From contig OZ024766.1 of assembly GCA_964016885.1 (NCBI GenBank), positions 15,376,001 to 15,440,000 on the forward strand: DNA of 64,000 nucleotides, read 5' to 3'. Below are positions 1 to 64,000 of this stretch, in pieces. Origin of the DNA: Eledone cirrhosa. Lineage: Eukaryota. The notes beneath the pieces are model-generated. The model searched no databases. It had not been told where the DNA came from and saw only the letters and a list, made by a program, of their open reading frames with translations. The position numbers were made by a program, and so were the translations under genes. Every line of letters begins with the position of its first letter. Within the stretch, counting starts at the first letter, position 1.

Positions 1-1955
1 AGGTGTAAGTGTGTGAGGTCGGAATTTATCAGCTCGTCCCAGGTTTTTCTGGGTCTGCCTACTCCGTGGCTACCGTCTATCTTTATTGCCCTGCACTTTG
101 TTATACAGCTGTCGTCTTTCATGCGCATCACGTGACCATACCAACGTAGCCTTCTCTCGAGTAAACAACATCTGATCCCTCTTATTTCTAATTTTTTCCT
201 TAGTTCGTTTATGCTTTGCCGTTCACGTATATTACTATTACACATCCAGCGGAACATGCAAGCTTCGTTCCTCTCTAGTCTGCGTATATCCTCTACACAC
301 AATGCCCAGGTCTCACTGCCATGCAACATTGCTGTTCGTATGCAGGCATTATACAACCTGCCTTTCATTTTTAGGGAGAACCCTTTAGCGGCTAATAGTG
401 GTTGTAGCGGTTGTCTCCCTTGTTGTGACTCACAACCCCAATAGATTAACAACATCTAGACGGGAAGTAGAACCCTTTCTGTAACTTCTGGTCAGAACCC
501 TATAAAACTAACAACTTTAAGTTCTCATTCTCTCATTTGTCTCGCGTTTGCCTGGCAATCAAAACGGTAACTACTAACTTTGCTTCATTCTATCATCTAT
601 TACTTTGACATGTCAACTATACTGTTCTATATATATCCATAATTGTTAATTAAATATTATACACACAAACCATGTCTCCTTGTTACATTCATACAACCCA
701 GTATCTACGCTATATGGTATAAGCTCTCTGAACTTTTTCCATCCAGTTCTGACTCTAGCTACTGTACTTACAGAGCACCCTCCCCCACTGCTGATTTTGT
801 CACCCAGGTAACGGAAGCTGTCCACTATTTCTATAGAACCCTCTGCGCAATTGAAAGAGCTAGTATTCTGTGGGCACTTGCTGCTACTTATTGCACCAGA
901 GCACCGGCCACATGTAAAATCTATGTTCTTAGTTAGCTTACCTGTGATCCCACTACATCTTTTATGCATCCATACTTTGCATTTGGGACATAAAATGGAG
1001 TTTCTACCTACGCCTTTCCTACACACTGAGCATGGCCACTTCCCGGAAGGGACCGCCGCCTTATTTTCTTTCTTACAAACTAGAACTTTAGTCTTAGCCA
1101 GGTTAATTTTAAGGCCTTTTGATTCTAGGTCATGTTTGGAATTTCTTCTCTAGCTCGGCCATTGATTCAGCTATGAGCGTTAGATCATCTGCGTATAGGA
1201 GTTCCCATCGGTAGCCGGTCTTGAACTCCTCTGTTATAGCCTGAAGGGCAATAATAAATAGTAGGGGGCTAAGAACAGAGCCTTGATGGACACCAACTTT
1301 TATGCTAAACTCTTCACTATATTCATTGTTAATTCTAACCTTGCTAACTGTTTCTTTATACATGGCTTGTATAGCTCTCACAAGCCATTCATTAACACCG
1401 AGTTTTCTAAGAGCCCACCATATAATGGAACGGGGAACTCTGTCGAAGGCTTTCTCCAAGTCGACAAAAGCTAAGTACAGGGGTTTACTTTTAGCTAGGT
1501 ACTTCTCCTGTAGTTGTCGTACAATGAAAAGAGCGTCTGTGGTACTTTTACCTGACACAAACCCGAACTGCATTTCATCTAGATCAATTCTCTCTCTGAT
1601 TAGTTGCGCTATTACTTTTTCTGTGACCTTCATGACCTTGTCGATTAATTTAATGCCTCTATAGTTACTCCTATCTAGGGCATCTCCTTTACCCTTGTAG
1701 CAGTTAATGATGATGCTGCTACGCCAGTCCTTCGGAACAACCTCATTCTGTATGATTTGGTTTACTATCCGGGTGACCATGGTGTGTCCCACCGTTCCAG
1801 AAGCTTTCAGCGTTTCAGCAACTATTTCTGAAGGCCCAGCCGCCTTACCCGTCTTCATGTTTTTGATTGCCTTACTTATTATACTACCTTCGACTAACAC
1901 TGCTGGTCCCTCTATTGGTTCGATGTGGGGGAGACTGTCTTTCTCCCATTTCTCC
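1..1955 (-). mobile_element. RTE-clade LINE, 5'-truncated and frameshifted copy A (RT domain plus PHD-like Cys-rich C-terminus)
   Basis: ORF 1130-1900 has RT motifs (YRGIKL, FVDLEKAFD, QGSVLSP, LYADD). ORF 646-1026 has a CxxC...CxxC...HxxC region and FRYLG. Collinear with the copies at 11841-14319 and 48960-52486. Confidence 0.9.
403..714. mobile_element. Solo LTR (312 bp) inserted in RTE copy A
   Basis: Absent from the homologous RTE site near 12630. Ends tgtagcg...cgctata (TG...CA with one change), 4-bp TSD tggt at 399-402 and 715-718, internal tataaaa at about 501. Confidence 0.75.
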
Positions 1956-1962
1956 TTCTATA

Positions 1963-2112
1963 AAGGCCAGCAATTATTCCAGTGAATTACTGGTACTTTA
2001 TTCTATCGACCCCGTAAGCATGAAAGGCAAAGTTAACCTCGACAGGATTTGAACTCAGATCATAAAGGGAGGTAACTATGCTGGAAAGCATGGCGTCCAA
2101 TCCTCTACCGAT
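1963..2112 (-). mobile_element. tRNA-derived SINE, family with central domain gcctttcatccttacggggtcgataaaataaagtaccagt
   Basis: B-box-like gagttcaaatcc on the minus strand. Further copies near 4570-4752, 26400-26830, 29861-30075, 43600-43760, 45345-46240 and 48628-48812. Confidence 0.8.
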
Positions 2113-2117
2113 AATAT

Positions 2118-2460
2118 ATCATCATCATCATTTCATTTTACGTCCACTTTTCCCTGCTTGCAAGGGTGAGACGGGAACTGATTCTGGCTGGATCTCTTCA
2201 GCTGGATGCTCTTCCTAACACCAACCTCATTCTCAGTGAGTGCTGGGTGCTTTTTTTTCCGTGACACCTGCACGACCACTTTGCAGTGGAATGATAGTGA
2301 CCCCAGTCCCTATCATCTCATTTCTACAGCTGAGTAAACTGGAGCAATGTGAAATAAAGTGTCCCGCTCAAGGAAACAACACATCACCTGGTCTGAGAAT
2401 TGAACTCACAACCTTTCGATTGCAAGGCCAATGCTCTAACCACTAAGCCATGTGCCTCCA
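2118..2460 (-). mobile_element. tRNA-derived CORE-type SINE with RTE-like 3' tail ending in (gat)n
   Basis: Head ggcttagtggttagagc...gagttcaattc (A/B boxes), CORE-like ccttgagcaagacactttatttcacattgctccagtttactcagctgtagaaatg, tail matching the RTE 3' UTR. Copies at 4759-5095, 6218-6556 (+) and 21801-22136. Confidence 0.85.
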
Positions 2461-2533
2461 TGTATATATATATAATATATAGTATATAAGGGAGAGGATC
2501 AGGAGTGTGTAACACACCACTTATCCACTCTTA

Positions 2534-2579
2534 TGCTCTGATGAGTCCCACTTATAGTGTGGACGAAACACTGTCAGCA
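2534..2579 (+). ncRNA. Type I hammerhead ribozyme motif (Penelope/retrozyme-like, minimal stem III)
   Basis: tgct-CTGATGA-gtcc(cacttatagtgt)ggac-GAAAC-act-GTC-agca. Stem I tgct/agca, stem II gtcc/ggac, intact core, GUC cleavage triplet. Confidence 0.85.
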
Positions 2580-2654
2580 AGTAAAGATATACCTATGCTC
2601 TAAGCGTTCTTTGTTGTTAATTATATATAATATATAATAATTTCTATACTTTTT

Positions 2655-2658
2655 CATT

Positions 2659-2703
<45 letters not shown>

Positions 2704-3088
2704 GTATATATATATATATGAGTATATGCATACACAGACACACACACACGTCTATGTGTGTGTGTGTGTATGTATATATATATGTGTGTGTGTGTATGTA
2801 TATATATATATATATGTGTGTGTATGTATATATATATATATGTGTGTGTGTGTGTATGTATATATATGTGTGTGCGTGTATGTATATATATGTGTGTGTA
2901 TGTATATATATATGTGTGTGTGTATGTATATATATATATATATATGTGTGTGTGTATCTATATATATATATATATATATGCGTGTGTGTATCTATATATA
3001 TATATATATGCGTGTGTGTGTGTATGTATATATATATATATGCGTGTGTGTGTGTATGTATATATATATGTGTGTGTGTGTGTGTATG

Positions 3089-3169
<81 letters not shown>

Positions 3170-3190
3170 ATGTATATATATATACATAGA
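2655..3190. repeat. Compound (TA)n/(TG)n microsatellite; duplicate at about 5140-5830
   Basis: Directly visible. The YI/VC/HT-repeat ORFs here are artefacts. Confidence 0.95.
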
Positions 3191-3272
3191 TTGATATCTA
3201 TCTTTACTGGTGACCCATCACAGACAATGACTAAACTATACAGAGGTTTTTCAACATACGTCAATGTAACAG

Positions 3273-3274
3273 AT

Positions 3275-3307
<33 letters not shown>

Positions 3308-3344
3308 CATGTACACACACGTCAGGTATTTACATAGGTGCAAT

Positions 3345-3378
<34 letters not shown>

Positions 3379-3548
3379 CATGTACACACATGGCAGGTAT
3401 TTTCATAGGTGCAATCACACACACATATATATATATATACATGTACACACACGTCAGGTATTTACATAGGTGCAATCACACACACACACACATATATATA
3501 TATATACATGTACACACACGTCAGGTATTTACATAGGTGATATCACAA

Positions 3549-3586
<38 letters not shown>

Positions 3587-3630
3587 GTACACACACGTCA
3601 GGTATTTACATAGGTGCAATCACACACATA
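3273..3630. repeat. Minisatellite of about 55-60 bp (tacatgtacacacacgtcaggtatttacataggtgcaatc plus (CA)n(TA)n); duplicate at 5918-6797, interrupted by a SINE
   Basis: Repeated core visible about 6 times here and about 10 times in the duplicate. Confidence 0.9.
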
Positions 3631-3643
3631 CCAATGAAACAAA

Positions 3644-4107
3644 GTGCCTAGGGCACTGATTTCAAGGGGCACTGCCTAGGGCATTGATTTCAAGTGGCAC
3701 TGCCTAGGGCACTGATTTCAAGTGGCACTGCCTAGGGCGCTGATTTCAAGGGGCACTGCCTAGGGCACTGATTTCAAGTGGCACTGATTTCAAGTGGCAC
3801 TGCCTAGGGCACTGATTTCAAGTGGCACTGCCTAGGGCACTGATTTCAAGTGGAGCTGCCTAGGGCATTGATTTCAAGTGGCACTGCCTAGGGCACTGAT
3901 TTCAAGGGGCACTGCCTAGGGCGCTGATTTCAAGTGGCACTGCCTAGGGCGCTGATTTCAAGTGGCACTGCCTAGGGCACTGATTTCAAGTGGCACTGCC
4001 TAGGGCACTGATTTCAAGTGGAGCTGCCTAGGGCACTGATTTCAAGTGAAGCTGCCTAGGGCACTGATTTCAAGTGGAGCTGCCTAGGGCACTAATTTCA
4101 AGTGGGG
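3644..4107. repeat. 28-bp satellite (tgcctagggcactgatttcaagtggcac), short array
   Basis: About 17 tandem units, with an occasional 16-bp sub-unit tgatttcaagtggcac. Confidence 0.95.
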
Positions 4108-4301
4108 CATTTCTCCAATTAAACAATTTAAGAAAATAAATAAATAGATATATTTCAGTTTTATTTCATACAGGGACAAATACATGGTGAAAATATAAAA
4201 CAAATATTTTTTTATTTAAAAATTTTGAAATTGATATTTTCCTTTGAGGGTGCCAGATTGTCAGCTTGCCTAGGGTGCCAGGTAGTCTGTCACCGACCCT
4301 G
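4108..4301. mobile_element. Right end of a hAT-like non-autonomous element that hosts the 28-bp satellite; duplicate at 11635-11829
   Basis: Ends gcctagggtgccaggtagtctgtcaccgaccctg (CAGGG-type terminus on the minus strand) and repeats the gcctaggg motif of the satellite. Left end and TSD not seen. Confidence 0.55.
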
Positions 4302-5138
4302 TGTATGCATATATCATCTTCATCATTCAACGTCCATTTTCCACGCTAGCATGGGTTAGATGAGCCATGTCAGAGGACCATGTTTTGCTCACACTGAACT
4401 GATTTTGGCTTCATTTCTATGTCTGGTTGTCCTAATGCCAAAAACAATGTGTACTGGGTGCTTTGATTGCCTTACTTATTATACTACCTTCGACTAACAC
4501 TGCTGGTCCCTCTATTGGGTCGATGTGGGGAAGACTGTCTTTCTCCCATTTATTCTCCTATAGATATATAATTGTTTCTACTTTTGGCACAAGGCCAGCA
4601 ATTATCCCAGTGTATTACTGGTACTTTATTCTATCGACCCCGTAAGGATGAAAGGTAAAGTTAACCTCGACAGGATTTGAACTCAGATCATAAAGGGAGG
4701 TAACTATGCTGGAGGTAACTATTGGAAAGCATGGCGTCCAATCCTCTACCGATAATATATCATCATCATCATTTCATTTTACGTCCACATTTCCCTGCTT
4801 GCAAGGGTGAGACGGGAACTGATTCTGGCTTGATCTCTACAGCTGGATGCTCTTCCTAACACCAACCTCATTTACAGTGAGTGCTGGGTGCTTTTTCTCC
4901 GTGACACCTCCACGACCACTTTACAGTGATATGGACCCCAGTCCCTATCATCTCATTTCTACAGCTGAGTAAACTGGAGCAATGTGAAATAAAGTGTCTT
5001 GCTCAAGGAAACAACACATCACTCGGTCTGAGAATTGAACTCACAACCTCTCGATTGCAAGGCCAATGCTCTAACCACTAAGCCATGTGCCTCCATGTAT
5101 ATATATATAATATATAATAATTTCTATACTTTTTCATT

Positions 5139-5178
<40 letters not shown>

Positions 5179-5304
5179 TGTATATATATATATATGTGTA
5201 TATGCATACACAGACACACACACACATATATATATGTGTGTGTGTGTGTATGTATATATATATGTGTGTGTATGTATATATATATATATATATGTGTGTG
5301 TATG

Positions 5305-5335
<31 letters not shown>

Positions 5336-5343
5336 ATGTATAA

Positions 5344-5377
<34 letters not shown>

Positions 5378-5404
5378 ATGTATATATATATATGTGTGTG
5401 TGTG

Positions 5405-5437
<33 letters not shown>

Positions 5438-5440
5438 ATG

Positions 5441-5471
<31 letters not shown>

Positions 5472-5599
5472 ATGTATGTATATATATATATATGTGTGTG
5501 TGTGTATGTATATATATATATATATATGTGTGTGTGTATGTATATATATATATATGTGTGTGTGTGTATGTATATATATATATATATGTGTGTGTGTGT

Positions 5600-5639
<40 letters not shown>

Positions 5640-5642
5640 ATG

Positions 5643-5675
<33 letters not shown>

Positions 5676-5678
5676 ATG

Positions 5679-5711
<33 letters not shown>

Positions 5712-5746
5712 ATGTATATATATATATATATGTGTGTGTGTGTATG

Positions 5747-5781
<35 letters not shown>

Positions 5782-6108
5782 ATGTATATATATATATATA
5801 TGTGTGTGTGTGTATGTATATATATATACATAGATTGATATCTATCTTTACTGGTGACTCATCACAGACAAAGACTAAACTATACAGAGGTTTTTCAACT
5901 TACGTCAATGTAACAGATACACACACACACACACACATATATATATACATGTACACACATGGCAGGTATTTACATAGGTGCAATCACACACACACACATA
6001 TATATATATATGTACACACACGTCAGGTATTTACATAGGTGCAATCACACACACACACACATATATATATACATGTACACACACGTCAGGTATTTACATA
6101 GGTGCAAT

Positions 6109-6149
<41 letters not shown>

Positions 6150-6217
6150 GTACACACACGTCAGGTATTTACATAGGTGCAATCACACACACACACACAT
6201 ATATATATATACATATA

Positions 6218-6556
6218 TGGAGGCACATGGCTTAGTGGTTAGAGCGTTGGCCTTGCAATCGAAAGGTTGTGAGTTCAATTCTCAGACCGGGTGATGTGTT
6301 GTTTCCTTGAGCAAGACACTTTATTTCACATTGCTCCAGTTTACTCAGCTGTAGAAATGAGATGATAGGGACTGGGGTCCATATCATTCCACTGCAAAGT
6401 GGTCGTGGAGGTGCCACGGTAAAAAAAAGCACCCAGCACTCACTGTAAATGAGGTTGGTGTTAGGAAGGGCATCCAGCTGTAGAAATCAAGCCAGAATCA
6501 GTTCCCGTCCCACCCTTGCAAGCAGGGAAAAGTGGACGTAAAATGATGATGATGAT
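6218..6556 (+). mobile_element. CORE-type SINE, full length, present only in duplication unit 2
   Basis: Runs from tggaggcacatggcttagtgg to ggacgtaaaatgatgatgatgat, inside the minisatellite. Confidence 0.9.
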
Positions 6557-6810
6557 GTACACACACGTCAGGTATTTACATAGGTGCAATCACACACACA
6601 CACACATATATATATACATGTACACACACGGCAGGTATTTACATAGGTGCAATCACACACACACACATATATATATATATATACATGTACACACACGTCA
6701 GGTATTTACATAGGTGCAATCACACACACATATATATATATATATATATACATGTACACACACGTCAGGTATTTACATAGGTGCAATCACACACATACCA
6801 ATGAAACAAA

Positions 6811-9800
6811 GTGCCTAGGGCACTGATTTCAAGTGGCACTGCCTAGGGCACTGATTTCAAGTGGCACTGCCTAGGGCATTGATTTCAAGGGGCACTGCCT
6901 AGGGCGCTGATTTCAAGGGGCACTGCCTAGGGCACTGATTTCAAGGGGCACTGCCTAGGGCACTGATTTCAAGTGGCACTGATTTCAAGTGGCACTGATT
7001 TCAAGTGGCACTGCCTAGGGCATTGATTTCAAGTGGCACTGCCTAGGGCATTGATTTCAAGGGGCACTGCCTAGGGCGCTGATTTCAAGGGGCACTGCCT
7101 AGGGCACTGATTTCAAGGGGCACTGCCTAGGGCACTGATTTCAAGTGGCACTGCCTAGGGCATTGATTTCAAGTGGCACTACCTAGGGCATTGATTTCAA
7201 GTGGCACTGCCTAGGGCACTGATTTCAAGTGGCACTGCCTAGGGCACTGATTTCAAGTGGCACTGATTTCAAGTGGCACTGCCTAGGGCATTGATTTCAA
7301 GTGGCACTACCTAGGGCATTGATTTCAAGTGGCACTGCCTAGGGCATTGATTTCAAGTGGCACTGATTTCAAGTGGCACTGCCTAGGGCATTGATTTCAA
7401 GTGGCACTGCCTAGGGCGCTGATTTCAAGGGGCACAGCCTAGGGCGCTGAATTTAAGTGGCACTGCCTAGGGCACTGATTTCAAGTGGAGCTGCCTAGGG
7501 CATTGATTTCAAGTGGCACTGCCTAGGGCGCTGATTTCAAGTGGAACTGCCTAGGGCACTGATTTCAAGTGGCACTGCCTAGGGCACTGATTTCAAGTGG
7601 CACTGCCTAGGGCATTGATTTCAAGTGGCACTGCCTAGGGCGCTGATTTCAAGGGGCACTGCCTAGGGCGCTGAATTTAAGTGGCACTGCCTAGGGCACT
7701 GATTTCAAGTGGAGCTGCCTAGGGCATTGATTTCAAGTGGCACTGCCTAGGGCGCTGATTTCAAGTGGCACTGCCTAGGGCATTGATTTCAAGTGGCACT
7801 GCCTAGGGCATTGATTTCAAGTGGCACTGATTTCAAGTGGCATTGCCTAGGGCATTGATTTCAAGTGGCACTGCCTAGGGCATTGATTTCAAGTGGCACT
7901 GATTTCAAGTGGCACTGCCTAGGGCACTGATTTCAAGTGGCACTTATTTCAAGTGGCACTGCCTAGGGCATTGATTTCAAGTGGCACTGCCTAGGGCACT
8001 GATTTCAAGTGGCACTGATTTCAAGTGGCACTGCCTAGGGCATTGATTTCAAGTGGCACTGCCTAGGGCGCTGATTTCAAGTGGAGCTGCCTAGGGCATT
8101 GATTTCAAGTGGCACTGCCTAGGGCGCTGATTTCAAGTGGCTCTGCCTAGGGCACAGATTTCAAGGGGCACTGCCTACGGCATTGATTTCAAGTGGCACT
8201 GCCTAGGGCGCTGATTTCAAGTGGCACTGCCTAGGGCGCTGATTTGTAGTGGCCCTGCCTAGGGCACTGATTTCAAGTGGCACTGCCTAGGGCATTGATT
8301 TCAAGTGGCACTACCTAGGGCATTGATTTCAAGTGGCACTGCCTAGGGCACTGATTTCAAGTGGCACTGATTTCAAGTGGCACTGCCTAGGGCATTGATT
8401 TCAAGTGGCACTACCTAGGGCATTGATTTCAAGTGGCACTGCCTAGGGCATTGATTTCAAGTGGCACTGCCTAGGACACTGATTTCAAGTGGCACTGCCT
8501 AGGGCATTGATTTCAAGTGGCACTGCCTAGGGCGCTGATTTCAAGGGGCACTGCCTAGGGCGCTGAATTTAAGTGGCACTGCCTAGGGCACTGATTTCAA
8601 GTGGAGCTGCCTAGGGCATTAATTTCAAGTGGCACTGCCTAGGGCGCTGATTTCAAGTGGCACTGCCTAGGGCACTGATTTCAAGTGGCACTGCCTAGGG
8701 CATTGATTTCAAGTGGCACTGCCTAGGGCGCTGATTTCAAGGGGCACTGCCTAGGGCGCTGAATTTAAGTGGCACTGCCTAGGGCACTGATTTCAAGTGG
8801 AGCTGCCTAGGGCATTGATTTCAAGTGGCACTGCCTAGGGCGCTGATTTCAAGTGGCACTGCCTAGGGCATTGATTTCAAGTGGCACTACCTAGGGCACT
8901 GATTTCAAGTGGCACTGCCTAGGCCATTGATTTCAAGTGGCACTGATTTCAAGTGGCATTGCCTAGGGCATTGAATTCAAGTGGCACTGCCTAGGGCACT
9001 GATTTCAAGTGGCACTGCCTAGGCCATTGATTTCAAGTGGCACTGATTTCAAGTGGCATTGCCTAGGGCATTGATTTCAAGTGGCACTGCCTAGGGCATT
9101 GATTTCAAGTGGCACTGATTTCAAGTGACACTGCCTAGGGCACTGATTTCAAGTGGCACTGCCTAGGCCATTGATTTCAAGTGGCACTGATTTCAAGTGG
9201 CACTGCCTAGGGCACTGATTTCAAGTGACACTGCCTAGGGCACTGATTTCAAGTGGCACTTATTTCAAGTGGCACTGCCTAGGGCATTGATTTCAAGTGG
9301 CACTGCCTAGGGCACTGATTTCAAGTGGCACTGATTTCAAGTGGCACTGCCTAGGGCATTGATTTCAAGTGGCACTGCCTAGGGCGCTGATTTCAAGTGG
9401 AGCTGCCTAGGGCATTGATTTCAAGTGGCACTGCCTAGGGCGCTGATTTCAAGTGGCACTGCCTAGGGGACTGATTTCAAGTGGCACTGCCTAGGGCACT
9501 GATTTCAAGTGGCACTGCCTAGGGCATTGATTTCAAGTGGCACTGCCTAGGGCGCTGATTTCAAGGGGCACTGCCTAGGGCGCTGAATTTAAGTGGCACT
9601 GCCTAGGGCACTGAATTTAAGTGGCACTGCCTAGGGCACTGATTTCAAGTGGAGCTGCCTAGGGCATTGATTTCAAGTGGCACTGCCTAGGGCGCTGATT
9701 TCAAGTGGCACTGCCTAGGGCACTGATTTCAAGTGGCACTGCCTAGGGCACTGATTTCAAGTGGCACTGCCTAGGGCATTGATTTCAAGTGGCACTGCCT

Positions 9801-11634
9801 AGGGCGCTGATTTCAAGGGGCACTGCCTAGGGCGCTGAATTTAAGTGGCACTGCCTAGGGCACTGATTTCAAGTAGAGCTGCCTAGGGCATTGATTTCAA
9901 GTGGCACTGCCTAGGGCGCTGATTTCAAGTGGCACTGCCTAGGGCATTGATTTCAAGTGGCACTGCCTAGGGCATTGATTTCAAGTGGCACTGATTTCAA
10001 GTGGCATTGCCTAGGGCATTGATTTCAAGTGGCACTGCCTAGGGCATTGATTTCAAGTGGCACTGATTTCAAGTGGCACTGCCTAGGGCACTGATTTCAA
10101 GTGGCACTTATTTCAAGTGGCACTGCCTAGGGCATTGATTTCAAGTGGCACTGCCTAGGGCACTGATTTCAAGTGGCACTGATTTCAAGTGGCACTGCCT
10201 AGGGCGCTGATTTCAAGTGGAGCTGCCTAGGGCATTGATTTCAAGTGGCACTGCCTAGGGCGCTGATTTCAAGTGGCTCTGCCTAGGGCACAGATTTCAA
10301 GGGGCACTGCCTAGGGCATTGATTTCAAGTGGCACTGCCTAGGGCGCTGATTTCAAGTGGCACTGCCTAGGGCGCTGATTTGTAGTGGCCCTGCCTAGGG
10401 CACTGATTTCAAGTGGCACTGCCTAGGGCATTGATTTCAAGTGGCACTACCTAGGGCATTGATTTCAAGTGGCACTGCCTAGGGCACTGATTTCAAGTGG
10501 CACTGATTTCAAGTGGCACTGCCTAGGGCATTGATTTCAAGTGGCACTACCTAGGGCATTGATTTCAAGTGGCACTGCCTAGGGCATTGATTTCAAGTGG
10601 CACTGCCTAGGGCACTGATTTCAAGTGGCACTGCCTAGGGCATTGATTTCAAGTGGCACTGCCTAGGGCGCTGATTTCAAGGGGCACTGCCTAGGGCGCT
10701 GAATTTAAGTGGCACTGCCTAGGGCACTGATTTCAAGTGGAGCTGCCTAGGGCATTAATTTCAAGTGGCACTGCCTAGGGCGCTGATTTCAAGTGGCACT
10801 GCCTAGGGCACTGATTTCAAGTGGCACTGCCTAGGGCATTGATTTCAAGTGACACTGCCTAGGGCGCTGATTTCAAGGGGCACTGCCTAGGGCGCTGAAT
10901 TTAAGTGGCACTGCCTAGGGCACTGATTTCAAGTGGAGCTGCCTAGGGCATTGATTTCAAGTGGCACTGCCTAGGGCGCTGATTTCAAGTGGCACTGCCT
11001 AGGGCATTGATTTCAAGTGGCACTACCTAGGGCACTGATTTCAAGTGGCACTGCCTAGGCCATTGATTTCAAGTGGCACTGATTTCAAGTGGCATTGCCT
11101 AGGGCATTGAATTCAAGTGGCACTGATTTCAAGTGGCATTGCCTAGGGCATTGATTTCAAGTGGCACTGCCTAGGGCATTGATTTCAAGTGGCACTGATT
11201 TCAAGTGACACTGCCTAGGGCACTGATTTCAAGTGGCACTTATTTCAAGTGGCACTGCCTAGGGCATTGATTTCAAGTGGCACTGCCTAGGGCACTGATT
11301 TCAAGTGGCACTGATTTCAAGTGGCACTGCCTAGGGCATTGATTTCAAGTGGCACTGCCTAGGGCGCTGATTTCAAGTGGAGCTGCCTAGGGCATTGATT
11401 TCAAGTGGCACTGCCTAGGGCGCTGATTTCAAGTGGCACTGCCTAGGGCACAGATTTCAAGGGGCACTGCCTAGGGCATTGATTTCAAGTGGCACTGCCT
11501 AGGGCGCTGATTTCAAGTGGCACTGCCTAGGGCGCTGATTTGTAGTGGCCCTGCCTAGGGCACTGATTTCAAGTGGCACTGCCTAGGGCATTGATTTCAA
11601 GTGGAGCTGCCTAGGGCACTAATTTCAAGTGGGG
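6811..11634. repeat. 28-bp satellite, 4.8-kb array with higher-order structure
   Basis: Roughly 180 units. The variant gatttgtagtggccc recurs at 8241, 10377 and 11537. Confidence 0.97.
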
Positions 11635-11840
11635 CATTTCTCCAATTAAACAATTTAAAAAAAATAAATAAATAGATATATTTCAGTTTTATTTCATACA
11701 GGGACAAATACATGGTGAAAATATAAAACAAATATTTTTTTGTTTATAAATTTTGAAATTGATATTTTCCTTTGAGGGTGCCAGATTGTCAGCTTGCCTA
11801 GGGTGCCAGCTAGTCTGTCACCGACCCTGTGTATGCAGAT

Positions 11841-14319
11841 ATCATCTTCATCATTCAACGTCCATTTTCCACGCTAGCATGGGTTAGATGAGCCATGTCA
11901 GAGGACCATGTTTTGCTCACACAGAACTGATTTTGGCTTCATTTCTATGTCTGGTTGTCCTAATGCCAACAACAATGTGTACTGGGTGCTTTTAGTCATG
12001 TTACCAACACGACCACTTTCCAGTGTCGATTGGGCACTCATTGTCGTGGCGCCAAGCTGACCACTTATATAGTGTTGTTTGGGGACTTGGGTGGGTGAGA
12101 TGCATGGGGAATTGAGGAGGTAGATATAAGGGTGGGGTGACTACAACGTGGAAGGTCTATGGGATGGAAGGTGGTGCATACTAGATGTATGCCTCAGCCC
12201 CTTCATATGGGAAGGTGGATCTTCTGTATGATAGCATAGTGCCAGAGATCATGGTCCTGTGTCATACCCTTTGAGAGGTGCAATTGTGCAAGGTCAGCTT
12301 TTATCAACTCATCCCAACTCTTCCAACATCTCCATAGCTCCCTTCAACTTTGAGTGCTCTGCACTTTTTTATACAGCTGTCGTCTTTCATGCGCATCACG
12401 TGACCATACCAACGTAGCCTTCTCTCGAGTAAACAACATCTGATCCCTCTTGTTTCTAATTTTTCCCTTAGTTCGTTTATGCTTTGCCGTTCACATATAT
12501 TACTATTACACATCCAGCGGAGCATGCAAGCTTCGTTCCTCTCAGGTCTCACTGCCATGCAGCATTGCTGTTCGTATGCAGGCATCGTATAACCTGCCTT
12601 TAATTTTTAGGGAGAACCCTTTAGCGGTTAATGGTGGTATAAGCTCTCTGAACTTTTTCCATCCAGTTCTGACTCTAGCTACTGTACTTTCAGAGCACCC
12701 TCCCCCACTGCTGATTTTGTCACCCAGGTAACGGAAACTGTCCACTATTTCTATAGAACCATCTGTGCAATGGAATGAGCTAGTATTTTGTGGGCACTTG
12801 CTGCTACTTATTGCACCAGAGCACCGGCCACATATAAAATCTATGTTCTTAGTTAGCTTACTTGTGATCCCACTACATCTTTTATGCACCCATACTTTGC
12901 ATTTGGGACATAAAATGGAGTTTCTACCTACTCCTTTCCTACACACTGAGCATGGCCATTTCCCGGATGGGACCGGCGCCCTATTTTCCTTCCTACAAAC
13001 TAGAACTTTAGTCTTAGACAGGTTAATTTTAAGGCCTTTTGATTCTAGGCCATGCTTCCATGTTTGGAATTTCTTCTCTAGTTCGGCTATTGATTCAGTT
13101 ATGAGCGTTAGATCATCTGCGTATAGGAGTTCCCATGGGCAGCCGGTCTTGAACTCCACTGTTATAGTCTGAAGGGCAATAATAAATAGTAGAGGGCTAA
13201 GAACGGAGCCCTGATGAACACCAAATTTTATGCTAAACTCTTCACTATATTCGTTGTTAATTCTAACCTTGCTGACTGTTTCTTTATACATGGCTTGTAT
13301 AGCTCTCACAAGCCATTCATCAACACCGGCTTTTTGGCCTTAATCGACTCCTCCACCTTACTGTTCCACCACCATGTTACTCTCCTCCTGCCTATAGGCC
13401 TGCTCCGGCCACAGACTTCGTCTGCCGCCATCAGCAGGTTTGCTTTCAGGAATTCCCACTGTTCCTCTATATTGTACGACTCTAAATGATCTTTCTTACT
13501 GTCGAAAGCATCAAGTAATATGCTTTTAAATTTATTTCTGGCTGTGGGGTCCTTTAGCTTCCATATTTTTCTCCTGAGGATAGTCCTCTTCTGCTGTCGA
13601 GTACGTCTTGTCCTTACAGATAGTTAGCCTATTTGCGTCACAGAATTCCAGGGTTCTGGAGCCTTCCTCATTTCTAGTACCAAATCCATAGCCTCCGTGG
13701 ATTCCGTCATAACCGTCACAATGTTGTCCAATGTGACCATTTAGGTCGCCAGCAATAGTTATATAGTCACTGTCAGTTATTTGGGAGGTAGTGAGCATCA
13801 GTGTCTCATAGAATCTGTCTTTTATAGCGCCAGGCAGTCCGGATTGGGGCGCGTACGCAGATATTGCTGTCACAGTAGTACTATTTTGAACAAGTCTTAT
13901 TTTAATTATTCTGTCATTCACTCTATTTACGTCTATTATCTTATCCACCCATTTTTCTGCTAACATGATTCCTACCCCACCCAGCCCATTGTCATTTCCC
14001 AGCCAGAAAAGCTTATAGCATCGTTTTTACCCACAATGAATCTAGCAGACCCGCCCCTCCACCTGGTCTCTTGGATACAGCAAACATCAACCTCCTTACG
14101 TTTAAGCATTTCTACAACCTCGTTAGAGCTGCCTTTTAAGGTGCCTACATTCATGGTACCAACTCTGAAGTTTTGGATTGCGTTTGGTGGGTAGGGCGCA
14201 GGGAGGGGGGAGGAGGAGAGGGTTGGGGTTATGTTGGCCATCCGCGGCCGCAACAAAGAGGAGGGGCCCTTGCCCTTTCGTCCGGCAGCATGACGTGAAT
14301 TTGTCGTTATCTTTGGCAT
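11841..14319 (-). mobile_element. RTE-clade LINE copy B with internal deletions (APE endonuclease, partial RT, 3' UTR)
   Basis: APE motifs VGTMNVGTL, CIQET, AYAPQ and GDLNGH in ORFs 13972-14319 and 13532-13966. LYADD in ORF 12542-13309. Deletion junctions near 13325 and 13605; (gat)n tail at 11841. Confidence 0.9.
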
Positions 14320-15067
14320 TGTCTTCGAGTGTCCAGATTCTTCAGACTCTCCAGAAATTCCTTAGTCCATCCATCATATCGAAAAGCAACCAGGCATAGG
14401 CCGTTGACTTGTGATTGGTCCAAATAATAAAGGTGGAGAGTGGGGGCGAGCGGAAGGGGTATGGGGTAGTTAACGAGGAGAAGATTATTTAGAACAGTCA
14501 GACAGAATTATAGAATAGCAATTATGAAGTAGGATTTGGATTCTGGGCGATTATAGATATATGGATGAATGAACCGAAGGGTGGGAGACAAGAAGAAAAT
14601 GTTATTTATACATTACATTTCGTAGAAGTGGTCTGACCATGATCATATGTATATTTATATATTTATATATATACATATATGTATATATATATATATAGAG
14701 ATATGTATGTATATATATATATAGATAGATATAAAGATATATATACTCTTACGTGTATACATCTGATAATGTATATATGTATGTAAAAAGTTACTTAAAC
14801 ATACATGTATACATAAAGTTGGACAGTTATACATATACAATAACTTATTTCTATACATACATATACCACAAGTAAGGCATGGTGCTGCCAACTAACCAGA
14901 CCTCCCTCATAATGGATCAGCTAGATCCCAAAATACAGGCCTGCTAGCCAACACACAGTCCCAATAAGTGTAAGTTACAGCGCAGCTATCTGGACTGACT
15001 TGTCTTAAGACTACTCATTGTCCCACTACATCTTTTGTGTATTGTATATATATTCTATATATACACT

Positions 15068-15119
<52 letters not shown>

Positions 15120-16159
15120 TAAAATAACAGACTCAAGTTTAAGCAAAGAATCGCTATTTGCATGCGTGTATGTATTTATTTAATTTCTATCACCTCTGTA
15201 TTTTATTTACTTTATTCTTAACTCTGAAGCGGAGATTCATTTGGTTTCCTAGTTAGAATTTTAGTCTACGACTTCAGCTATACCATTTACGTGGTTTTGT
15301 CTTTGCGTGCTATTGTTCTCCACGCTCCACATATGACATACTATCTTCGTTTTTTCCGTTCATTGCCAGAGAACGTCTCTATGAACCACCAAAGAGAACA
15401 TTAGTCTACGACCTCTTTTATACCATAAACGTGGCTCTGTCTTTGCGCGTAATTGTTTTTCACCGCTCCACATAATGACGTATTATATTCGTTTTTTCCC
15501 GTTCTTTGCCAGCGAACATTTCAAACGAACCAAAGTATCGTCTTCCTGTCTTCCTCCGGTTGCAACGTTTTTTGAAATATCCACTTCTGCGTTTACAGAT
15601 TGACTTTGTTAGTTTCAGAAGATCCCGTTAAGGGTGAAAGCAGCGATTCTTTGATTAAACTTTAATCTGTTATTTTAATAAATATTTTCTCTACGGTTCT
15701 TATATATTTGATATATATTTATCCTTATTGAGCCCTCTTTGGATTTTAATCTTCAAATTCATTATTATTACTATATATATATATATATACACATATAATT
15801 GTGTATTCACATATTATCTTAGTAATGAAATAATAATTTTAGTAAATTGTTCAAAATTCTTCATTAACCCTTTTGGTAGAAACCCAACCAAAATTGGTTC
15901 TCGTTCTATGGAAATGGTTTCTATCTAAATTAAAGTCTTCCAACGAAATTCTATATAACAACCATATGTTATGTTACTATGTTAGTAATTAACTAACAAT
16001 TGTGATAAATAGCCCAACATTATTCATAATTAATTGAAATACGAGGTTCATAATTATAATAAAATCTTCGAATAGGCTACGTAGCCAGTAAACCTGAAAG
16101 GTACGCAACACACACATCGCTATAGCGTTTCACCAGCCAATTCATTCCTCAATCATTAC

Positions 16160-17005
16160 ATAGATGTGTGTGTATGTAATAAATATTTTGTATTGTGTGT
16201 CTATTTATTAAATGTATGAGTAGATGTGTGTGTGTGTGTAACCCAGTAAATGTGTGTGTGTGTAACCCAGTAGATGTGTGTGTATCTAACTCAGCAGATG
16301 TGTGTGTATGTAACACAGTAGATCTGTGTGTATATAACACAGTACATGTGTGTATGTAACTCAGTAGATGTGTGTGTATGTAATACAGTAGCTGTGTGTG
16401 TATGTAACACAGTAGATGTGTGTGTATGTAACTCAGTAGATGTGTGTGTATGTAACCCAGTAGATGTGTGTATGTAACACAGTAGATGTGTGTATGTAAC
16501 ACAGTAGATGTGTGTGTATATAACAGTAGATGTGTGTGTATGTAACACAGTAGATGTGTGTGTATGTAACTCAGTAGATGTGTGTATGTAACCCAGTAGA
16601 TGTGTGTGTATGTAACACAGTAGATGTGTGTGTATGTAACTCAGTAGATGTGTGTGTGTGTAACTCAGTAGATGTGTGTGTATGTAACACAGTAGATGTG
16701 TGTGTATGTAACACAGTAGATGTGTGTATGTAACACAGTTTATGTGTGTGCATGTAACTCAGAAGATGTGTGTGCGTATATAACACAGTAGATTGTGTGT
16801 ATGTAACACAGTAGATGTGTGTGTATATAACACAGTAGATGTGTGTATGTAACACAGTAGATGTGCGTGTATATGTAACACAGTAGATGTGTGTGTATGT
16901 AACACAGTAGGTGTGTGTATGTAACACAGTAGATGTGTGTATATGTAACAGTAGATGTGTGTGTATGTAAGACAGTAGATGTGTGTGTATGTAACATAGT
17001 AGATG
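16160..17005. repeat. Minisatellite of about 24 bp (cagtagatgtgtgtgtatgtaaca)
   Basis: More than 30 degenerate tandem units. Confidence 0.93.
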
Positions 17006-17544
17006 TATATATAACTAAAGTGTAACGTAAGTTAAAATGGACGACAAAATGACTTTAACTTGTTTTTTAACAAGTGATGGTGGAAAAGATTTTAAATTAT
17101 CTTAACTCAGACCATAAAGGGCCGCAACACATGGAGTCTGACACTCTTACCGGCTACATAGCTATGGATTCTATTTTACGGGGTCCGGTTACATATCTTC
17201 TTCCTAAAAGTCTTCCAACATAATTTTATACAAGAACCACATGTTAAGTTACTAATAAAATAATTAATAATTAAAAACTTTAGTAAATCCTTCCAATGAT
17301 ATCTCAGTAATGAAATAATTATTAATTGTTATAAATACCTCAAAATTCCTCATTAATTAAACCCAAGACAGGTAAAAACTCCAGAGTCTTTCAATCGGAC
17401 ATGAAACAAATTAATGTCTAATGGAAGAAGTAAATATTTTAAAGTCAGCCAAGGGAGATCACTCTCAGCGACTTATTGTAATTCTTGTTCGTGAATTAAT
17501 CCGGATTAAATTATTCTGGTGTATTTTGTGTGGAGGAAACCGGG

Positions 17545-17780
17545 TTTACGCGGTGATAGCGCGTAATTCAAGAACGTATGGTTCGTGAGTTCGAATCCCA
17601 GACCGGGTGGTCTGTGCGTTGGCCCCTTGAACAAGACATTTCTCCCAGCTGGCAAAACTAATAAGTTGTACCTGTAATTACAGGGTAACGTTGTTACATA
17701 GAATTGTCACACTGAATCTCCCTGAGAACAATGTCAACGGTACACGTGTCAATGAAATACCCAGACGCATTATAATATAA
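17545..17780 (+). mobile_element. Degenerate tRNA-derived CORE-type SINE; related copy at about 42650-43190
   Basis: gtgagttcgaatccca B box, ccttgaacaagaca, and tail ctgaatctccctgagaac shared with the 42650-43190 copy. Confidence 0.6.
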
Positions 17781-17865
17781 GATGGATTCTATATGTATTT
17801 AAAAAGGAAGGCATGTCACACGTTTTGTCTCGCTGAATCTCCCTGAGAACTACGTAAAAACTAGT

Positions 17866-18793
17866 GACTATCAGACATAGTGTATCTAGGACTACATTAT
17901 CTAATGTACAGTACAGTAGTTAGTATTAGTGGCTATCAGGCATAGTATATCTAGGACTACATTACCTAATGTACAATATAGTAGTTAGTATTAGAGGCTA
18001 TCAGGCATAGTGTATCTAGGACTACATTATCTAATGTACAGTACAGTAGTTAGTATTAGTGGCTATCAGACATAGTGTATCTAGGACTACATTATCTAAT
18101 GTACAGTACAGTAGTTAGTATTAGTGGCTATCAGACATAGTGTATCTAGGACTACATTATCTAATGTACAGTACAGTAGTTAGTATTAGTGGCTATCAGA
18201 CATAGTGTATCTAGGACTACATTATCTAATGTACAGTACAGTAGTTAGTATTAGTGGCTATCAGACAGTGTATCTAGGACTACATTATCTAATGTACAGT
18301 GTAGTAGTTAGTATTAGTGGCTATCAGACATAGTGTATCTAGGACTACATTATCTAATGTACAGTACAGTAGTTAGTATTAGTGGCTATCAGACATAGTG
18401 TATCTAGGACTACCTTATCTAATGTACAATATAGTAGTTAGTATTACTGGCTATCAGACATAGTGTATCTTGGAATACATTATCTAATGTACAATATAGT
18501 AGTTAGTATTATTGGCTATCAGGCATAGTGTATCTAGGAATACATTACCTATTGTACAGTGTAGTAGTTAGTATTAGTGGCTATCTGACATAGTGTATCT
18601 AGGACTACATTACCTAATGTACAGTACAGTAATCAGTATTAGAGGCTATCAGACATAGTGTATCTAGGACTACATTATCTAATGTACAGTACAGTAGTTA
18701 GTATTAGTGGCTATCAGGCATAGTGTATCTAGGACTACATTATCTAATATACAGTACAGTAGTTAGTATTAGTGGCTATCAGGCATAGTGTAT
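17866..18793. repeat. 65-bp satellite (ggctatcagacatagtgtatctaggactacattatctaatgtacagtacagtagttagtattagt), about 14 units
   Basis: Units start at 17866, 17931, 17996, 18061 and so on. Confidence 0.95.
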
Positions 18794-18794
18794 A

Positions 18795-19040
18795 GCATCC
18801 AACCCTGACAGTATGGTGTTCTGGAAATATGTACATTCAAAGCAGAGACATCACTCTTCAGTTGGTCCTCTTCACAATCTCCACACAAGCCAGGTTACTG
18901 ACGACCCAAGAAATGCACAGAATTCATTACTGAAAGAAATGGAGGCATTTTCACTGTTGAAGACCAAAATGTACCATCTCCACCACCTCTGACATCAGAT
19001 TCTATTACAACTATGGAATTTAGACCTGCAATGCCACCTT
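18795..19040 (+). mobile_element. Possible CR1/L2/Jockey-group LINE ORF2 fragment
   Basis: Translates to FWKYVHSKQRHHSSVGPL...VTDDP, with FTVED in a shifted frame, resembling the APE-RT linker. Short and degenerate. Confidence 0.4.
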
Positions 19041-19297
19041 ACAAAACCTCTACGTAGTCTTTCTAACTGCTAGAAATAGCAGCGATATTATCCATTACAA
19101 CTTCGTTTTTTTGTTTAAAATATCCAAAGTTTAGTTATGAAATCAACAGCAAGTCCTTTGCACAGACTTCGGAATAAACTCGAAGACCGTCAAAATATCA
19201 TTCTCCTTCTCTCTCTCTTTAAACAAAAAATAGCTGCTTTCAACCTTAACGGGATCTTCTGAAACTCATTATTTTAATCAATAGTTGCTCTACGGCT

Positions 19298-19343
<46 letters not shown>

Positions 19344-19433
19344 GTAATTCCGGCGGAAAAGTCCAGGAAAAAAGAGTGCTCTATGTAGGCAACAGAGCTT
19401 AATTATTATTATGTAATAAACAACATAAGGCAA

Positions 19434-19499
19434 TTATTCCATTTACCAGTGGTTTCTTAAAAGCAAAAGGTTTTGCTTTCAATCCTCAGAATGAAAAAA
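19434..19499 (-). ncRNA. Type I hammerhead ribozyme motif
   Basis: Minus strand reads ttttttcatt-CTGAGGA-ttgaaagcaaaa cc ttttgcttttaa-GAAAC-cactg-GTA-aatggaataa. Stems I and II pair; stem III accactggt is near-palindromic. Confidence 0.8.
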
Positions 19500-19641
19500 T
19501 CCTGGTTTGTTTATTGAATTTGGATTTTAAAAAACAAAAATGCAAACTATATGAAAGTGAGGCTGGAGAAGGGAGAAGGAAAGGAAAAATAAAATAAAAC
19601 TACACATGCAAACACACACACAAAAACACAAAAGCATACAT

Positions 19642-19684
<43 letters not shown>

Positions 19685-19928
19685 CACATATATATTAAAA
19701 AGAAACATTGACACTCCTATGATAAATCAACAGCCTTGAACTCCTTTCCTGCTCTTTACTTCTGCTACGGTTTTTATTTTGCTGATTCTACGTTCTGTAC
19801 TCTTGTATATTTACTTATTTTTTTCTCCCTTACCTCCCCTTATATTTTACCTTTTCTTATGCCCCCCCCCCTATATATTCTTTTTGCCTTGCCCTTCACA
19901 TACCTATGTGTATGTATATTTGTGTGTA

Positions 19929-20101
<173 letters not shown>

Positions 20102-20175
20102 GTGTGTGTATGTGTATGTGTGTATATATATGTATATATTTGTGTGTGTGTATGTATATGTGGATAAACCAGGGT

Positions 20176-20241
20176 TTTTTTCATTCTGAAGATTGAAGGA
20201 AAAATTTTTTGCTTTTAAGAAACCACTGGTGAATGGAATAA
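20176..20241 (+). ncRNA. Hammerhead motif, degenerate copy (GUG triplet, predicted inactive)
   Basis: ttcatt-CTGAAGA-ttgaaggaaaaattttttgcttttaa-GAAAC-cactg-GTG-aatggaata. Confidence 0.7.
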
Positions 20242-20602
20242 TCACTTATGTTGCTTTATTACTTTACTACTATATATACGTATATGTAAGGTTCATATGA
20301 ATTATCTAAGACTGAGTTTTACACATACACACATGTATGTGTGCGTGTATGTGTATGCATGTGTATATATATGTATGTATGTATATATATATATATCTGT
20401 ATGTGTATATATATATATGTATATATATATGTGTGTATATGTATGCGTGTGTATGTATATATGTATGTGTGTGTGTGTTTGTGTTTGTATTTGGTTGTGC
20501 GTGTTTATGATATGTACGTATTTGGTTGTGTATAATTGTTTAGCTATGTATGTATATGTGTGTGTATGTATACGTATGTGTGTGTGTGCGTTTATATTTA
20601 TG

Positions 20603-20663
<61 letters not shown>

Positions 20664-20985
20664 ATATAATTACATATACATATGTGTGTGTATATATTGT
20701 ATACGTGTGCGTATTTGTGCATGTATGTGCATGTATGTTTTTATGTATTTGTATATGTATATTTATGTGTGAGAGTGTGTGTATGTGTTTACGATTTCGT
20801 ACGTATGTATACGTGCATTTGTGTGTATTACTTACCACGCGTGTCTGTCCAGTTAGCTGCCTTATGTAACGGTGTCAAAAAAATGTTTTAATATATATAT
20901 ATATTTATTTGCGTGTGTGAATATGTAGAGGAGTGCATTTATGTATGTACGTATGTATATATGTATGATTGTGTGAATATATGTA

Positions 20986-21044
<59 letters not shown>

Positions 21045-21338
21045 ATGTATATGTGTGTGTGTATGTGTATGTGTATGTATGAGTGTATGTATGTGTATAT
21101 GTGTATGTATGTGTATGTGTATATTTGTGTATGTATATATATATGTGTATATGTATATATGTATATATATATATATATATGTGTATGTGTGTGTATGTAT
21201 GCTTTTGTGTTTTTTTGTGTGTGTGTTTGCATGTGTAGTTTTATTTTATTTTTCCTTTCCTTCTTCCTTCTCCAGCCTCACTTTCATATAGATTGCATTT
21301 TTGTTTTTTAAAATCCAAATTCAATAAACAAACCAGGA

Positions 21339-21404
21339 TTTTTTCATTCTGAGGATTGAAAGCAAAAACTTTTGCTTTTAAGAAACCACTGGTAAATGGA
21401 ATAA
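21339..21404 (+). ncRNA. Type I hammerhead ribozyme motif
   Basis: ttcatt-CTGAGGA(21349-21355)-stem II(21356-21381)-GAAAC-cactg-GTA(21392-21394)-aatgga. Confidence 0.8.
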
Positions 21405-21764
21405 TTGCCTTATCTTGTTTATTACATAATAATATTTTACATGGTAGACATTATTTGAATTTTGAAAATGTGAGACCAGAGAAATTGCTTCATGTGACAC
21501 TGTAAGAAAACATTAAAGAAAACATTAAAAAATGAAATGTATATCTTCTTCTTTATCATTAAGAATGTCAGCAGCACCACACACACACACACATATATAT
21601 ATATATACAGAGAGAGAGAGAGAGAGAGAAGAGAGAGAAGAGAGAGAGAGAAGAGAGAGAGAGAAGAGAGAGAGTAGTTAATAATAAATACAAAGACCAA
21701 AATCTAGAGAGGGCTCAATAAGATAAGAGTTTTATGTATATATATATATATACATATATATGTA

Positions 21765-21797
<33 letters not shown>

Positions 21798-21800
21798 GTA

Positions 21801-22136
21801 TCATCATCATCATCATCATCATTTTACGTCCACTTTTCCCTGCTTGCGAGGGTGGGACGGAAACTGATTCTGGTTTGATTTCTACAGCTGGATGCCCTTC
21901 CTAACACCAACCTCATTTACAGTGAGTGCTGGGTGCTTTTTTGCTGTGGCACCTCCACGACCACTTTGCAGTGGAATGATAGAGGCCCAAGTCCCTATCA
22001 TCTCATTTCTACAGTTGAGTAAACTGGAGCAATGTGAAATAATGTGTCTTGCTCAAGAAAACAACACATCACCCGGTTTGAGAATTGAACTCGCAACCTT
22101 TCGATTGCAAGGCCAATGCTCTAACCACTAAGCCAT
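21801..22136 (-). mobile_element. CORE-type SINE with RTE tail
   Basis: Near-identical to 2118-2460 and 6218-6556. Confidence 0.88.
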
Positions 22137-22359
22137 AGAGAGAGAGAGAAGTGAGAGAGTAGTTAATAATAAATACAAACACCAAAATCTGGAGAGGGCT
22201 CAATAAGATAAGAGTTATATATATATATATGTATATATATATAAGTTGAAAAAAATGAAAACGAAATTTCATTTCTCACTCTTAGTATGGCACTTACTTA
22301 AATGTAAGTATGTATGTATACGTACATACATATATGTATACGGACGTACAGTAGCATGC

Positions 22360-22390
<31 letters not shown>

Positions 22391-22541
22391 TACAGGTACA
22401 CATACATATATGCACGCATCAGTTTAGCGGACGCTTATTATAACGCCGCTTTGTTCGTTTGTCAACAAACTGAACAGCCTGAATTTATGCCATACGGTGT
22501 TAAGGCAACCACGTCACCTTTTTGTTCAACACTGACACAGG

Positions 22542-22586
22542 AACGATGTACTAGTTTCAAGCTTGTTAGCTATCATCAGCACCGTT
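22542..22586 (-). ncRNA. Minimal type I hammerhead ribozyme, Penelope-like
   Basis: Minus strand reads aacggtg-CTGATGA-t agct aaca agct t-GAA-ACTAGT-A-catcgtt. 7-bp stem I, palindromic ACTAGT stem III, GUA triplet. Confidence 0.85.
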
Positions 22587-23166
22587 TACCCATCTGCCAG
22601 ATAGTTGAACGTTCGAAAGTATATTCTTTCCTTATCAAAATTAACGGCTGAGCAGCCTAATTTGCATATTGAGTGAGTTAAATCGGTCAGGCATCAAATT
22701 TGTGTTCTTTTATTTTGTTTTTGATATGCTACCAAGGATTGGGGGTTAGAGTTGTGTTTGCATTCCTGTCCAGTTGTTATATGGTTTGGATGGCTATTCT
22801 AGTAGGCAGATATGAAGCAGGAGGTGCTATTGTTGCTGACATACTAGGGATGGTAAGTAGGTTAAGGTATCAAATTACCAGAGGGGTCAGTCATCACCCC
22901 ACCCCCCGTTCCTATATGTTAAAGAATTTGTTCGAATAATCTACTTATTTTTTTGTTTATTTGAACTTTGTTTATTTGTTTGAACTACATAGCTATATAT
23001 CCAGGCTGTGTATTATTAGAGAGGGTGATTCTTGTGTAACTATGTAAGGATGCATTAAATGTATAGATTTAGTCATTATGTTCAGCTCTAGGTGGAAGTT
23101 AGCATGGAACGTGTTAACTATCTAATCTAAGAAAAGTTTTAGATATTTTATGCATACAAGTATTAA

Positions 23167-23379
23167 CTCTTTAGCATTTACATTACTCTGTAATGTATTT
23201 TCTCTGTAAAGTCTTTACCTCACATAATAATCTCACATAATATCAAATCCACAAGATTTTGATATTATTTATTTTGAGAACAATACCTTAACATAAGTAT
23301 GAGCAGCCAGTTACGGCTGGTTTGAACAGAAAAAGGTGAGAGAATTCTGGCCGGATATGGCCGGTTTAAATGCTAAAGG
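23167..23379. mobile_element. TTAA-specific (piggyBac-type) MITE, unit-length copy
   Basis: ttaa|c(t)ctttagcattta...taaatgctaaagg|ttaa. Same family as 26863-27590, 29701-42563, 42856-43076 and 61855-62323. Confidence 0.85.
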
Positions 23380-24075
23380 TTAAAGTGGTCAGAGCCTTTG
23401 TTAATTACTTCCTGTCTCCTATTAATAATGTGTTGAGCTTCCGTTGTACAGAGATCACAGCCACATGAAAAAGGATTCGCATAAATATGGAAATGCATTT
23501 GTGAGAATACGCCAAGAAAACGAGTACTGTACCTGGTTCTGTTTTAGCCTCCTTATGATTTAGCATAATTTCGGATAGCGCTGTGCTTCTTCTTCTGTCT
23601 ATCCAGTTAAATGAGTGCTGATTGTACCATTTAACATACATACATATGTACATATATACATACATTCCATCAGTCAACGCGATCAGTCGCATATTTTGGC
23701 GTGGGAGACTATTTATTAAATTTAAGATGAATACTATCTCCGACAGTAATGTCACAACTACAGCCAGGTTGAATAACTGGTTATTCTTCTAACTATCCCT
23801 TCTGAAGACACCTTTTATTCGAATTCGTAGAGATATCCGACTAAATACATAATTCATTTTACAAGGATTTGCTACAAACAGCATGGCTGAACACAACATC
23901 AACAAGAAAATTAAGGAAGTATCGAAGACAAATAACAAAGAAGGTAATCAAACTTTATTCAGTTGTAGCTACAGAAGAAACCGAAATTATAAACATATAT
24001 ACATACATATATACATACATATATACATACATACATACATAACCACCTTAAACTAAACAATTTTGTACCCTAGAA

Positions 24076-24371
24076 CAGGGGTGTGAAACATATTCCATTG
24101 GGGGGCCACTTTTGAACATTGGAACAATTATTAGGGCTATTAATATTTATTAAGCACTATTCCAAAGATTCACCACAACTTCTTTCCATAACATGGAACT
24201 GGGAAAGTATAACACACATAACCCTATCAGTGAAGCCCTTTAGTATAGGTCAACTAACAGAAAATTGTAAATAAGCCTACAAGGTAAACATTTAAAATGG
24301 TCACCGCGGGCAACTTTGACTGGTCTGGCAGGGCGGATTGTGACCCACGGGCCACCTGCTACATGCCCCTG
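24076..24371. mobile_element. hAT-type MITE
   Basis: Termini cagggg...cccctg with a perfect 8-bp TSD ccctagaa at 24068-24075 and 24372-24379. Confidence 0.85.
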
Positions 24372-24507
24372 CCCTAGAAGCAGGGGCAGTCTTATGTGGT
24401 TTGAAGTAAAAAAAAATTAAGGACTCATTGATTCTCAACATTTAAACAGTGTTGTTGTATGAAGGGATGGTTGTGTAAACAACGCTATCTGGTGGTAGGT
24501 TACTAAC

Positions 24508-24645
24508 CTGTCTGGCAGTTACTTCCCTTGTAACCAACTGCACATCCTCCACTTGAACATATCCCTGACACTATATTACATTTACTGTTGTCTGCACAGT
24601 GGCACATATACTTGCAGTTAGGACCAAATGAACCAGATGCACACA
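24508..24645 (-). CDS. Host gene exon, laminin-type EGF repeat (VCASGSFGPNCKYMCHCADNSKCNIVSGICSSGGCAVGYKGSNCQT)
   Basis: ttgcag acceptor, gttagt donor, 138 bp, phase 1-1, 8-Cys EGF pattern. Confidence 0.88.
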
Positions 24646-24740
24646 CTGCAATGGAATAAAGCAACAACAACAGAAAACATGAGGATGAAGAAGAAGAAGA
24701 AGAAGAAGAGACAATTATACAGACAGATGCACATGCATAG

Positions 24741-25000
24741 TGGAGGTGTGTGGCCTAGTGGTAAGGGTGTTGGACTTACAATCATAATGTCATGGGTTCG
24801 ATTCCTGGGCTGAGTTGTGTGTTGTATTCTTGAGCAAAACACTTCATTTCACGCTGCTCCAGTATACTCAGTTGAAAACGAGTACCAGCAATAGCTGGGG
24901 TTTTAACCCCACGATGGATTGGCGTCCTGTCCAGGGAGGAGTCTTGTACTCTCAGTCATTTCACACCATAAAAATGGGATAAGCACCTACTATTGTCTGG
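24741..25000 (+). mobile_element. tRNA-derived CORE-type SINE, third head variant; copies at about 28400-28650 (-) and 44670-45066 (+)
   Basis: tggcctagtggtaagggtgttggacttacaatc...gggttcgattcc followed by ttgagcaaaacacttcatttcac. Confidence 0.8.
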
Positions 25001-25045
25001 ACACAATATATTATGTTACAAAAAAAGCTATACTACACCACTTAC

Positions 25046-25183
25046 CTGTCTGACAGTTGCTACCTTCATAACCAGCAGCACATCCTCCACTTGAACACAC
25101 ACCTGTCTGTTTGTTACACCTGCTGTTGTCAGCACAGGGGCATGTGTTGCCACAGTTTGGTCCAAATTTCCCCTCTGGTCATT
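25046..25183 (-). pseudogene. Host gene EGF exon with an in-frame TGA at the first Cys position (E*PEGKFGPNCGNTCPCADNSRCNKQTGVCSSGGCAAGYEGSNCQT)
   Basis: ttgtag acceptor, gtaagt donor, 138 bp, paralogous to exon 24508-24645. TGA is tca at 25179-25181 on the plus strand. Confidence 0.8.
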
Positions 25184-25310
25184 CTACAATGAAAGATCAT
25201 GAGAAAACCTCTGCTCTTTTATCTCACTAAACATTTGTAAAAAAAATGAGGTTCAACTGAGTAAGAATACAAAGGATTAATAGGATTAATCAACCCTTAC
25301 AATACTAAGG

Positions 25311-25515
25311 ACCTTTGTTAAGTTATGTTCCAAATACCATCTTAACCGTTTCGATACCAAACTGCCAGATGTGGACCTTGTTCTAACAATACTAACAACC
25401 TTTGTTAAGTTATGTTCCAAATACCATCTTAACCCTTTTGATACCAAACTGCCAGATGTGGACCTTGTTCTTACAATACTAACAACCTTTGTTAAGTTAT
25501 GTTCCAAGCACCATC
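25311..25515. repeat. 87-bp direct repeat, about 2.3 units
   Basis: acctttgttaagttatgttccaa recurs at 25311, 25398 and 25485. Related text near 27625-27785 and, inverted, near 42570. Confidence 0.75.
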
Positions 25516-25597
25516 TGAGACCACTCTTGGCAGGTCTGTTGGATGTTGGCTTACCTGGGGCTAAACAACATCAACAATACCTACTACAATATGCAAT

Positions 25598-26228
25598 ACC
25601 ACCACCACTACCACTATCACCACCAGCAGCAGCACCACCACCACCACCACACCAACAACAAAACCAGCATCCTCCTCACCACCACCACCACAACTACCTC
25701 CACTCCACCACCACCATCACCACCTACACTCCACCACCACCAACACCAACATCATCCTCACCACCACCAACACCTCCACTCCACCACCACCTACACTCCA
25801 CTCCCACTAAAACCACGACAGCCACCTACACTCCACCAACACCATCCTCACCACCACAACTACCTACACTCCACCACCACCACCACCACCTACACTCCCC
25901 TCCCACTATAACCACGACAGCCACCTACACCATCCTCACCACCACAACTACCTACACTCCACCACCACCGTCACCACCGCCTCCTACACCCCACTCCCAC
26001 TAAAACCACAACAGCCACCTACACTCCACCACCATCACAACTACTTACACTCCAGCACCACCAACACCTCCACTCCAGCACCACCTACACTCCACTCCCA
26101 CTATAACCATGACAGCCACCTCCACTCCACCACCACCTCCACTCCACTCCCACTATAACCACGACAGCCACCAACACTCCACTCCCACTATAACCATGAC
26201 AACCACCTACACTCCACCACCACCACTC
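25598..26228. repeat. Degenerate (CAC)n-rich intronic repeat
   Basis: Low-complexity caccac/ctacactcc units abutting the donor site of exon 26231-26365. Confidence 0.9.
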
Positions 26229-26230
26229 AC

Positions 26231-26365
26231 CTTTACAAGTGTTATTCACATCAATATATCCATCTTTACATCCAGTCACACATTTGCCAGTCAATTGATC
26301 ACATGTCTTTCTGCAGTTGTTGCACTCTTCTTTACAATTTCTTCCATAGAATCCAGGGAGACATT
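26231..26365 (-). CDS. Host gene exon, EGF repeat (CLPGFYGRNCKEECNNCRKTCDQLTGKCVTGCKDGYIDVNNTCK)
   Basis: tttctag acceptor, gtgagt donor, 135 bp, phase 1-1. Confidence 0.88.
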
Positions 26366-26862
26366 CTAGAAAGACAAACAATCTTAGTCATTATTTCAAT
26401 CTAGGGCAGTGGATTGGCAAAATCGGTGGAGCATCGAACACCATGCTTTGCGGCATAAAGTTATGGCCCTTTATGATCTGAGTTCAAATCCCGCCGAGGT
26501 TAACTTTGCCTTTCATCCTTACGGGGTCGATAAAATAAAGTACCAGTAATGCACTGGGTAATTGCTGGCCTTGTGCCAAAAGTAGAAACAATTATTTTAA
26601 TCAAGGGCGGTGGATTGGCAGTATCGTTAGAGTGTCGAACACCATGCTTTGCGGTATTGAGTTACGACCCTTTCCATTCTGAGTTCAAAACCTGCCAAAG
26701 TTAGCTTGGCCTTTCATCCTTACGGGGTCGATAAAATAAAGTACCAGTCACACACTGGGGTCATTTAAATCGACTTTCCCACGTCCCTTCAAATTGCTGG
26801 CCTTGTGCCAACAGTAGAAACAATTATTTCAATCTGCACTTTGACAATGCTGTTTATTTTAA

Positions 26863-27590
26863 CCCTTTAGCATTTACATTACCCTGTATTTACTATTGTA
26901 TTTTCATGGTAAAGGCTTTACCTCACATAATTATCTCACATAACATTTACATTACCCTGTATTTACTATTGTATTTTCATGGTAAAGGCTTTACCTCACA
27001 TAATTATCTCACATAACATTTACATTACCCTGTATTTACTATTGTATTTTCATGGTAAAGGCTTTACCTCACATAATTATCTCACATAGCATTTACATTA
27101 CTCTGTATTTACTATTGTATTTTCATGGTAAAGGCTTTACCTCACATAATTATCTCACATAGCATTTACATTACTCTGTATTTACTATTGTATTTTCATG
27201 GTAAAGGCTTTACCTCACATAATTATCTCACATAACATTTACATTACTCTGTATTTACTATTGTATTTTCATGGTAAAGGCTTTACCTCACATAATTATC
27301 TCACATAACATTTACATTACTCTGTATTTACTATTGTATTTTCATGGTAAAGGCTTTACCTCACATAATTATCTCACATAACATTTACCTTACTCTGTAT
27401 TTACTATTGTATTTTCATGGTTAAGGCTTTACCTCACATAATTATCTCACATAATATTGAATCTACAAGATTTTAATATTATTTATTTTGAGAAGAAAAC
27501 CTTAACATCAGTATGAGTGGCCAGTTGCAGCTGATTTGAACAGAGGTTAGAGAATTCTGGCCGGATATGGCCAGTTTAAATGCTAAAGGG
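26863..27590. mobile_element. TTAA MITE with an internal 73-bp unit amplified 8 times
   Basis: ttaa|ccctttagcattta...taaatgctaaaggg|ttaa. Units start at 26871, 26944, 27017 and so on up to 27382. Confidence 0.92.
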
Positions 27591-29264
27591 TTAAACTGTT
27601 TACATTCCATTATAATTTCATGTAAGAACCTTTGTTAAGTTATATTCCAAACCACCTGAAACTGCCCCAAGTTCTATGCTACAAAATTGTTTATTCCAAA
27701 GCCTTTATATTATCTAAAAATCTTCCATTTAATTTCATGTAAGAACCTTTGTTAAGTTACATTCCAAACCACCTGAAACTGCCCTTATTCCACTTTAAGT
27801 TTACGGTTCATTTCTTTTTCATTTAGAATTGTCTCCTGCAAGAACATAGATGAAAATGGATGAAAATGCACAAAAATTCAAACTGGTTATAATCAACAAG
27901 TAAAATCTTTTTCATTTTTTTTTTTTTTGGCATGGCATTGGAAAAGCATCACAGTGTCTAAAAAAGTCTGTCTTAAACCAGAAGGCTTGTTAGGCCAATG
28001 CTTATCTCGGTTTCATGGCATGAAGCAACTTGAAGTACAAGACACCTTACTGTGAAGGCACATGGCTTAGTGGTTAGAGCATTGGGCTTGCAATCGAAAG
28101 GTTGTGAGTTCAATTCTCGGACCAGGTGATGTGTTGTTTCCTTGAGCAAGACACTTTATTTCACATTGCTCCAGTTTACTCAGCTGTAGAAATGAAATGA
28201 TAGGACTGGGGTCCCTATCATTAAATTACCCTAGACACCTCCAACGAGATATACCTTGGAGGAGGCCAGCTAAACCTGCATATGTGTGAGCTGTAACAAC
28301 AACAACCTCGCTGGACAGGACACCAGTCCATCACAGTGTTAAACCTCCAGCTATTACTGGTACTCATTTTCAGCTATATAATACAATATATTTTTCGTTA
28401 GGCTGGTGCTTATCTCTGTTTCATGGCGTGAAGCGACTGGGAGTACAAGATTCCCCCCTGGACAGGACACCAGTCCATCACAGGGTTAAACCTCCAGCTA
28501 TTACTGGTACTCATTTTCAGCTGAGTATACTGGAGCAATGTGAAGTGAAGTGTTTTGCTCAAGAACACAACATCTAACCCAGCTCAGGAATTGAACCCAT
28601 GACATTATGATTCTAAGTCCAACACCCTTACCACTAGGCAATGCACCAAACTGTGCAACTCCTAAATATTTTTGTATCTCCTCGTGTTTGTGTTTTTGTA
28701 GTTTTTATGTCAAATGAATTCAGAGCATAATCGACATGTGATGATTTCAACTAAAACCTGTTTCCCTATAAATATGAAACACCCTAATATATATGTATAT
28801 ATGTTAAAGGTATATTATAAAGAGAAAGGACCTGCTGGCTGAGCTCTTGCTCTTTATAAAATAGCCATGCTCTACTACCGCGGGCTTTGTGTTGTGTTCT
28901 TGAGCAAGACACTTTATTTCACGTTGCTCCAGTTCACTCAGCTGTGGAAATGGGTTGCGATGTCACTGGTGCCAAGCTGTATCGGCCATTGCCTTTCCCT
29001 TGGACAATATCAGTGGCATAGAGAGGGGAGGCTGTTATGCATGGGCTACTGCTGGTCTTCCACAAAACAACCTTGCCCAGACTTGTGCCTTGGAGGGGAA
29101 CTTTCTAGACTCAAATTCTATGGTCATTCGTGACCGAAGGATCTCTTTACCTTTTACCCTTACTAACCCATGTATCGAATACTCTGTTCAGTAATGGTCT
29201 AACTAGTTTTAAACTGGTTCTATCCTGATTTATGTTAAAGGTATAAAGGTATCTATATACTTAC

Positions 29265-29465
29265 AAAAGACCTCCACTTCACACATGCTAAGGCTAGGTC
29301 CTGACAGCAGAATTATTGTGATTTTGTTGCCCTTAACAGGACTAGAACATTGCACATCAATAACTTTTGTCTTCTCTAGATTGGAAATCTTCTCACATAT
29401 TCTGTGTTTTTTGTCATTTGATACCAACACTATTATTGAGAATTTATTTTGTGCTGCAGAAAAAC
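29265..29465 (-). CDS. Host gene exon, C-terminal half of an F-type lectin (fucolectin/F5-8-like) domain (...ICEKIS...VQCSSPVKGNKITI...SLSMCEVEVF)
   Basis: ttaccag acceptor, gtaagt donor, 201 bp, phase 1-1, L-x-(L/M)CEVEV signature. Confidence 0.85.
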
Positions 29466-29860
29466 CTGGTAAGAAAGTTAAAACAAAAAACAAATAGCAA
29501 TGGTATTTGGTGGTGGTGGTGATGGTGGTGATGGTGGTGAGGAGGGAGGTTTGGGTAAAGTTTAGTCAAAAACTGATTGGCAAACATGGGCTTGGACCAG
29601 TGCAAGATTTAGGGCACATGAAGCCCTGTGCTAGTTATGTTATGAGGCCTCTTACTCGTAAAAAATTCATCATAAAAAATTGTGCCAAATTTAGAATTAA
29701 CCCTTTAGCATTTAAACCGGTTGTATTCGGCCAGAATTTTCTCAACTCTTTCTATTCAAACTGGCTGTAACTGGACACTCATACTTATATTAAGGTATTG
29801 TTCTCAAGATAAATAACATCAAAATCTCATAGATTCGATATTATGTGAGATAATTATGAG

Positions 29861-30075
29861 GGCGGTGGATTGGCAGTATCGGTAGAGGGTCAGACGCCAT
29901 GCTTTGCCGCATAGAGTTACGGCCCTTTATGATTTGAGTTCAATCCCGCCGAGGTTAACTTTGCCTTTCATCATTATGGGGTTGATAAAATAAAGTACCA
30001 GTTACTCACTAGGGTCGATTTAATCGACGTTCGCCCTTCCCCAAAATTGCTGGCCTTGTGCCTATATAAAAAACC
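29861..30075 (+). mobile_element. tRNA-derived SINE with a TSD of about 22 bp
   Basis: attatgtgagataattatgagg occurs at 29840-29861 and 30076-30097. Confidence 0.85.
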
Positions 30076-30745
30076 ATTATGTGAGATAATTATGAGGTAA
30101 AGCCTTTACTGTGAAAATACAATAGTATATATAGAGTAATGTAAATGTTATGTGAGATATTATGTGAGGTAAAGCCTTTACTGTGACAATACAATAGTAT
30201 ATATAGAGTAATGTAAATGTTATGTGAGGTATTATGTGAGGTAAAGCCTTTACTGTGAAAATACAATAGTATATATAGAGTAATGTAAATGTTATGTGAG
30301 ATATTATGTGAGGTAAAGCCTTTACTGTGACAATACAATAGTATATATAGAGTAATATAAATGTTATGTGAGATATTATGTGAGGTAAAGCCTTTACCAC
30401 AAAAATATAATAGTATATATAGAGTAATGTAAATGTTATGTGAGATATTATGTGAGGTAAAGCCTTTACTGTGACAATACAATAGTATATATAGAGTAAT
30501 GTAAATGTTATGTGAGATATTATGTGAGGTAAAGCCTTTACCACAAAAATACAATAGTATATATAGAGTAATGTAAATGTTATGTGAGATATTATGTGAG
30601 GTAAAGCCTTTACCATGAAAATACAATAGTATATATAGAGTAATGTAAATGTTATGTGAGGTATTATGTGAGGTAAAGCCTTTACTGTGACAATACAATA
30701 GTATATATAGAGTAATGTAAATGTTATGTGAGGTAAAGCCTTTAC
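30076..30745. repeat. 72-bp MITE-derived minisatellite (about 9 units here, 2 units less 7 bp at 36264-36400, 8 units at 41977-42552)
   Basis: Unit atgttatgtgagatattatgtgaggtaaagcctttactgtgaaaatacaatagtatatatagagtaatgtaa. The ORF track shows the matching 24-aa periodicity. Confidence 0.95.
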
Positions 30746-33700
30746 AACAAACGAAGTCCTCAATAGGGAGGGGGCATTAACATGGGTCGCACACACCCCG
30801 GAAAAAATGTGCAACCCTTCTCCTCAGGAGCACAAAGAGTAGGTGATTCCCTCGTCTCCTCTTTTTCCTCTTCTTTCACCTACAGGCTGATATAGAGAGA
30901 AGACCCATTCACTCTGGCCATTCTCCCTACTTTCACCCACCTTTCATAAAACTTGCTGGGGTAGAGCACCTCTCTCTCCATTCTGATCCTTCTTTTAAAA
31001 TGGTATTTGAAAAAGGGGACCAGTTGTTGGCCGGAGAGAAAGGTGTCTGACCTCAGCCCTTTCAGCCTCGTCCACCATACAACTTCTTTAGCTATGGCTA
31101 TCACACAGAGAAAAACCGCCTCTCCTTCGTTTTTGAAAGGGGGAGGCGGTTTGATCGTGACAATGGACTCGGTGGTCAACCGGATTGGTCCCACCTTCGA
31201 CAGTAGTCGTTCCACATAGCCCCACAGGTCAGCAATGCCTGGGCAGTGTACGAATGCGTGCGCAACGGTTTCGTCGTCATGCACGCATCTCGGACAGATC
31301 TTATTCAAAGGATCCCTACCCAAGCTCCCATGCCTGTGGAGCTTGTCTCGAACGGGTAGAGCCCCTCGGTAGCACTGCCAAGCCAGGGACTTTTGGAAGT
31401 TGTCCATCGGTCCAGGGCCAAACGTCCTACCGAACAGACTGGCCAGTTCATCTTCCTCCATGCCTAGAGCTTCTCCGAGAGCATCGTCGCACCTGCTGCG
31501 TACCAACCCTCTATAGAATGTCGAGGTGGAGTCTCCACTGATTGCCGGGTCCGCTTTCCAGAGGGCCGTGAGCGCCTGGGCACATTCAATGTGCCAGTCG
31601 CCCACTTTTCTCGGTCTTTGCTTGACCCATGATTGCAGCTCGGTGAGCGAGACGAGTCTGGGAAAGGCTCGCCTCACAAACGGGGCCCACACCGGTTGAC
31701 CGGTGAGGAATACCTGGAGGTGCCGTAGCCTTAATGCGTGTTTACGCATCTGTAGCCATGGCATCCCCAGCCCTCCTTTCGAAGGGTGTTGACAGCAGAT
31801 GGATCTCCTCACCAAAGGGGTCCGCTTGTTCCAAAGAAATTGGAACAGCGCGCACTCCATTTTGGCGAGTCTTTTCACTGGGCAAGGCATGACGGTCAAG
31901 CGGTAGTAGATGACGGATGCTATATAAGTATTCGCCACCTCCGCTCGACCTTTCAGGGATAGTTTGCACTGGGCCCACTTCTGGGTGAGTGCAAACACCC
32001 TGGCCGTTACCTCGTTCCAGTTTTTCTCCACCTGGAGGTCTGGTCCGAACGAGACCCCAAGTAGCTTCACCGGCCCCTCTGTCCAGCGTCCGACGACGTC
32101 GTTGGAGGGCATCGGTTTGCCTCTCCATGTTCCGAGTTGCAAACCGACGGACTTGTCCCGGTTCAGCTTGGCTCCTGTAAACCTTTCATATTCCTCCAGT
32201 AAGGTGCCAATTTGCGAGGTTTTCGACACCATTACTGTCACGTCATCGGCGTAGGCCGACGCCGCTTTCTGCAATCCCGGTTCCAAAGGGATGCCCTGCA
32301 ACCGCTCCAACTTCCGCAGTAGTGGCTCAAGAGCCAGCACATACAGAAGGGAGGAGAGAGGGCATCCCTGTCGGATGGATCGCATGATTTGGAATGGCTC
32401 CGAGAGGTGGCCGTTCACCTTGACCCTTGAGCAGACGTTGCTGCTGTGCATCGCAGCAATCCAACCCCTGAAAACGGGTCCGAAGCCTGCCGCCGCGAGC
32501 ACTGCATCCAGGTAACGATGGTCAACCCTATCGAAAGCTTTAGATTGATCCAAGTTGATCAGGGCCCCACCAAAGCCGGGTTCATTCCCTACCCTCTCTA
32601 TGATGTATCGCATAAGGTGGAGATTGTCGTGAATGGACCTGGACGGGATTGCGCATGTCTGCGCTTCTCCCACCAGGTTTCCGACGACAAGCGCCAACCT
32701 CTTCGCTAACACCTTGGCCAAAATTTTTAACTCTGCATTTAGCAGAGTTATGGGCCTGAAGTTACTTATGTCATCTCCCTTGTTCTCGTCCTTCCTCACC
32801 AGCGTAACTACGCCCTTGGTCACAGAACTGGGAATTCTCCCGTTCTGCTGCCAGTTGCAGTAGACCGCTTCGAGGATATCGGAGAACAAGTCCGACATTG
32901 CTACATATAGCTCGTATGGTAAACCATCGAGACCCGGGGATTTGCGTTTGCCGCATTGGCTCAGCGCCGCCCCTATCTCAGCAGCTAAAATTGGCCTTTC
33001 GCAGGACTTCGCCTCCCCGTCCGAGAGGCGCGGCAGACCGTCGAGGTATGGATTGAAATCCATAGTCACACCCGGCGTGCCCTCCATCCCGAACAGTTGT
33101 GCAAAGTGCCGCTGAAAGGCCGCACACATCTGCCCAGGTTCAAGGATCACACGCCCATCCTGGTCCTTCAAAGACCGAATCGTGGACTTGTTCCCACTTT
33201 TTGCCTCTGTCACTCGGGCCCAGCTCACAGCTTTGGCTCCCTCATTACCCAGAGCACGTATTTTACTTCTGACAACGCAGCCTTCATGCTTCACCTCAAA
33301 GAACTGGTCTAAGGCCATTCTTGATGCCAGCACGCCGGCTACATTGCCACACCTAATCGCCTCTTCTACTCTATCTACTAATTCCCTTTCCGTCTTGTTC
33401 CTATCCCTTGCTAATTCCTGACTAAAACCTATCGATTCTATTCTAATTGCTCTCTTAAGAGAGCTCCACCACCTGTTGTTGACAATTGCCCCTGTCAAAC
33501 TCTGCTTAACTAACGTGCTAATCCGTTTACTGTAAGCTTTGCTTGTCGGTAAGGACCAGTTCAGCTTCCAGTAACCGGGTCCCTGTCTATGGGTTCTATC
33601 AAGGTTGGCTATGTAGGTCACTAGCTTGTGATCCGAATAGTCAACCAGGAACATTTTTGGACAGCTAAATGTGTCCCTATCCTTCTCTCTAACTAGGACC

Positions 33701-36263
33701 CTATCTAGGTACGACCTAGATGTTCCGCTTCGATTGGTCCACGTCCATAGTGGTACAGTCGGAAAATCTAGTCGATATCTATCGGCCAGGTCAAATCGGC
33801 CGATTAACCTTTTGAGGCTTTTACACTCCCCTCTATTGGCACATGCCCCTACATAGTCCCAACGTGCATCCAGGATACCATTCCAGTCCCCCACTAAAAG
33901 CAAGGAGCGGGACGTTCCCAGAAAAGTTTCCAGACGTTGGAAGTATTCTGGCCGCGCTGCCCAAAAAGGGGCGTACACAGCAATTAGTCTAAGGGCTCCA
34001 CTTTCACTACTGCCGACGTCTAAAACCACCAGTCGACCCTACGGGTCCAGGTGCACCTTCTGTATGGCGAGGCCCAGGTGTTTTCACAGCAGAACGACAA
34101 CTCCACCCCCACCCCCCGGTTGACAGAGAAATGCGAAAATCTCAAAGTCATCGAAGAGGGGCGCCAGTTGGTGCTCGCTGCTGATCCTGGACTCGCAAAT
34201 AGCCATTACATCCATTCTATGTGACCTGAGATCGTTTAAAAGTTTGCCTTGTTTCCAAGACAGTCCCAGGCCACGTACATTCAGACACCCAACTCTTATA
34301 GCAGCCATGTTGGTTAAAAGAGGAAGGACCTACCTGTTCGGCTCCTGAGGAGAAGGTTGCACAATATCCATGGGCGTATTGGAGGGGTTGTTTGGTGGGG
34401 TGTTGTTCTGTGGTGGAGTGGGGGTGTTTGGTGAGGTGTGGGTGGGGAAACGTTTCAAGAGGGCGCGGTTATAGGGTCGAGTACATGTTTTCCCCACGTC
34501 CTCAGGAAAGTTCTCTCTTAGTTTTGCATAGGTGTCCATTGGGAGTCTTATCATTTTTAAATGCGGTTTGTTCCCGCGCTTGCAAAGAATTGCCCTTCAG
34601 TTTCCACCAAAGGGTCTTTGTGTATTGTTTTTACTAGTTCTTTGTTATTTGTGTTAATGTATATATACTGTTTTATTTGTGTTGTGTTTGTTTGTTGTTC
34701 TTGTGTGTGCTTACGTTTTGTTGTATGTGTTATGTTTTGGGGTGGGGCGGATTTTGTTTGTTCTGTTTGTTTTGTTTTTGTTGGTGGTTGTGTGTTTGTT
34801 TCGTTTATGTTCGAGTGGTGCTTTCTTTTTTTCCTTTTTACAGGTTGGAAGGGTCCCCCCTCTTCGTCACTAGGTGCCGTTTCAGCTGGGTCCTCGTCCG
34901 TGCTGTCGGGTAGTGGTGTATTTTGGGGTTTTGTTGTGTTTGTGTGTTTTGGGAGTTGTTTTGGGTGGGGCCGTGTCTTGTGTTATTTTTCCGTGTTGTT
35001 TTTGTTGTTGTTGTGGTGGTGGTGGAGGTGGTGGTGGCGGTGGTGGTGTGTGGGGTGTAAGCAAAAGAGCCTTTTTTTTTGTCAATTGAGGACAGGCAGC
35101 CCTTAGATGACCCCTGCTTGAACAGTAGTAACATATGGGCCTCCTACCCTCGGCTGAAATGTATATAAATGTTTCTCCATCAAGGGACACCCTCTGTGGT
35201 ATTCTAGCTATTCGTTCTGGTCTTATTTGGACCAGAACCTCCACGCTCAAACCGCCGAAAACATCTGTGGTGACTTCTCCTACTGAGAGGATTCCGTCCT
35301 CATCTCCTAAAAATCCTGTTAGTACCCAGGAAATGCATGCATTTGGCCGGATTCCGGAGACTCTTATTTTCTGCGTTCTTTTCCCTAAGTATGTGGGGAA
35401 AAATGTATGTAGCTTGGAAACAATTGGCGCCACAGAGTATTTCCTGGCCGTCAATTGATCCTTCATTAGGACCGTTATATTCCCATAGAGTGGCCCTTTT
35501 TGTATGAACGATATATCACTCCACACATTTTTTAGGACCAGCTCAATTTTCTTTTGGGGATAATTGAGCTGGTTTCCTTGTTATGCTGGAAATTGTTCTG
35601 AAAGATATCGTTCTTAGTGTCGTGTCTCTTTTGATTTCTTGTGGGGAGGTGATTGTGAAGTCTCCTCCTTCTTTGAAAGTTACATACTGTTTTGCTTCCT
35701 TCATCTTTTCTCTCAGAGTTGTAATGTCCAGTTGCTTGCAGGTCTATGTTTTCCGGACCGCCTGTGCAAAGGAGGCACCAGTAGTGGGTTCGCTTTGTTT
35801 GGTGTTATCGTTATTTTTTCCTTGGTTGGTGTTGTGACTATTGCTATTATTGTCATTGTTGTTTTTGTCTGCGTTTATGTGACTTTCTGGGTTTTCACCC
35901 ATTTTTACAATTTTTTCTTTTAATTCCGTGTTCCATGTTTCTTTTGCAGAAGTGAGGAGGGAAGACTTAGAGTCTTGTGCTTCTAGCTTCTCAGTATCAC
36001 CTTTCTTAGGGGGAGTGGCTTTCTCGTTAGGATGAGATGTGAAAATTCCATCCATTTCTATTAGTTTGCCGTAATAATTTTTAACTGGAAAATTCGCACC
36101 AAAAAGGGGCGAAAATAAATAAACTCAAAGTTTGACGACCAAGGCATGGGGTTAACGTATATTACAGTATAAAAAATTAATCAAAACTCACTTTTGAGTA
36201 AGTAAATCCAACTCGGTAGCCGAGCTTGTTCACACACGTCCACACACGTCTCTCGTATACGAG
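30746..36263 (-). mobile_element. L1/Tx1-clade non-LTR retrotransposon, copy A (ORF1 disrupted, stops near the ORF2 N-terminus, about 100 bp of 3' UTR lost)
   Basis: ORF1 fragments contain the zinc knuckle CYYCSSRGHLRAAC. ORF2 contains APE (GDWN, YLDR, SDH), RT (QGCPLS, YADD) and a CCHC finger (CPRC...HAFVHC). Confidence 0.95.
30880..34288 (-). pseudogene. ORF2 of copy A (APE-RT-CCHC); 1049 codons open from 34029 down to 30880, N-terminus (start at 34308) interrupted by stops
   Basis: ORFs 30880-34029 and 34084-34308, compared with the copy B ORF2. Confidence 0.85.
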
Positions 36264-36637
36264 ATGTTATGTGAGATATTATGTGAGGTAAAGCCTTTAC
36301 TGTGAAAATACAATAGTATATATAGAGTAATGTAAATGTTATGTGAGATATTATGTGAGGTAAAGCCTTTACTGTGAACATACAATAGTATATATAGAGT
36401 GGTTTCTTTATTTGCCACCAGGGCACAAAAGGTAGGGACAGATACAAGGGGGGAAGTTTACATATAATTAACGAGTACAAAAATATAACAATGAAATAAC
36501 AACAACAAACGAAGTCCTCAATAGGGAGGGGGCATTAACATGGGTCGCACATACCCCGGAAAAAATGTGCAACCCCTCTCCTCAGGAGCACAAAGAGTAG
36601 GTGCTTCCCTCGTCTCCTCTTTTTCCTCTTCTTTCAC

Positions 36638-39600
36638 CTACAGGCTGATATAGAGAGAAGACCCATTCACTCTGGCCATTCTCCCTACTTTCACCCACCT
36701 TTCATAAAACTTGCTGGGGTAGAGCACCTCTCTCTCCATTCTGATCCTTCTTTTAAAATGGTATTTGAAAAAGGGGACCAGTTGTTGGCCGGAGAGAAAG
36801 GTGTCTGACCTCAGCCCTTTCAGCCTCGTCCACCATACAACTTCTTTAGCCATGGCTATCACACAGAGAAAAACCGCCTCTCCTTCGTTTTTGAAAGGGG
36901 GAGGCGGTTTGATCGTGACAATGGACTCGGTGGTCAACCGGATTGCTCCCACCCTCGACAGTAGTCGTTCCACATAGCCCCACAGGTCAGCAATGCCTGG
37001 GCAGTGTACGAATGCGTGCGCAACGGTTTCGTCATCATGCACGCATCTCGGACAGATCTTATTCAAAGGATCTCTACGCAGGCTCCCATGCCTGTGGAGC
37101 TTGTCTTGAACGGGTAGAGCCCCTCGGTAGCACTGCCAAGCCAGGGACTTTTGGAAGTTGTCCATCGGTCCAGGGCCAAACGTCCTACCAAACAGACTGG
37201 CCAGTTCATCTTCCTCCATGCCTAGAGCTTCTCCGAGAGCATCGTCGCACCTGCTGCGTACCAACCCTCTATAGAATGTCGAGGTGGAGTCTCCACTGAT
37301 TGCCGGGTCCGCTTTCCAGAGGGCCGTGAGCGCCTGGGCACATTCAATGTGCCAGTCGCCCACTTTTCTCGGTCTTTGCTTGACCCATGATTGCAGCTCG
37401 GTGAGCGAGACGAGTCTGGGAAAGGCTCGCCTCACAAACGGGGCCCACACCGGTTGACCGGTGAGGAATACCTGGAGGTGCCGTAGCCTTAATGCGTGTT
37501 TACGCATCTTTAGCCATGATATCCCCAGCCCTCCTTTCGAAGAGTGTTGACAGCAGATGGATCTCCTCACCAAAGGGGTCCGCTTGTTCCAAAGAAATTG
37601 GAACAGCGCGCACTCCATTTTGGCGAGTCTTTTCACTGGGCAAGGCACGACGGTCAAGCGGTAGTAGATGACGGATGCTATATAAGTATTCGCCACCTCC
37701 GCTCGACCTTTCAGGGATAGTTTGCACTGGGCCCACACCCTGGCCGTTAACTCATTCCAGTTTTTCTCCACCTGGAAGTCTGGTCCGAACCAGACCCCAA
37801 GCAGCTTCACCGGGCCCTCTGTCCAGCGTCCGACGACGTCGTTGGAGGGCATCGGTTTGCCTCTCCATGTTCCGAGTTACAAATCGACGGACTTGTCCCG
37901 GTTCAGCTTGGCTCCTGTAAACCTTTCATATTCCTCCAGTAAGGTGCCGATCTCACCGATTTGCGAGGTTTTCGACACCATTACTGTCACGTCATCGGCG
38001 TAGGCCGACGCCGCTTTCTGCAATCCCAGTTCCAAAGGGATGCCCTGCAACCGCTCCAACTTCCGCAGTAGTGGCTCAAGAGCCAGCACATACAGTAGGG
38101 AGGAGAGAGGGCATCCCTGTCGGATGGATCGCATGATTTGGAACGGCTCCGAGAGGTGGCCGTTCACCTTGACCCTTGAGCAGACGTTGCTGCTGTGCAT
38201 CGCAGCAATCCGACACCTGAAAACGGGTCCGAAGCCTGCCGCCGCGAGCACTGCATCCAGGTAACGATGGTCAACCCTATCGAAAGCTTTAGATTGATCC
38301 AAGTTGATCAGGGCCCCACCAAAGCCGGGTTCATTCCCTACCCTCTCTATGATGTATCGCATAAGGTGGAGATTGTCGTGAATGGACCTGGAAGGGAATG
38401 CGCATGTCTGCGCTTCTCTCACCAGGTTTCCGACGACAAGCGCCAACCTCTTCGCTAACACCTTGGCCAAAATCTTTAACTCTGTATTTAGCAGAGTTAT
38501 GGGCCTGAAGTTACTTATGTCATCCCCCTTGTTCTCATCCTTCCTCACCAGCGTAACTACGTCCTTGGTCACAGAACTGGGAATTCTCCCGTTCTGCTGC
38601 CAGTTGCAGTAGACCGCTTCGAGGATATCGGAGAACAAGTCCGGCATCGCTACATATAGCTCGTATGGTAGACCATCGAGACCCGGGGATTTGCGTTTGC
38701 CGCATTGGCTCAGCGCCGCCCCTATCTCAGCAGCTGAAATCGGCCTTTCGCAGGACTTCGCCTCCGCGTCCGAGAGGCGCGGCAGACCGTCGATGTATGG
38801 ATTGAAATCCATAGTCTCACCCAGCGCGCCGCCCCTCTCGAACAGTCGTGCAAAGTGCCGCTGAAAGGCCGCACACATCTGCCCAGGTTCAAGGATCACA
38901 CGCCCATCCTGGTCCTTCAAAGACCGAATCGTGGACTTGTTCCCACTTTTTGCCTCTGTCACTCGGGCCCAGCTCACAGCTTTGGCTCCCTCATTACCCA
39001 GAGCACGTATTTTACTCCTGACAACGCAGCCTTCATGCTTCACCTCAAAGAACTGGTCTAAGGCCATTCTTGATGCCAGCACGCCAGCTACATTGCCACA
39101 CCTAATCGCCTCTTCTACTCTATCTACTAATTCCCTTTCCGTCTTGTTCCTATCCCTTGCTAATTCCTGACTAAAACCTATCGATTCTATTCTAATTGCT
39201 CTCTTAAGAGAGCTCCACCACCTGTTGTTGACAATTGCCCCTGTCAAACTCTGCTTAACTAACGAGCTAATCCGTTTACTGTAAGCTTTGCTTCGCGGTA
39301 AGGACAAGTTCAGCTTCCAGTAACCGGGTCCCTGTCTATGGGTTCTATCAAGGTTGGCTATGCAAGTCACTAACTTGTGATCCGAATAGTCAACCATGAA
39401 CATTTTTGGACAGCTAAATGTGTCCCTATCCTTCTCTCTAACTAGGACCCTATCTAGGTACGACCTAGATGTTCCGCTGCGATTGGTCCACGTCCATAGT
39501 GGTACAGTCGGAAAATCTAGTCGATATCTATCGGCCAGGTCAAATCGGCCGATTAACCTTTTGAGGCTTTTACACCCCCCTCTATTGGCACATGCCCCTA

Positions 39601-40057
39601 CATAGTCCCAACGTGCATCCAGGATACCATTCCAGTCCCCCACTAAAAGCAAGGAGCGGGACGTTCCCAGAAAAGTTTCCAGACGTTGGAAGTATTCCGG
39701 CCGTGCTGCCCAAAAAGGGGCGTACACAGCTATTAGTCTAAGGGCTCCACTTTCACTACTGCCGACGTCTAAAACCACCAGTCGACCCTCCGGGTCCAGG
39801 TGCACCTTCTGTATGGCGAGGCCCAGGTGTTTTCGCAGCAGAACGACAACTCCACCCCCACCCCCCGGTTGACAGAGAGATGCGAAGATCTCAAAGTCGT
39901 CGAAGAGGGGCGCCAGTTGGTGCTCGCTGCTGATCCTGGACTCGCAAATAGCCATTACATCCATTCTATGCGACCTGAGATCGTTTAAAAGTTTGCCTTG
40001 TTTCCAAGACAGTCCCAGGCCGCGTACATTCAGACACCCAACTCTTATATCAGCCAT
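36638..40057 (-). pseudogene. ORF2 of copy B (APE-RT-CCHC) with a premature stop at 37877-37879
   Basis: ORFs of 726 aa and 404 aa are collinear with the copy A ORF2. Confidence 0.88.
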
Positions 40058-40078
40058 GTTGGTTAAAAGAGGAAGGAC

Positions 40079-41800
40079 CTACCTGTTCGGCTCCTGAGGA
40101 GCAGGTTGCACAATATCCATGGGCGTATTGGAGGGGTTGTTTGGTGGGGTGTTGTTCTGTGGTGGAGTGGGGGTGTTTGGTGAGGTGTGGGTGGGGAAAC
40201 GTTTCAAGAGGACGCGGTTATAGGGTCGAGTACATGTTTTCCCCACGTCCTCAGGAAAGTTCTCTCTTAGTTTTGCATAGGTGTCCATTGGGAGTCTTAT
40301 CATTTTTAAATGCGGTTTGTTGGCCGCGCTTGCAAAGAATTGCCCTTCAGTTTCCACCAAAGGGTCTTTGTGTATTGTTTTTACGAGTTCTTTGTTATTT
40401 GTGTTAATGTATGTATACTGTTTTATTTGTGTTGTGTTTGTTTGTTGTTCTTGTGTGTGCTTACGTTTTGTTGTATGTGTTATGTTTTGGGGTGGGGCGG
40501 ATTTTGTTTGTTCTGTTTGTTTTGTTTTTGTTGGTGGTTGTGTGTTTGTTTCGTTTATGTTCGAGTGGTGCTTTCTTTTTTTCCTTTTTACAGGTTGGAA
40601 GGGTTCCCCCTCTTCGTCACTAGGTGCCGTTTCAGCTGGGTCCTCGTCCGTGCTGTCGGGTAGTGGTGTATTTTGGGGTTTTGTTGTATTTGTGTGTGTT
40701 TTGGGAGTTGTTTTGGGTGGGGCCGTGTCTTGTGTTATTTTTCCGTGTTGTTTTTGTTGTTGTTGTGGTGGTGGTGGTGGTGGCGGTGGTGGTGTGTGGG
40801 GTGTAGGCAAAAGAGCCTTTTTTTTTGTCAATTGAGGACAAGCAGCCCTTAGATGACCCCTGCTTGAACAGTAGTAACATATGGGCCTCCTACCCGCGGC
40901 TGAAATATATATAAATGTTTCTCCATCGAGGGACACCCTCTGTGGTATTCTAGCTATTCGTTCTGGTCTCATTTGGACCAGAACCTCCACGCTCAAACCG
41001 CCGAAAACGTCTGTGGTGACTTCTCCTACTGAAAGGATTCCGTCCTCGTCTTCTAAAAATCCTGTTAGTACCCAGGAAATGCATGCATTTGGCCGGATTC
41101 CGGAGACCCTTATCTTCTGCGTTCTTTTCCCTAAATATGTGGGGAAAAATGTATGTAGCTTGGAAACAATTGGCGCCACAGAGTATTTCCTGGCCGTCAA
41201 TTGATCCTTCATTAGGACCGTTATATTCCCATAGAGTGGCCCTTTTTGTATGAACGATATATCACTCCACACATTTTTTAGGACCAGCTCAATCTCTTTT
41301 TGGGATAATTGAGTTGGTTTCCTTGTTATGTTGGAAATTGTTCTGAAAGATATCGTTCTTAGCGTCGTGTCTCTTTTGATTTCTTGTGGGGAGGTGATTG
41401 TGAAGTCTCCTCCTTCTTTGAAAGTTACATACTGTTTCGCTTCCTTCATCTTTTCTCTCAGAGTTGTAATGTCCAGTTGCTTGCAGGTTTGTGTTTTCCG
41501 GACCGCCTGTGCAAAGGAGGCACCAGTAGTGGGTTCGCTTTGTTTGGTGTTATCGTTATTTTTTCCTTGGTTGGTGTTGTGACTATTGCTGTTATTGTCG
41601 TTGTTGTTTTTGTCTGCGTTTATGTGACTTTCTGGGTTTTCACCCATTTTTACAAATTTTTCTTTTAATTCCGTGTTCCATGTTTCTTTTGCAGAAGTCA
41701 GGAGGGGAGACTTAGAGCCTTGTGCTTCTAGCTTCTCTGTATCACCTTTCTTAGGGGGCGTGGCTTTCTCGTTAGGATGAGATGTGAAAATTCCATCCAT
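40079..41800 (-). CDS. ORF1 (gag-like nucleic-acid-binding protein, 573 aa, single CCHC zinc knuckle)
   Basis: Intact ORF with CX2CX4HX4C and a low-complexity P/T/Q/K tail, ending 21 nt upstream of the ORF2 ATG. Confidence 0.88.
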   Translation of the reverse strand: MDGIFTSHPNEKATPPKKGDTEKLEAQGSKSPLLTSAKETWNTELKEKFVKMGENPESHINADKNNNDNNSNSHNTNQGKNNDNTKQSEPTTGASFAQAVRKTQTCKQLDITTLREKMKEAKQYVTFKEGGDFTITSPQEIKRDTTLRTISFRTISNITRKPTQLSQKEIELVLKNVWSDISFIQKGPLYGNITVLMKDQLTARKYSVAPIVSKLHTFFPTYLGKRTQKIRVSGIRPNACISWVLTGFLEDEDGILSVGEVTTDVFGGLSVEVLVQMRPERIARIPQRVSLDGETFIYISAAGRRPICYYCSSRGHLRAACPQLTKKKALLPTPHTPPPPPPPPPQQQQKQHGKITQDTAPPKTTPKTHTNTTKPQNTPLPDSTDEDPAETAPSDEEGEPFQPVKRKKRKHHSNINETNTQPPTKTKQTEQTKSAPPQNITHTTKRKHTQEQQTNTTQIKQYTYINTNNKELVKTIHKDPLVETEGQFFASAANKPHLKMIRLPMDTYAKLRENFPEDVGKTCTRPYNRVLLKRFPTHTSPNTPTPPQNNTPPNNPSNTPMDIVQPAPQEPNR

Positions 41801-42855
41801 TTCTATTAGTTTGCCGTAATAATTTTTAACTGGAAAATTCGCCCCAAAAAGGGGCGAAAATAAATAAACTCAAAGTTTGACGACCAAGGCAAGGGGTTAA
41901 CGTATATTACAGTATAAAAAATTAATCAAAACTCACTTTTGAGTAAGTAAATCAACACACGTCTCTCGTATACGAGATGTTATGTGAGATATTATGTGAG
42001 GTAAAGCCTTTACCACAAAAATACAATAGTATATATAGAGTAATGTAAATGTTATGTGAGGTATTATGTGAGGTAAAGCCTTTACTGTGAAAATACAATA
42101 GTATATATAGAGTAATGTAAATGTTATATGAGGTATTATGTGAAGTAAAGCCTTTACTGTGAAAATACAATAGTATATATAGAGTAATGTAAATGTTATG
42201 TGAGGTATTATGTGAGGTAAAGCCTTTACCACAAACATACAATAGTATATATAGAGTAATGTAAATGTTATGTGAGAGATATTGTGAGGTAAAGCCTTTA
42301 CTGTGAAAATACAATAGTATATATAGAGTAATGTAAATGTTATGTGAGGTATTATGTGAGGTAAAGCCTTTACCACAAAAATACAATAGTATATATAGAG
42401 TAATGTAAATGTTATGTGAGATATTATGTGAGGTAAAGCCTTTACTGTGAAAATACAATAGTATATATAGAGTAATGTAAATGTTATGTGAGGTATTATG
42501 TGAGGTAAAGCCTTTACTGTGACAATACAATAGTATATATAGAGTAATGTAAATGCTAAAGAGTTAAAACATAACTTAACAAATGTTCTTACATAAAGTT
42601 AGGATAGAAGGTTTTAAGATAGTTATAAACATTTTATCATAAACTAAGATGCGTGGCTCTGTGTTTAGAGTATTCGCCTCACAATCGTAAGGTCATGAGT
42701 TTGTTTACCAGCGGAGTGTTGTGTCCTTGAGCAAGACACTTTATTTCATATTATTCCAGTTCACTCAGCTGGCAAAAATGAGTTGTACCTGTAATTCAAA
42801 GGGTCAGCCTTGTCACACTCTGTGTCATGCTGAATCTCCCTGAGAGCTATGTTAA

Positions 42856-43076
42856 CCCTTTAGCATTTAAACTGGCCATATCCGGCCAGAATTCTCTCAC
42901 ATCTTTCTGTTCAAACCAGCCATAACTGGCTGCTCATACTTATGTGAAGGTATTGTTCTCAAAATATATAATATCAAAATCTCATAGATTTGATATTATG
43001 TGAGATAATTATGTAAGATAAAGCCTTTACCACAAAAATGTAATATTAGATATGGAGTAATGTAAATGCTAAAGGG
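42856..43076. mobile_element. TTAA MITE, unit length (221 bp), inserted into a SINE
   Basis: Perfect TIR ccctttagcattta/taaatgctaaaggg, with TTAA duplicated at 42852-42855 and 43077-43080. Confidence 0.92.
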
Positions 43077-43313
43077 TTAAGGGTATGCATGTCTGTGGAA
43101 TACTCAGCCACTTGCACGTTAATTTCATGAACAGGCTGTTCCAGTAATAGTGTCAACTGGAACACTCATTGTTGTAACCGACAGTGCCAGTTCAAGTTCA
43201 AGGGGTAGAGTTGATTCAGACAGTTTGGTATCCAAACAGTTAAACAGTTAGGAACATGTGTGTTTCATGCCAATTATAAATAAATGTCTTTAGTAAATGG
43301 TGACATTCTAGAA

Positions 43314-44164
43314 CAGAGGTTCTCAAACTTTTTCGGGCCATCGTCCCCCACACGGCCTTGTAATACCCTCTAAAACACCACACCTATTTCCAGAGAGACC
43401 TACCTACAAGCAAATTGTAAATAATATAAAAAAAAGGAACGATTGACTTTCGTCAAATCGGACCGAGGAAACAATGTTTCCGTTGGTCTTTCCAATTGCT
43501 AATACTATCTATCGGTCGCAACTCCAGGTCGAAGGAGCAACGTGAAATAAAGTAAATAATATATAATACATAAAATGGTTGATATATAATAAATAATTCT
43601 TTCTACTTTTGGCACAAGGCCAGCAATTACTCCAGTGTATTACTGGTACTGTATTTTATCGACCCAGTAAAGGTGAAAGGCAAAATTAACCTAGGAGGGA
43701 TTTAAAGTCAGATAATAAAAGGCCGTAACTCTATGCTGCAAAGCATGGTGTCCTACCTTCTATAATATATCGACAGTCGATCAACTTCCATCAAATTGGA
43801 CCACGGAATCAATGCTTCCATTGGTCTTTCCAATTGCTAATACTATCTATCAGTTGCAACTCCAGGTAGAAAGAACAACCTCACAACCTCACGATTGCAA
43901 ATCCGATTCTCTAATCACTCAGCCTTCACTATCATCATCATTATCATCATTTTACATCCGCTTTTCCCTGCTTGTAAGGGTGGGACAGGTCTTATTAAAC
44001 ACAGCATCTCTCCATTTGTCACGGTTCCTTGACATCTCCTCCATGAGCTATTTATATATAAAATTTATCATTTGATATTTGATATACTATTATATCCTCT
44101 CCACCCCCATCCTTAAGCCCCAGCACCCCTCTTGGGGCAGTAGCACCCACTTTGAGAACCTCTG
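43314..44164. mobile_element. hAT/Charlie-type MITE with nested SINE fragments
   Basis: TIR cagaggttctcaaa/tttgagaacctctg and 8-bp TSD ttctagaa/ttctagag. Confidence 0.85.
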
Positions 44165-44243
44165 TTCTAGAGGGAAGTGAAATTGTAAAGTGTAACAGGC
44201 AAGAAGGCAAAATCTTTCCAAACAAACAAAAAAACCAACTTAC

Positions 44244-44501
44244 TATCAATATAGTTATAATATATCCTTAGTTGGGAAATATCGTATGTTTGTCTGAGTT
44301 CAAGAGTCCACAATGATGTTGGAGAGCTCATTGTATGAGAACAAGATCTGTGTTGTGGGTTTTGATCGAAGTTACCATCTACAGCCAGGTTAGCTGACAT
44401 TGAGTACATTTCATTGCGACAAACATTGTTTTTCATTAGAATTACACTGCTTGTTTTGTCTGTCGTGGTTTGTGTAGCTACTTCACCAATAGCTATATTT
44501 C
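44244..44501 (-). CDS. Host gene exon, N-terminal half of an F-type lectin domain (NIAIGEVATQTT...ANLAVDGNFDQ...SCSHT...LWTLELRQTYDISQLRIYYNYID)
   Basis: ttttcag acceptor, gtaagt donor, 258 bp, phase 1-1, with N(I/V)A...AVDGN...CSHT...W signature. Confidence 0.87.
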
Positions 44502-45132
44502 CTGAAAAAGAATGAAAGAAAATTTAATGAAAGTCAATTACTATGAAATGAAATGGATCTCAGTCAGTTGAAACGATGATTGATCCAGTGGGAAAAGACA
44601 AATTGTTTTCTATATACTAAACTTTTGAAATATCTTTTACGTTATCTCTAAATTATTCCATATTTCCAGTAGAGGCATGTGGCCTAGTGTTAAGTGTGTT
44701 GGACTTACAATCATAATGTCATGGGTTCGATTTCTGGGGTGGGTTGTGTGTTGTGTTCTTGAGCAAAACACTTCATTTCATGTTGCTCCAGTATACTCTG
44801 CTGAAAATGAGCACCAGCAATAGCTGTGGAGGGTGTAACCCTGCAATGGACTGATGTCCTGTCCAGGAGGAAGTCTTGTACTCACAGTCGTTTTATGCCA
44901 TGAAACCAGGATAAGCATTGGCCTAATGAGCCTTCAGGCTTGAGACAGTATAGTCCTATACGAACGAGACACGGTCACCCGACCAATCTTGCCTCAATTG
45001 GGACAACTCCCGACTAACCCATGCTAGCATGGAAGATAGACGTAAACGATGATGATGATGATGATGATATAGCAACCTCAGCCTCAACAGTGACAGCAAC
45101 AACAACGGCATGATAATTAGAAATCTACTTAC

Positions 45133-45276
45133 TATAGGTTTTTACTTGGCAATCCGGTCCGGTCCATCCTTCTTCACAGCCATATGGGCAAGCCCCAGTT
45201 TGTTGATGGCAGTCAGCATCGTTTAAACAATGGCATTGCTTGTTACAAGTATATCCATACCATTGAGATGCACAAC
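45133..45276 (-). CDS. Host gene exon, EGF repeat (GCASQWYGYTCNKQCHCLNDADCHQQTGACPYGCEEGWTGPDCQVKTY)
   Basis: aacatag acceptor, gtaagt donor, 144 bp, phase 1-1. Confidence 0.9.
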
Positions 45277-46395
45277 CTATGTTAAAAGTTAGAATTTATC
45301 ACACTGATGGACTACATTTCCACAGTTCTCTCTCATCTACAGTTAATTGTTTCTACTATTTGGCACAAGGTACCAGTAATACACAGGGGTAATTGCTGAA
45401 TTACCTCAGTGCATTACTGGAACTTTATTTTATTGACCCCCCCCATAAGAATGAAAGGCAAACCTTGGCGGGTTTGAAATCAGAACATAAAGGTCCATAA
45501 TTCTATGCTGCAAAGCATGGTGTCTCACACTCTACGGATTACTGCCAATCCAATAATAATAATTGTTTCTACTTTTGGCACAAGGCCAGCCAGCAATTAC
45601 CCCCAGTGCATTACTGGTACTTTATTTTATCGACCTCCGTAAGAATGAAAGGCAAAGCTAACTTCAGCAGGATTTGAACTCAGAACGTAAAGGGCCATAA
45701 TTCTATGCTGCAAAACATGGTGTCTGATGCTCTACGGATTACTGCCAGTCCAATCCAGCAATTACCCCCAGTGCATTACTGGTACATTATTTTATCGACC
45801 CCTGTAAGGATGAAAGGCAAAGTTAACCTCGGCGGGATTTGAACTCAGAACATAAAGGGCCGTAAAAATGGTGTCTGACACTCTACCGATTACTGCCAGT
45901 CTCACATAATTATCTCACCTAATATTATGGTCTGAGTTCAAATCCCGTCGAGGATAACTTTACCATTCATCCTTACGGGGGTCGATAAAATAAAGTACCA
46001 GTAATACACTAGGGTAATTGCTGGCCTTGTGCCCCCAAAAGTAGAAACATAATATTGAATATATTAGATTTTGATATTATCTATTTTGAGAACATTATCT
46101 TAACATTAATAAGGGCGGTGGGTTGGCAGTATCAGTGGAGGGTCGGACGCCATGCTTTCCAGCATAGAGTTACGGCCCTTTACGATCTGAGTAATGCACT
46201 GGGTAATTGCTGGCCTTGTGCCCAAAGTAGAAACAATTATCTTAACATTAATATGAACGGCTGGTTACAGCCAGTTTGAACAGAAAGAGGTGAGAGAATT
46301 CTGGCCAGATACAGTCGCTTTAAATGCTAAAGGGTTAACAGTCACAGTTTGTAGAGATTAACAACTAAAGTTTGAATGAATAAAGATCAACAGAC

Positions 46396-46545
46396 CTGAT
46401 AATGATAATGTTTCGATACAGGTACCCTCTCCTTTTATAGAAATAGACCAAGCGTTTACATCCCCTGAACAGCTCAAAGGTCTGGTTGTACATATTGATT
46501 TACAAAAGGGTTCCTTAGATTTGTCAAAAAATACCAAAACTGTCT
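46396..46545 (-). CDS. Probable host gene exon (ETVLVFFDKSKEPFCKSICTTRPLSCSGDVNAWSISIKGEGTCIETLSLS)
   Basis: atttcag acceptor, gtctgt donor, 150 bp, phase 1-1, open in the frame of the next exon. No domain recognised. Confidence 0.65.
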
Positions 46546-46557
46546 CTGAAATGAGAA

Positions 46558-46629
<72 letters not shown>

Positions 46630-46901
46630 TCATCATCATCATCATCATCAACGTTTAACGTCCGTGTTCCACGCTTGCATGGGTTTGGACGGGGGTATTC
46701 CCACTTGAGGCAAGAGTGATTGTCTTGCTCGCATAGGACTGTCTGGCAGGTTTTCTACAGTTGGATGCCCTTCCTAACACCAACCACATTTACAGTGTGG
46801 GACTGGGAGGTTTTTACCGTAATATACATATATAATATATATATAATATATATATAATATATATATATAATATACATATATAATATATATATATAATATA
46901 T

Positions 46902-47072
46902 TTTTAATATAGATGAGATTCTACAGGACTAGAACTGTTTCATTCATTAGAAATCATCAGGAATCTGGGTATCAAAAAATAAATACCATATTTATTTTTT
47001 GATACCCAGATTCCTGATGATTTCTAATGAATGAAACAGTTCTAGTCCTGTAGAATCTCATCTATATTAAAA
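46902..47072. repeat. Perfect inverted repeat with 84-bp arms and a 3-nt loop
   Basis: 46902-46985 is the exact reverse complement of 46989-47072. Confidence 0.95.
47008..47058 (+). ncRNA. Type I hammerhead motif; mirror copy on the minus strand at 46916-46966
   Basis: agattc-CTGATGA-tttc taat gaat-GAA-acag ttctagtc ctgt-A-gaatct. 6-bp stem I, 4-bp stem III, GUA triplet, weak stem II. Confidence 0.75.
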
Positions 47073-47273
47073 CTGTTATACTCTGCTATGTATTGAGTAC
47101 CTTACTTACTGTGGTTACCTCCGATTCAACCCGGAATAACGTATATATAATATATATATATATAATATACATATATAATATATATATAATATATATATAT
47201 AATATATATATATAATATACATATATAATATATATATAATATATATATATAATAGATATATAATATATATATA

Positions 47274-48590
47274 TCTATACTATAAAGCTGATGGCCGTAT
47301 GTAGGTACAAACTTTCCGCCAAACGGCTAGACCAAACAGCACCAAATTTGCTCCATAGATGTAACTTTTTCCAAGTAAAAAAGTGAGGGTATTTTTGTCT
47401 ACTGAATGATTAAAGACATTATTTAAATATTCACTTCTTTAAAATTTCAAACATCAACACTTCCGGTTATACGTCATTCCTCACTTTTCTTATGACGTCA
47501 CACAACATTCCCCTCTTTTTCTTAGTCTGTATGTCTGGCTGTCTGCATTAGATAACGTTTTTCGAAATATTTACTTCTGCGTTCACAGACTGATATTTTT
47601 AGTTTCAGAAGATCCCGTTAAGGGTGAAAGCAGCGATTCTTTGCTTAAACTTTAATCTGTTATTTTAATATATATATTCGTGTACAGATATTTTTGCATA
47701 CACAAAAACAAAAACCTATTTATTTCATGAAAGCACAGACAGCTTATCGTCATTGTTACTGTTCGAGGTTAGAGGACCACAGTCTTTCCAAGATCTGAGA
47801 ACCATCAATCGCCATCAATGTTCCACTTACTGTTAGGCTTGCCAGATGCGTGGTATGTTACATGATGACAGCCATTGACACCTCACCCTACTAAATAGCT
47901 AAAGTCCCTTCTCAGCTGCGAAAACCTTTTGCTATTATGCTGCACAACTGCGATATCGCCGACCCTCTCGCACTGTGGAACAACCACTGCGAAAGTCTAG
48001 CTGAGGACATCCTCCACCGCACACGCAGACACAATCCAAACCTAACATACAATGTCGTTTTCAATGAGGCGCTCATTTGTCTTGAAAACAGAGTCCTGGA
48101 GATTGGTGGTCGGCCTCTAGGCCACTACAGCTTGCCTGCTCCTGACAGGAGTGTCCAGAGGTCAACGTCTACAGAGCTTCTCTGCGAGACGAGCTACGAA
48201 ATCAGTGATTCTCCCATGGTCAATTGTATGTAGGATGCTCTAGGGTTAGCTCACCAAACAATCTTTGCTCCGGAGGGCTGAACAAAAAATATTTTATACT
48301 CTGAGTCTCTAACAATGTAATTTAAATATTTTCTGTTACTTGGAATTTCCATTATGGTTGTACAAATTATTGTTTGTTAAAAAATGTGTTCTCTGTTCAG
48401 CCTTTATTGTTGTAACTATCAATTTTCTTTAACGTACTGGATGCTGAAGTGGGGAATCTTAAAAACTATTGAAACCCAACACCAGAGCACATTACCCCCC
48501 CTCGCTTACTTGAGAGGGCATGCGGTATCTTTCCTGAAAAGATAAAATGCCGGTATACTTAGCCAGACACCAGCCGTAAAGGCCAGCTAG
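47274..48590 (+). mobile_element. Internally deleted Helitron
   Basis: a|TC start and CTAG|t end. Contains RepHel fragments SFQDLRTIN (about 47785), CDIADPLALW...LAEDIL...NEALICLE (47937-48233) and the PIF1 helicase motif FSHGQLYVGCSRV (about 48208-48246). Confidence 0.88.
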
Positions 48591-48959
48591 TAATATATAT
48601 ATATAATAAATATATAATATATATATAATTGTTTCTACTTTTGGCACAAGGCCAGCAATTACACAGTTCATTACTGGTACTTTATTTTATCGACCCACTA
48701 AGGATGAAAGGCAAAGTTAACCTTGACGGCATTTGAACTCAGGCCGTAAAGGGACATAACTATGCTGGAAAGCATGGCGTCCGACCCTCTACCGATACTG
48801 CCAATTCACCGCCCCTATATATATATATATATATATTTCTCACTCTTAGTGCGGCTGTTACTTAAATATAAAGTATGTATACATACATACATATATGTAT
48901 ACAGGCGTACAGTAGTATGTATATATATATATATACATATATGCACACATATATATATG

Positions 48960-51900
48960 TACGTATGGCACTCAATGACAATGTCACAGACAAAGACAAA
49001 TTCACCTCCTGCTGCAAGACGAGAATACAAGGACCCCTCTTTATTTCAGACACAGATGACCAACAAAATCCCGTCTCCCACACCCCTCCCTGCCCCTCCA
49101 ACCCATCCATCCCACCCTCCCAACTTCAGAGTTGGTACCATGAACGTAGGCACATTGAAAGGTCGCTCAAATGAGGTTGTAGAGATGCTTGAACGTAAAG
49201 AAGTTGATGTTTGTTGTATTCAAGAGGCTAGGTGGGGAGGGGGATCTGCCAAATTCATCGTGGGTAAAGAACGATGCTATAAACTTTTCTGGGTGGGAAA
49301 TGACAACGGACAGGGTAGTGTAGGAATTATGTTAGCTGAAAAATGGGTAGATAAGGTAATGACGTAAATATAGTGAATGACAGAATAATTGAATTAAGAC
49401 TAGTTCTAAATAGAATTACTATGACAATAATATCCGCTTATGCACCCCAATCTGGTCTACCTGATGTTATAAAGGACAGGTTCTATTAGATGCTAATGCA
49501 CACTACCTCCCAAATAACCGACAGCGACTACTTAATTATTGCTAGCGATCTAAACAGTCACGTTGGACAACATAGTGATGGCTATGATGGAATCCATGGA
49601 GGTTGGAAATAGAAATGAGGAGGGTTTCAGAATCCTGGAATTCTGTGATGCAAATAGCCTAACTATATGTAACACAAACTTCAAAAAACGTGAAAACCAC
49701 TTGATCACCTATAGATCAGGGGAACACGCCAGCCAGATAGATTATATCCTTACTAGAAGACGGGACAAAATGTCTGTTGTAAACTCTAAATCCCTCCCCC
49801 GTGAAGAATGCCCCTCCCAACATCGCCTAGTAGTTAGTGACCTCATAGTCAGGAATAGACGTACTCGACTACAGAGGAGGCCTACCTTGAGGAGAAGAAT
49901 ATGGAAGTTGAAGGACCCCATAGCCAGTGACAAATTTAAAAGCTTATTATTTGTTGCCTTTGACAATAAGGAAGAGCAATTAGAGACGTGCAATAGAGAG
50001 GAACAGTGGCAATTCTTGAAAGTGAACCTGCTGAAAGCAACGGATGAAATCTGTGGCTGGAGCAGACCTATTGGCAGGAGGAGAGTAACTTGGTGGTGGA
50101 ACAGTGAGGTGGAAGAGACAATCAAGGGAAAAAAGCAGGCTTGGAAAGAATGGCAGGATGGGGGAAGTAGAGAGCACTATCAAGTGGCCAGGAGAGAAGC
50201 TAGGAGACAAGTGTACCTTGCAAAAAGGGTAGCAGAGGATAGAAAGTTCAAGCATGTTCTGCAACGTGAGGACCAAAAACGTGAGGTGTTCAGGATTGCT
50301 AGACAATGTGTCAAGGAAAACCGTGATATTGTCGGGGAGAAGTGTGTCCGTAATGATAATGGTGTACTTGCGCTCATTGATACTGATAAGCCTGGAAGTG
50401 TCACTACGAGAGACTATTAAATGAGGAGAATAAGTGGGAAAAAGATAGTCTGCCCCAAATCGATCCAATGGTGCAAGGTAAAGGTAGTATAATAAGTAAG
50501 GCAATCAAAGATATGAAGGCAGGCAAGGCAACTGGCCCTTCGGAGGTAGTTGCTGAGATGTTGAAGGCATCTGGTATGGCGGGACACACTATGGTCACCC
50601 GTATAGTTAACCAAGTAATACAGAATGGGGTCATACCGAAAGACTGGCGTAGCAGCATCATCATTAACTGCTACAAGGGTAAAGGGGATGCTCTAGATAG
50701 GGGAAACTATAGAGGCATTAAGTTATTTGATCAGGTCATGAAGGTCACAGAAAGAGTAATAGCGCAACTAATCAGAGAGCGAATTGATCTAGATGAAATG
50801 CAGTTTGGGTTTGTGTCAGGTAAAAGTACCACAGACGCTCTTTTCCTTGTACGACAACTACAAGAGAAGTACCTAGCTAAAAGTAAACCCCTCTACTTTG
50901 CTTTTGTAGACTTGGAGAAAGCTTTTGACAGAGTCCCCCGCTCCATTATCTGGTGGGCTCTTAGAAAACTAGATGTAGATGAATGGCTGGTGAGAGCTAT
51001 ACAAGCTATGTATAAACAGTCAGTAAGGTTAGAATTAACAATGAATATTGTGAAGAATTTAGTGTAAAAGTTGGCGTTCATCAAGGCTCTGTCCTTAGCC
51101 CCCTCTTATTTATTATTGCCCTTCAGGCTATAACAGAGGAGCTCAAGACCCGCTGCCCATGGGAACTCCTATACGCAGATGATCTAATGCTCATAGTTGA
51201 ATCAATGGCTGAACTAGAGAAGAAATTCGAAACATGGAAGCATGGCCTAGAATCAAAAGGCCTTAAAGTTAACTTGTCTAAGACTAAAGTTCTAGTTTGT
51301 AGAAAGGAAAATAGGGCACAGGTGCCCTCAAGGAAATGGCCATGCTCAGTGTGTAGGAAAGGAGTAGGCAGAAATTCCATTTTATGTCCCAAATGCAAAG
51401 TATGGGTACATAAAAGATGTAGTGGGATCACAGGTAAACTATCTAAGAACGTAGACTTTATATGTGGCCAATGCTCAGGTGCAATAAGTAGCAAGTGTAC
51501 AAAGGATACTAGCTCCTTCTATTGCCTTGATGGTTCTATAGAAATAGTAGACACTTTCCGTTACCTGGGTGACGAAATCAACAGTGGTGGAGGGTGTTCT
51601 GAAAGTACAGTAGCCAGAGTCAGAACGGGATGGAAAAAGTTCAGAGTGCTTATACTGCTGTTGGCCACAAAAGGTTTCTCTCTAAAAATGAAAGGCAGAT
51701 TGTATGATGCATGTATACGAACATCAATGCTACATGGCAGTGAGACATGGGCATTACCTGCAGAGGACCTGCGTAGTCTGGAAAGGAATGAAGCATGCAT
51801 GCTCCGTTGGATGTGTAATAGTAATATACGTGAACGGCAAAGCATATATGAACTAAGTGAGAAATTAGGAATAAGAGGGATCAGATGCTGTTTACTTGAG

Positions 51901-52486
51901 AGAAGACTACATTGGTATGGCCATGTGATGCTCATGAAAGACGACAGTTGTATAAAAAAGTGCAGGGCGATCAAAATTGATGGTAGTTACGGTAAACCCA
52001 GAAAAACCTGGGATGATCTGATAAATTCCGACCTTACACACTTACATCTCTCTAAGACAATGTCTCTGGACTGAGATCTTTGGTACTATGCAGTAATAGA
52101 GAAGACCCGCCTTGCCTATGTACAAAGTGAAACCTACAGTCAGTAGGCACCTCTTAACCAAATATACACCCCAATAAACTACCCCTACCCTATCCTCCCA
52201 CTCCCACCAACAGTATGAGAAAATGAGATCGAGTTCGTGTAGGTGTCACGGAAAAAAAAAAAAAAACACACAGTCCACGCTGTAATGTGGTCGTGTAGGT
52301 AACACGGTAAAAAGTTCCCAGTTCTACACTGTAAATGTGGTTGGTGTTAGGAAGGGCAGCCAGCCGTAGAAAACCTGCCAGATAGTTCTATATGAGTGAG
52401 ATACGGTCACCCGACCAGCCTTGCCTCAACTCCCGTCTAACCCATGCTAGCGTGGAAAATGGACGTTAAACGAAGATGATGATGAT
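48960..52486 (+). mobile_element. RTE-clade LINE copy C, near full length, multiply frameshifted
   Basis: APE (VGTMNVGTL, SQIDY, QHRLV), RT (DLEKAFD, YADD), Cys-rich C-terminus, 3' UTR ending in (gat)n. Confidence 0.93.
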
Positions 52487-52953
52487 ATATATAGGAAATT
52501 GTATGACCTCGACAGTAGAGCTCAAGCCGTTTCGACGGCTATTTCTGGACTAAATTAGAATTTTTAGCCTGGTAAATAAATAGCCCAACTTTTCAAGGAG
52601 TACTTCCTTATATGGGAAGATTGTAGCTGTCAAGAGGATTGGTCAAAAATTCCTGGTAAACACAATTAAGTCTATCATGGCAGTGGGTGGGAGGTGGGGA
52701 TGGCTGAACTTGCCTGTAGAGCAATGAGGGAGTGGGGGAGCCGGTCAAGCGTTGAAAGTGAAATCTAAACAGCAAATTCTAAGGATTGTGTATGAAAGTA
52801 GGCCAACTTTCATACTTTCCACCATGGCGATTGGACTGCATACCCTGCTTTCCAGGTTACTCTTTGCCACTGATATATATATATTTATATATTGAGTACT
52901 CTGGTGCATTATGGTCCTTCTGGTTCCTTACCACACCTCCTTTGTTATATATA

Positions 52954-55900
52954 TATAACGGCGGCAAAGATTGGAAACCGAATCTGAGCTTTCCCACCTC
53001 TGGAACAAGCCATGGTAAGTTGTTTACGCTCAAGAGACTAACCCCTTGGGAGAGGCTAAACACAGGTCAGAGGTGTTTAAGCCTGACAGAAAATAGGTCA
53101 GAGGATATATCCATCTTTCTGAGTTGTTTACGCTTGGCAAACTAATCCCTTGGGAGACGCTAACCAAAGTTCAGAGGATATATCTATCCTTCTAACTTCA
53201 ACTCTTATAAATACAGGGGTTGTTTACGCCCCGACAGAAAAGAAGTGATATACAGACAACACAAGTGGCCTTTACAAGCTCTCGTCACGAAATACACCAG
53301 TCCGTCACTAATTTCCTCTCCTGCCTGGCTGATCGATACAACCACATATTCCGTTACAACTGGTGACCCCGTAAAACAGACACACAACTTCTGATCATCC
53401 ACTACAAACGATGTCTCTAGCACACGACGATTCATCTACGGCAGAAATGGCAGTGAGGGTGGCATTTACATTAAGAATTCCACCATTCTGGGTGCACGAT
53501 CTAACACTGTGGTTCGCGCACATCCAAGCGCAGTTCGCATAATAACACACGGCCCACCTGTCGCTGCACGACCTAGAAGGCTACCACCAGACCGGCTGAA
53601 GTCCGTCAAACAAGAATTTCAGCACATGCTGGATCTCGGCATCATACGTCCGTCCAGCAGCAACTGGTCCTCACCCATACACTGTGTACCCAAGAAGTCG
53701 TCGAACGACTGGCGAATCTGTGGCGACTACCGTGCACTAAACAACTGCACCGTTCCTAACTCTTATCCAGTGCCTCATCTACAGGACTTCTCTCTAGCTC
53801 GCTGCACGGGGCTCGCATATTTTCGAAGATCGATCTTGTGCGAGCTTACAATCAGATACCCGTTGAGCCCGCAGATATTCCAAAGACCGCCGTCACAACA
53901 CCCTTTGGAATGTTCGAATTTCTGCGTATGCCTTTCGGTTTGCGAAATGCAGCGCAAACATTCCAGCGATTCATGATACAGTCACCAGGGGTCTACCTTT
54001 TGTATACGCATACATTGGCGACTTACTGGTGGCCAGCAGCTCCGATGAAGCACATGAGAAACACCTGGATCTCCTATTCACACGTTTGCGTGAATATGGA
54101 ATTGTTATCAACCCCAGCAAATGTGAGTTCGGAGTTGCGTCCCTTCATTTTCTGGGACACATCATTGACAAAGATGGTATTCGCCCACTTAAGGAGAAAG
54201 TCAAATCCATCATTGATTTTCCACAACCTATATCTCTCCGCAAACTGCGAGAATTTCTTGGCCTGGTAAACTTCTACAGAAGATTTATACCCCACTGTGC
54301 AGAGACAGCCCAACCACTCACAGATTTGCTGCGGCAGCGTACAACCAAAAACGCAAACATCAAGCTCAGCGAAAAAGAAGGTACCGCTTTCGCTGAGTTG
54401 AAGAAAATGTTGTCCGAGGCTACAATGCTGAGTTACCCCAAACCTGACGCCCCAATGTGTTTATTGACTGATGCATCCGATTTCGGAGTTGGAGGTGTGC
54501 TTCAACAACTCTCTGGCGAAAACCCGCCGAAACTAAGTACAGCACATTTAGTCGTGAATTATTGGCAGCATACCTTGCTGTCAAGCATTTTCGACACATG
54601 CTAAAAGGTTGTGTGTTCTCTATATACACCGACACAAACCACTAGTGTACGCGTTCAATGCCAAGCCTGACCGACACTCACCCAGGGAGGTCCGACATCT
54701 GGACTTCATTTCTCAGTACACTACTGATATTCGGTACATTAAGGGTGCCACCAACTCAGCAGCTGATGCCCTATCGTGCATGGAGCTTAACGCAATCCAC
54801 ACCACTGCCACTATCGACCTCCAGAAGATTGCAGCGGATCAACAGAATGACGAGGAACTGCTGCAACTCCGGAAATCATCCTTGAAATTGAAGGAATGCC
54901 CGCTGCCCTCTTCTTCGGGTTATATTTGGTGTGACATCTCCACAGGCCGCGAGCGCCCATATGTGCCCCGGAAACATCAACGCGACGTTTTCTCGACACA
55001 GCATTCTCTGGCACATCCTGGCATCTATGCCACGCAGAAACTGATGGTTGCCCGCTTTGTGTGGCCCAACATCAACAAGGACACCCGCGAATGGGCTAGG
55101 AACTGCATCGCATGCCAGAAGGCGAAAATTCACCGGCACATCAAAGCCCCGATCGCTTCTTTCGCAACACCTGATGCACGGTTCCAACATGTGCATATAG
55201 ACATAGTTGGACCTTTTCCCCCTTCTCAAAACTACACTCATCTTCTCACCTGTGTCGACCGATTTTCTCGCTGGCCAGAAGCTTTTCCCCTGACGGATAT
55301 TACTGCGGAAACTGTCGCCAAAACGTTAGTGTTTCACTGGGTTTCGCGTTTCGGCACACCCGTGACCATCACTACGGATAGAGGACGTCAGTTCGATTCG
55401 AACCTATTTACCGAGCTGACTCGTCTCCTCGGGTGCAAACACATCCGTACAACAGCGTATCACCCTGCCGCTAACGGCATGGTAGAACGCTTACACCGCC
55501 AGCTAAAAGCATCTATCAAGGCTTACGAAGACTCCACTAACTGGTTCGAATACCTCCCACTCATTCTTCTTGGTATTCGTTCCACTGTTAAAGAGGGAGC
55601 CGGACATTCTCCGGCTGAAATGGTGTATAGCACCGTACTCACTCTACCCGGACAAATGATCACACCTGTTTCGCCACAAGAACTTCCAGACCCTACAAAA
55701 TACGTGCACCGTTTATGGTCATCAATGTCGCATCTGTCTCCTTCAGCCCCTAAACAACAGCACGTTACTTCACACATACCAAAAGACATCGATACATGGA
55801 CGCATGTTTTCGTTAGAAATGACGGTATTCCATCGCAACTTCGTCCGCCGTATTCCGTCCGGGCCCTACAAGGTGATACAGAAATGCTCTAAGTATTTCG

Positions 55901-57245
55901 TCTTCGACTTGAACGGGAAGCGAAATACCGTCTCCATTGATCGTTTAAAAAAAGCGTTCATAGAACAGGAATTGCCACCAGTACCCACCGTTTCTCCAGC
56001 AGACTCACCAACAATTTTGCCCGACACAAACACGGCAAATTCTGCACAACCCCGACACACCAAATCCGGAAGAACAGTCCGATGGCCCACGCCATGGGAT
56101 ACGTACAAGTTTATCGGGTAAGTACAAATTATGCATCTGGTCGACATTTCGGCTAATTTGTACATTTCAACGAATTGGCCAATTTCTGTGGTCATGAACT
56201 ATTGCTACACACAAATCAATTAACTCTGTGCATCACCCACATCAAAAGAACAGACAAAACATTTTCCCGTTTCTATGAAATGAACGAACTTTTAATCAAC
56301 AAACTTTTCGTACGAACATTTTCAATATTATGTAACATCACAGTACATTTTCCTGCATATAAATTCCTTTTGGTTTGCATGCTTTCTTTCATGTCTCCTG
56401 TTTGTAAATGACTTTCATGTGTTTTTTTATTTTTACTGATTTTCTTCAACAACACACCTAGTCATACCTATCTTCATTTCACATGCACCTAGATCGTTCA
56501 ATCTTAGCTTTCTCACTGGAAGGGGGGTACTATAACGGCGGCGAAGATTCGAAACCGAATCTGAGCTTTCCCGCCTCTGGGACAAGCCGTGGTAACTTGT
56601 TTACGCCCAAGAGACTAACCCCTTGGGAGAGGCTAAACGCAGGTCAGAGGTGTTTACGCCTGACAGAAAATAGGTCAGAGGATATATCCATCTTTATGAC
56701 TTGTTTACGCTTGGCAAACTAATCCCTTGGGAGACTAACCAAAGTTTAGAGGATATATCTATCCTTCTAAATTCAACTCTTATAAAGACAGGGATTGTTT
56801 ACGCCAAAAACAGAAAAGAAGTGGGATACAGACAAGACAAGACGTTTTACAAGCTCTCGTCACGAAAAACCAGTCTACCACTTATTCTCACCTTCCTGGC
56901 TGATCGCTGACTCCTGCAATACAAATAAGTAAATATACTGATACGCCGCACACACGCATTCATAGTGAGTCCAGCATTTGTACACGTATCATTCATTTCT
57001 GTTTACACGTATTATAATCGTATTCTGTGATATTTGAATTTACGTGGCTTGAAGAGCCACCAAATTATTGTATGAATATTTTGTGTCAATTATTTTATCA
57101 TTCAATATTCAAATTGAATATTGTTGTAATAAAATAAACTTTGTAACAACACTCCTGGTATTTTTCTTTACACCGAAACCACCATACCAACAGTTACATC
57201 CATCCATCCACTTGTCGTTACAACCACACATAATATTCCGTTACA
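52954..57245 (+). mobile_element. Defective Ty3/Gypsy LTR retrotransposon
   Basis: 5' LTR 52954-53358, PBS tggtgaccccg at 53361-53371 (tRNA-Trp-like), gag start at 53411 (IPPFW...WFAHIQAQF), RT/RNase H fragments, integrase (HHCC; HIDIVG, TTDRG, NGMVER), PPT ggaagggggg, 3' LTR 56531-57245. Confidence 0.92.
54609..55892 (+). pseudogene. Gypsy pol remnant: end of RNase H plus integrase
   Basis: ADALS, HSLAHPG...CIACQ, and DDE motifs in the 427-aa ORF. Confidence 0.88.
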
Positions 57246-57384
57246 CCTCCGTCTATATTTCAACCACTGGAACAACCTCACACAAGAAACAGTTGTCGCA
57301 CCCTCAGTCAACATTTTAATGTCAAACATCGAAATAAATGTTATGAGTGTATATAGATAAATGTATATTGTGTGTGTATATATA

Positions 57385-57540
57385 CAGTAATCCCCCGCTA
57401 TATCGCGGTTCACTTTTCGCAGTCCCGTTACATCGCGGATATTTCTTTGGAACGTATCTAATTTCCTATCGCGGTAATCCTCGCCACATCGCGGATTATT
57501 CGTTAGAACATATCTATTTTCTTATCGCGGTACGTCTGAG
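57385..57540. mobile_element. Left end of a Tigger/pogo-like MITE
   Basis: ta|cagtaatcccccgctatatcgcgg with repeated atcgcgg motifs. Right end not found. Confidence 0.5.
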
Positions 57541-57979
57541 TAAAAAGTGTTTAAAATTTAAACTTATTAAATAAGTTTCGATATTATTAAAGAGTATATC
57601 GTAAGGAAGGGACATCTTAAGGCTTTAATTATGAACAAATTTTTATATTTTCATTCCATTATTGTTTTACTGATTGTGTTTTGCTCTAATCTACTACAAA
57701 CCCTTCATAGATTGGTCTCTCTGTAACATGGTTGTTTCTGGAACGTATCATGGCTTAGTGGTTAAAGCATTGGGCTTGCAATCTAAAGGTTGTGAGTTCG
57801 ATTCTCGGACAGGGTGTTGTGTTGTGTCCTTGAGCAAGACACTTTATTTCACGTTACTCCAGTTTACTCAGCTGTAGAAATGAGTTGTGATGTCACTGGT
57901 GCCAAGCTATATCAGTCATAACCTTTCTCTTGGACATATATATAGTGTATATATACTGTACACAGTGTATATATATCTA

Positions 57980-59420
57980 TATCATCATCACTGTTTTATG
58001 TCCCTTCTTCCATGGTAGTATGGTTTAGACAGGTTGTCCTGTTGTGGGCAGTGCCAGATAGGGTGACCTTGTCTTGCTCAGATGGGAACCGATTTCGGCT
58101 TGATTTCCACAGCTGGATGTCTATGTGCTTCAGCTTGTACCCAGGGCCTACAACACAACCTCCTCTGCTGCACACAGCATTTGATTCCTCTTATGTTCAG
58201 TCTCTCCCTCAATTTGTTAATGCTTTACCGTTCGCGTATATTACTATTACACGTCCATCGGAGCATGCAAGCTTCGTTTCTTTCTAATCTACGCAAGTCT
58301 TCTACAGACAGTGCCCAGGTCTCACTACCATGTAGCATTGCTGTTCGTATGCACGCATCATACTGTCTGCCTTTCATTTTGAGGGAAAAGCCTTTTGCAG
58401 CTAGCAGTGGCAGTAGCTCCCTAAACTTCTTCAATCCTGTTACTGTACTTTCAGAACACCCACCTCCGCTGCTCATTTCGTCACCTAGGTAGCAAAAGCT
58501 GTCTACTGTTTCTACAGATCTCTCCCAGAGTTTGGTGGTGCTTGTTTCTTTAGTTCTGCCATAGATTCAGCTATAAGTGTAAGATCATCCGCATATAGGA
58601 GTTCCTATGGGCATCAGGTCTTAAACTCCTCTGTTATAGCCTGCATTACTATTATAAACAGAAGAAGGTTAAGAACAGAGCCCTGGTGGACACCGACCTG
58701 TATGCTAGATTCCTCGCTATAGTAATTGTTAACTCTAACTTTGCTTACTGCTCCCCTATACATGGCTTGTACAGCTTTCACAAGCCACTAATCTACTCTT
58801 AGTTTTCTAAGAGCCCACCAGATTATAGCACGGAGCACTCTGTTGAAGAATTTTTCCATATCGACAAGAGCCAGGTAGAGCGGCTTGCTTTTAGCTAGGT
58901 ACTTTACCTGTAACTGCCTCACAAGGAAGAGAGCATCAGTGGTGCTTTTTCCTGGCACAAGCCCAAACTGCATCTCACCTAGTTTTACCCACTCCCTGAT
59001 CAACTGTGCTATGACTCTTTCGATTACTTTCATGACCTGGTCCATCAGCTTCATACCTCTATAGTTTATTCTATCTAGTGCATCTACTTTACCCTTGTAG
59101 CAGTTGACGATGATGCTGCTGCACCAATCCTTTGGTATGACACCCTCTAGTATTACCTGGTTAACAATATGTGTGGTTATTACTTTATCTACCCATTTGT
59201 CAGCTAATAGTATACCTACACCACCCATCCCATTGTCATTTCCCACCCAGAAAAATTTATAGCACTAACTTTTGCCTACAAGGACTCTAGCGAACTCTCC
59301 TCTCCACCTAGTCTCTTGCACACAGCATACGTCAATATCCTTTCTCTCTAGCATGTCTATAATTTCTCCTTCCCTTCCTTTCATTGTGCTTATGTTGATG
59401 CTGCCAACTCAGAGTTTTGA
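57980..59420 (-). mobile_element. RTE-clade LINE copy D, older and heavily deleted
   Basis: ORF 58788-59246 fuses the APE N-terminus to RT. ORF 58225-58476 has AMLHGSETW. Confidence 0.85.
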
Positions 59421-59608
59421 ACATTTGCCATCATTTGTGGGAGAGGGTGAATTTTTGCAGGGGAGTGTGTATGCTTCCTGTCTCTGAATTAAAGCTTTGC
59501 ATGGGTGCTTGGTAACTCGCAGATTCATATTCATTTATTTATTCGGGGTTGTTCCATTTATCCTTCGCTCCTCCATACATAATAGTAATAAAGTATTCTT
59601 TGGTGCAG

Positions 59609-59950
59609 GGCTAGAAGGACAGTAGTAGTAATGGCAAAGTTTGTTGGGGCTGGTAAGGGCTAGAAGCACAGTAGTAGTAATGGCAGAGTTTGTTGGGGCT
59701 GGTAACGGCTAGAAGGACAGTAGTAGTAATGACAGAGTTTGTTGGGGCTGGTAACGGCTAGAAGGACAGTAGTAGTAATGGCAGAGTTTGTTGGGGCTGG
59801 TAACGGCTAGAAGGACAGTAGTAGTAATGGCAGAGTTTGTTGGGGCTGGTAACGGCTAGAAGGACAGTAGTAGTAATGGCAGAGTTTGTTGGGGCTGGTA
59901 ACGGCTAGAAGGACAGTAGTAGTAATGGCAGAGTTTGTTGGGGCTGGTAA
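59609..59950. repeat. 49-bp minisatellite, 7 units (ggctagaaggacagtagtagtaatggcagagtttgttggggctggtaac)
   Basis: Directly visible. Confidence 0.95.
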
Positions 59951-60834
59951 TGGGTAAGGACATGTTGCTGTGGTTTGATTGGTCAAATAGCCAATGGTGG
60001 TGAGTGGGAAATTGTGAGATAGGTAGCCATCATGACATATATCATCACAGGAGATTCGGGGGAAATAAGCAGATATAAGTAGGCCTATTAGAAAAGGCAG
60101 ATATGCAAGAATTTCGAAGATTGTCACCTAGCTTTGAGAGAAAGGAGAGGTAATTGCAGGGGTTAGGGATGAATTTGTAGAGAAAGACACAATGTCCAAC
60201 ATGGTTTATATCAAAAACAAGGTCGAAGTATATACATTGTGGAAACAAGTGAATGATAATAATAATAATAATGTAAACAGAACATTTTGAAATTGGGGAA
60301 GAGAGATAGCTGTAGAATAGAAATAATCTATGGAAGTCTGGGATATAAGTTATATATATATATGTTGTGATGTCACTGGTGCCAAGCTGTATCAGCCATT
60401 GCCTTTCCCTTGGACAACATATATAGCGTATTATATATATTGTACACTGTGTATATATAATATATATATTGTGTATATATACTGTAGACAGTGTATATAT
60501 GATATATATATAGTATATATATATGTAGTGATGTAACTGGTACCAAGCTGTATCAGCTATTACCTTTCCCTTGGACAACATCGGTGGCGTGGAGAGAGTA
60601 GACTGGTATACTTGGGTGACTGCTGGACTTGTGCCTCAGAGGGGAACTTTCTAGTTGCAAATCACATGGTCATTCTTGACCGACAGAGGTCTTCGATATG
60701 TTAGGTGTGTATATATAGATGTGTATTGATGTCCATGTGGGAGTCATTGATACCAATGCTAGGGATGGCTGGTCTTCTATATTACTGTATAACACCAAAG
60801 ATCTCGATCCTGTGTCATTGTCTTTGAGAAGTGC

Positions 60835-61751
60835 AATTGTGTGAGGTCAGCTGTTATCACCTCATCCCAGGTCTTCCTACTTCATTGCTTCCATCAGTTG
60901 TGTGAGGTCAGCTTTTATCACCTCATCCCAGGTCTTCCTACTTCATTGCTTCCATCAGTTGTGTGAGGTCAGCTGTTATCACCTCATCCCAGGTCTTCCT
61001 ACTTCATAGCTTCCATCAATTGTGTGAGGTCAGCTGTTATCACCTCATCCCAGGTCTTCCTACTTCATAGCTTCCATCAATTGTGTGAGGTCAGCTTTTA
61101 TCACATCATCCCAGGTCTTCCTACTCCATAGCTTCCATCAATTGTGTGAAGTCAGCTTTTATCACCTCATCCCAGGTCTTCCTACTTCATGGCTTCCATC
61201 AATTGTGTGAGGTCAGCTGTTATCACCTCATCCTAGGTCTTCCTACTTCATTGCTTCCATCAGTTGTGTGAGGTCAGCTGTTATCACCTCATCCCAGATA
61301 TTCCTACTTCATAGCTTCCATCAATTGTGTGAGGTCAGCTTTTATCACCTCATCCCAGGTCTTCCTACTCCATATCTTCCATCAATTGTGTGAGGTCAGC
61401 TGTTATCACCTCATCCCAGGTCTTCCTACTCTATAGCTTCCATCAATTGTGTGAGGTCAGCTGTTATCACCTCATCCCAGGTCTTCCTACTCTATAGCTT
61501 CCATCAATCGTGTCAGGTCAGCTGTTATCACCTCATCCCAGGTCTTCCTACTCCATAGCTTCCATCAATTGTGTGAGGTCAGCTGTTATCACCTCATCCC
61601 AGGTCTTCATACTTCATAGCTTCCATCAATTGTGAAAGGTCAGCTTTTATCACCTCATCCCAGGTCTTCCTACTCTATAGCTTCCATCAATTGTGTCAGG
61701 TCAGCTATTATCACCTCATCCCAGGTCTTCCTACTTCATAGCTTCCATCAA
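60835..61751. repeat. 61-bp satellite, 15 units, derived from the RTE ORF C-terminus
   Basis: Unit aattgtgtgaggtcagctgttatcacctcatcccaggtcttcctacttcatagcttccatc aligns to 10-80 and 12281-12350. Confidence 0.9.
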
Positions 61752-61854
61752 TTTTATAAAATGCTTGAAAACAACTTAGAAAAAATGTTAATCAAAATCC
61801 AAATTTAATCCCAAAGAGAGGAAATTGGAACATTATCCACTGAAAGTTGCTTAA

Positions 61855-62323
61855 CCCTTTAGTGTACAAACCAGCCCAAACTGGCCAGAATTCTCTACCT
61901 CTTTCTGTTGAAACTGGTTGTAACTGGTTGCTCAGACTGATGTTAAAGTATTGTTCTCAAAATAAATACTTTCAAAATCTGATAGATTCAATATTATGTG
62001 AGATAAAGCCTTTACCATGAAAATATAATAGTATATATAAAATAATGTGAATGCTAAAGGGTTAACCCTTTAACATTTAAACCGGCAATAACTGGCCAGA
62101 GTTCTGTCCTCTTTTTCTTTTTAAACCACTCGTAACTGGCCACTCATACTGATGTTAAAGTATTGTTCTCAATATAAATAATATCAGATTCGATATTATG
62201 TGAGGTAAAGACTTTGCCATGGAAATATAATAGTATATATAGAGTAATGTAAATGTTATGTGAGATAAAGACATTACCATGGAAATATAATAGTATATAT
62301 AGAATAATGTAAATGTTAAAGGC
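61855..62323. mobile_element. Two adjacent TTAA MITEs sharing one TTAA (61855-62061 and 62066-62323)
   Basis: Junction gctaaaggg-ttaa-ccctttaac. The second copy has a doubled internal unit. Confidence 0.85.
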
Positions 62324-63123
62324 TTAAACCCTGAAGAAAGGACTTTTAGGTCCCGAAATATTGGACAGATAAAAGAACAACAACAAAAAAACAAAACAAA
62401 GATTACCAGGTAACTTTTACTTTTCCTTACCTCATCTTATTGTCCATTTTGCATTGTTTAGCCTTCTATCTCTTTCAACGTTATATTTTATATAGAATGC
62501 TTCAAACAAACTACAACATTTAATTATATATCATCATCATCATCTTCAATTAACGTCCATCTTCCACACTAGCATGTGTTAGACGGGTCCCATTTAGAGG
62601 CAAGTGTGGGCTGGATGCTTTTTTGCTGTCTTCTACACGTTCAGTGTGGGTGAGATATATATATATGTGTATGTATATATCATCACCATTTAGCGTCCAT
62701 TTTTCCATTCTTGCATGGGTTAGACGGGTCATTCACACCAGGAGGCAAGTCTGGCCAGGGTTGGCTATGTGTCGCACCTTGCTCAGGTGAGGTCTGTAAA
62801 TTTGGTGGGGTATTTTACAGCTGGATTCCCTTCCTAACATCAACCATGTTTACAGTGTGGAACTGGATGGCTCTGTTATGAGGAGGGACAGGCCAGTTGG
62901 CTGCACTGAACTCATCTCACAGTGGAACTATAATTTTTTTTGGGGGGGCCTGGTACTGGGTGGCACCATTGTGAGGAGGGGGTAGCCAGTCAGCTGCTCC
63001 AAACTCATCTCACGAGGTTACCACAGTTTTGGGGCCCTGTACTAGGGGCTATAGTGATGGTGTAGCTAGTTTATATGAATAAGTAAATCTGACGCAGGTA
63101 TATTTCTACAGTTTACCAATGTA

Positions 63124-63258
63124 CCGTACTTACTGGCGCCAATGACGACCAATTTTTGAAAAAAAATAATAATCAACCTTCGGCCTCCAGGACATATGGT
63201 AGATATTTTGGACTTATATTAGGGAAAAAGTAATGTCTTTGATGCTAGGAAATATGGT
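63124..63258. mobile_element. Degenerate Tc1/mariner-type MITE within a local duplication of about 100 bp
   Basis: ta|ccgtacttactggcgccaatgac versus gtctttgatgctaggaaatatgg (imperfect TIRs). Absent from the duplicate at 63471-63570. Confidence 0.45.
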
Positions 63259-64000
63259 GAAAATGTAAAATTTCCACTGTTAAATCTATCCCTGCATTTT
63301 AAGTATTCTCTATTATCTCATACTGTTACTTTCTTATAAGTCCTATAAGAATGCATTTTTTGCTAAACTGCCATAGAGCAGACCTCTGAAATGATAGAAG
63401 GATATAATTTATAGAGCATGCTGGAATACCACTGCTTACATTGGAGAGAATTTCTCTGGACAGAATGTTGATATCTACAGTTTACCAATATAGAAATATA
63501 ACATTTCCACTGTTAAATCTATCTCTGCTTCTAAAGTATTCTCTATTATCTCATACTGTTTCTTTCTTATTTCAGAATATCAGATGACATTGGGATAAAT
63601 TATTATTTTCAATCTTGGATACATCATCTCTATTTATCATCATTTGAAGACTAAAACCTTCTAAACAGAACTTATATAACACTGTTTATATAAATCTATA
63701 GTGCAATTACTGTGAAATATTTCCTCAAAACTGAGTTTATTTTCTTCACTATAAGATGGTTTTGTATTTTAACTAAACTTGGATGAAACAGAAGTTTGTA
63801 TTATCTTCAGATATTAACTGAAATCACAGTTGAGGGAAATATAGAAGAATATTTTATAAGAAATATAATATAAAAAATATTACAAGAAAAACATCTGTAT
63901 ATTCTGTTGAAGAAGAAATCATTATGCCAAATAAATTGACAAAGAAGATTAAATATGAAACACAATCTAAAGTGTTTAGTATTGCTGGTGAGATGACAAA

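Follow-up and report, generated by a model that had tools for sequence, protein, structure and literature searches.

The LINE described here is a site-specific, Tx1-like element whose copies lie at the 72-bp unit of a MITE in the genome of Eledone cirrhosa, with no target-site duplication (TSD), and which probably inserts with an RNA that carries a leader and a 5' end joined by homology. A 5' leader joined by homology in the manner of R2 is proposed because the insertions have no TSD, the copies are mostly full length and the off-target copies carry units with them. Two copies of the LINE, A and B, lie in the window, by which is meant the whole 64,000-nucleotide stretch analysed (contig OZ024766.1, positions 15,376,001 to 15,440,000).

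The locus and the genome-wide target

Sequence and BLAST comparisons agreed with the initial annotation in placing two head-to-tail LINEs, about 97% identical and both on the minus strand, in the 72-bp array of a single MITE. On the plus strand, the MITE begins with TTAA and its left terminal inverted repeat (TIR), CCCTTTAGCATTTA (29697..29714), followed by a left arm that reaches to the first unit (29715..29861), as delimited by BLAST against solo MITE copies in the window. The first unit is interrupted by an insertion (29862..30075, plus strand) with a 22-bp duplication on each side (29840-29861 / 30076-30097) and dispersed copies elsewhere in the window, which we take to be SINE-like from its octopus SINE-like look, the name not coming from a library match. 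The left array of about nine units (30077..30745, plus strand, TRF) ends in a unit shortened by the same deletion that took the 3' end of A. Copy A (30744..36263), delimited by sequence comparison, is about 100 bp short at the 3' end through a deletion; its ORF2 (30880..34308), encoding the APE endonuclease, RT and zf-RVT, has premature stops at codons 75 and 90, and its ORF1 (34330..36055) is frameshifted. The spacer that follows (36264..36400, plus strand) measures 137 bp, that is two units minus 7 bp as had been claimed, and ends at the 3' junction of B, AGAGT/GG; this junction is visible only in B, because A is without the end of its 3' region and of the adjoining unit. Copy B (36401..41976) has a 32-bp deletion close to its 5' end, a premature stop at codon 727 (37877-37879) of ORF2 (36638..40057) and an open ORF1 of 573 aa with one CCHC knuckle (40079..41800), so that both copies are now broken. 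The right array of eight units (41977..42552, plus strand, TRF) is followed by the right TIR, with G>A at 42562, and TTAA (42550..42567, plus strand). Solo MITE copies of about 200-230 bp, with differing flanks, read TTAA-CCCTTTAGCATTTA ... TAAATGCTAAAGGG-TTAA, and the TTAA at both ends and the TIRs starting CCC fit a non-autonomous piggyBac type. A genome-wide pattern count gave 16,351 exact left ends.

The 5' ends of A and B do abut the same base of the unit, as first noted (tacgag/atgttatgtgag, at 36263/36264 and 41976/41977), and the sequence-specific targeting proposed from the outset was borne out by pattern searches of the 3.0-Gb assembly. The exact 12-bp unit start directly follows 290 of 302 exact 5' motifs, and about 332 of 334 exact 3' ends adjoin a fixed unit position, 332 being the matches with a TAGAGT-RR prefix and 334 those of a similar motif without it, the two patterns differing slightly from each other. 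Control patterns, the same motifs read backwards, gave no matches in the assembly, and the association is therefore not due to chance. The share of ends at one base is thus about 96-99%, which exceeds the more than 20% of flanks in one sequence type by which target specificity of a Tx1 family is defined in PMC4494074. A unit also adjoined all 30 loci picked in genome order by a flank-free 3' motif, and all 78 of the 5' junctions retrieved run on into a unit, the copy samples being biased toward copies close to B; one copy, L310, has no 3' motif. The family comprises at least about 300 copies and is estimated at about 300-450.

That the arrays multiply landing sites was confirmed by the 30,178 exact internal unit junctions counted genome-wide, and 22 of 30 sampled MITEs have a single unit only. 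None of the 78 insertions is without a following unit, against about 14% expected from terminal-site counts (p = 2e-5). There is no support for the LINE having caused the arrays, given its 300-450 copies against 30,178 internal junctions and the existence of LINE-free arrays, one of them in the window at 26859-27594.

The 5' junction, the leader and the missing TSD

A net loss of exactly 7 bp (AATGTAA) was found at almost every junction. In a perfect array such a loss and a 65-bp TSD look alike. Left and right junction units were, however, identical over positions 24-65 in only 1 of 46 informative full-length copies (L117, L115 and loci without a left or right unit omitted), which rules out the 65-bp TSD and upholds the absence of a TSD noted initially. 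The initial description of B as replacing aatgtaa is correct for the sequence that results, but the insertion likely has its real 5' limit inside the following unit, 23-29 bases deep.

The visible 5' junction probably differs from the real one: next to the LINE, unit positions 1-23 are near-invariant, whereas positions 24-65 agree with the surrounding array. These near-invariant positions, which the junction statistics suggest to be a 5' leader carried by the LINE, lie at 36264..36286 beside A and at 41977..41999 beside B (minus strand). With the duplicates L117 and L085 and repeated identical arrays excluded, positions 1-23 were variant in 6 of 63 junction units as compared with 334 of 633 other units (p = 7e-12), and positions 24-50 of junction units displayed normal variation. 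Junction units reference-like over positions 1-23 numbered 51 of 54, against 27 expected, when L117, L115, L113, L205 and loci with fewer than four other units were omitted, and 11 of 11, against about 2 expected, in the 11 arrays where at most 25% of other units are reference-like. At L096 only 1 of 32 array units is reference-like in the way of its junction unit, and the junction unit of L210 is without 25A, though 9 of 9 neighbour units have it. On the right side positions 24-65 match their own array (p = 2e-4), the left junction unit does so as well (p = 2e-4), and positions 54-65 of the nicked unit vary little (2/56, p = 0.01). Routine 5' transduction of whole units was rejected as a rule, since positions 24-65 are local, and is retained as an occasional event.

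Copies of the family are strongly biased to full length, the 5' end being kept in 30 of 33 copies found by 3' queries as compared with 1 of 11 in a (GATA)n family (p = 1e-6). In one cleanly 5'-truncated copy, L102, the rejoining is compatible with a TSD some 15-17 bp long, and truncated copies may therefore use an ordinary staggered cut. Three off-target copies bring 2-17 units with them: L115, an intact copy in a 43-bp satellite with 2 units adjoining its 5' end, L113, in non-MITE DNA with 17 units, and L205, in a CAC/CAT repeat with 2.7 units. An empty site for L113 was looked for and not found, and these copies could alternatively stem from deletions in the flanks or from circle integration. 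At 36230..36286 (minus strand) an RNA hairpin is predicted in which the first 34 nt of the LINE pair with unit positions 23 to 1; the same stretch of the intact copy L088 folded with a z of -2.6, which makes the hairpin a modest prediction. When 551 bases were scanned against Rfam with a limit of E 10, only two chance-level matches came up and none to an HDV-like ribozyme of the R2 type; a divergent ribozyme may lie at the 5' end. The idea that the GG/GA/AA at the 3' junction proves 3' read-through was abandoned, since a similar dinucleotide is found at the ends of related families.

In the mechanism that we propose, the endonuclease would nick the unit after ...TATAGAGT on the plus strand and target-primed reverse transcription (TPRT) of the LINE RNA would start from the nick. 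The RNA would start within the next unit, at about 23-29 nt, and the 5' end would be joined to that unit by homology or strand invasion, leaving no TSD. Occasional longer read-through RNAs would carry whole units. Such a course resembles that of R2Bm, whose RNA is described as retaining 27 nt of upstream target that are required for full-length insertion and whose 5' joining is thought to go by strand invasion (PMC6895275). The 5' end likely behaves in an R2-like way, yet the element is not an R2: R2 has a restriction-like endonuclease, one ORF, an rDNA target and an HDV-like ribozyme, whereas the present LINE has an APE domain, two ORFs and no Rfam ribozyme match, and membership of the R2 clade was rejected on the first two of these grounds.

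The invariance of positions 1-23 could come in part from the choice of perfect targets by the protein. In a form without any leader, which we consider unlikely, the protein would recognise a long site over the unit junction, positions 1-23 included, and a second-strand cut 7 bp away would delete AATGTAA; this is close to the picture drawn in the initial annotation. It would account for the near-constant 7-bp loss and would explain why a following unit is required and why positions 54-65 vary little, and upstream top-strand cuts giving target deletions are discussed for other site-specific LINEs in PMC4640811. It leaves unexplained, however, the units at the non-MITE sites L113, L115 and L205 and the full-length bias, and it is hard to reconcile with junction units that follow the reference over positions 1-23 or 1-25 but have the local variants beyond, in arrays almost devoid of units of that kind, as at L096 and L210.

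Repeated insertion and spread at the DNA level

Both ORFs of the family are under purifying selection: in 58 aligned copies, variants common to at least four copies gave dN/dS values of 0.10 (ORF1) and 0.16 (ORF2), and singleton variants values of 0.86 and 0.74. Both ORFs are open in 4 of the 58 copies, copies 0.07-0.35% apart were found in different arrays and flanks, and intact near-identical copies occupy different arrays. By its sequence, the family is a young, two-ORF, APE-type LINE.

It is very improbable that the LINE entered an array only once or a few times and then spread mainly as DNA, whether as MITE cargo, by gene conversion or by unequal crossing-over. Such copying would predict uniform ends and full length, and it is real at some loci, namely at L076, where three copies 0.1-0.3% apart have identical 16-unit spacers, at L116/L117, a segmental duplicate since their identical composite shares its outer flank, and at the window's own paralogues. 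As the main route it is largely refuted by the purifying selection on shared variants, by near-identical LINEs whose arrays differ in unit variants, unit counts and outer flanks (21 of the 22 closest pairs among 56 copies lie in arrays differing in unit variants or counts), by the local DNA found on both sides save 23 nt on one side, by the 0.7-4% differences in 13 of 16 adjacent tandem pairs (some pairs from the same cluster) and by the absence, among the 56 copies, of composites with the same array and new outer flanks. The suggestion that intact MITE ends could move the whole cargo was not supported either: the ends at the locus are damaged by the mutated right TIR and by the SINE-like element that breaks the left arm, and no case of cargo transposition was seen in the 56 copies.

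The independence of the A and B insertions was upheld. Their dN/dS values of 0.20 (p = 5e-6) and 0.42 (p = 6e-4), well below 1 along the ORFs, argue against simple duplication, and the two fall on different branches and are not sisters, A ranking 51st nearest of 57 to B, with 50 other copies closer. The earlier hand alignment of ORF1 (35101-35400 vs 40847-41146) was reproduced, with 11 substitutions and 3 amino-acid changes, hence 8 of 11 synonymous, and the block difference in ORF2 (FGMEGTPGVT vs FERGGALGET) is real, the form of A being unique among the 58 aligned copies. Among contigs from 3 sequencing runs none spanning the tandem was found; contig C16 has the same A-spacer-B tandem at 99.2-99.4% identity, with flanks at 99.6-99.7%, which speaks against a one-off misassembly. 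That A and B are one insertion duplicated locally, as does occur in the family at L076, or an assembly artefact is hardly credible in view of their roughly 2% substitutions, these dN/dS values, the many differences of A from B that are common to other loci and the tandem on C16. Tandems like A and B likely arise mostly by repeated insertion into one array and sometimes by unequal crossing-over.

Clade, related families and known systems

Pfam domains Exo_endo_phos, RVT_1 and zf-RVT were found in ORF2 of the intact copy L088 and of the window frames. ORF1 of L088 has 580 aa and a zf-CCHC match at E 0.0069, under the curated cut-off, and its Atlas neighbours are zf-CCHC proteins at 0.92; a separate ORF1 with a CCHC knuckle is a feature of the Tx1 clade. 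ORF2 scored 295-327 bits against four proteins named YTX2 or 'transposon TX1 149 kDa' (automatic annotations), 185 bits against human L1 ORF2p and 59-85 bits against R2 proteins. The Tx1 affinity first suggested is borne out by these scores, ORF2 being closer to Tx1-named proteins than to mammalian L1, and the family likely belongs to the Tx1 clade. NCBIfam was uninformative on Tx1 identity, and a ZCCHC3-Tx1 link suggested by an Atlas match, for which no paper was found, was not used.

Relatives at about 80-87% nucleotide identity were inspected by eye at 30 loci, 25 of which lie in (GATA)n or (TA)n runs, and families at 67-72% aa identity lie in (TAA)n at 30 of 30 loci. A quick tree placed the MITE family as sister to the GATA families and not nested within them (support 87); the (TAA)n families were left out of it, so that polarity rests on their outside position by identity. 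Since the sister families lie in (GATA)n and the outgroup in (TAA)n, MITE targeting is likely derived from microsatellite-targeting ancestors. The initial annotation had missed these relatives, as it had the bias toward full-length copies and the 5' leader that the element likely carries. The endonucleases of two related families are 77% and 62% identical to that of the MITE family. A tentative further reading is that the switch from microsatellite to MITE was driven mainly by the RNA and less by the nuclease, with target sequence captured at the ends of the element, base-pairing that selects or seals the target, a hairpin that would hold the 5' piece and set its length, and long transcripts with whole 72-bp units that would seed the minisatellite and so plant the LINE's future landing pads. 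The endonuclease hairpin loops are near-same in the three families despite their three targets (TWTNRSGTSRS, TWANRSGSSRS, TWTNRIGSSRS).

Within the Tx1 clade, Kibi targets (TC)n and Koshi (TTC)n. The families that are sister and outgroup in this genome do likewise in (GATA)n and (TAA)n, whereas the MITE family uses a complex 72-bp unit, albeit with a microsatellite-like core, TATATATAGAGT. In Xenopus laevis, Tx1L inserts into the internal tandem repeats of Tx1D with a 23-bp TSD; the present family differs in its invertebrate host, its other target sequence, its likely target-derived 5' leader and its full-length copies without TSD. Tx1L, too, is an APE LINE, and its specific target site lies in Tx1D, a non-autonomous piggyBac-type element (PMC4494074, PMC1950540), but its endonuclease hairpin loop is described as longer (PMC1950540), whereas the loop here aligns gap-free to that of human L1. 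Published work already describes Tx1 families that have non-autonomous piggyBac, Mariner and Harbinger elements as their targets, and Tx1-Mar, Tx1-9_AMi and SINEU-3 of crocodilians likewise prefer non-autonomous Mariner or Harbinger elements (PMC4494074). SINEU-3 is reported to insert in tandem into such a target, with a 16-bp TSD and 90% association, and a hitch-hiking test is described for it (PMC4494074); the present family, by comparison, has about 96-99% of its ends at one base, no TSD and a tandem-unit junction as its target. It is thus a known habit of Tx1 elements to reside in another transposon, and its novelty had been overstated.

Three related families in the Eledone cirrhosa genome, with three targets and intact copies, form a natural series on how an APE element changes its target. 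Site-specific LINEs are few and serve as models and tools for targeted insertion. The near-100% single-base specificity, the mostly full-length, TSD-free insertions and the apparent target-derived leader are as described for R2, which has an endonuclease of another class, and 5' joining in APE LINEs becomes directly testable. MITE, minisatellite and LINE together make a three-level stack of parasites, and a possible route by which LINEs may disperse satellite units.

Identity, activity and target of the LINE family

The LINE family of copies A (30744-36263) and B (36401-41976), both on the minus strand and head-to-tail inside one TTAA MITE, is almost certainly real, strongly site-specific, recently active and Tx1-like. 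An intact natural copy (locus L088) encodes an ORF1 of 580 aa with a weak CCHC knuckle and an ORF2 of 1145 aa with APE, RT and zf-RVT domains. This ORF2 scored 295-327 bits with four vertebrate proteins named YTX2 or TX1 149 kDa by their sources, compared to 185 bits with human L1 ORF2p and 85 bits at most with R2 proteins. On these scores, placement in the Tx1 clade has good support. Among named proteins, the best relative comes from Argonauta hians (68% across the RT region), which makes an octopod host likely. Both ORFs are open in 4 of 58 long copies, whose pairwise distance averages 1.7%. Variants common to several copies gave dN/dS values of 0.10 (ORF1) and 0.16 (ORF2), indicating strong purifying selection, while singleton variants gave 0.86 and 0.74, close to neutral decay, which is the pattern that an active family with dead-on-arrival copies would leave.

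Flanks were tabulated from exact motif matches across the 3.0-Gb assembly, and the targeting of a fixed site proposed in the initial annotation was borne out, the 12-bp unit start following 290 of 302 exact 5' ends. The 3' end gave 334 exact matches, and a similar pattern with an added target prefix 332. With a 3' motif free of flank, all 30 loci taken in genome order adjoin a unit. The LINE ends of the 30 loci retrieved with an internal query all coincide with the TATAGAGT motif or differ from it by one base; of these loci, 28 lie in a full unit, one lies in a partial unit and the last is in DNA outside the MITE. Exact target counts reached 16,351 MITE left ends, 4,827 right-terminal sites and 30,178 internal junctions, so about 1% of target sites are occupied and arrays exist without need of the LINE. 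Since none of 78 5' junctions lacks a following unit, though 22 of 30 sampled MITEs have one unit only, in practice the LINE targets the boundary between one tandem unit and the next. On the three longest contigs (C1, C2 and C3), the LINE positions listed are denser near the ends, and runs of five or six tandem copies lie at 4.22-4.26 Mb of contig C1 and at 40.72-40.75 and 41.38-41.43 Mb of contig C10.

Tx1 is described as targeting the non-autonomous piggyBac Tx1D, Tx1-Mar as targeting Mariner-N4_AMi, Tx1-9_AMi Harbinger elements, and Kibi and Koshi microsatellites, with tandem insertions reported for SINEU-3 (PMC4494074); the specificity of the Tx1L endonuclease has also been described (PMC1950540), as have Utopia junctions without TSD and with deletion (PMC4640811). 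In Octopus vulgaris, 13 recently active L1-Tx1 families are reported (PMC13282606), the word 'target' being absent from the main text, and the portions retrieved of PMC10294476, PMC8869645 and PMC9004415 hold nothing on targets. Among the titles and abstracts searched, few of them from subscription journals, none describes this family or a Tx1 element with a 5' leader of target origin; the family may already be named in such journals or in Repbase.

Anatomy of the 5' junction

Positions 1-23 of the unit beside the LINE 5' end are variant in 6 of 63 cases against 334 of 633 other units, and in arrays where most units differ over this stretch the junction unit was unchanged in 11 of 11 (about 2 expected), while its positions 24-65 carry local array variants. 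The unit adjoining the LINE 5' end is a chimera. In the simplest reading, which we consider the probable mechanism, the element would bring about 23-29 nt of target sequence at its 5' end, which would then be joined to the next unit by homology, resembling the 27-nt target leader described for R2Bm (PMC6895275). Consistent with this reading, among copies found with 3' queries 30 of 33 are 5'-complete in the MITE family, compared to 1 of 11 in the (GATA)n sister family, and the exact motif matches for the two LINE ends are close in number (302 and 334). In the predicted RNA fold, the part of the unit that pairs with the first 34 nt of the element is precisely positions 23 to 1 (z -2.6), a hairpin whose agreement with the invariant stretch is suggestive, though unproven; no ribozyme family matched the element 5' end.

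The invariance of positions 1-23 could in part reflect a protein choosing perfect targets. Counting against a carried leader joined by homology, a single copy is cleanly truncated at its 5' end (L102:4348, read on the strand that matches the window), and its junction with the array could be explained by an ordinary TSD of about 15-17 bp. A 65-bp duplication at insertion, which would look like a 7-bp loss in a tandem array, was ruled out by the unit variants, the two junction units agreeing in 1 of 46 informative copies.

Three copies outside standard arrays bear units on their 5' side (L115, 2; L113, 17; L205, 2.7), suggesting that longer RNAs may sometimes take units along when they insert elsewhere; these copies may also have arisen by deletion of a flank or by integration of a circle. 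At L115, an intact LINE copy lies inside a 43-bp satellite made from the MITE right end, inverted block included. An unrelated insert of about 560 bp was observed at the AGAGT site of L099 (7564-8340) and L100 (7594 onward; both strands oriented like the window), followed in L099 by the LINE's own 5' ~150 nt and then units, and is a candidate non-autonomous or chimeric element using LINE head and target.

Independent insertions and the A/B locus

The two LINEs with a common 5' junction and a 137-bp spacer are present in the sequence, as are the 8 synonymous changes among 11 in the ORF1 stretch and the ORF2 block difference. Their origin as independent insertions was upheld by dN/dS values of 0.20 and 0.42 and by separate branches, and 50 other copies are nearer to B than A is. 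A second junction was seen in 15 of 60 retrieved loci, tandems being common, and 13 of 16 adjacent tandem pairs differ by 0.7-4%; the L076 tandem is a plain duplication. Left and right arrays within a locus are more alike than arrays between loci (21 loci, p 2e-4), and even LINEs that differ by only 0.07-0.35% have host arrays unlike one another in unit variants, unit counts and outer flanks. Only one identical LINE/array composite was found, its outer flank being common too. The suggestion that the MITE could move its LINE cargo was unsupported, no such case being found among the loci examined.

Copy A has two stops in ORF2 and a frameshifted ORF1, and B one stop in ORF2; consequently both are dead. 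About 100 bp are also gone from the 3' end of A. The host MITE extends from its left TTAA at 29697 to its right TTAA at 42567, and its ends, which the initial annotation had called intact, are not so, the right TIR having one change and the left arm a SINE-like insertion. The whole region recurs at ~99% on contig C16, either the other haplotype or a duplicate, tandem included, which argues against a misassembly. Loci L067, L103, L109, L116, L117 and L122 have the SINE-bearing left arm or the right flank of the A/B locus in common with it. The locus is a member of a segmental-duplication family whose LINE and unit contents vary among members.

Further MITE copies in the window (23163-23383, 26859-27594, 42852-43080, 61851-62065 and 62062-62327) are single-unit or a LINE-free 73-bp array. 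Other minisatellite arrays lie at 3645-11632, 16227-17006, 17862-18793, 59609-59950 and 60834-61753 (28-, 24-, 65-, 49- and 61-bp units respectively). Broken reading frames at 48750-52074 and 58788-59264 (both strands) and 53395-56121 (plus strand) resemble, in their motifs, RTE-type LINEs and a Ty3/gypsy-type pol.

Relatives and origin of the target

Relatives of ~80-87% nucleotide identity (L164-L204) are mostly 5'-truncated and often stacked. Judged by eye, 25 of 30 such loci have the LINE end within a run of (GATA)n or (TA)n, the remainder being one other repeat, one unclear and three without recognisable end. Families at 67-72% amino acid identity (L274-L319) end in (TAA)n at 30 of 30 loci, with tandem stacking too. 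The latter are apparently young, with two subfamilies of common ORF2 and different upstream sequence, head-to-tail tandems, and a short palindromic sequence close to the 5' end, a feature seen in the MITE family too. In sequencing run X5, from a second organism, a contig like the LINE 3' end (window 36403-36468) is preceded by (GATA)n and is probably a GATA-type relative; MITE units occur there at low depth.

Among the MITE, (GATA)n and (TAA)n families, the endonuclease loop predicted to set specificity hardly differs, and TATATATAGAGT, the core of the target, resembles a microsatellite itself. A quick protein tree places the GATA families as sister to the MITE family, and by identity the (TAA)n families are more distant; an ancestral habit of targeting microsatellites is therefore likely.
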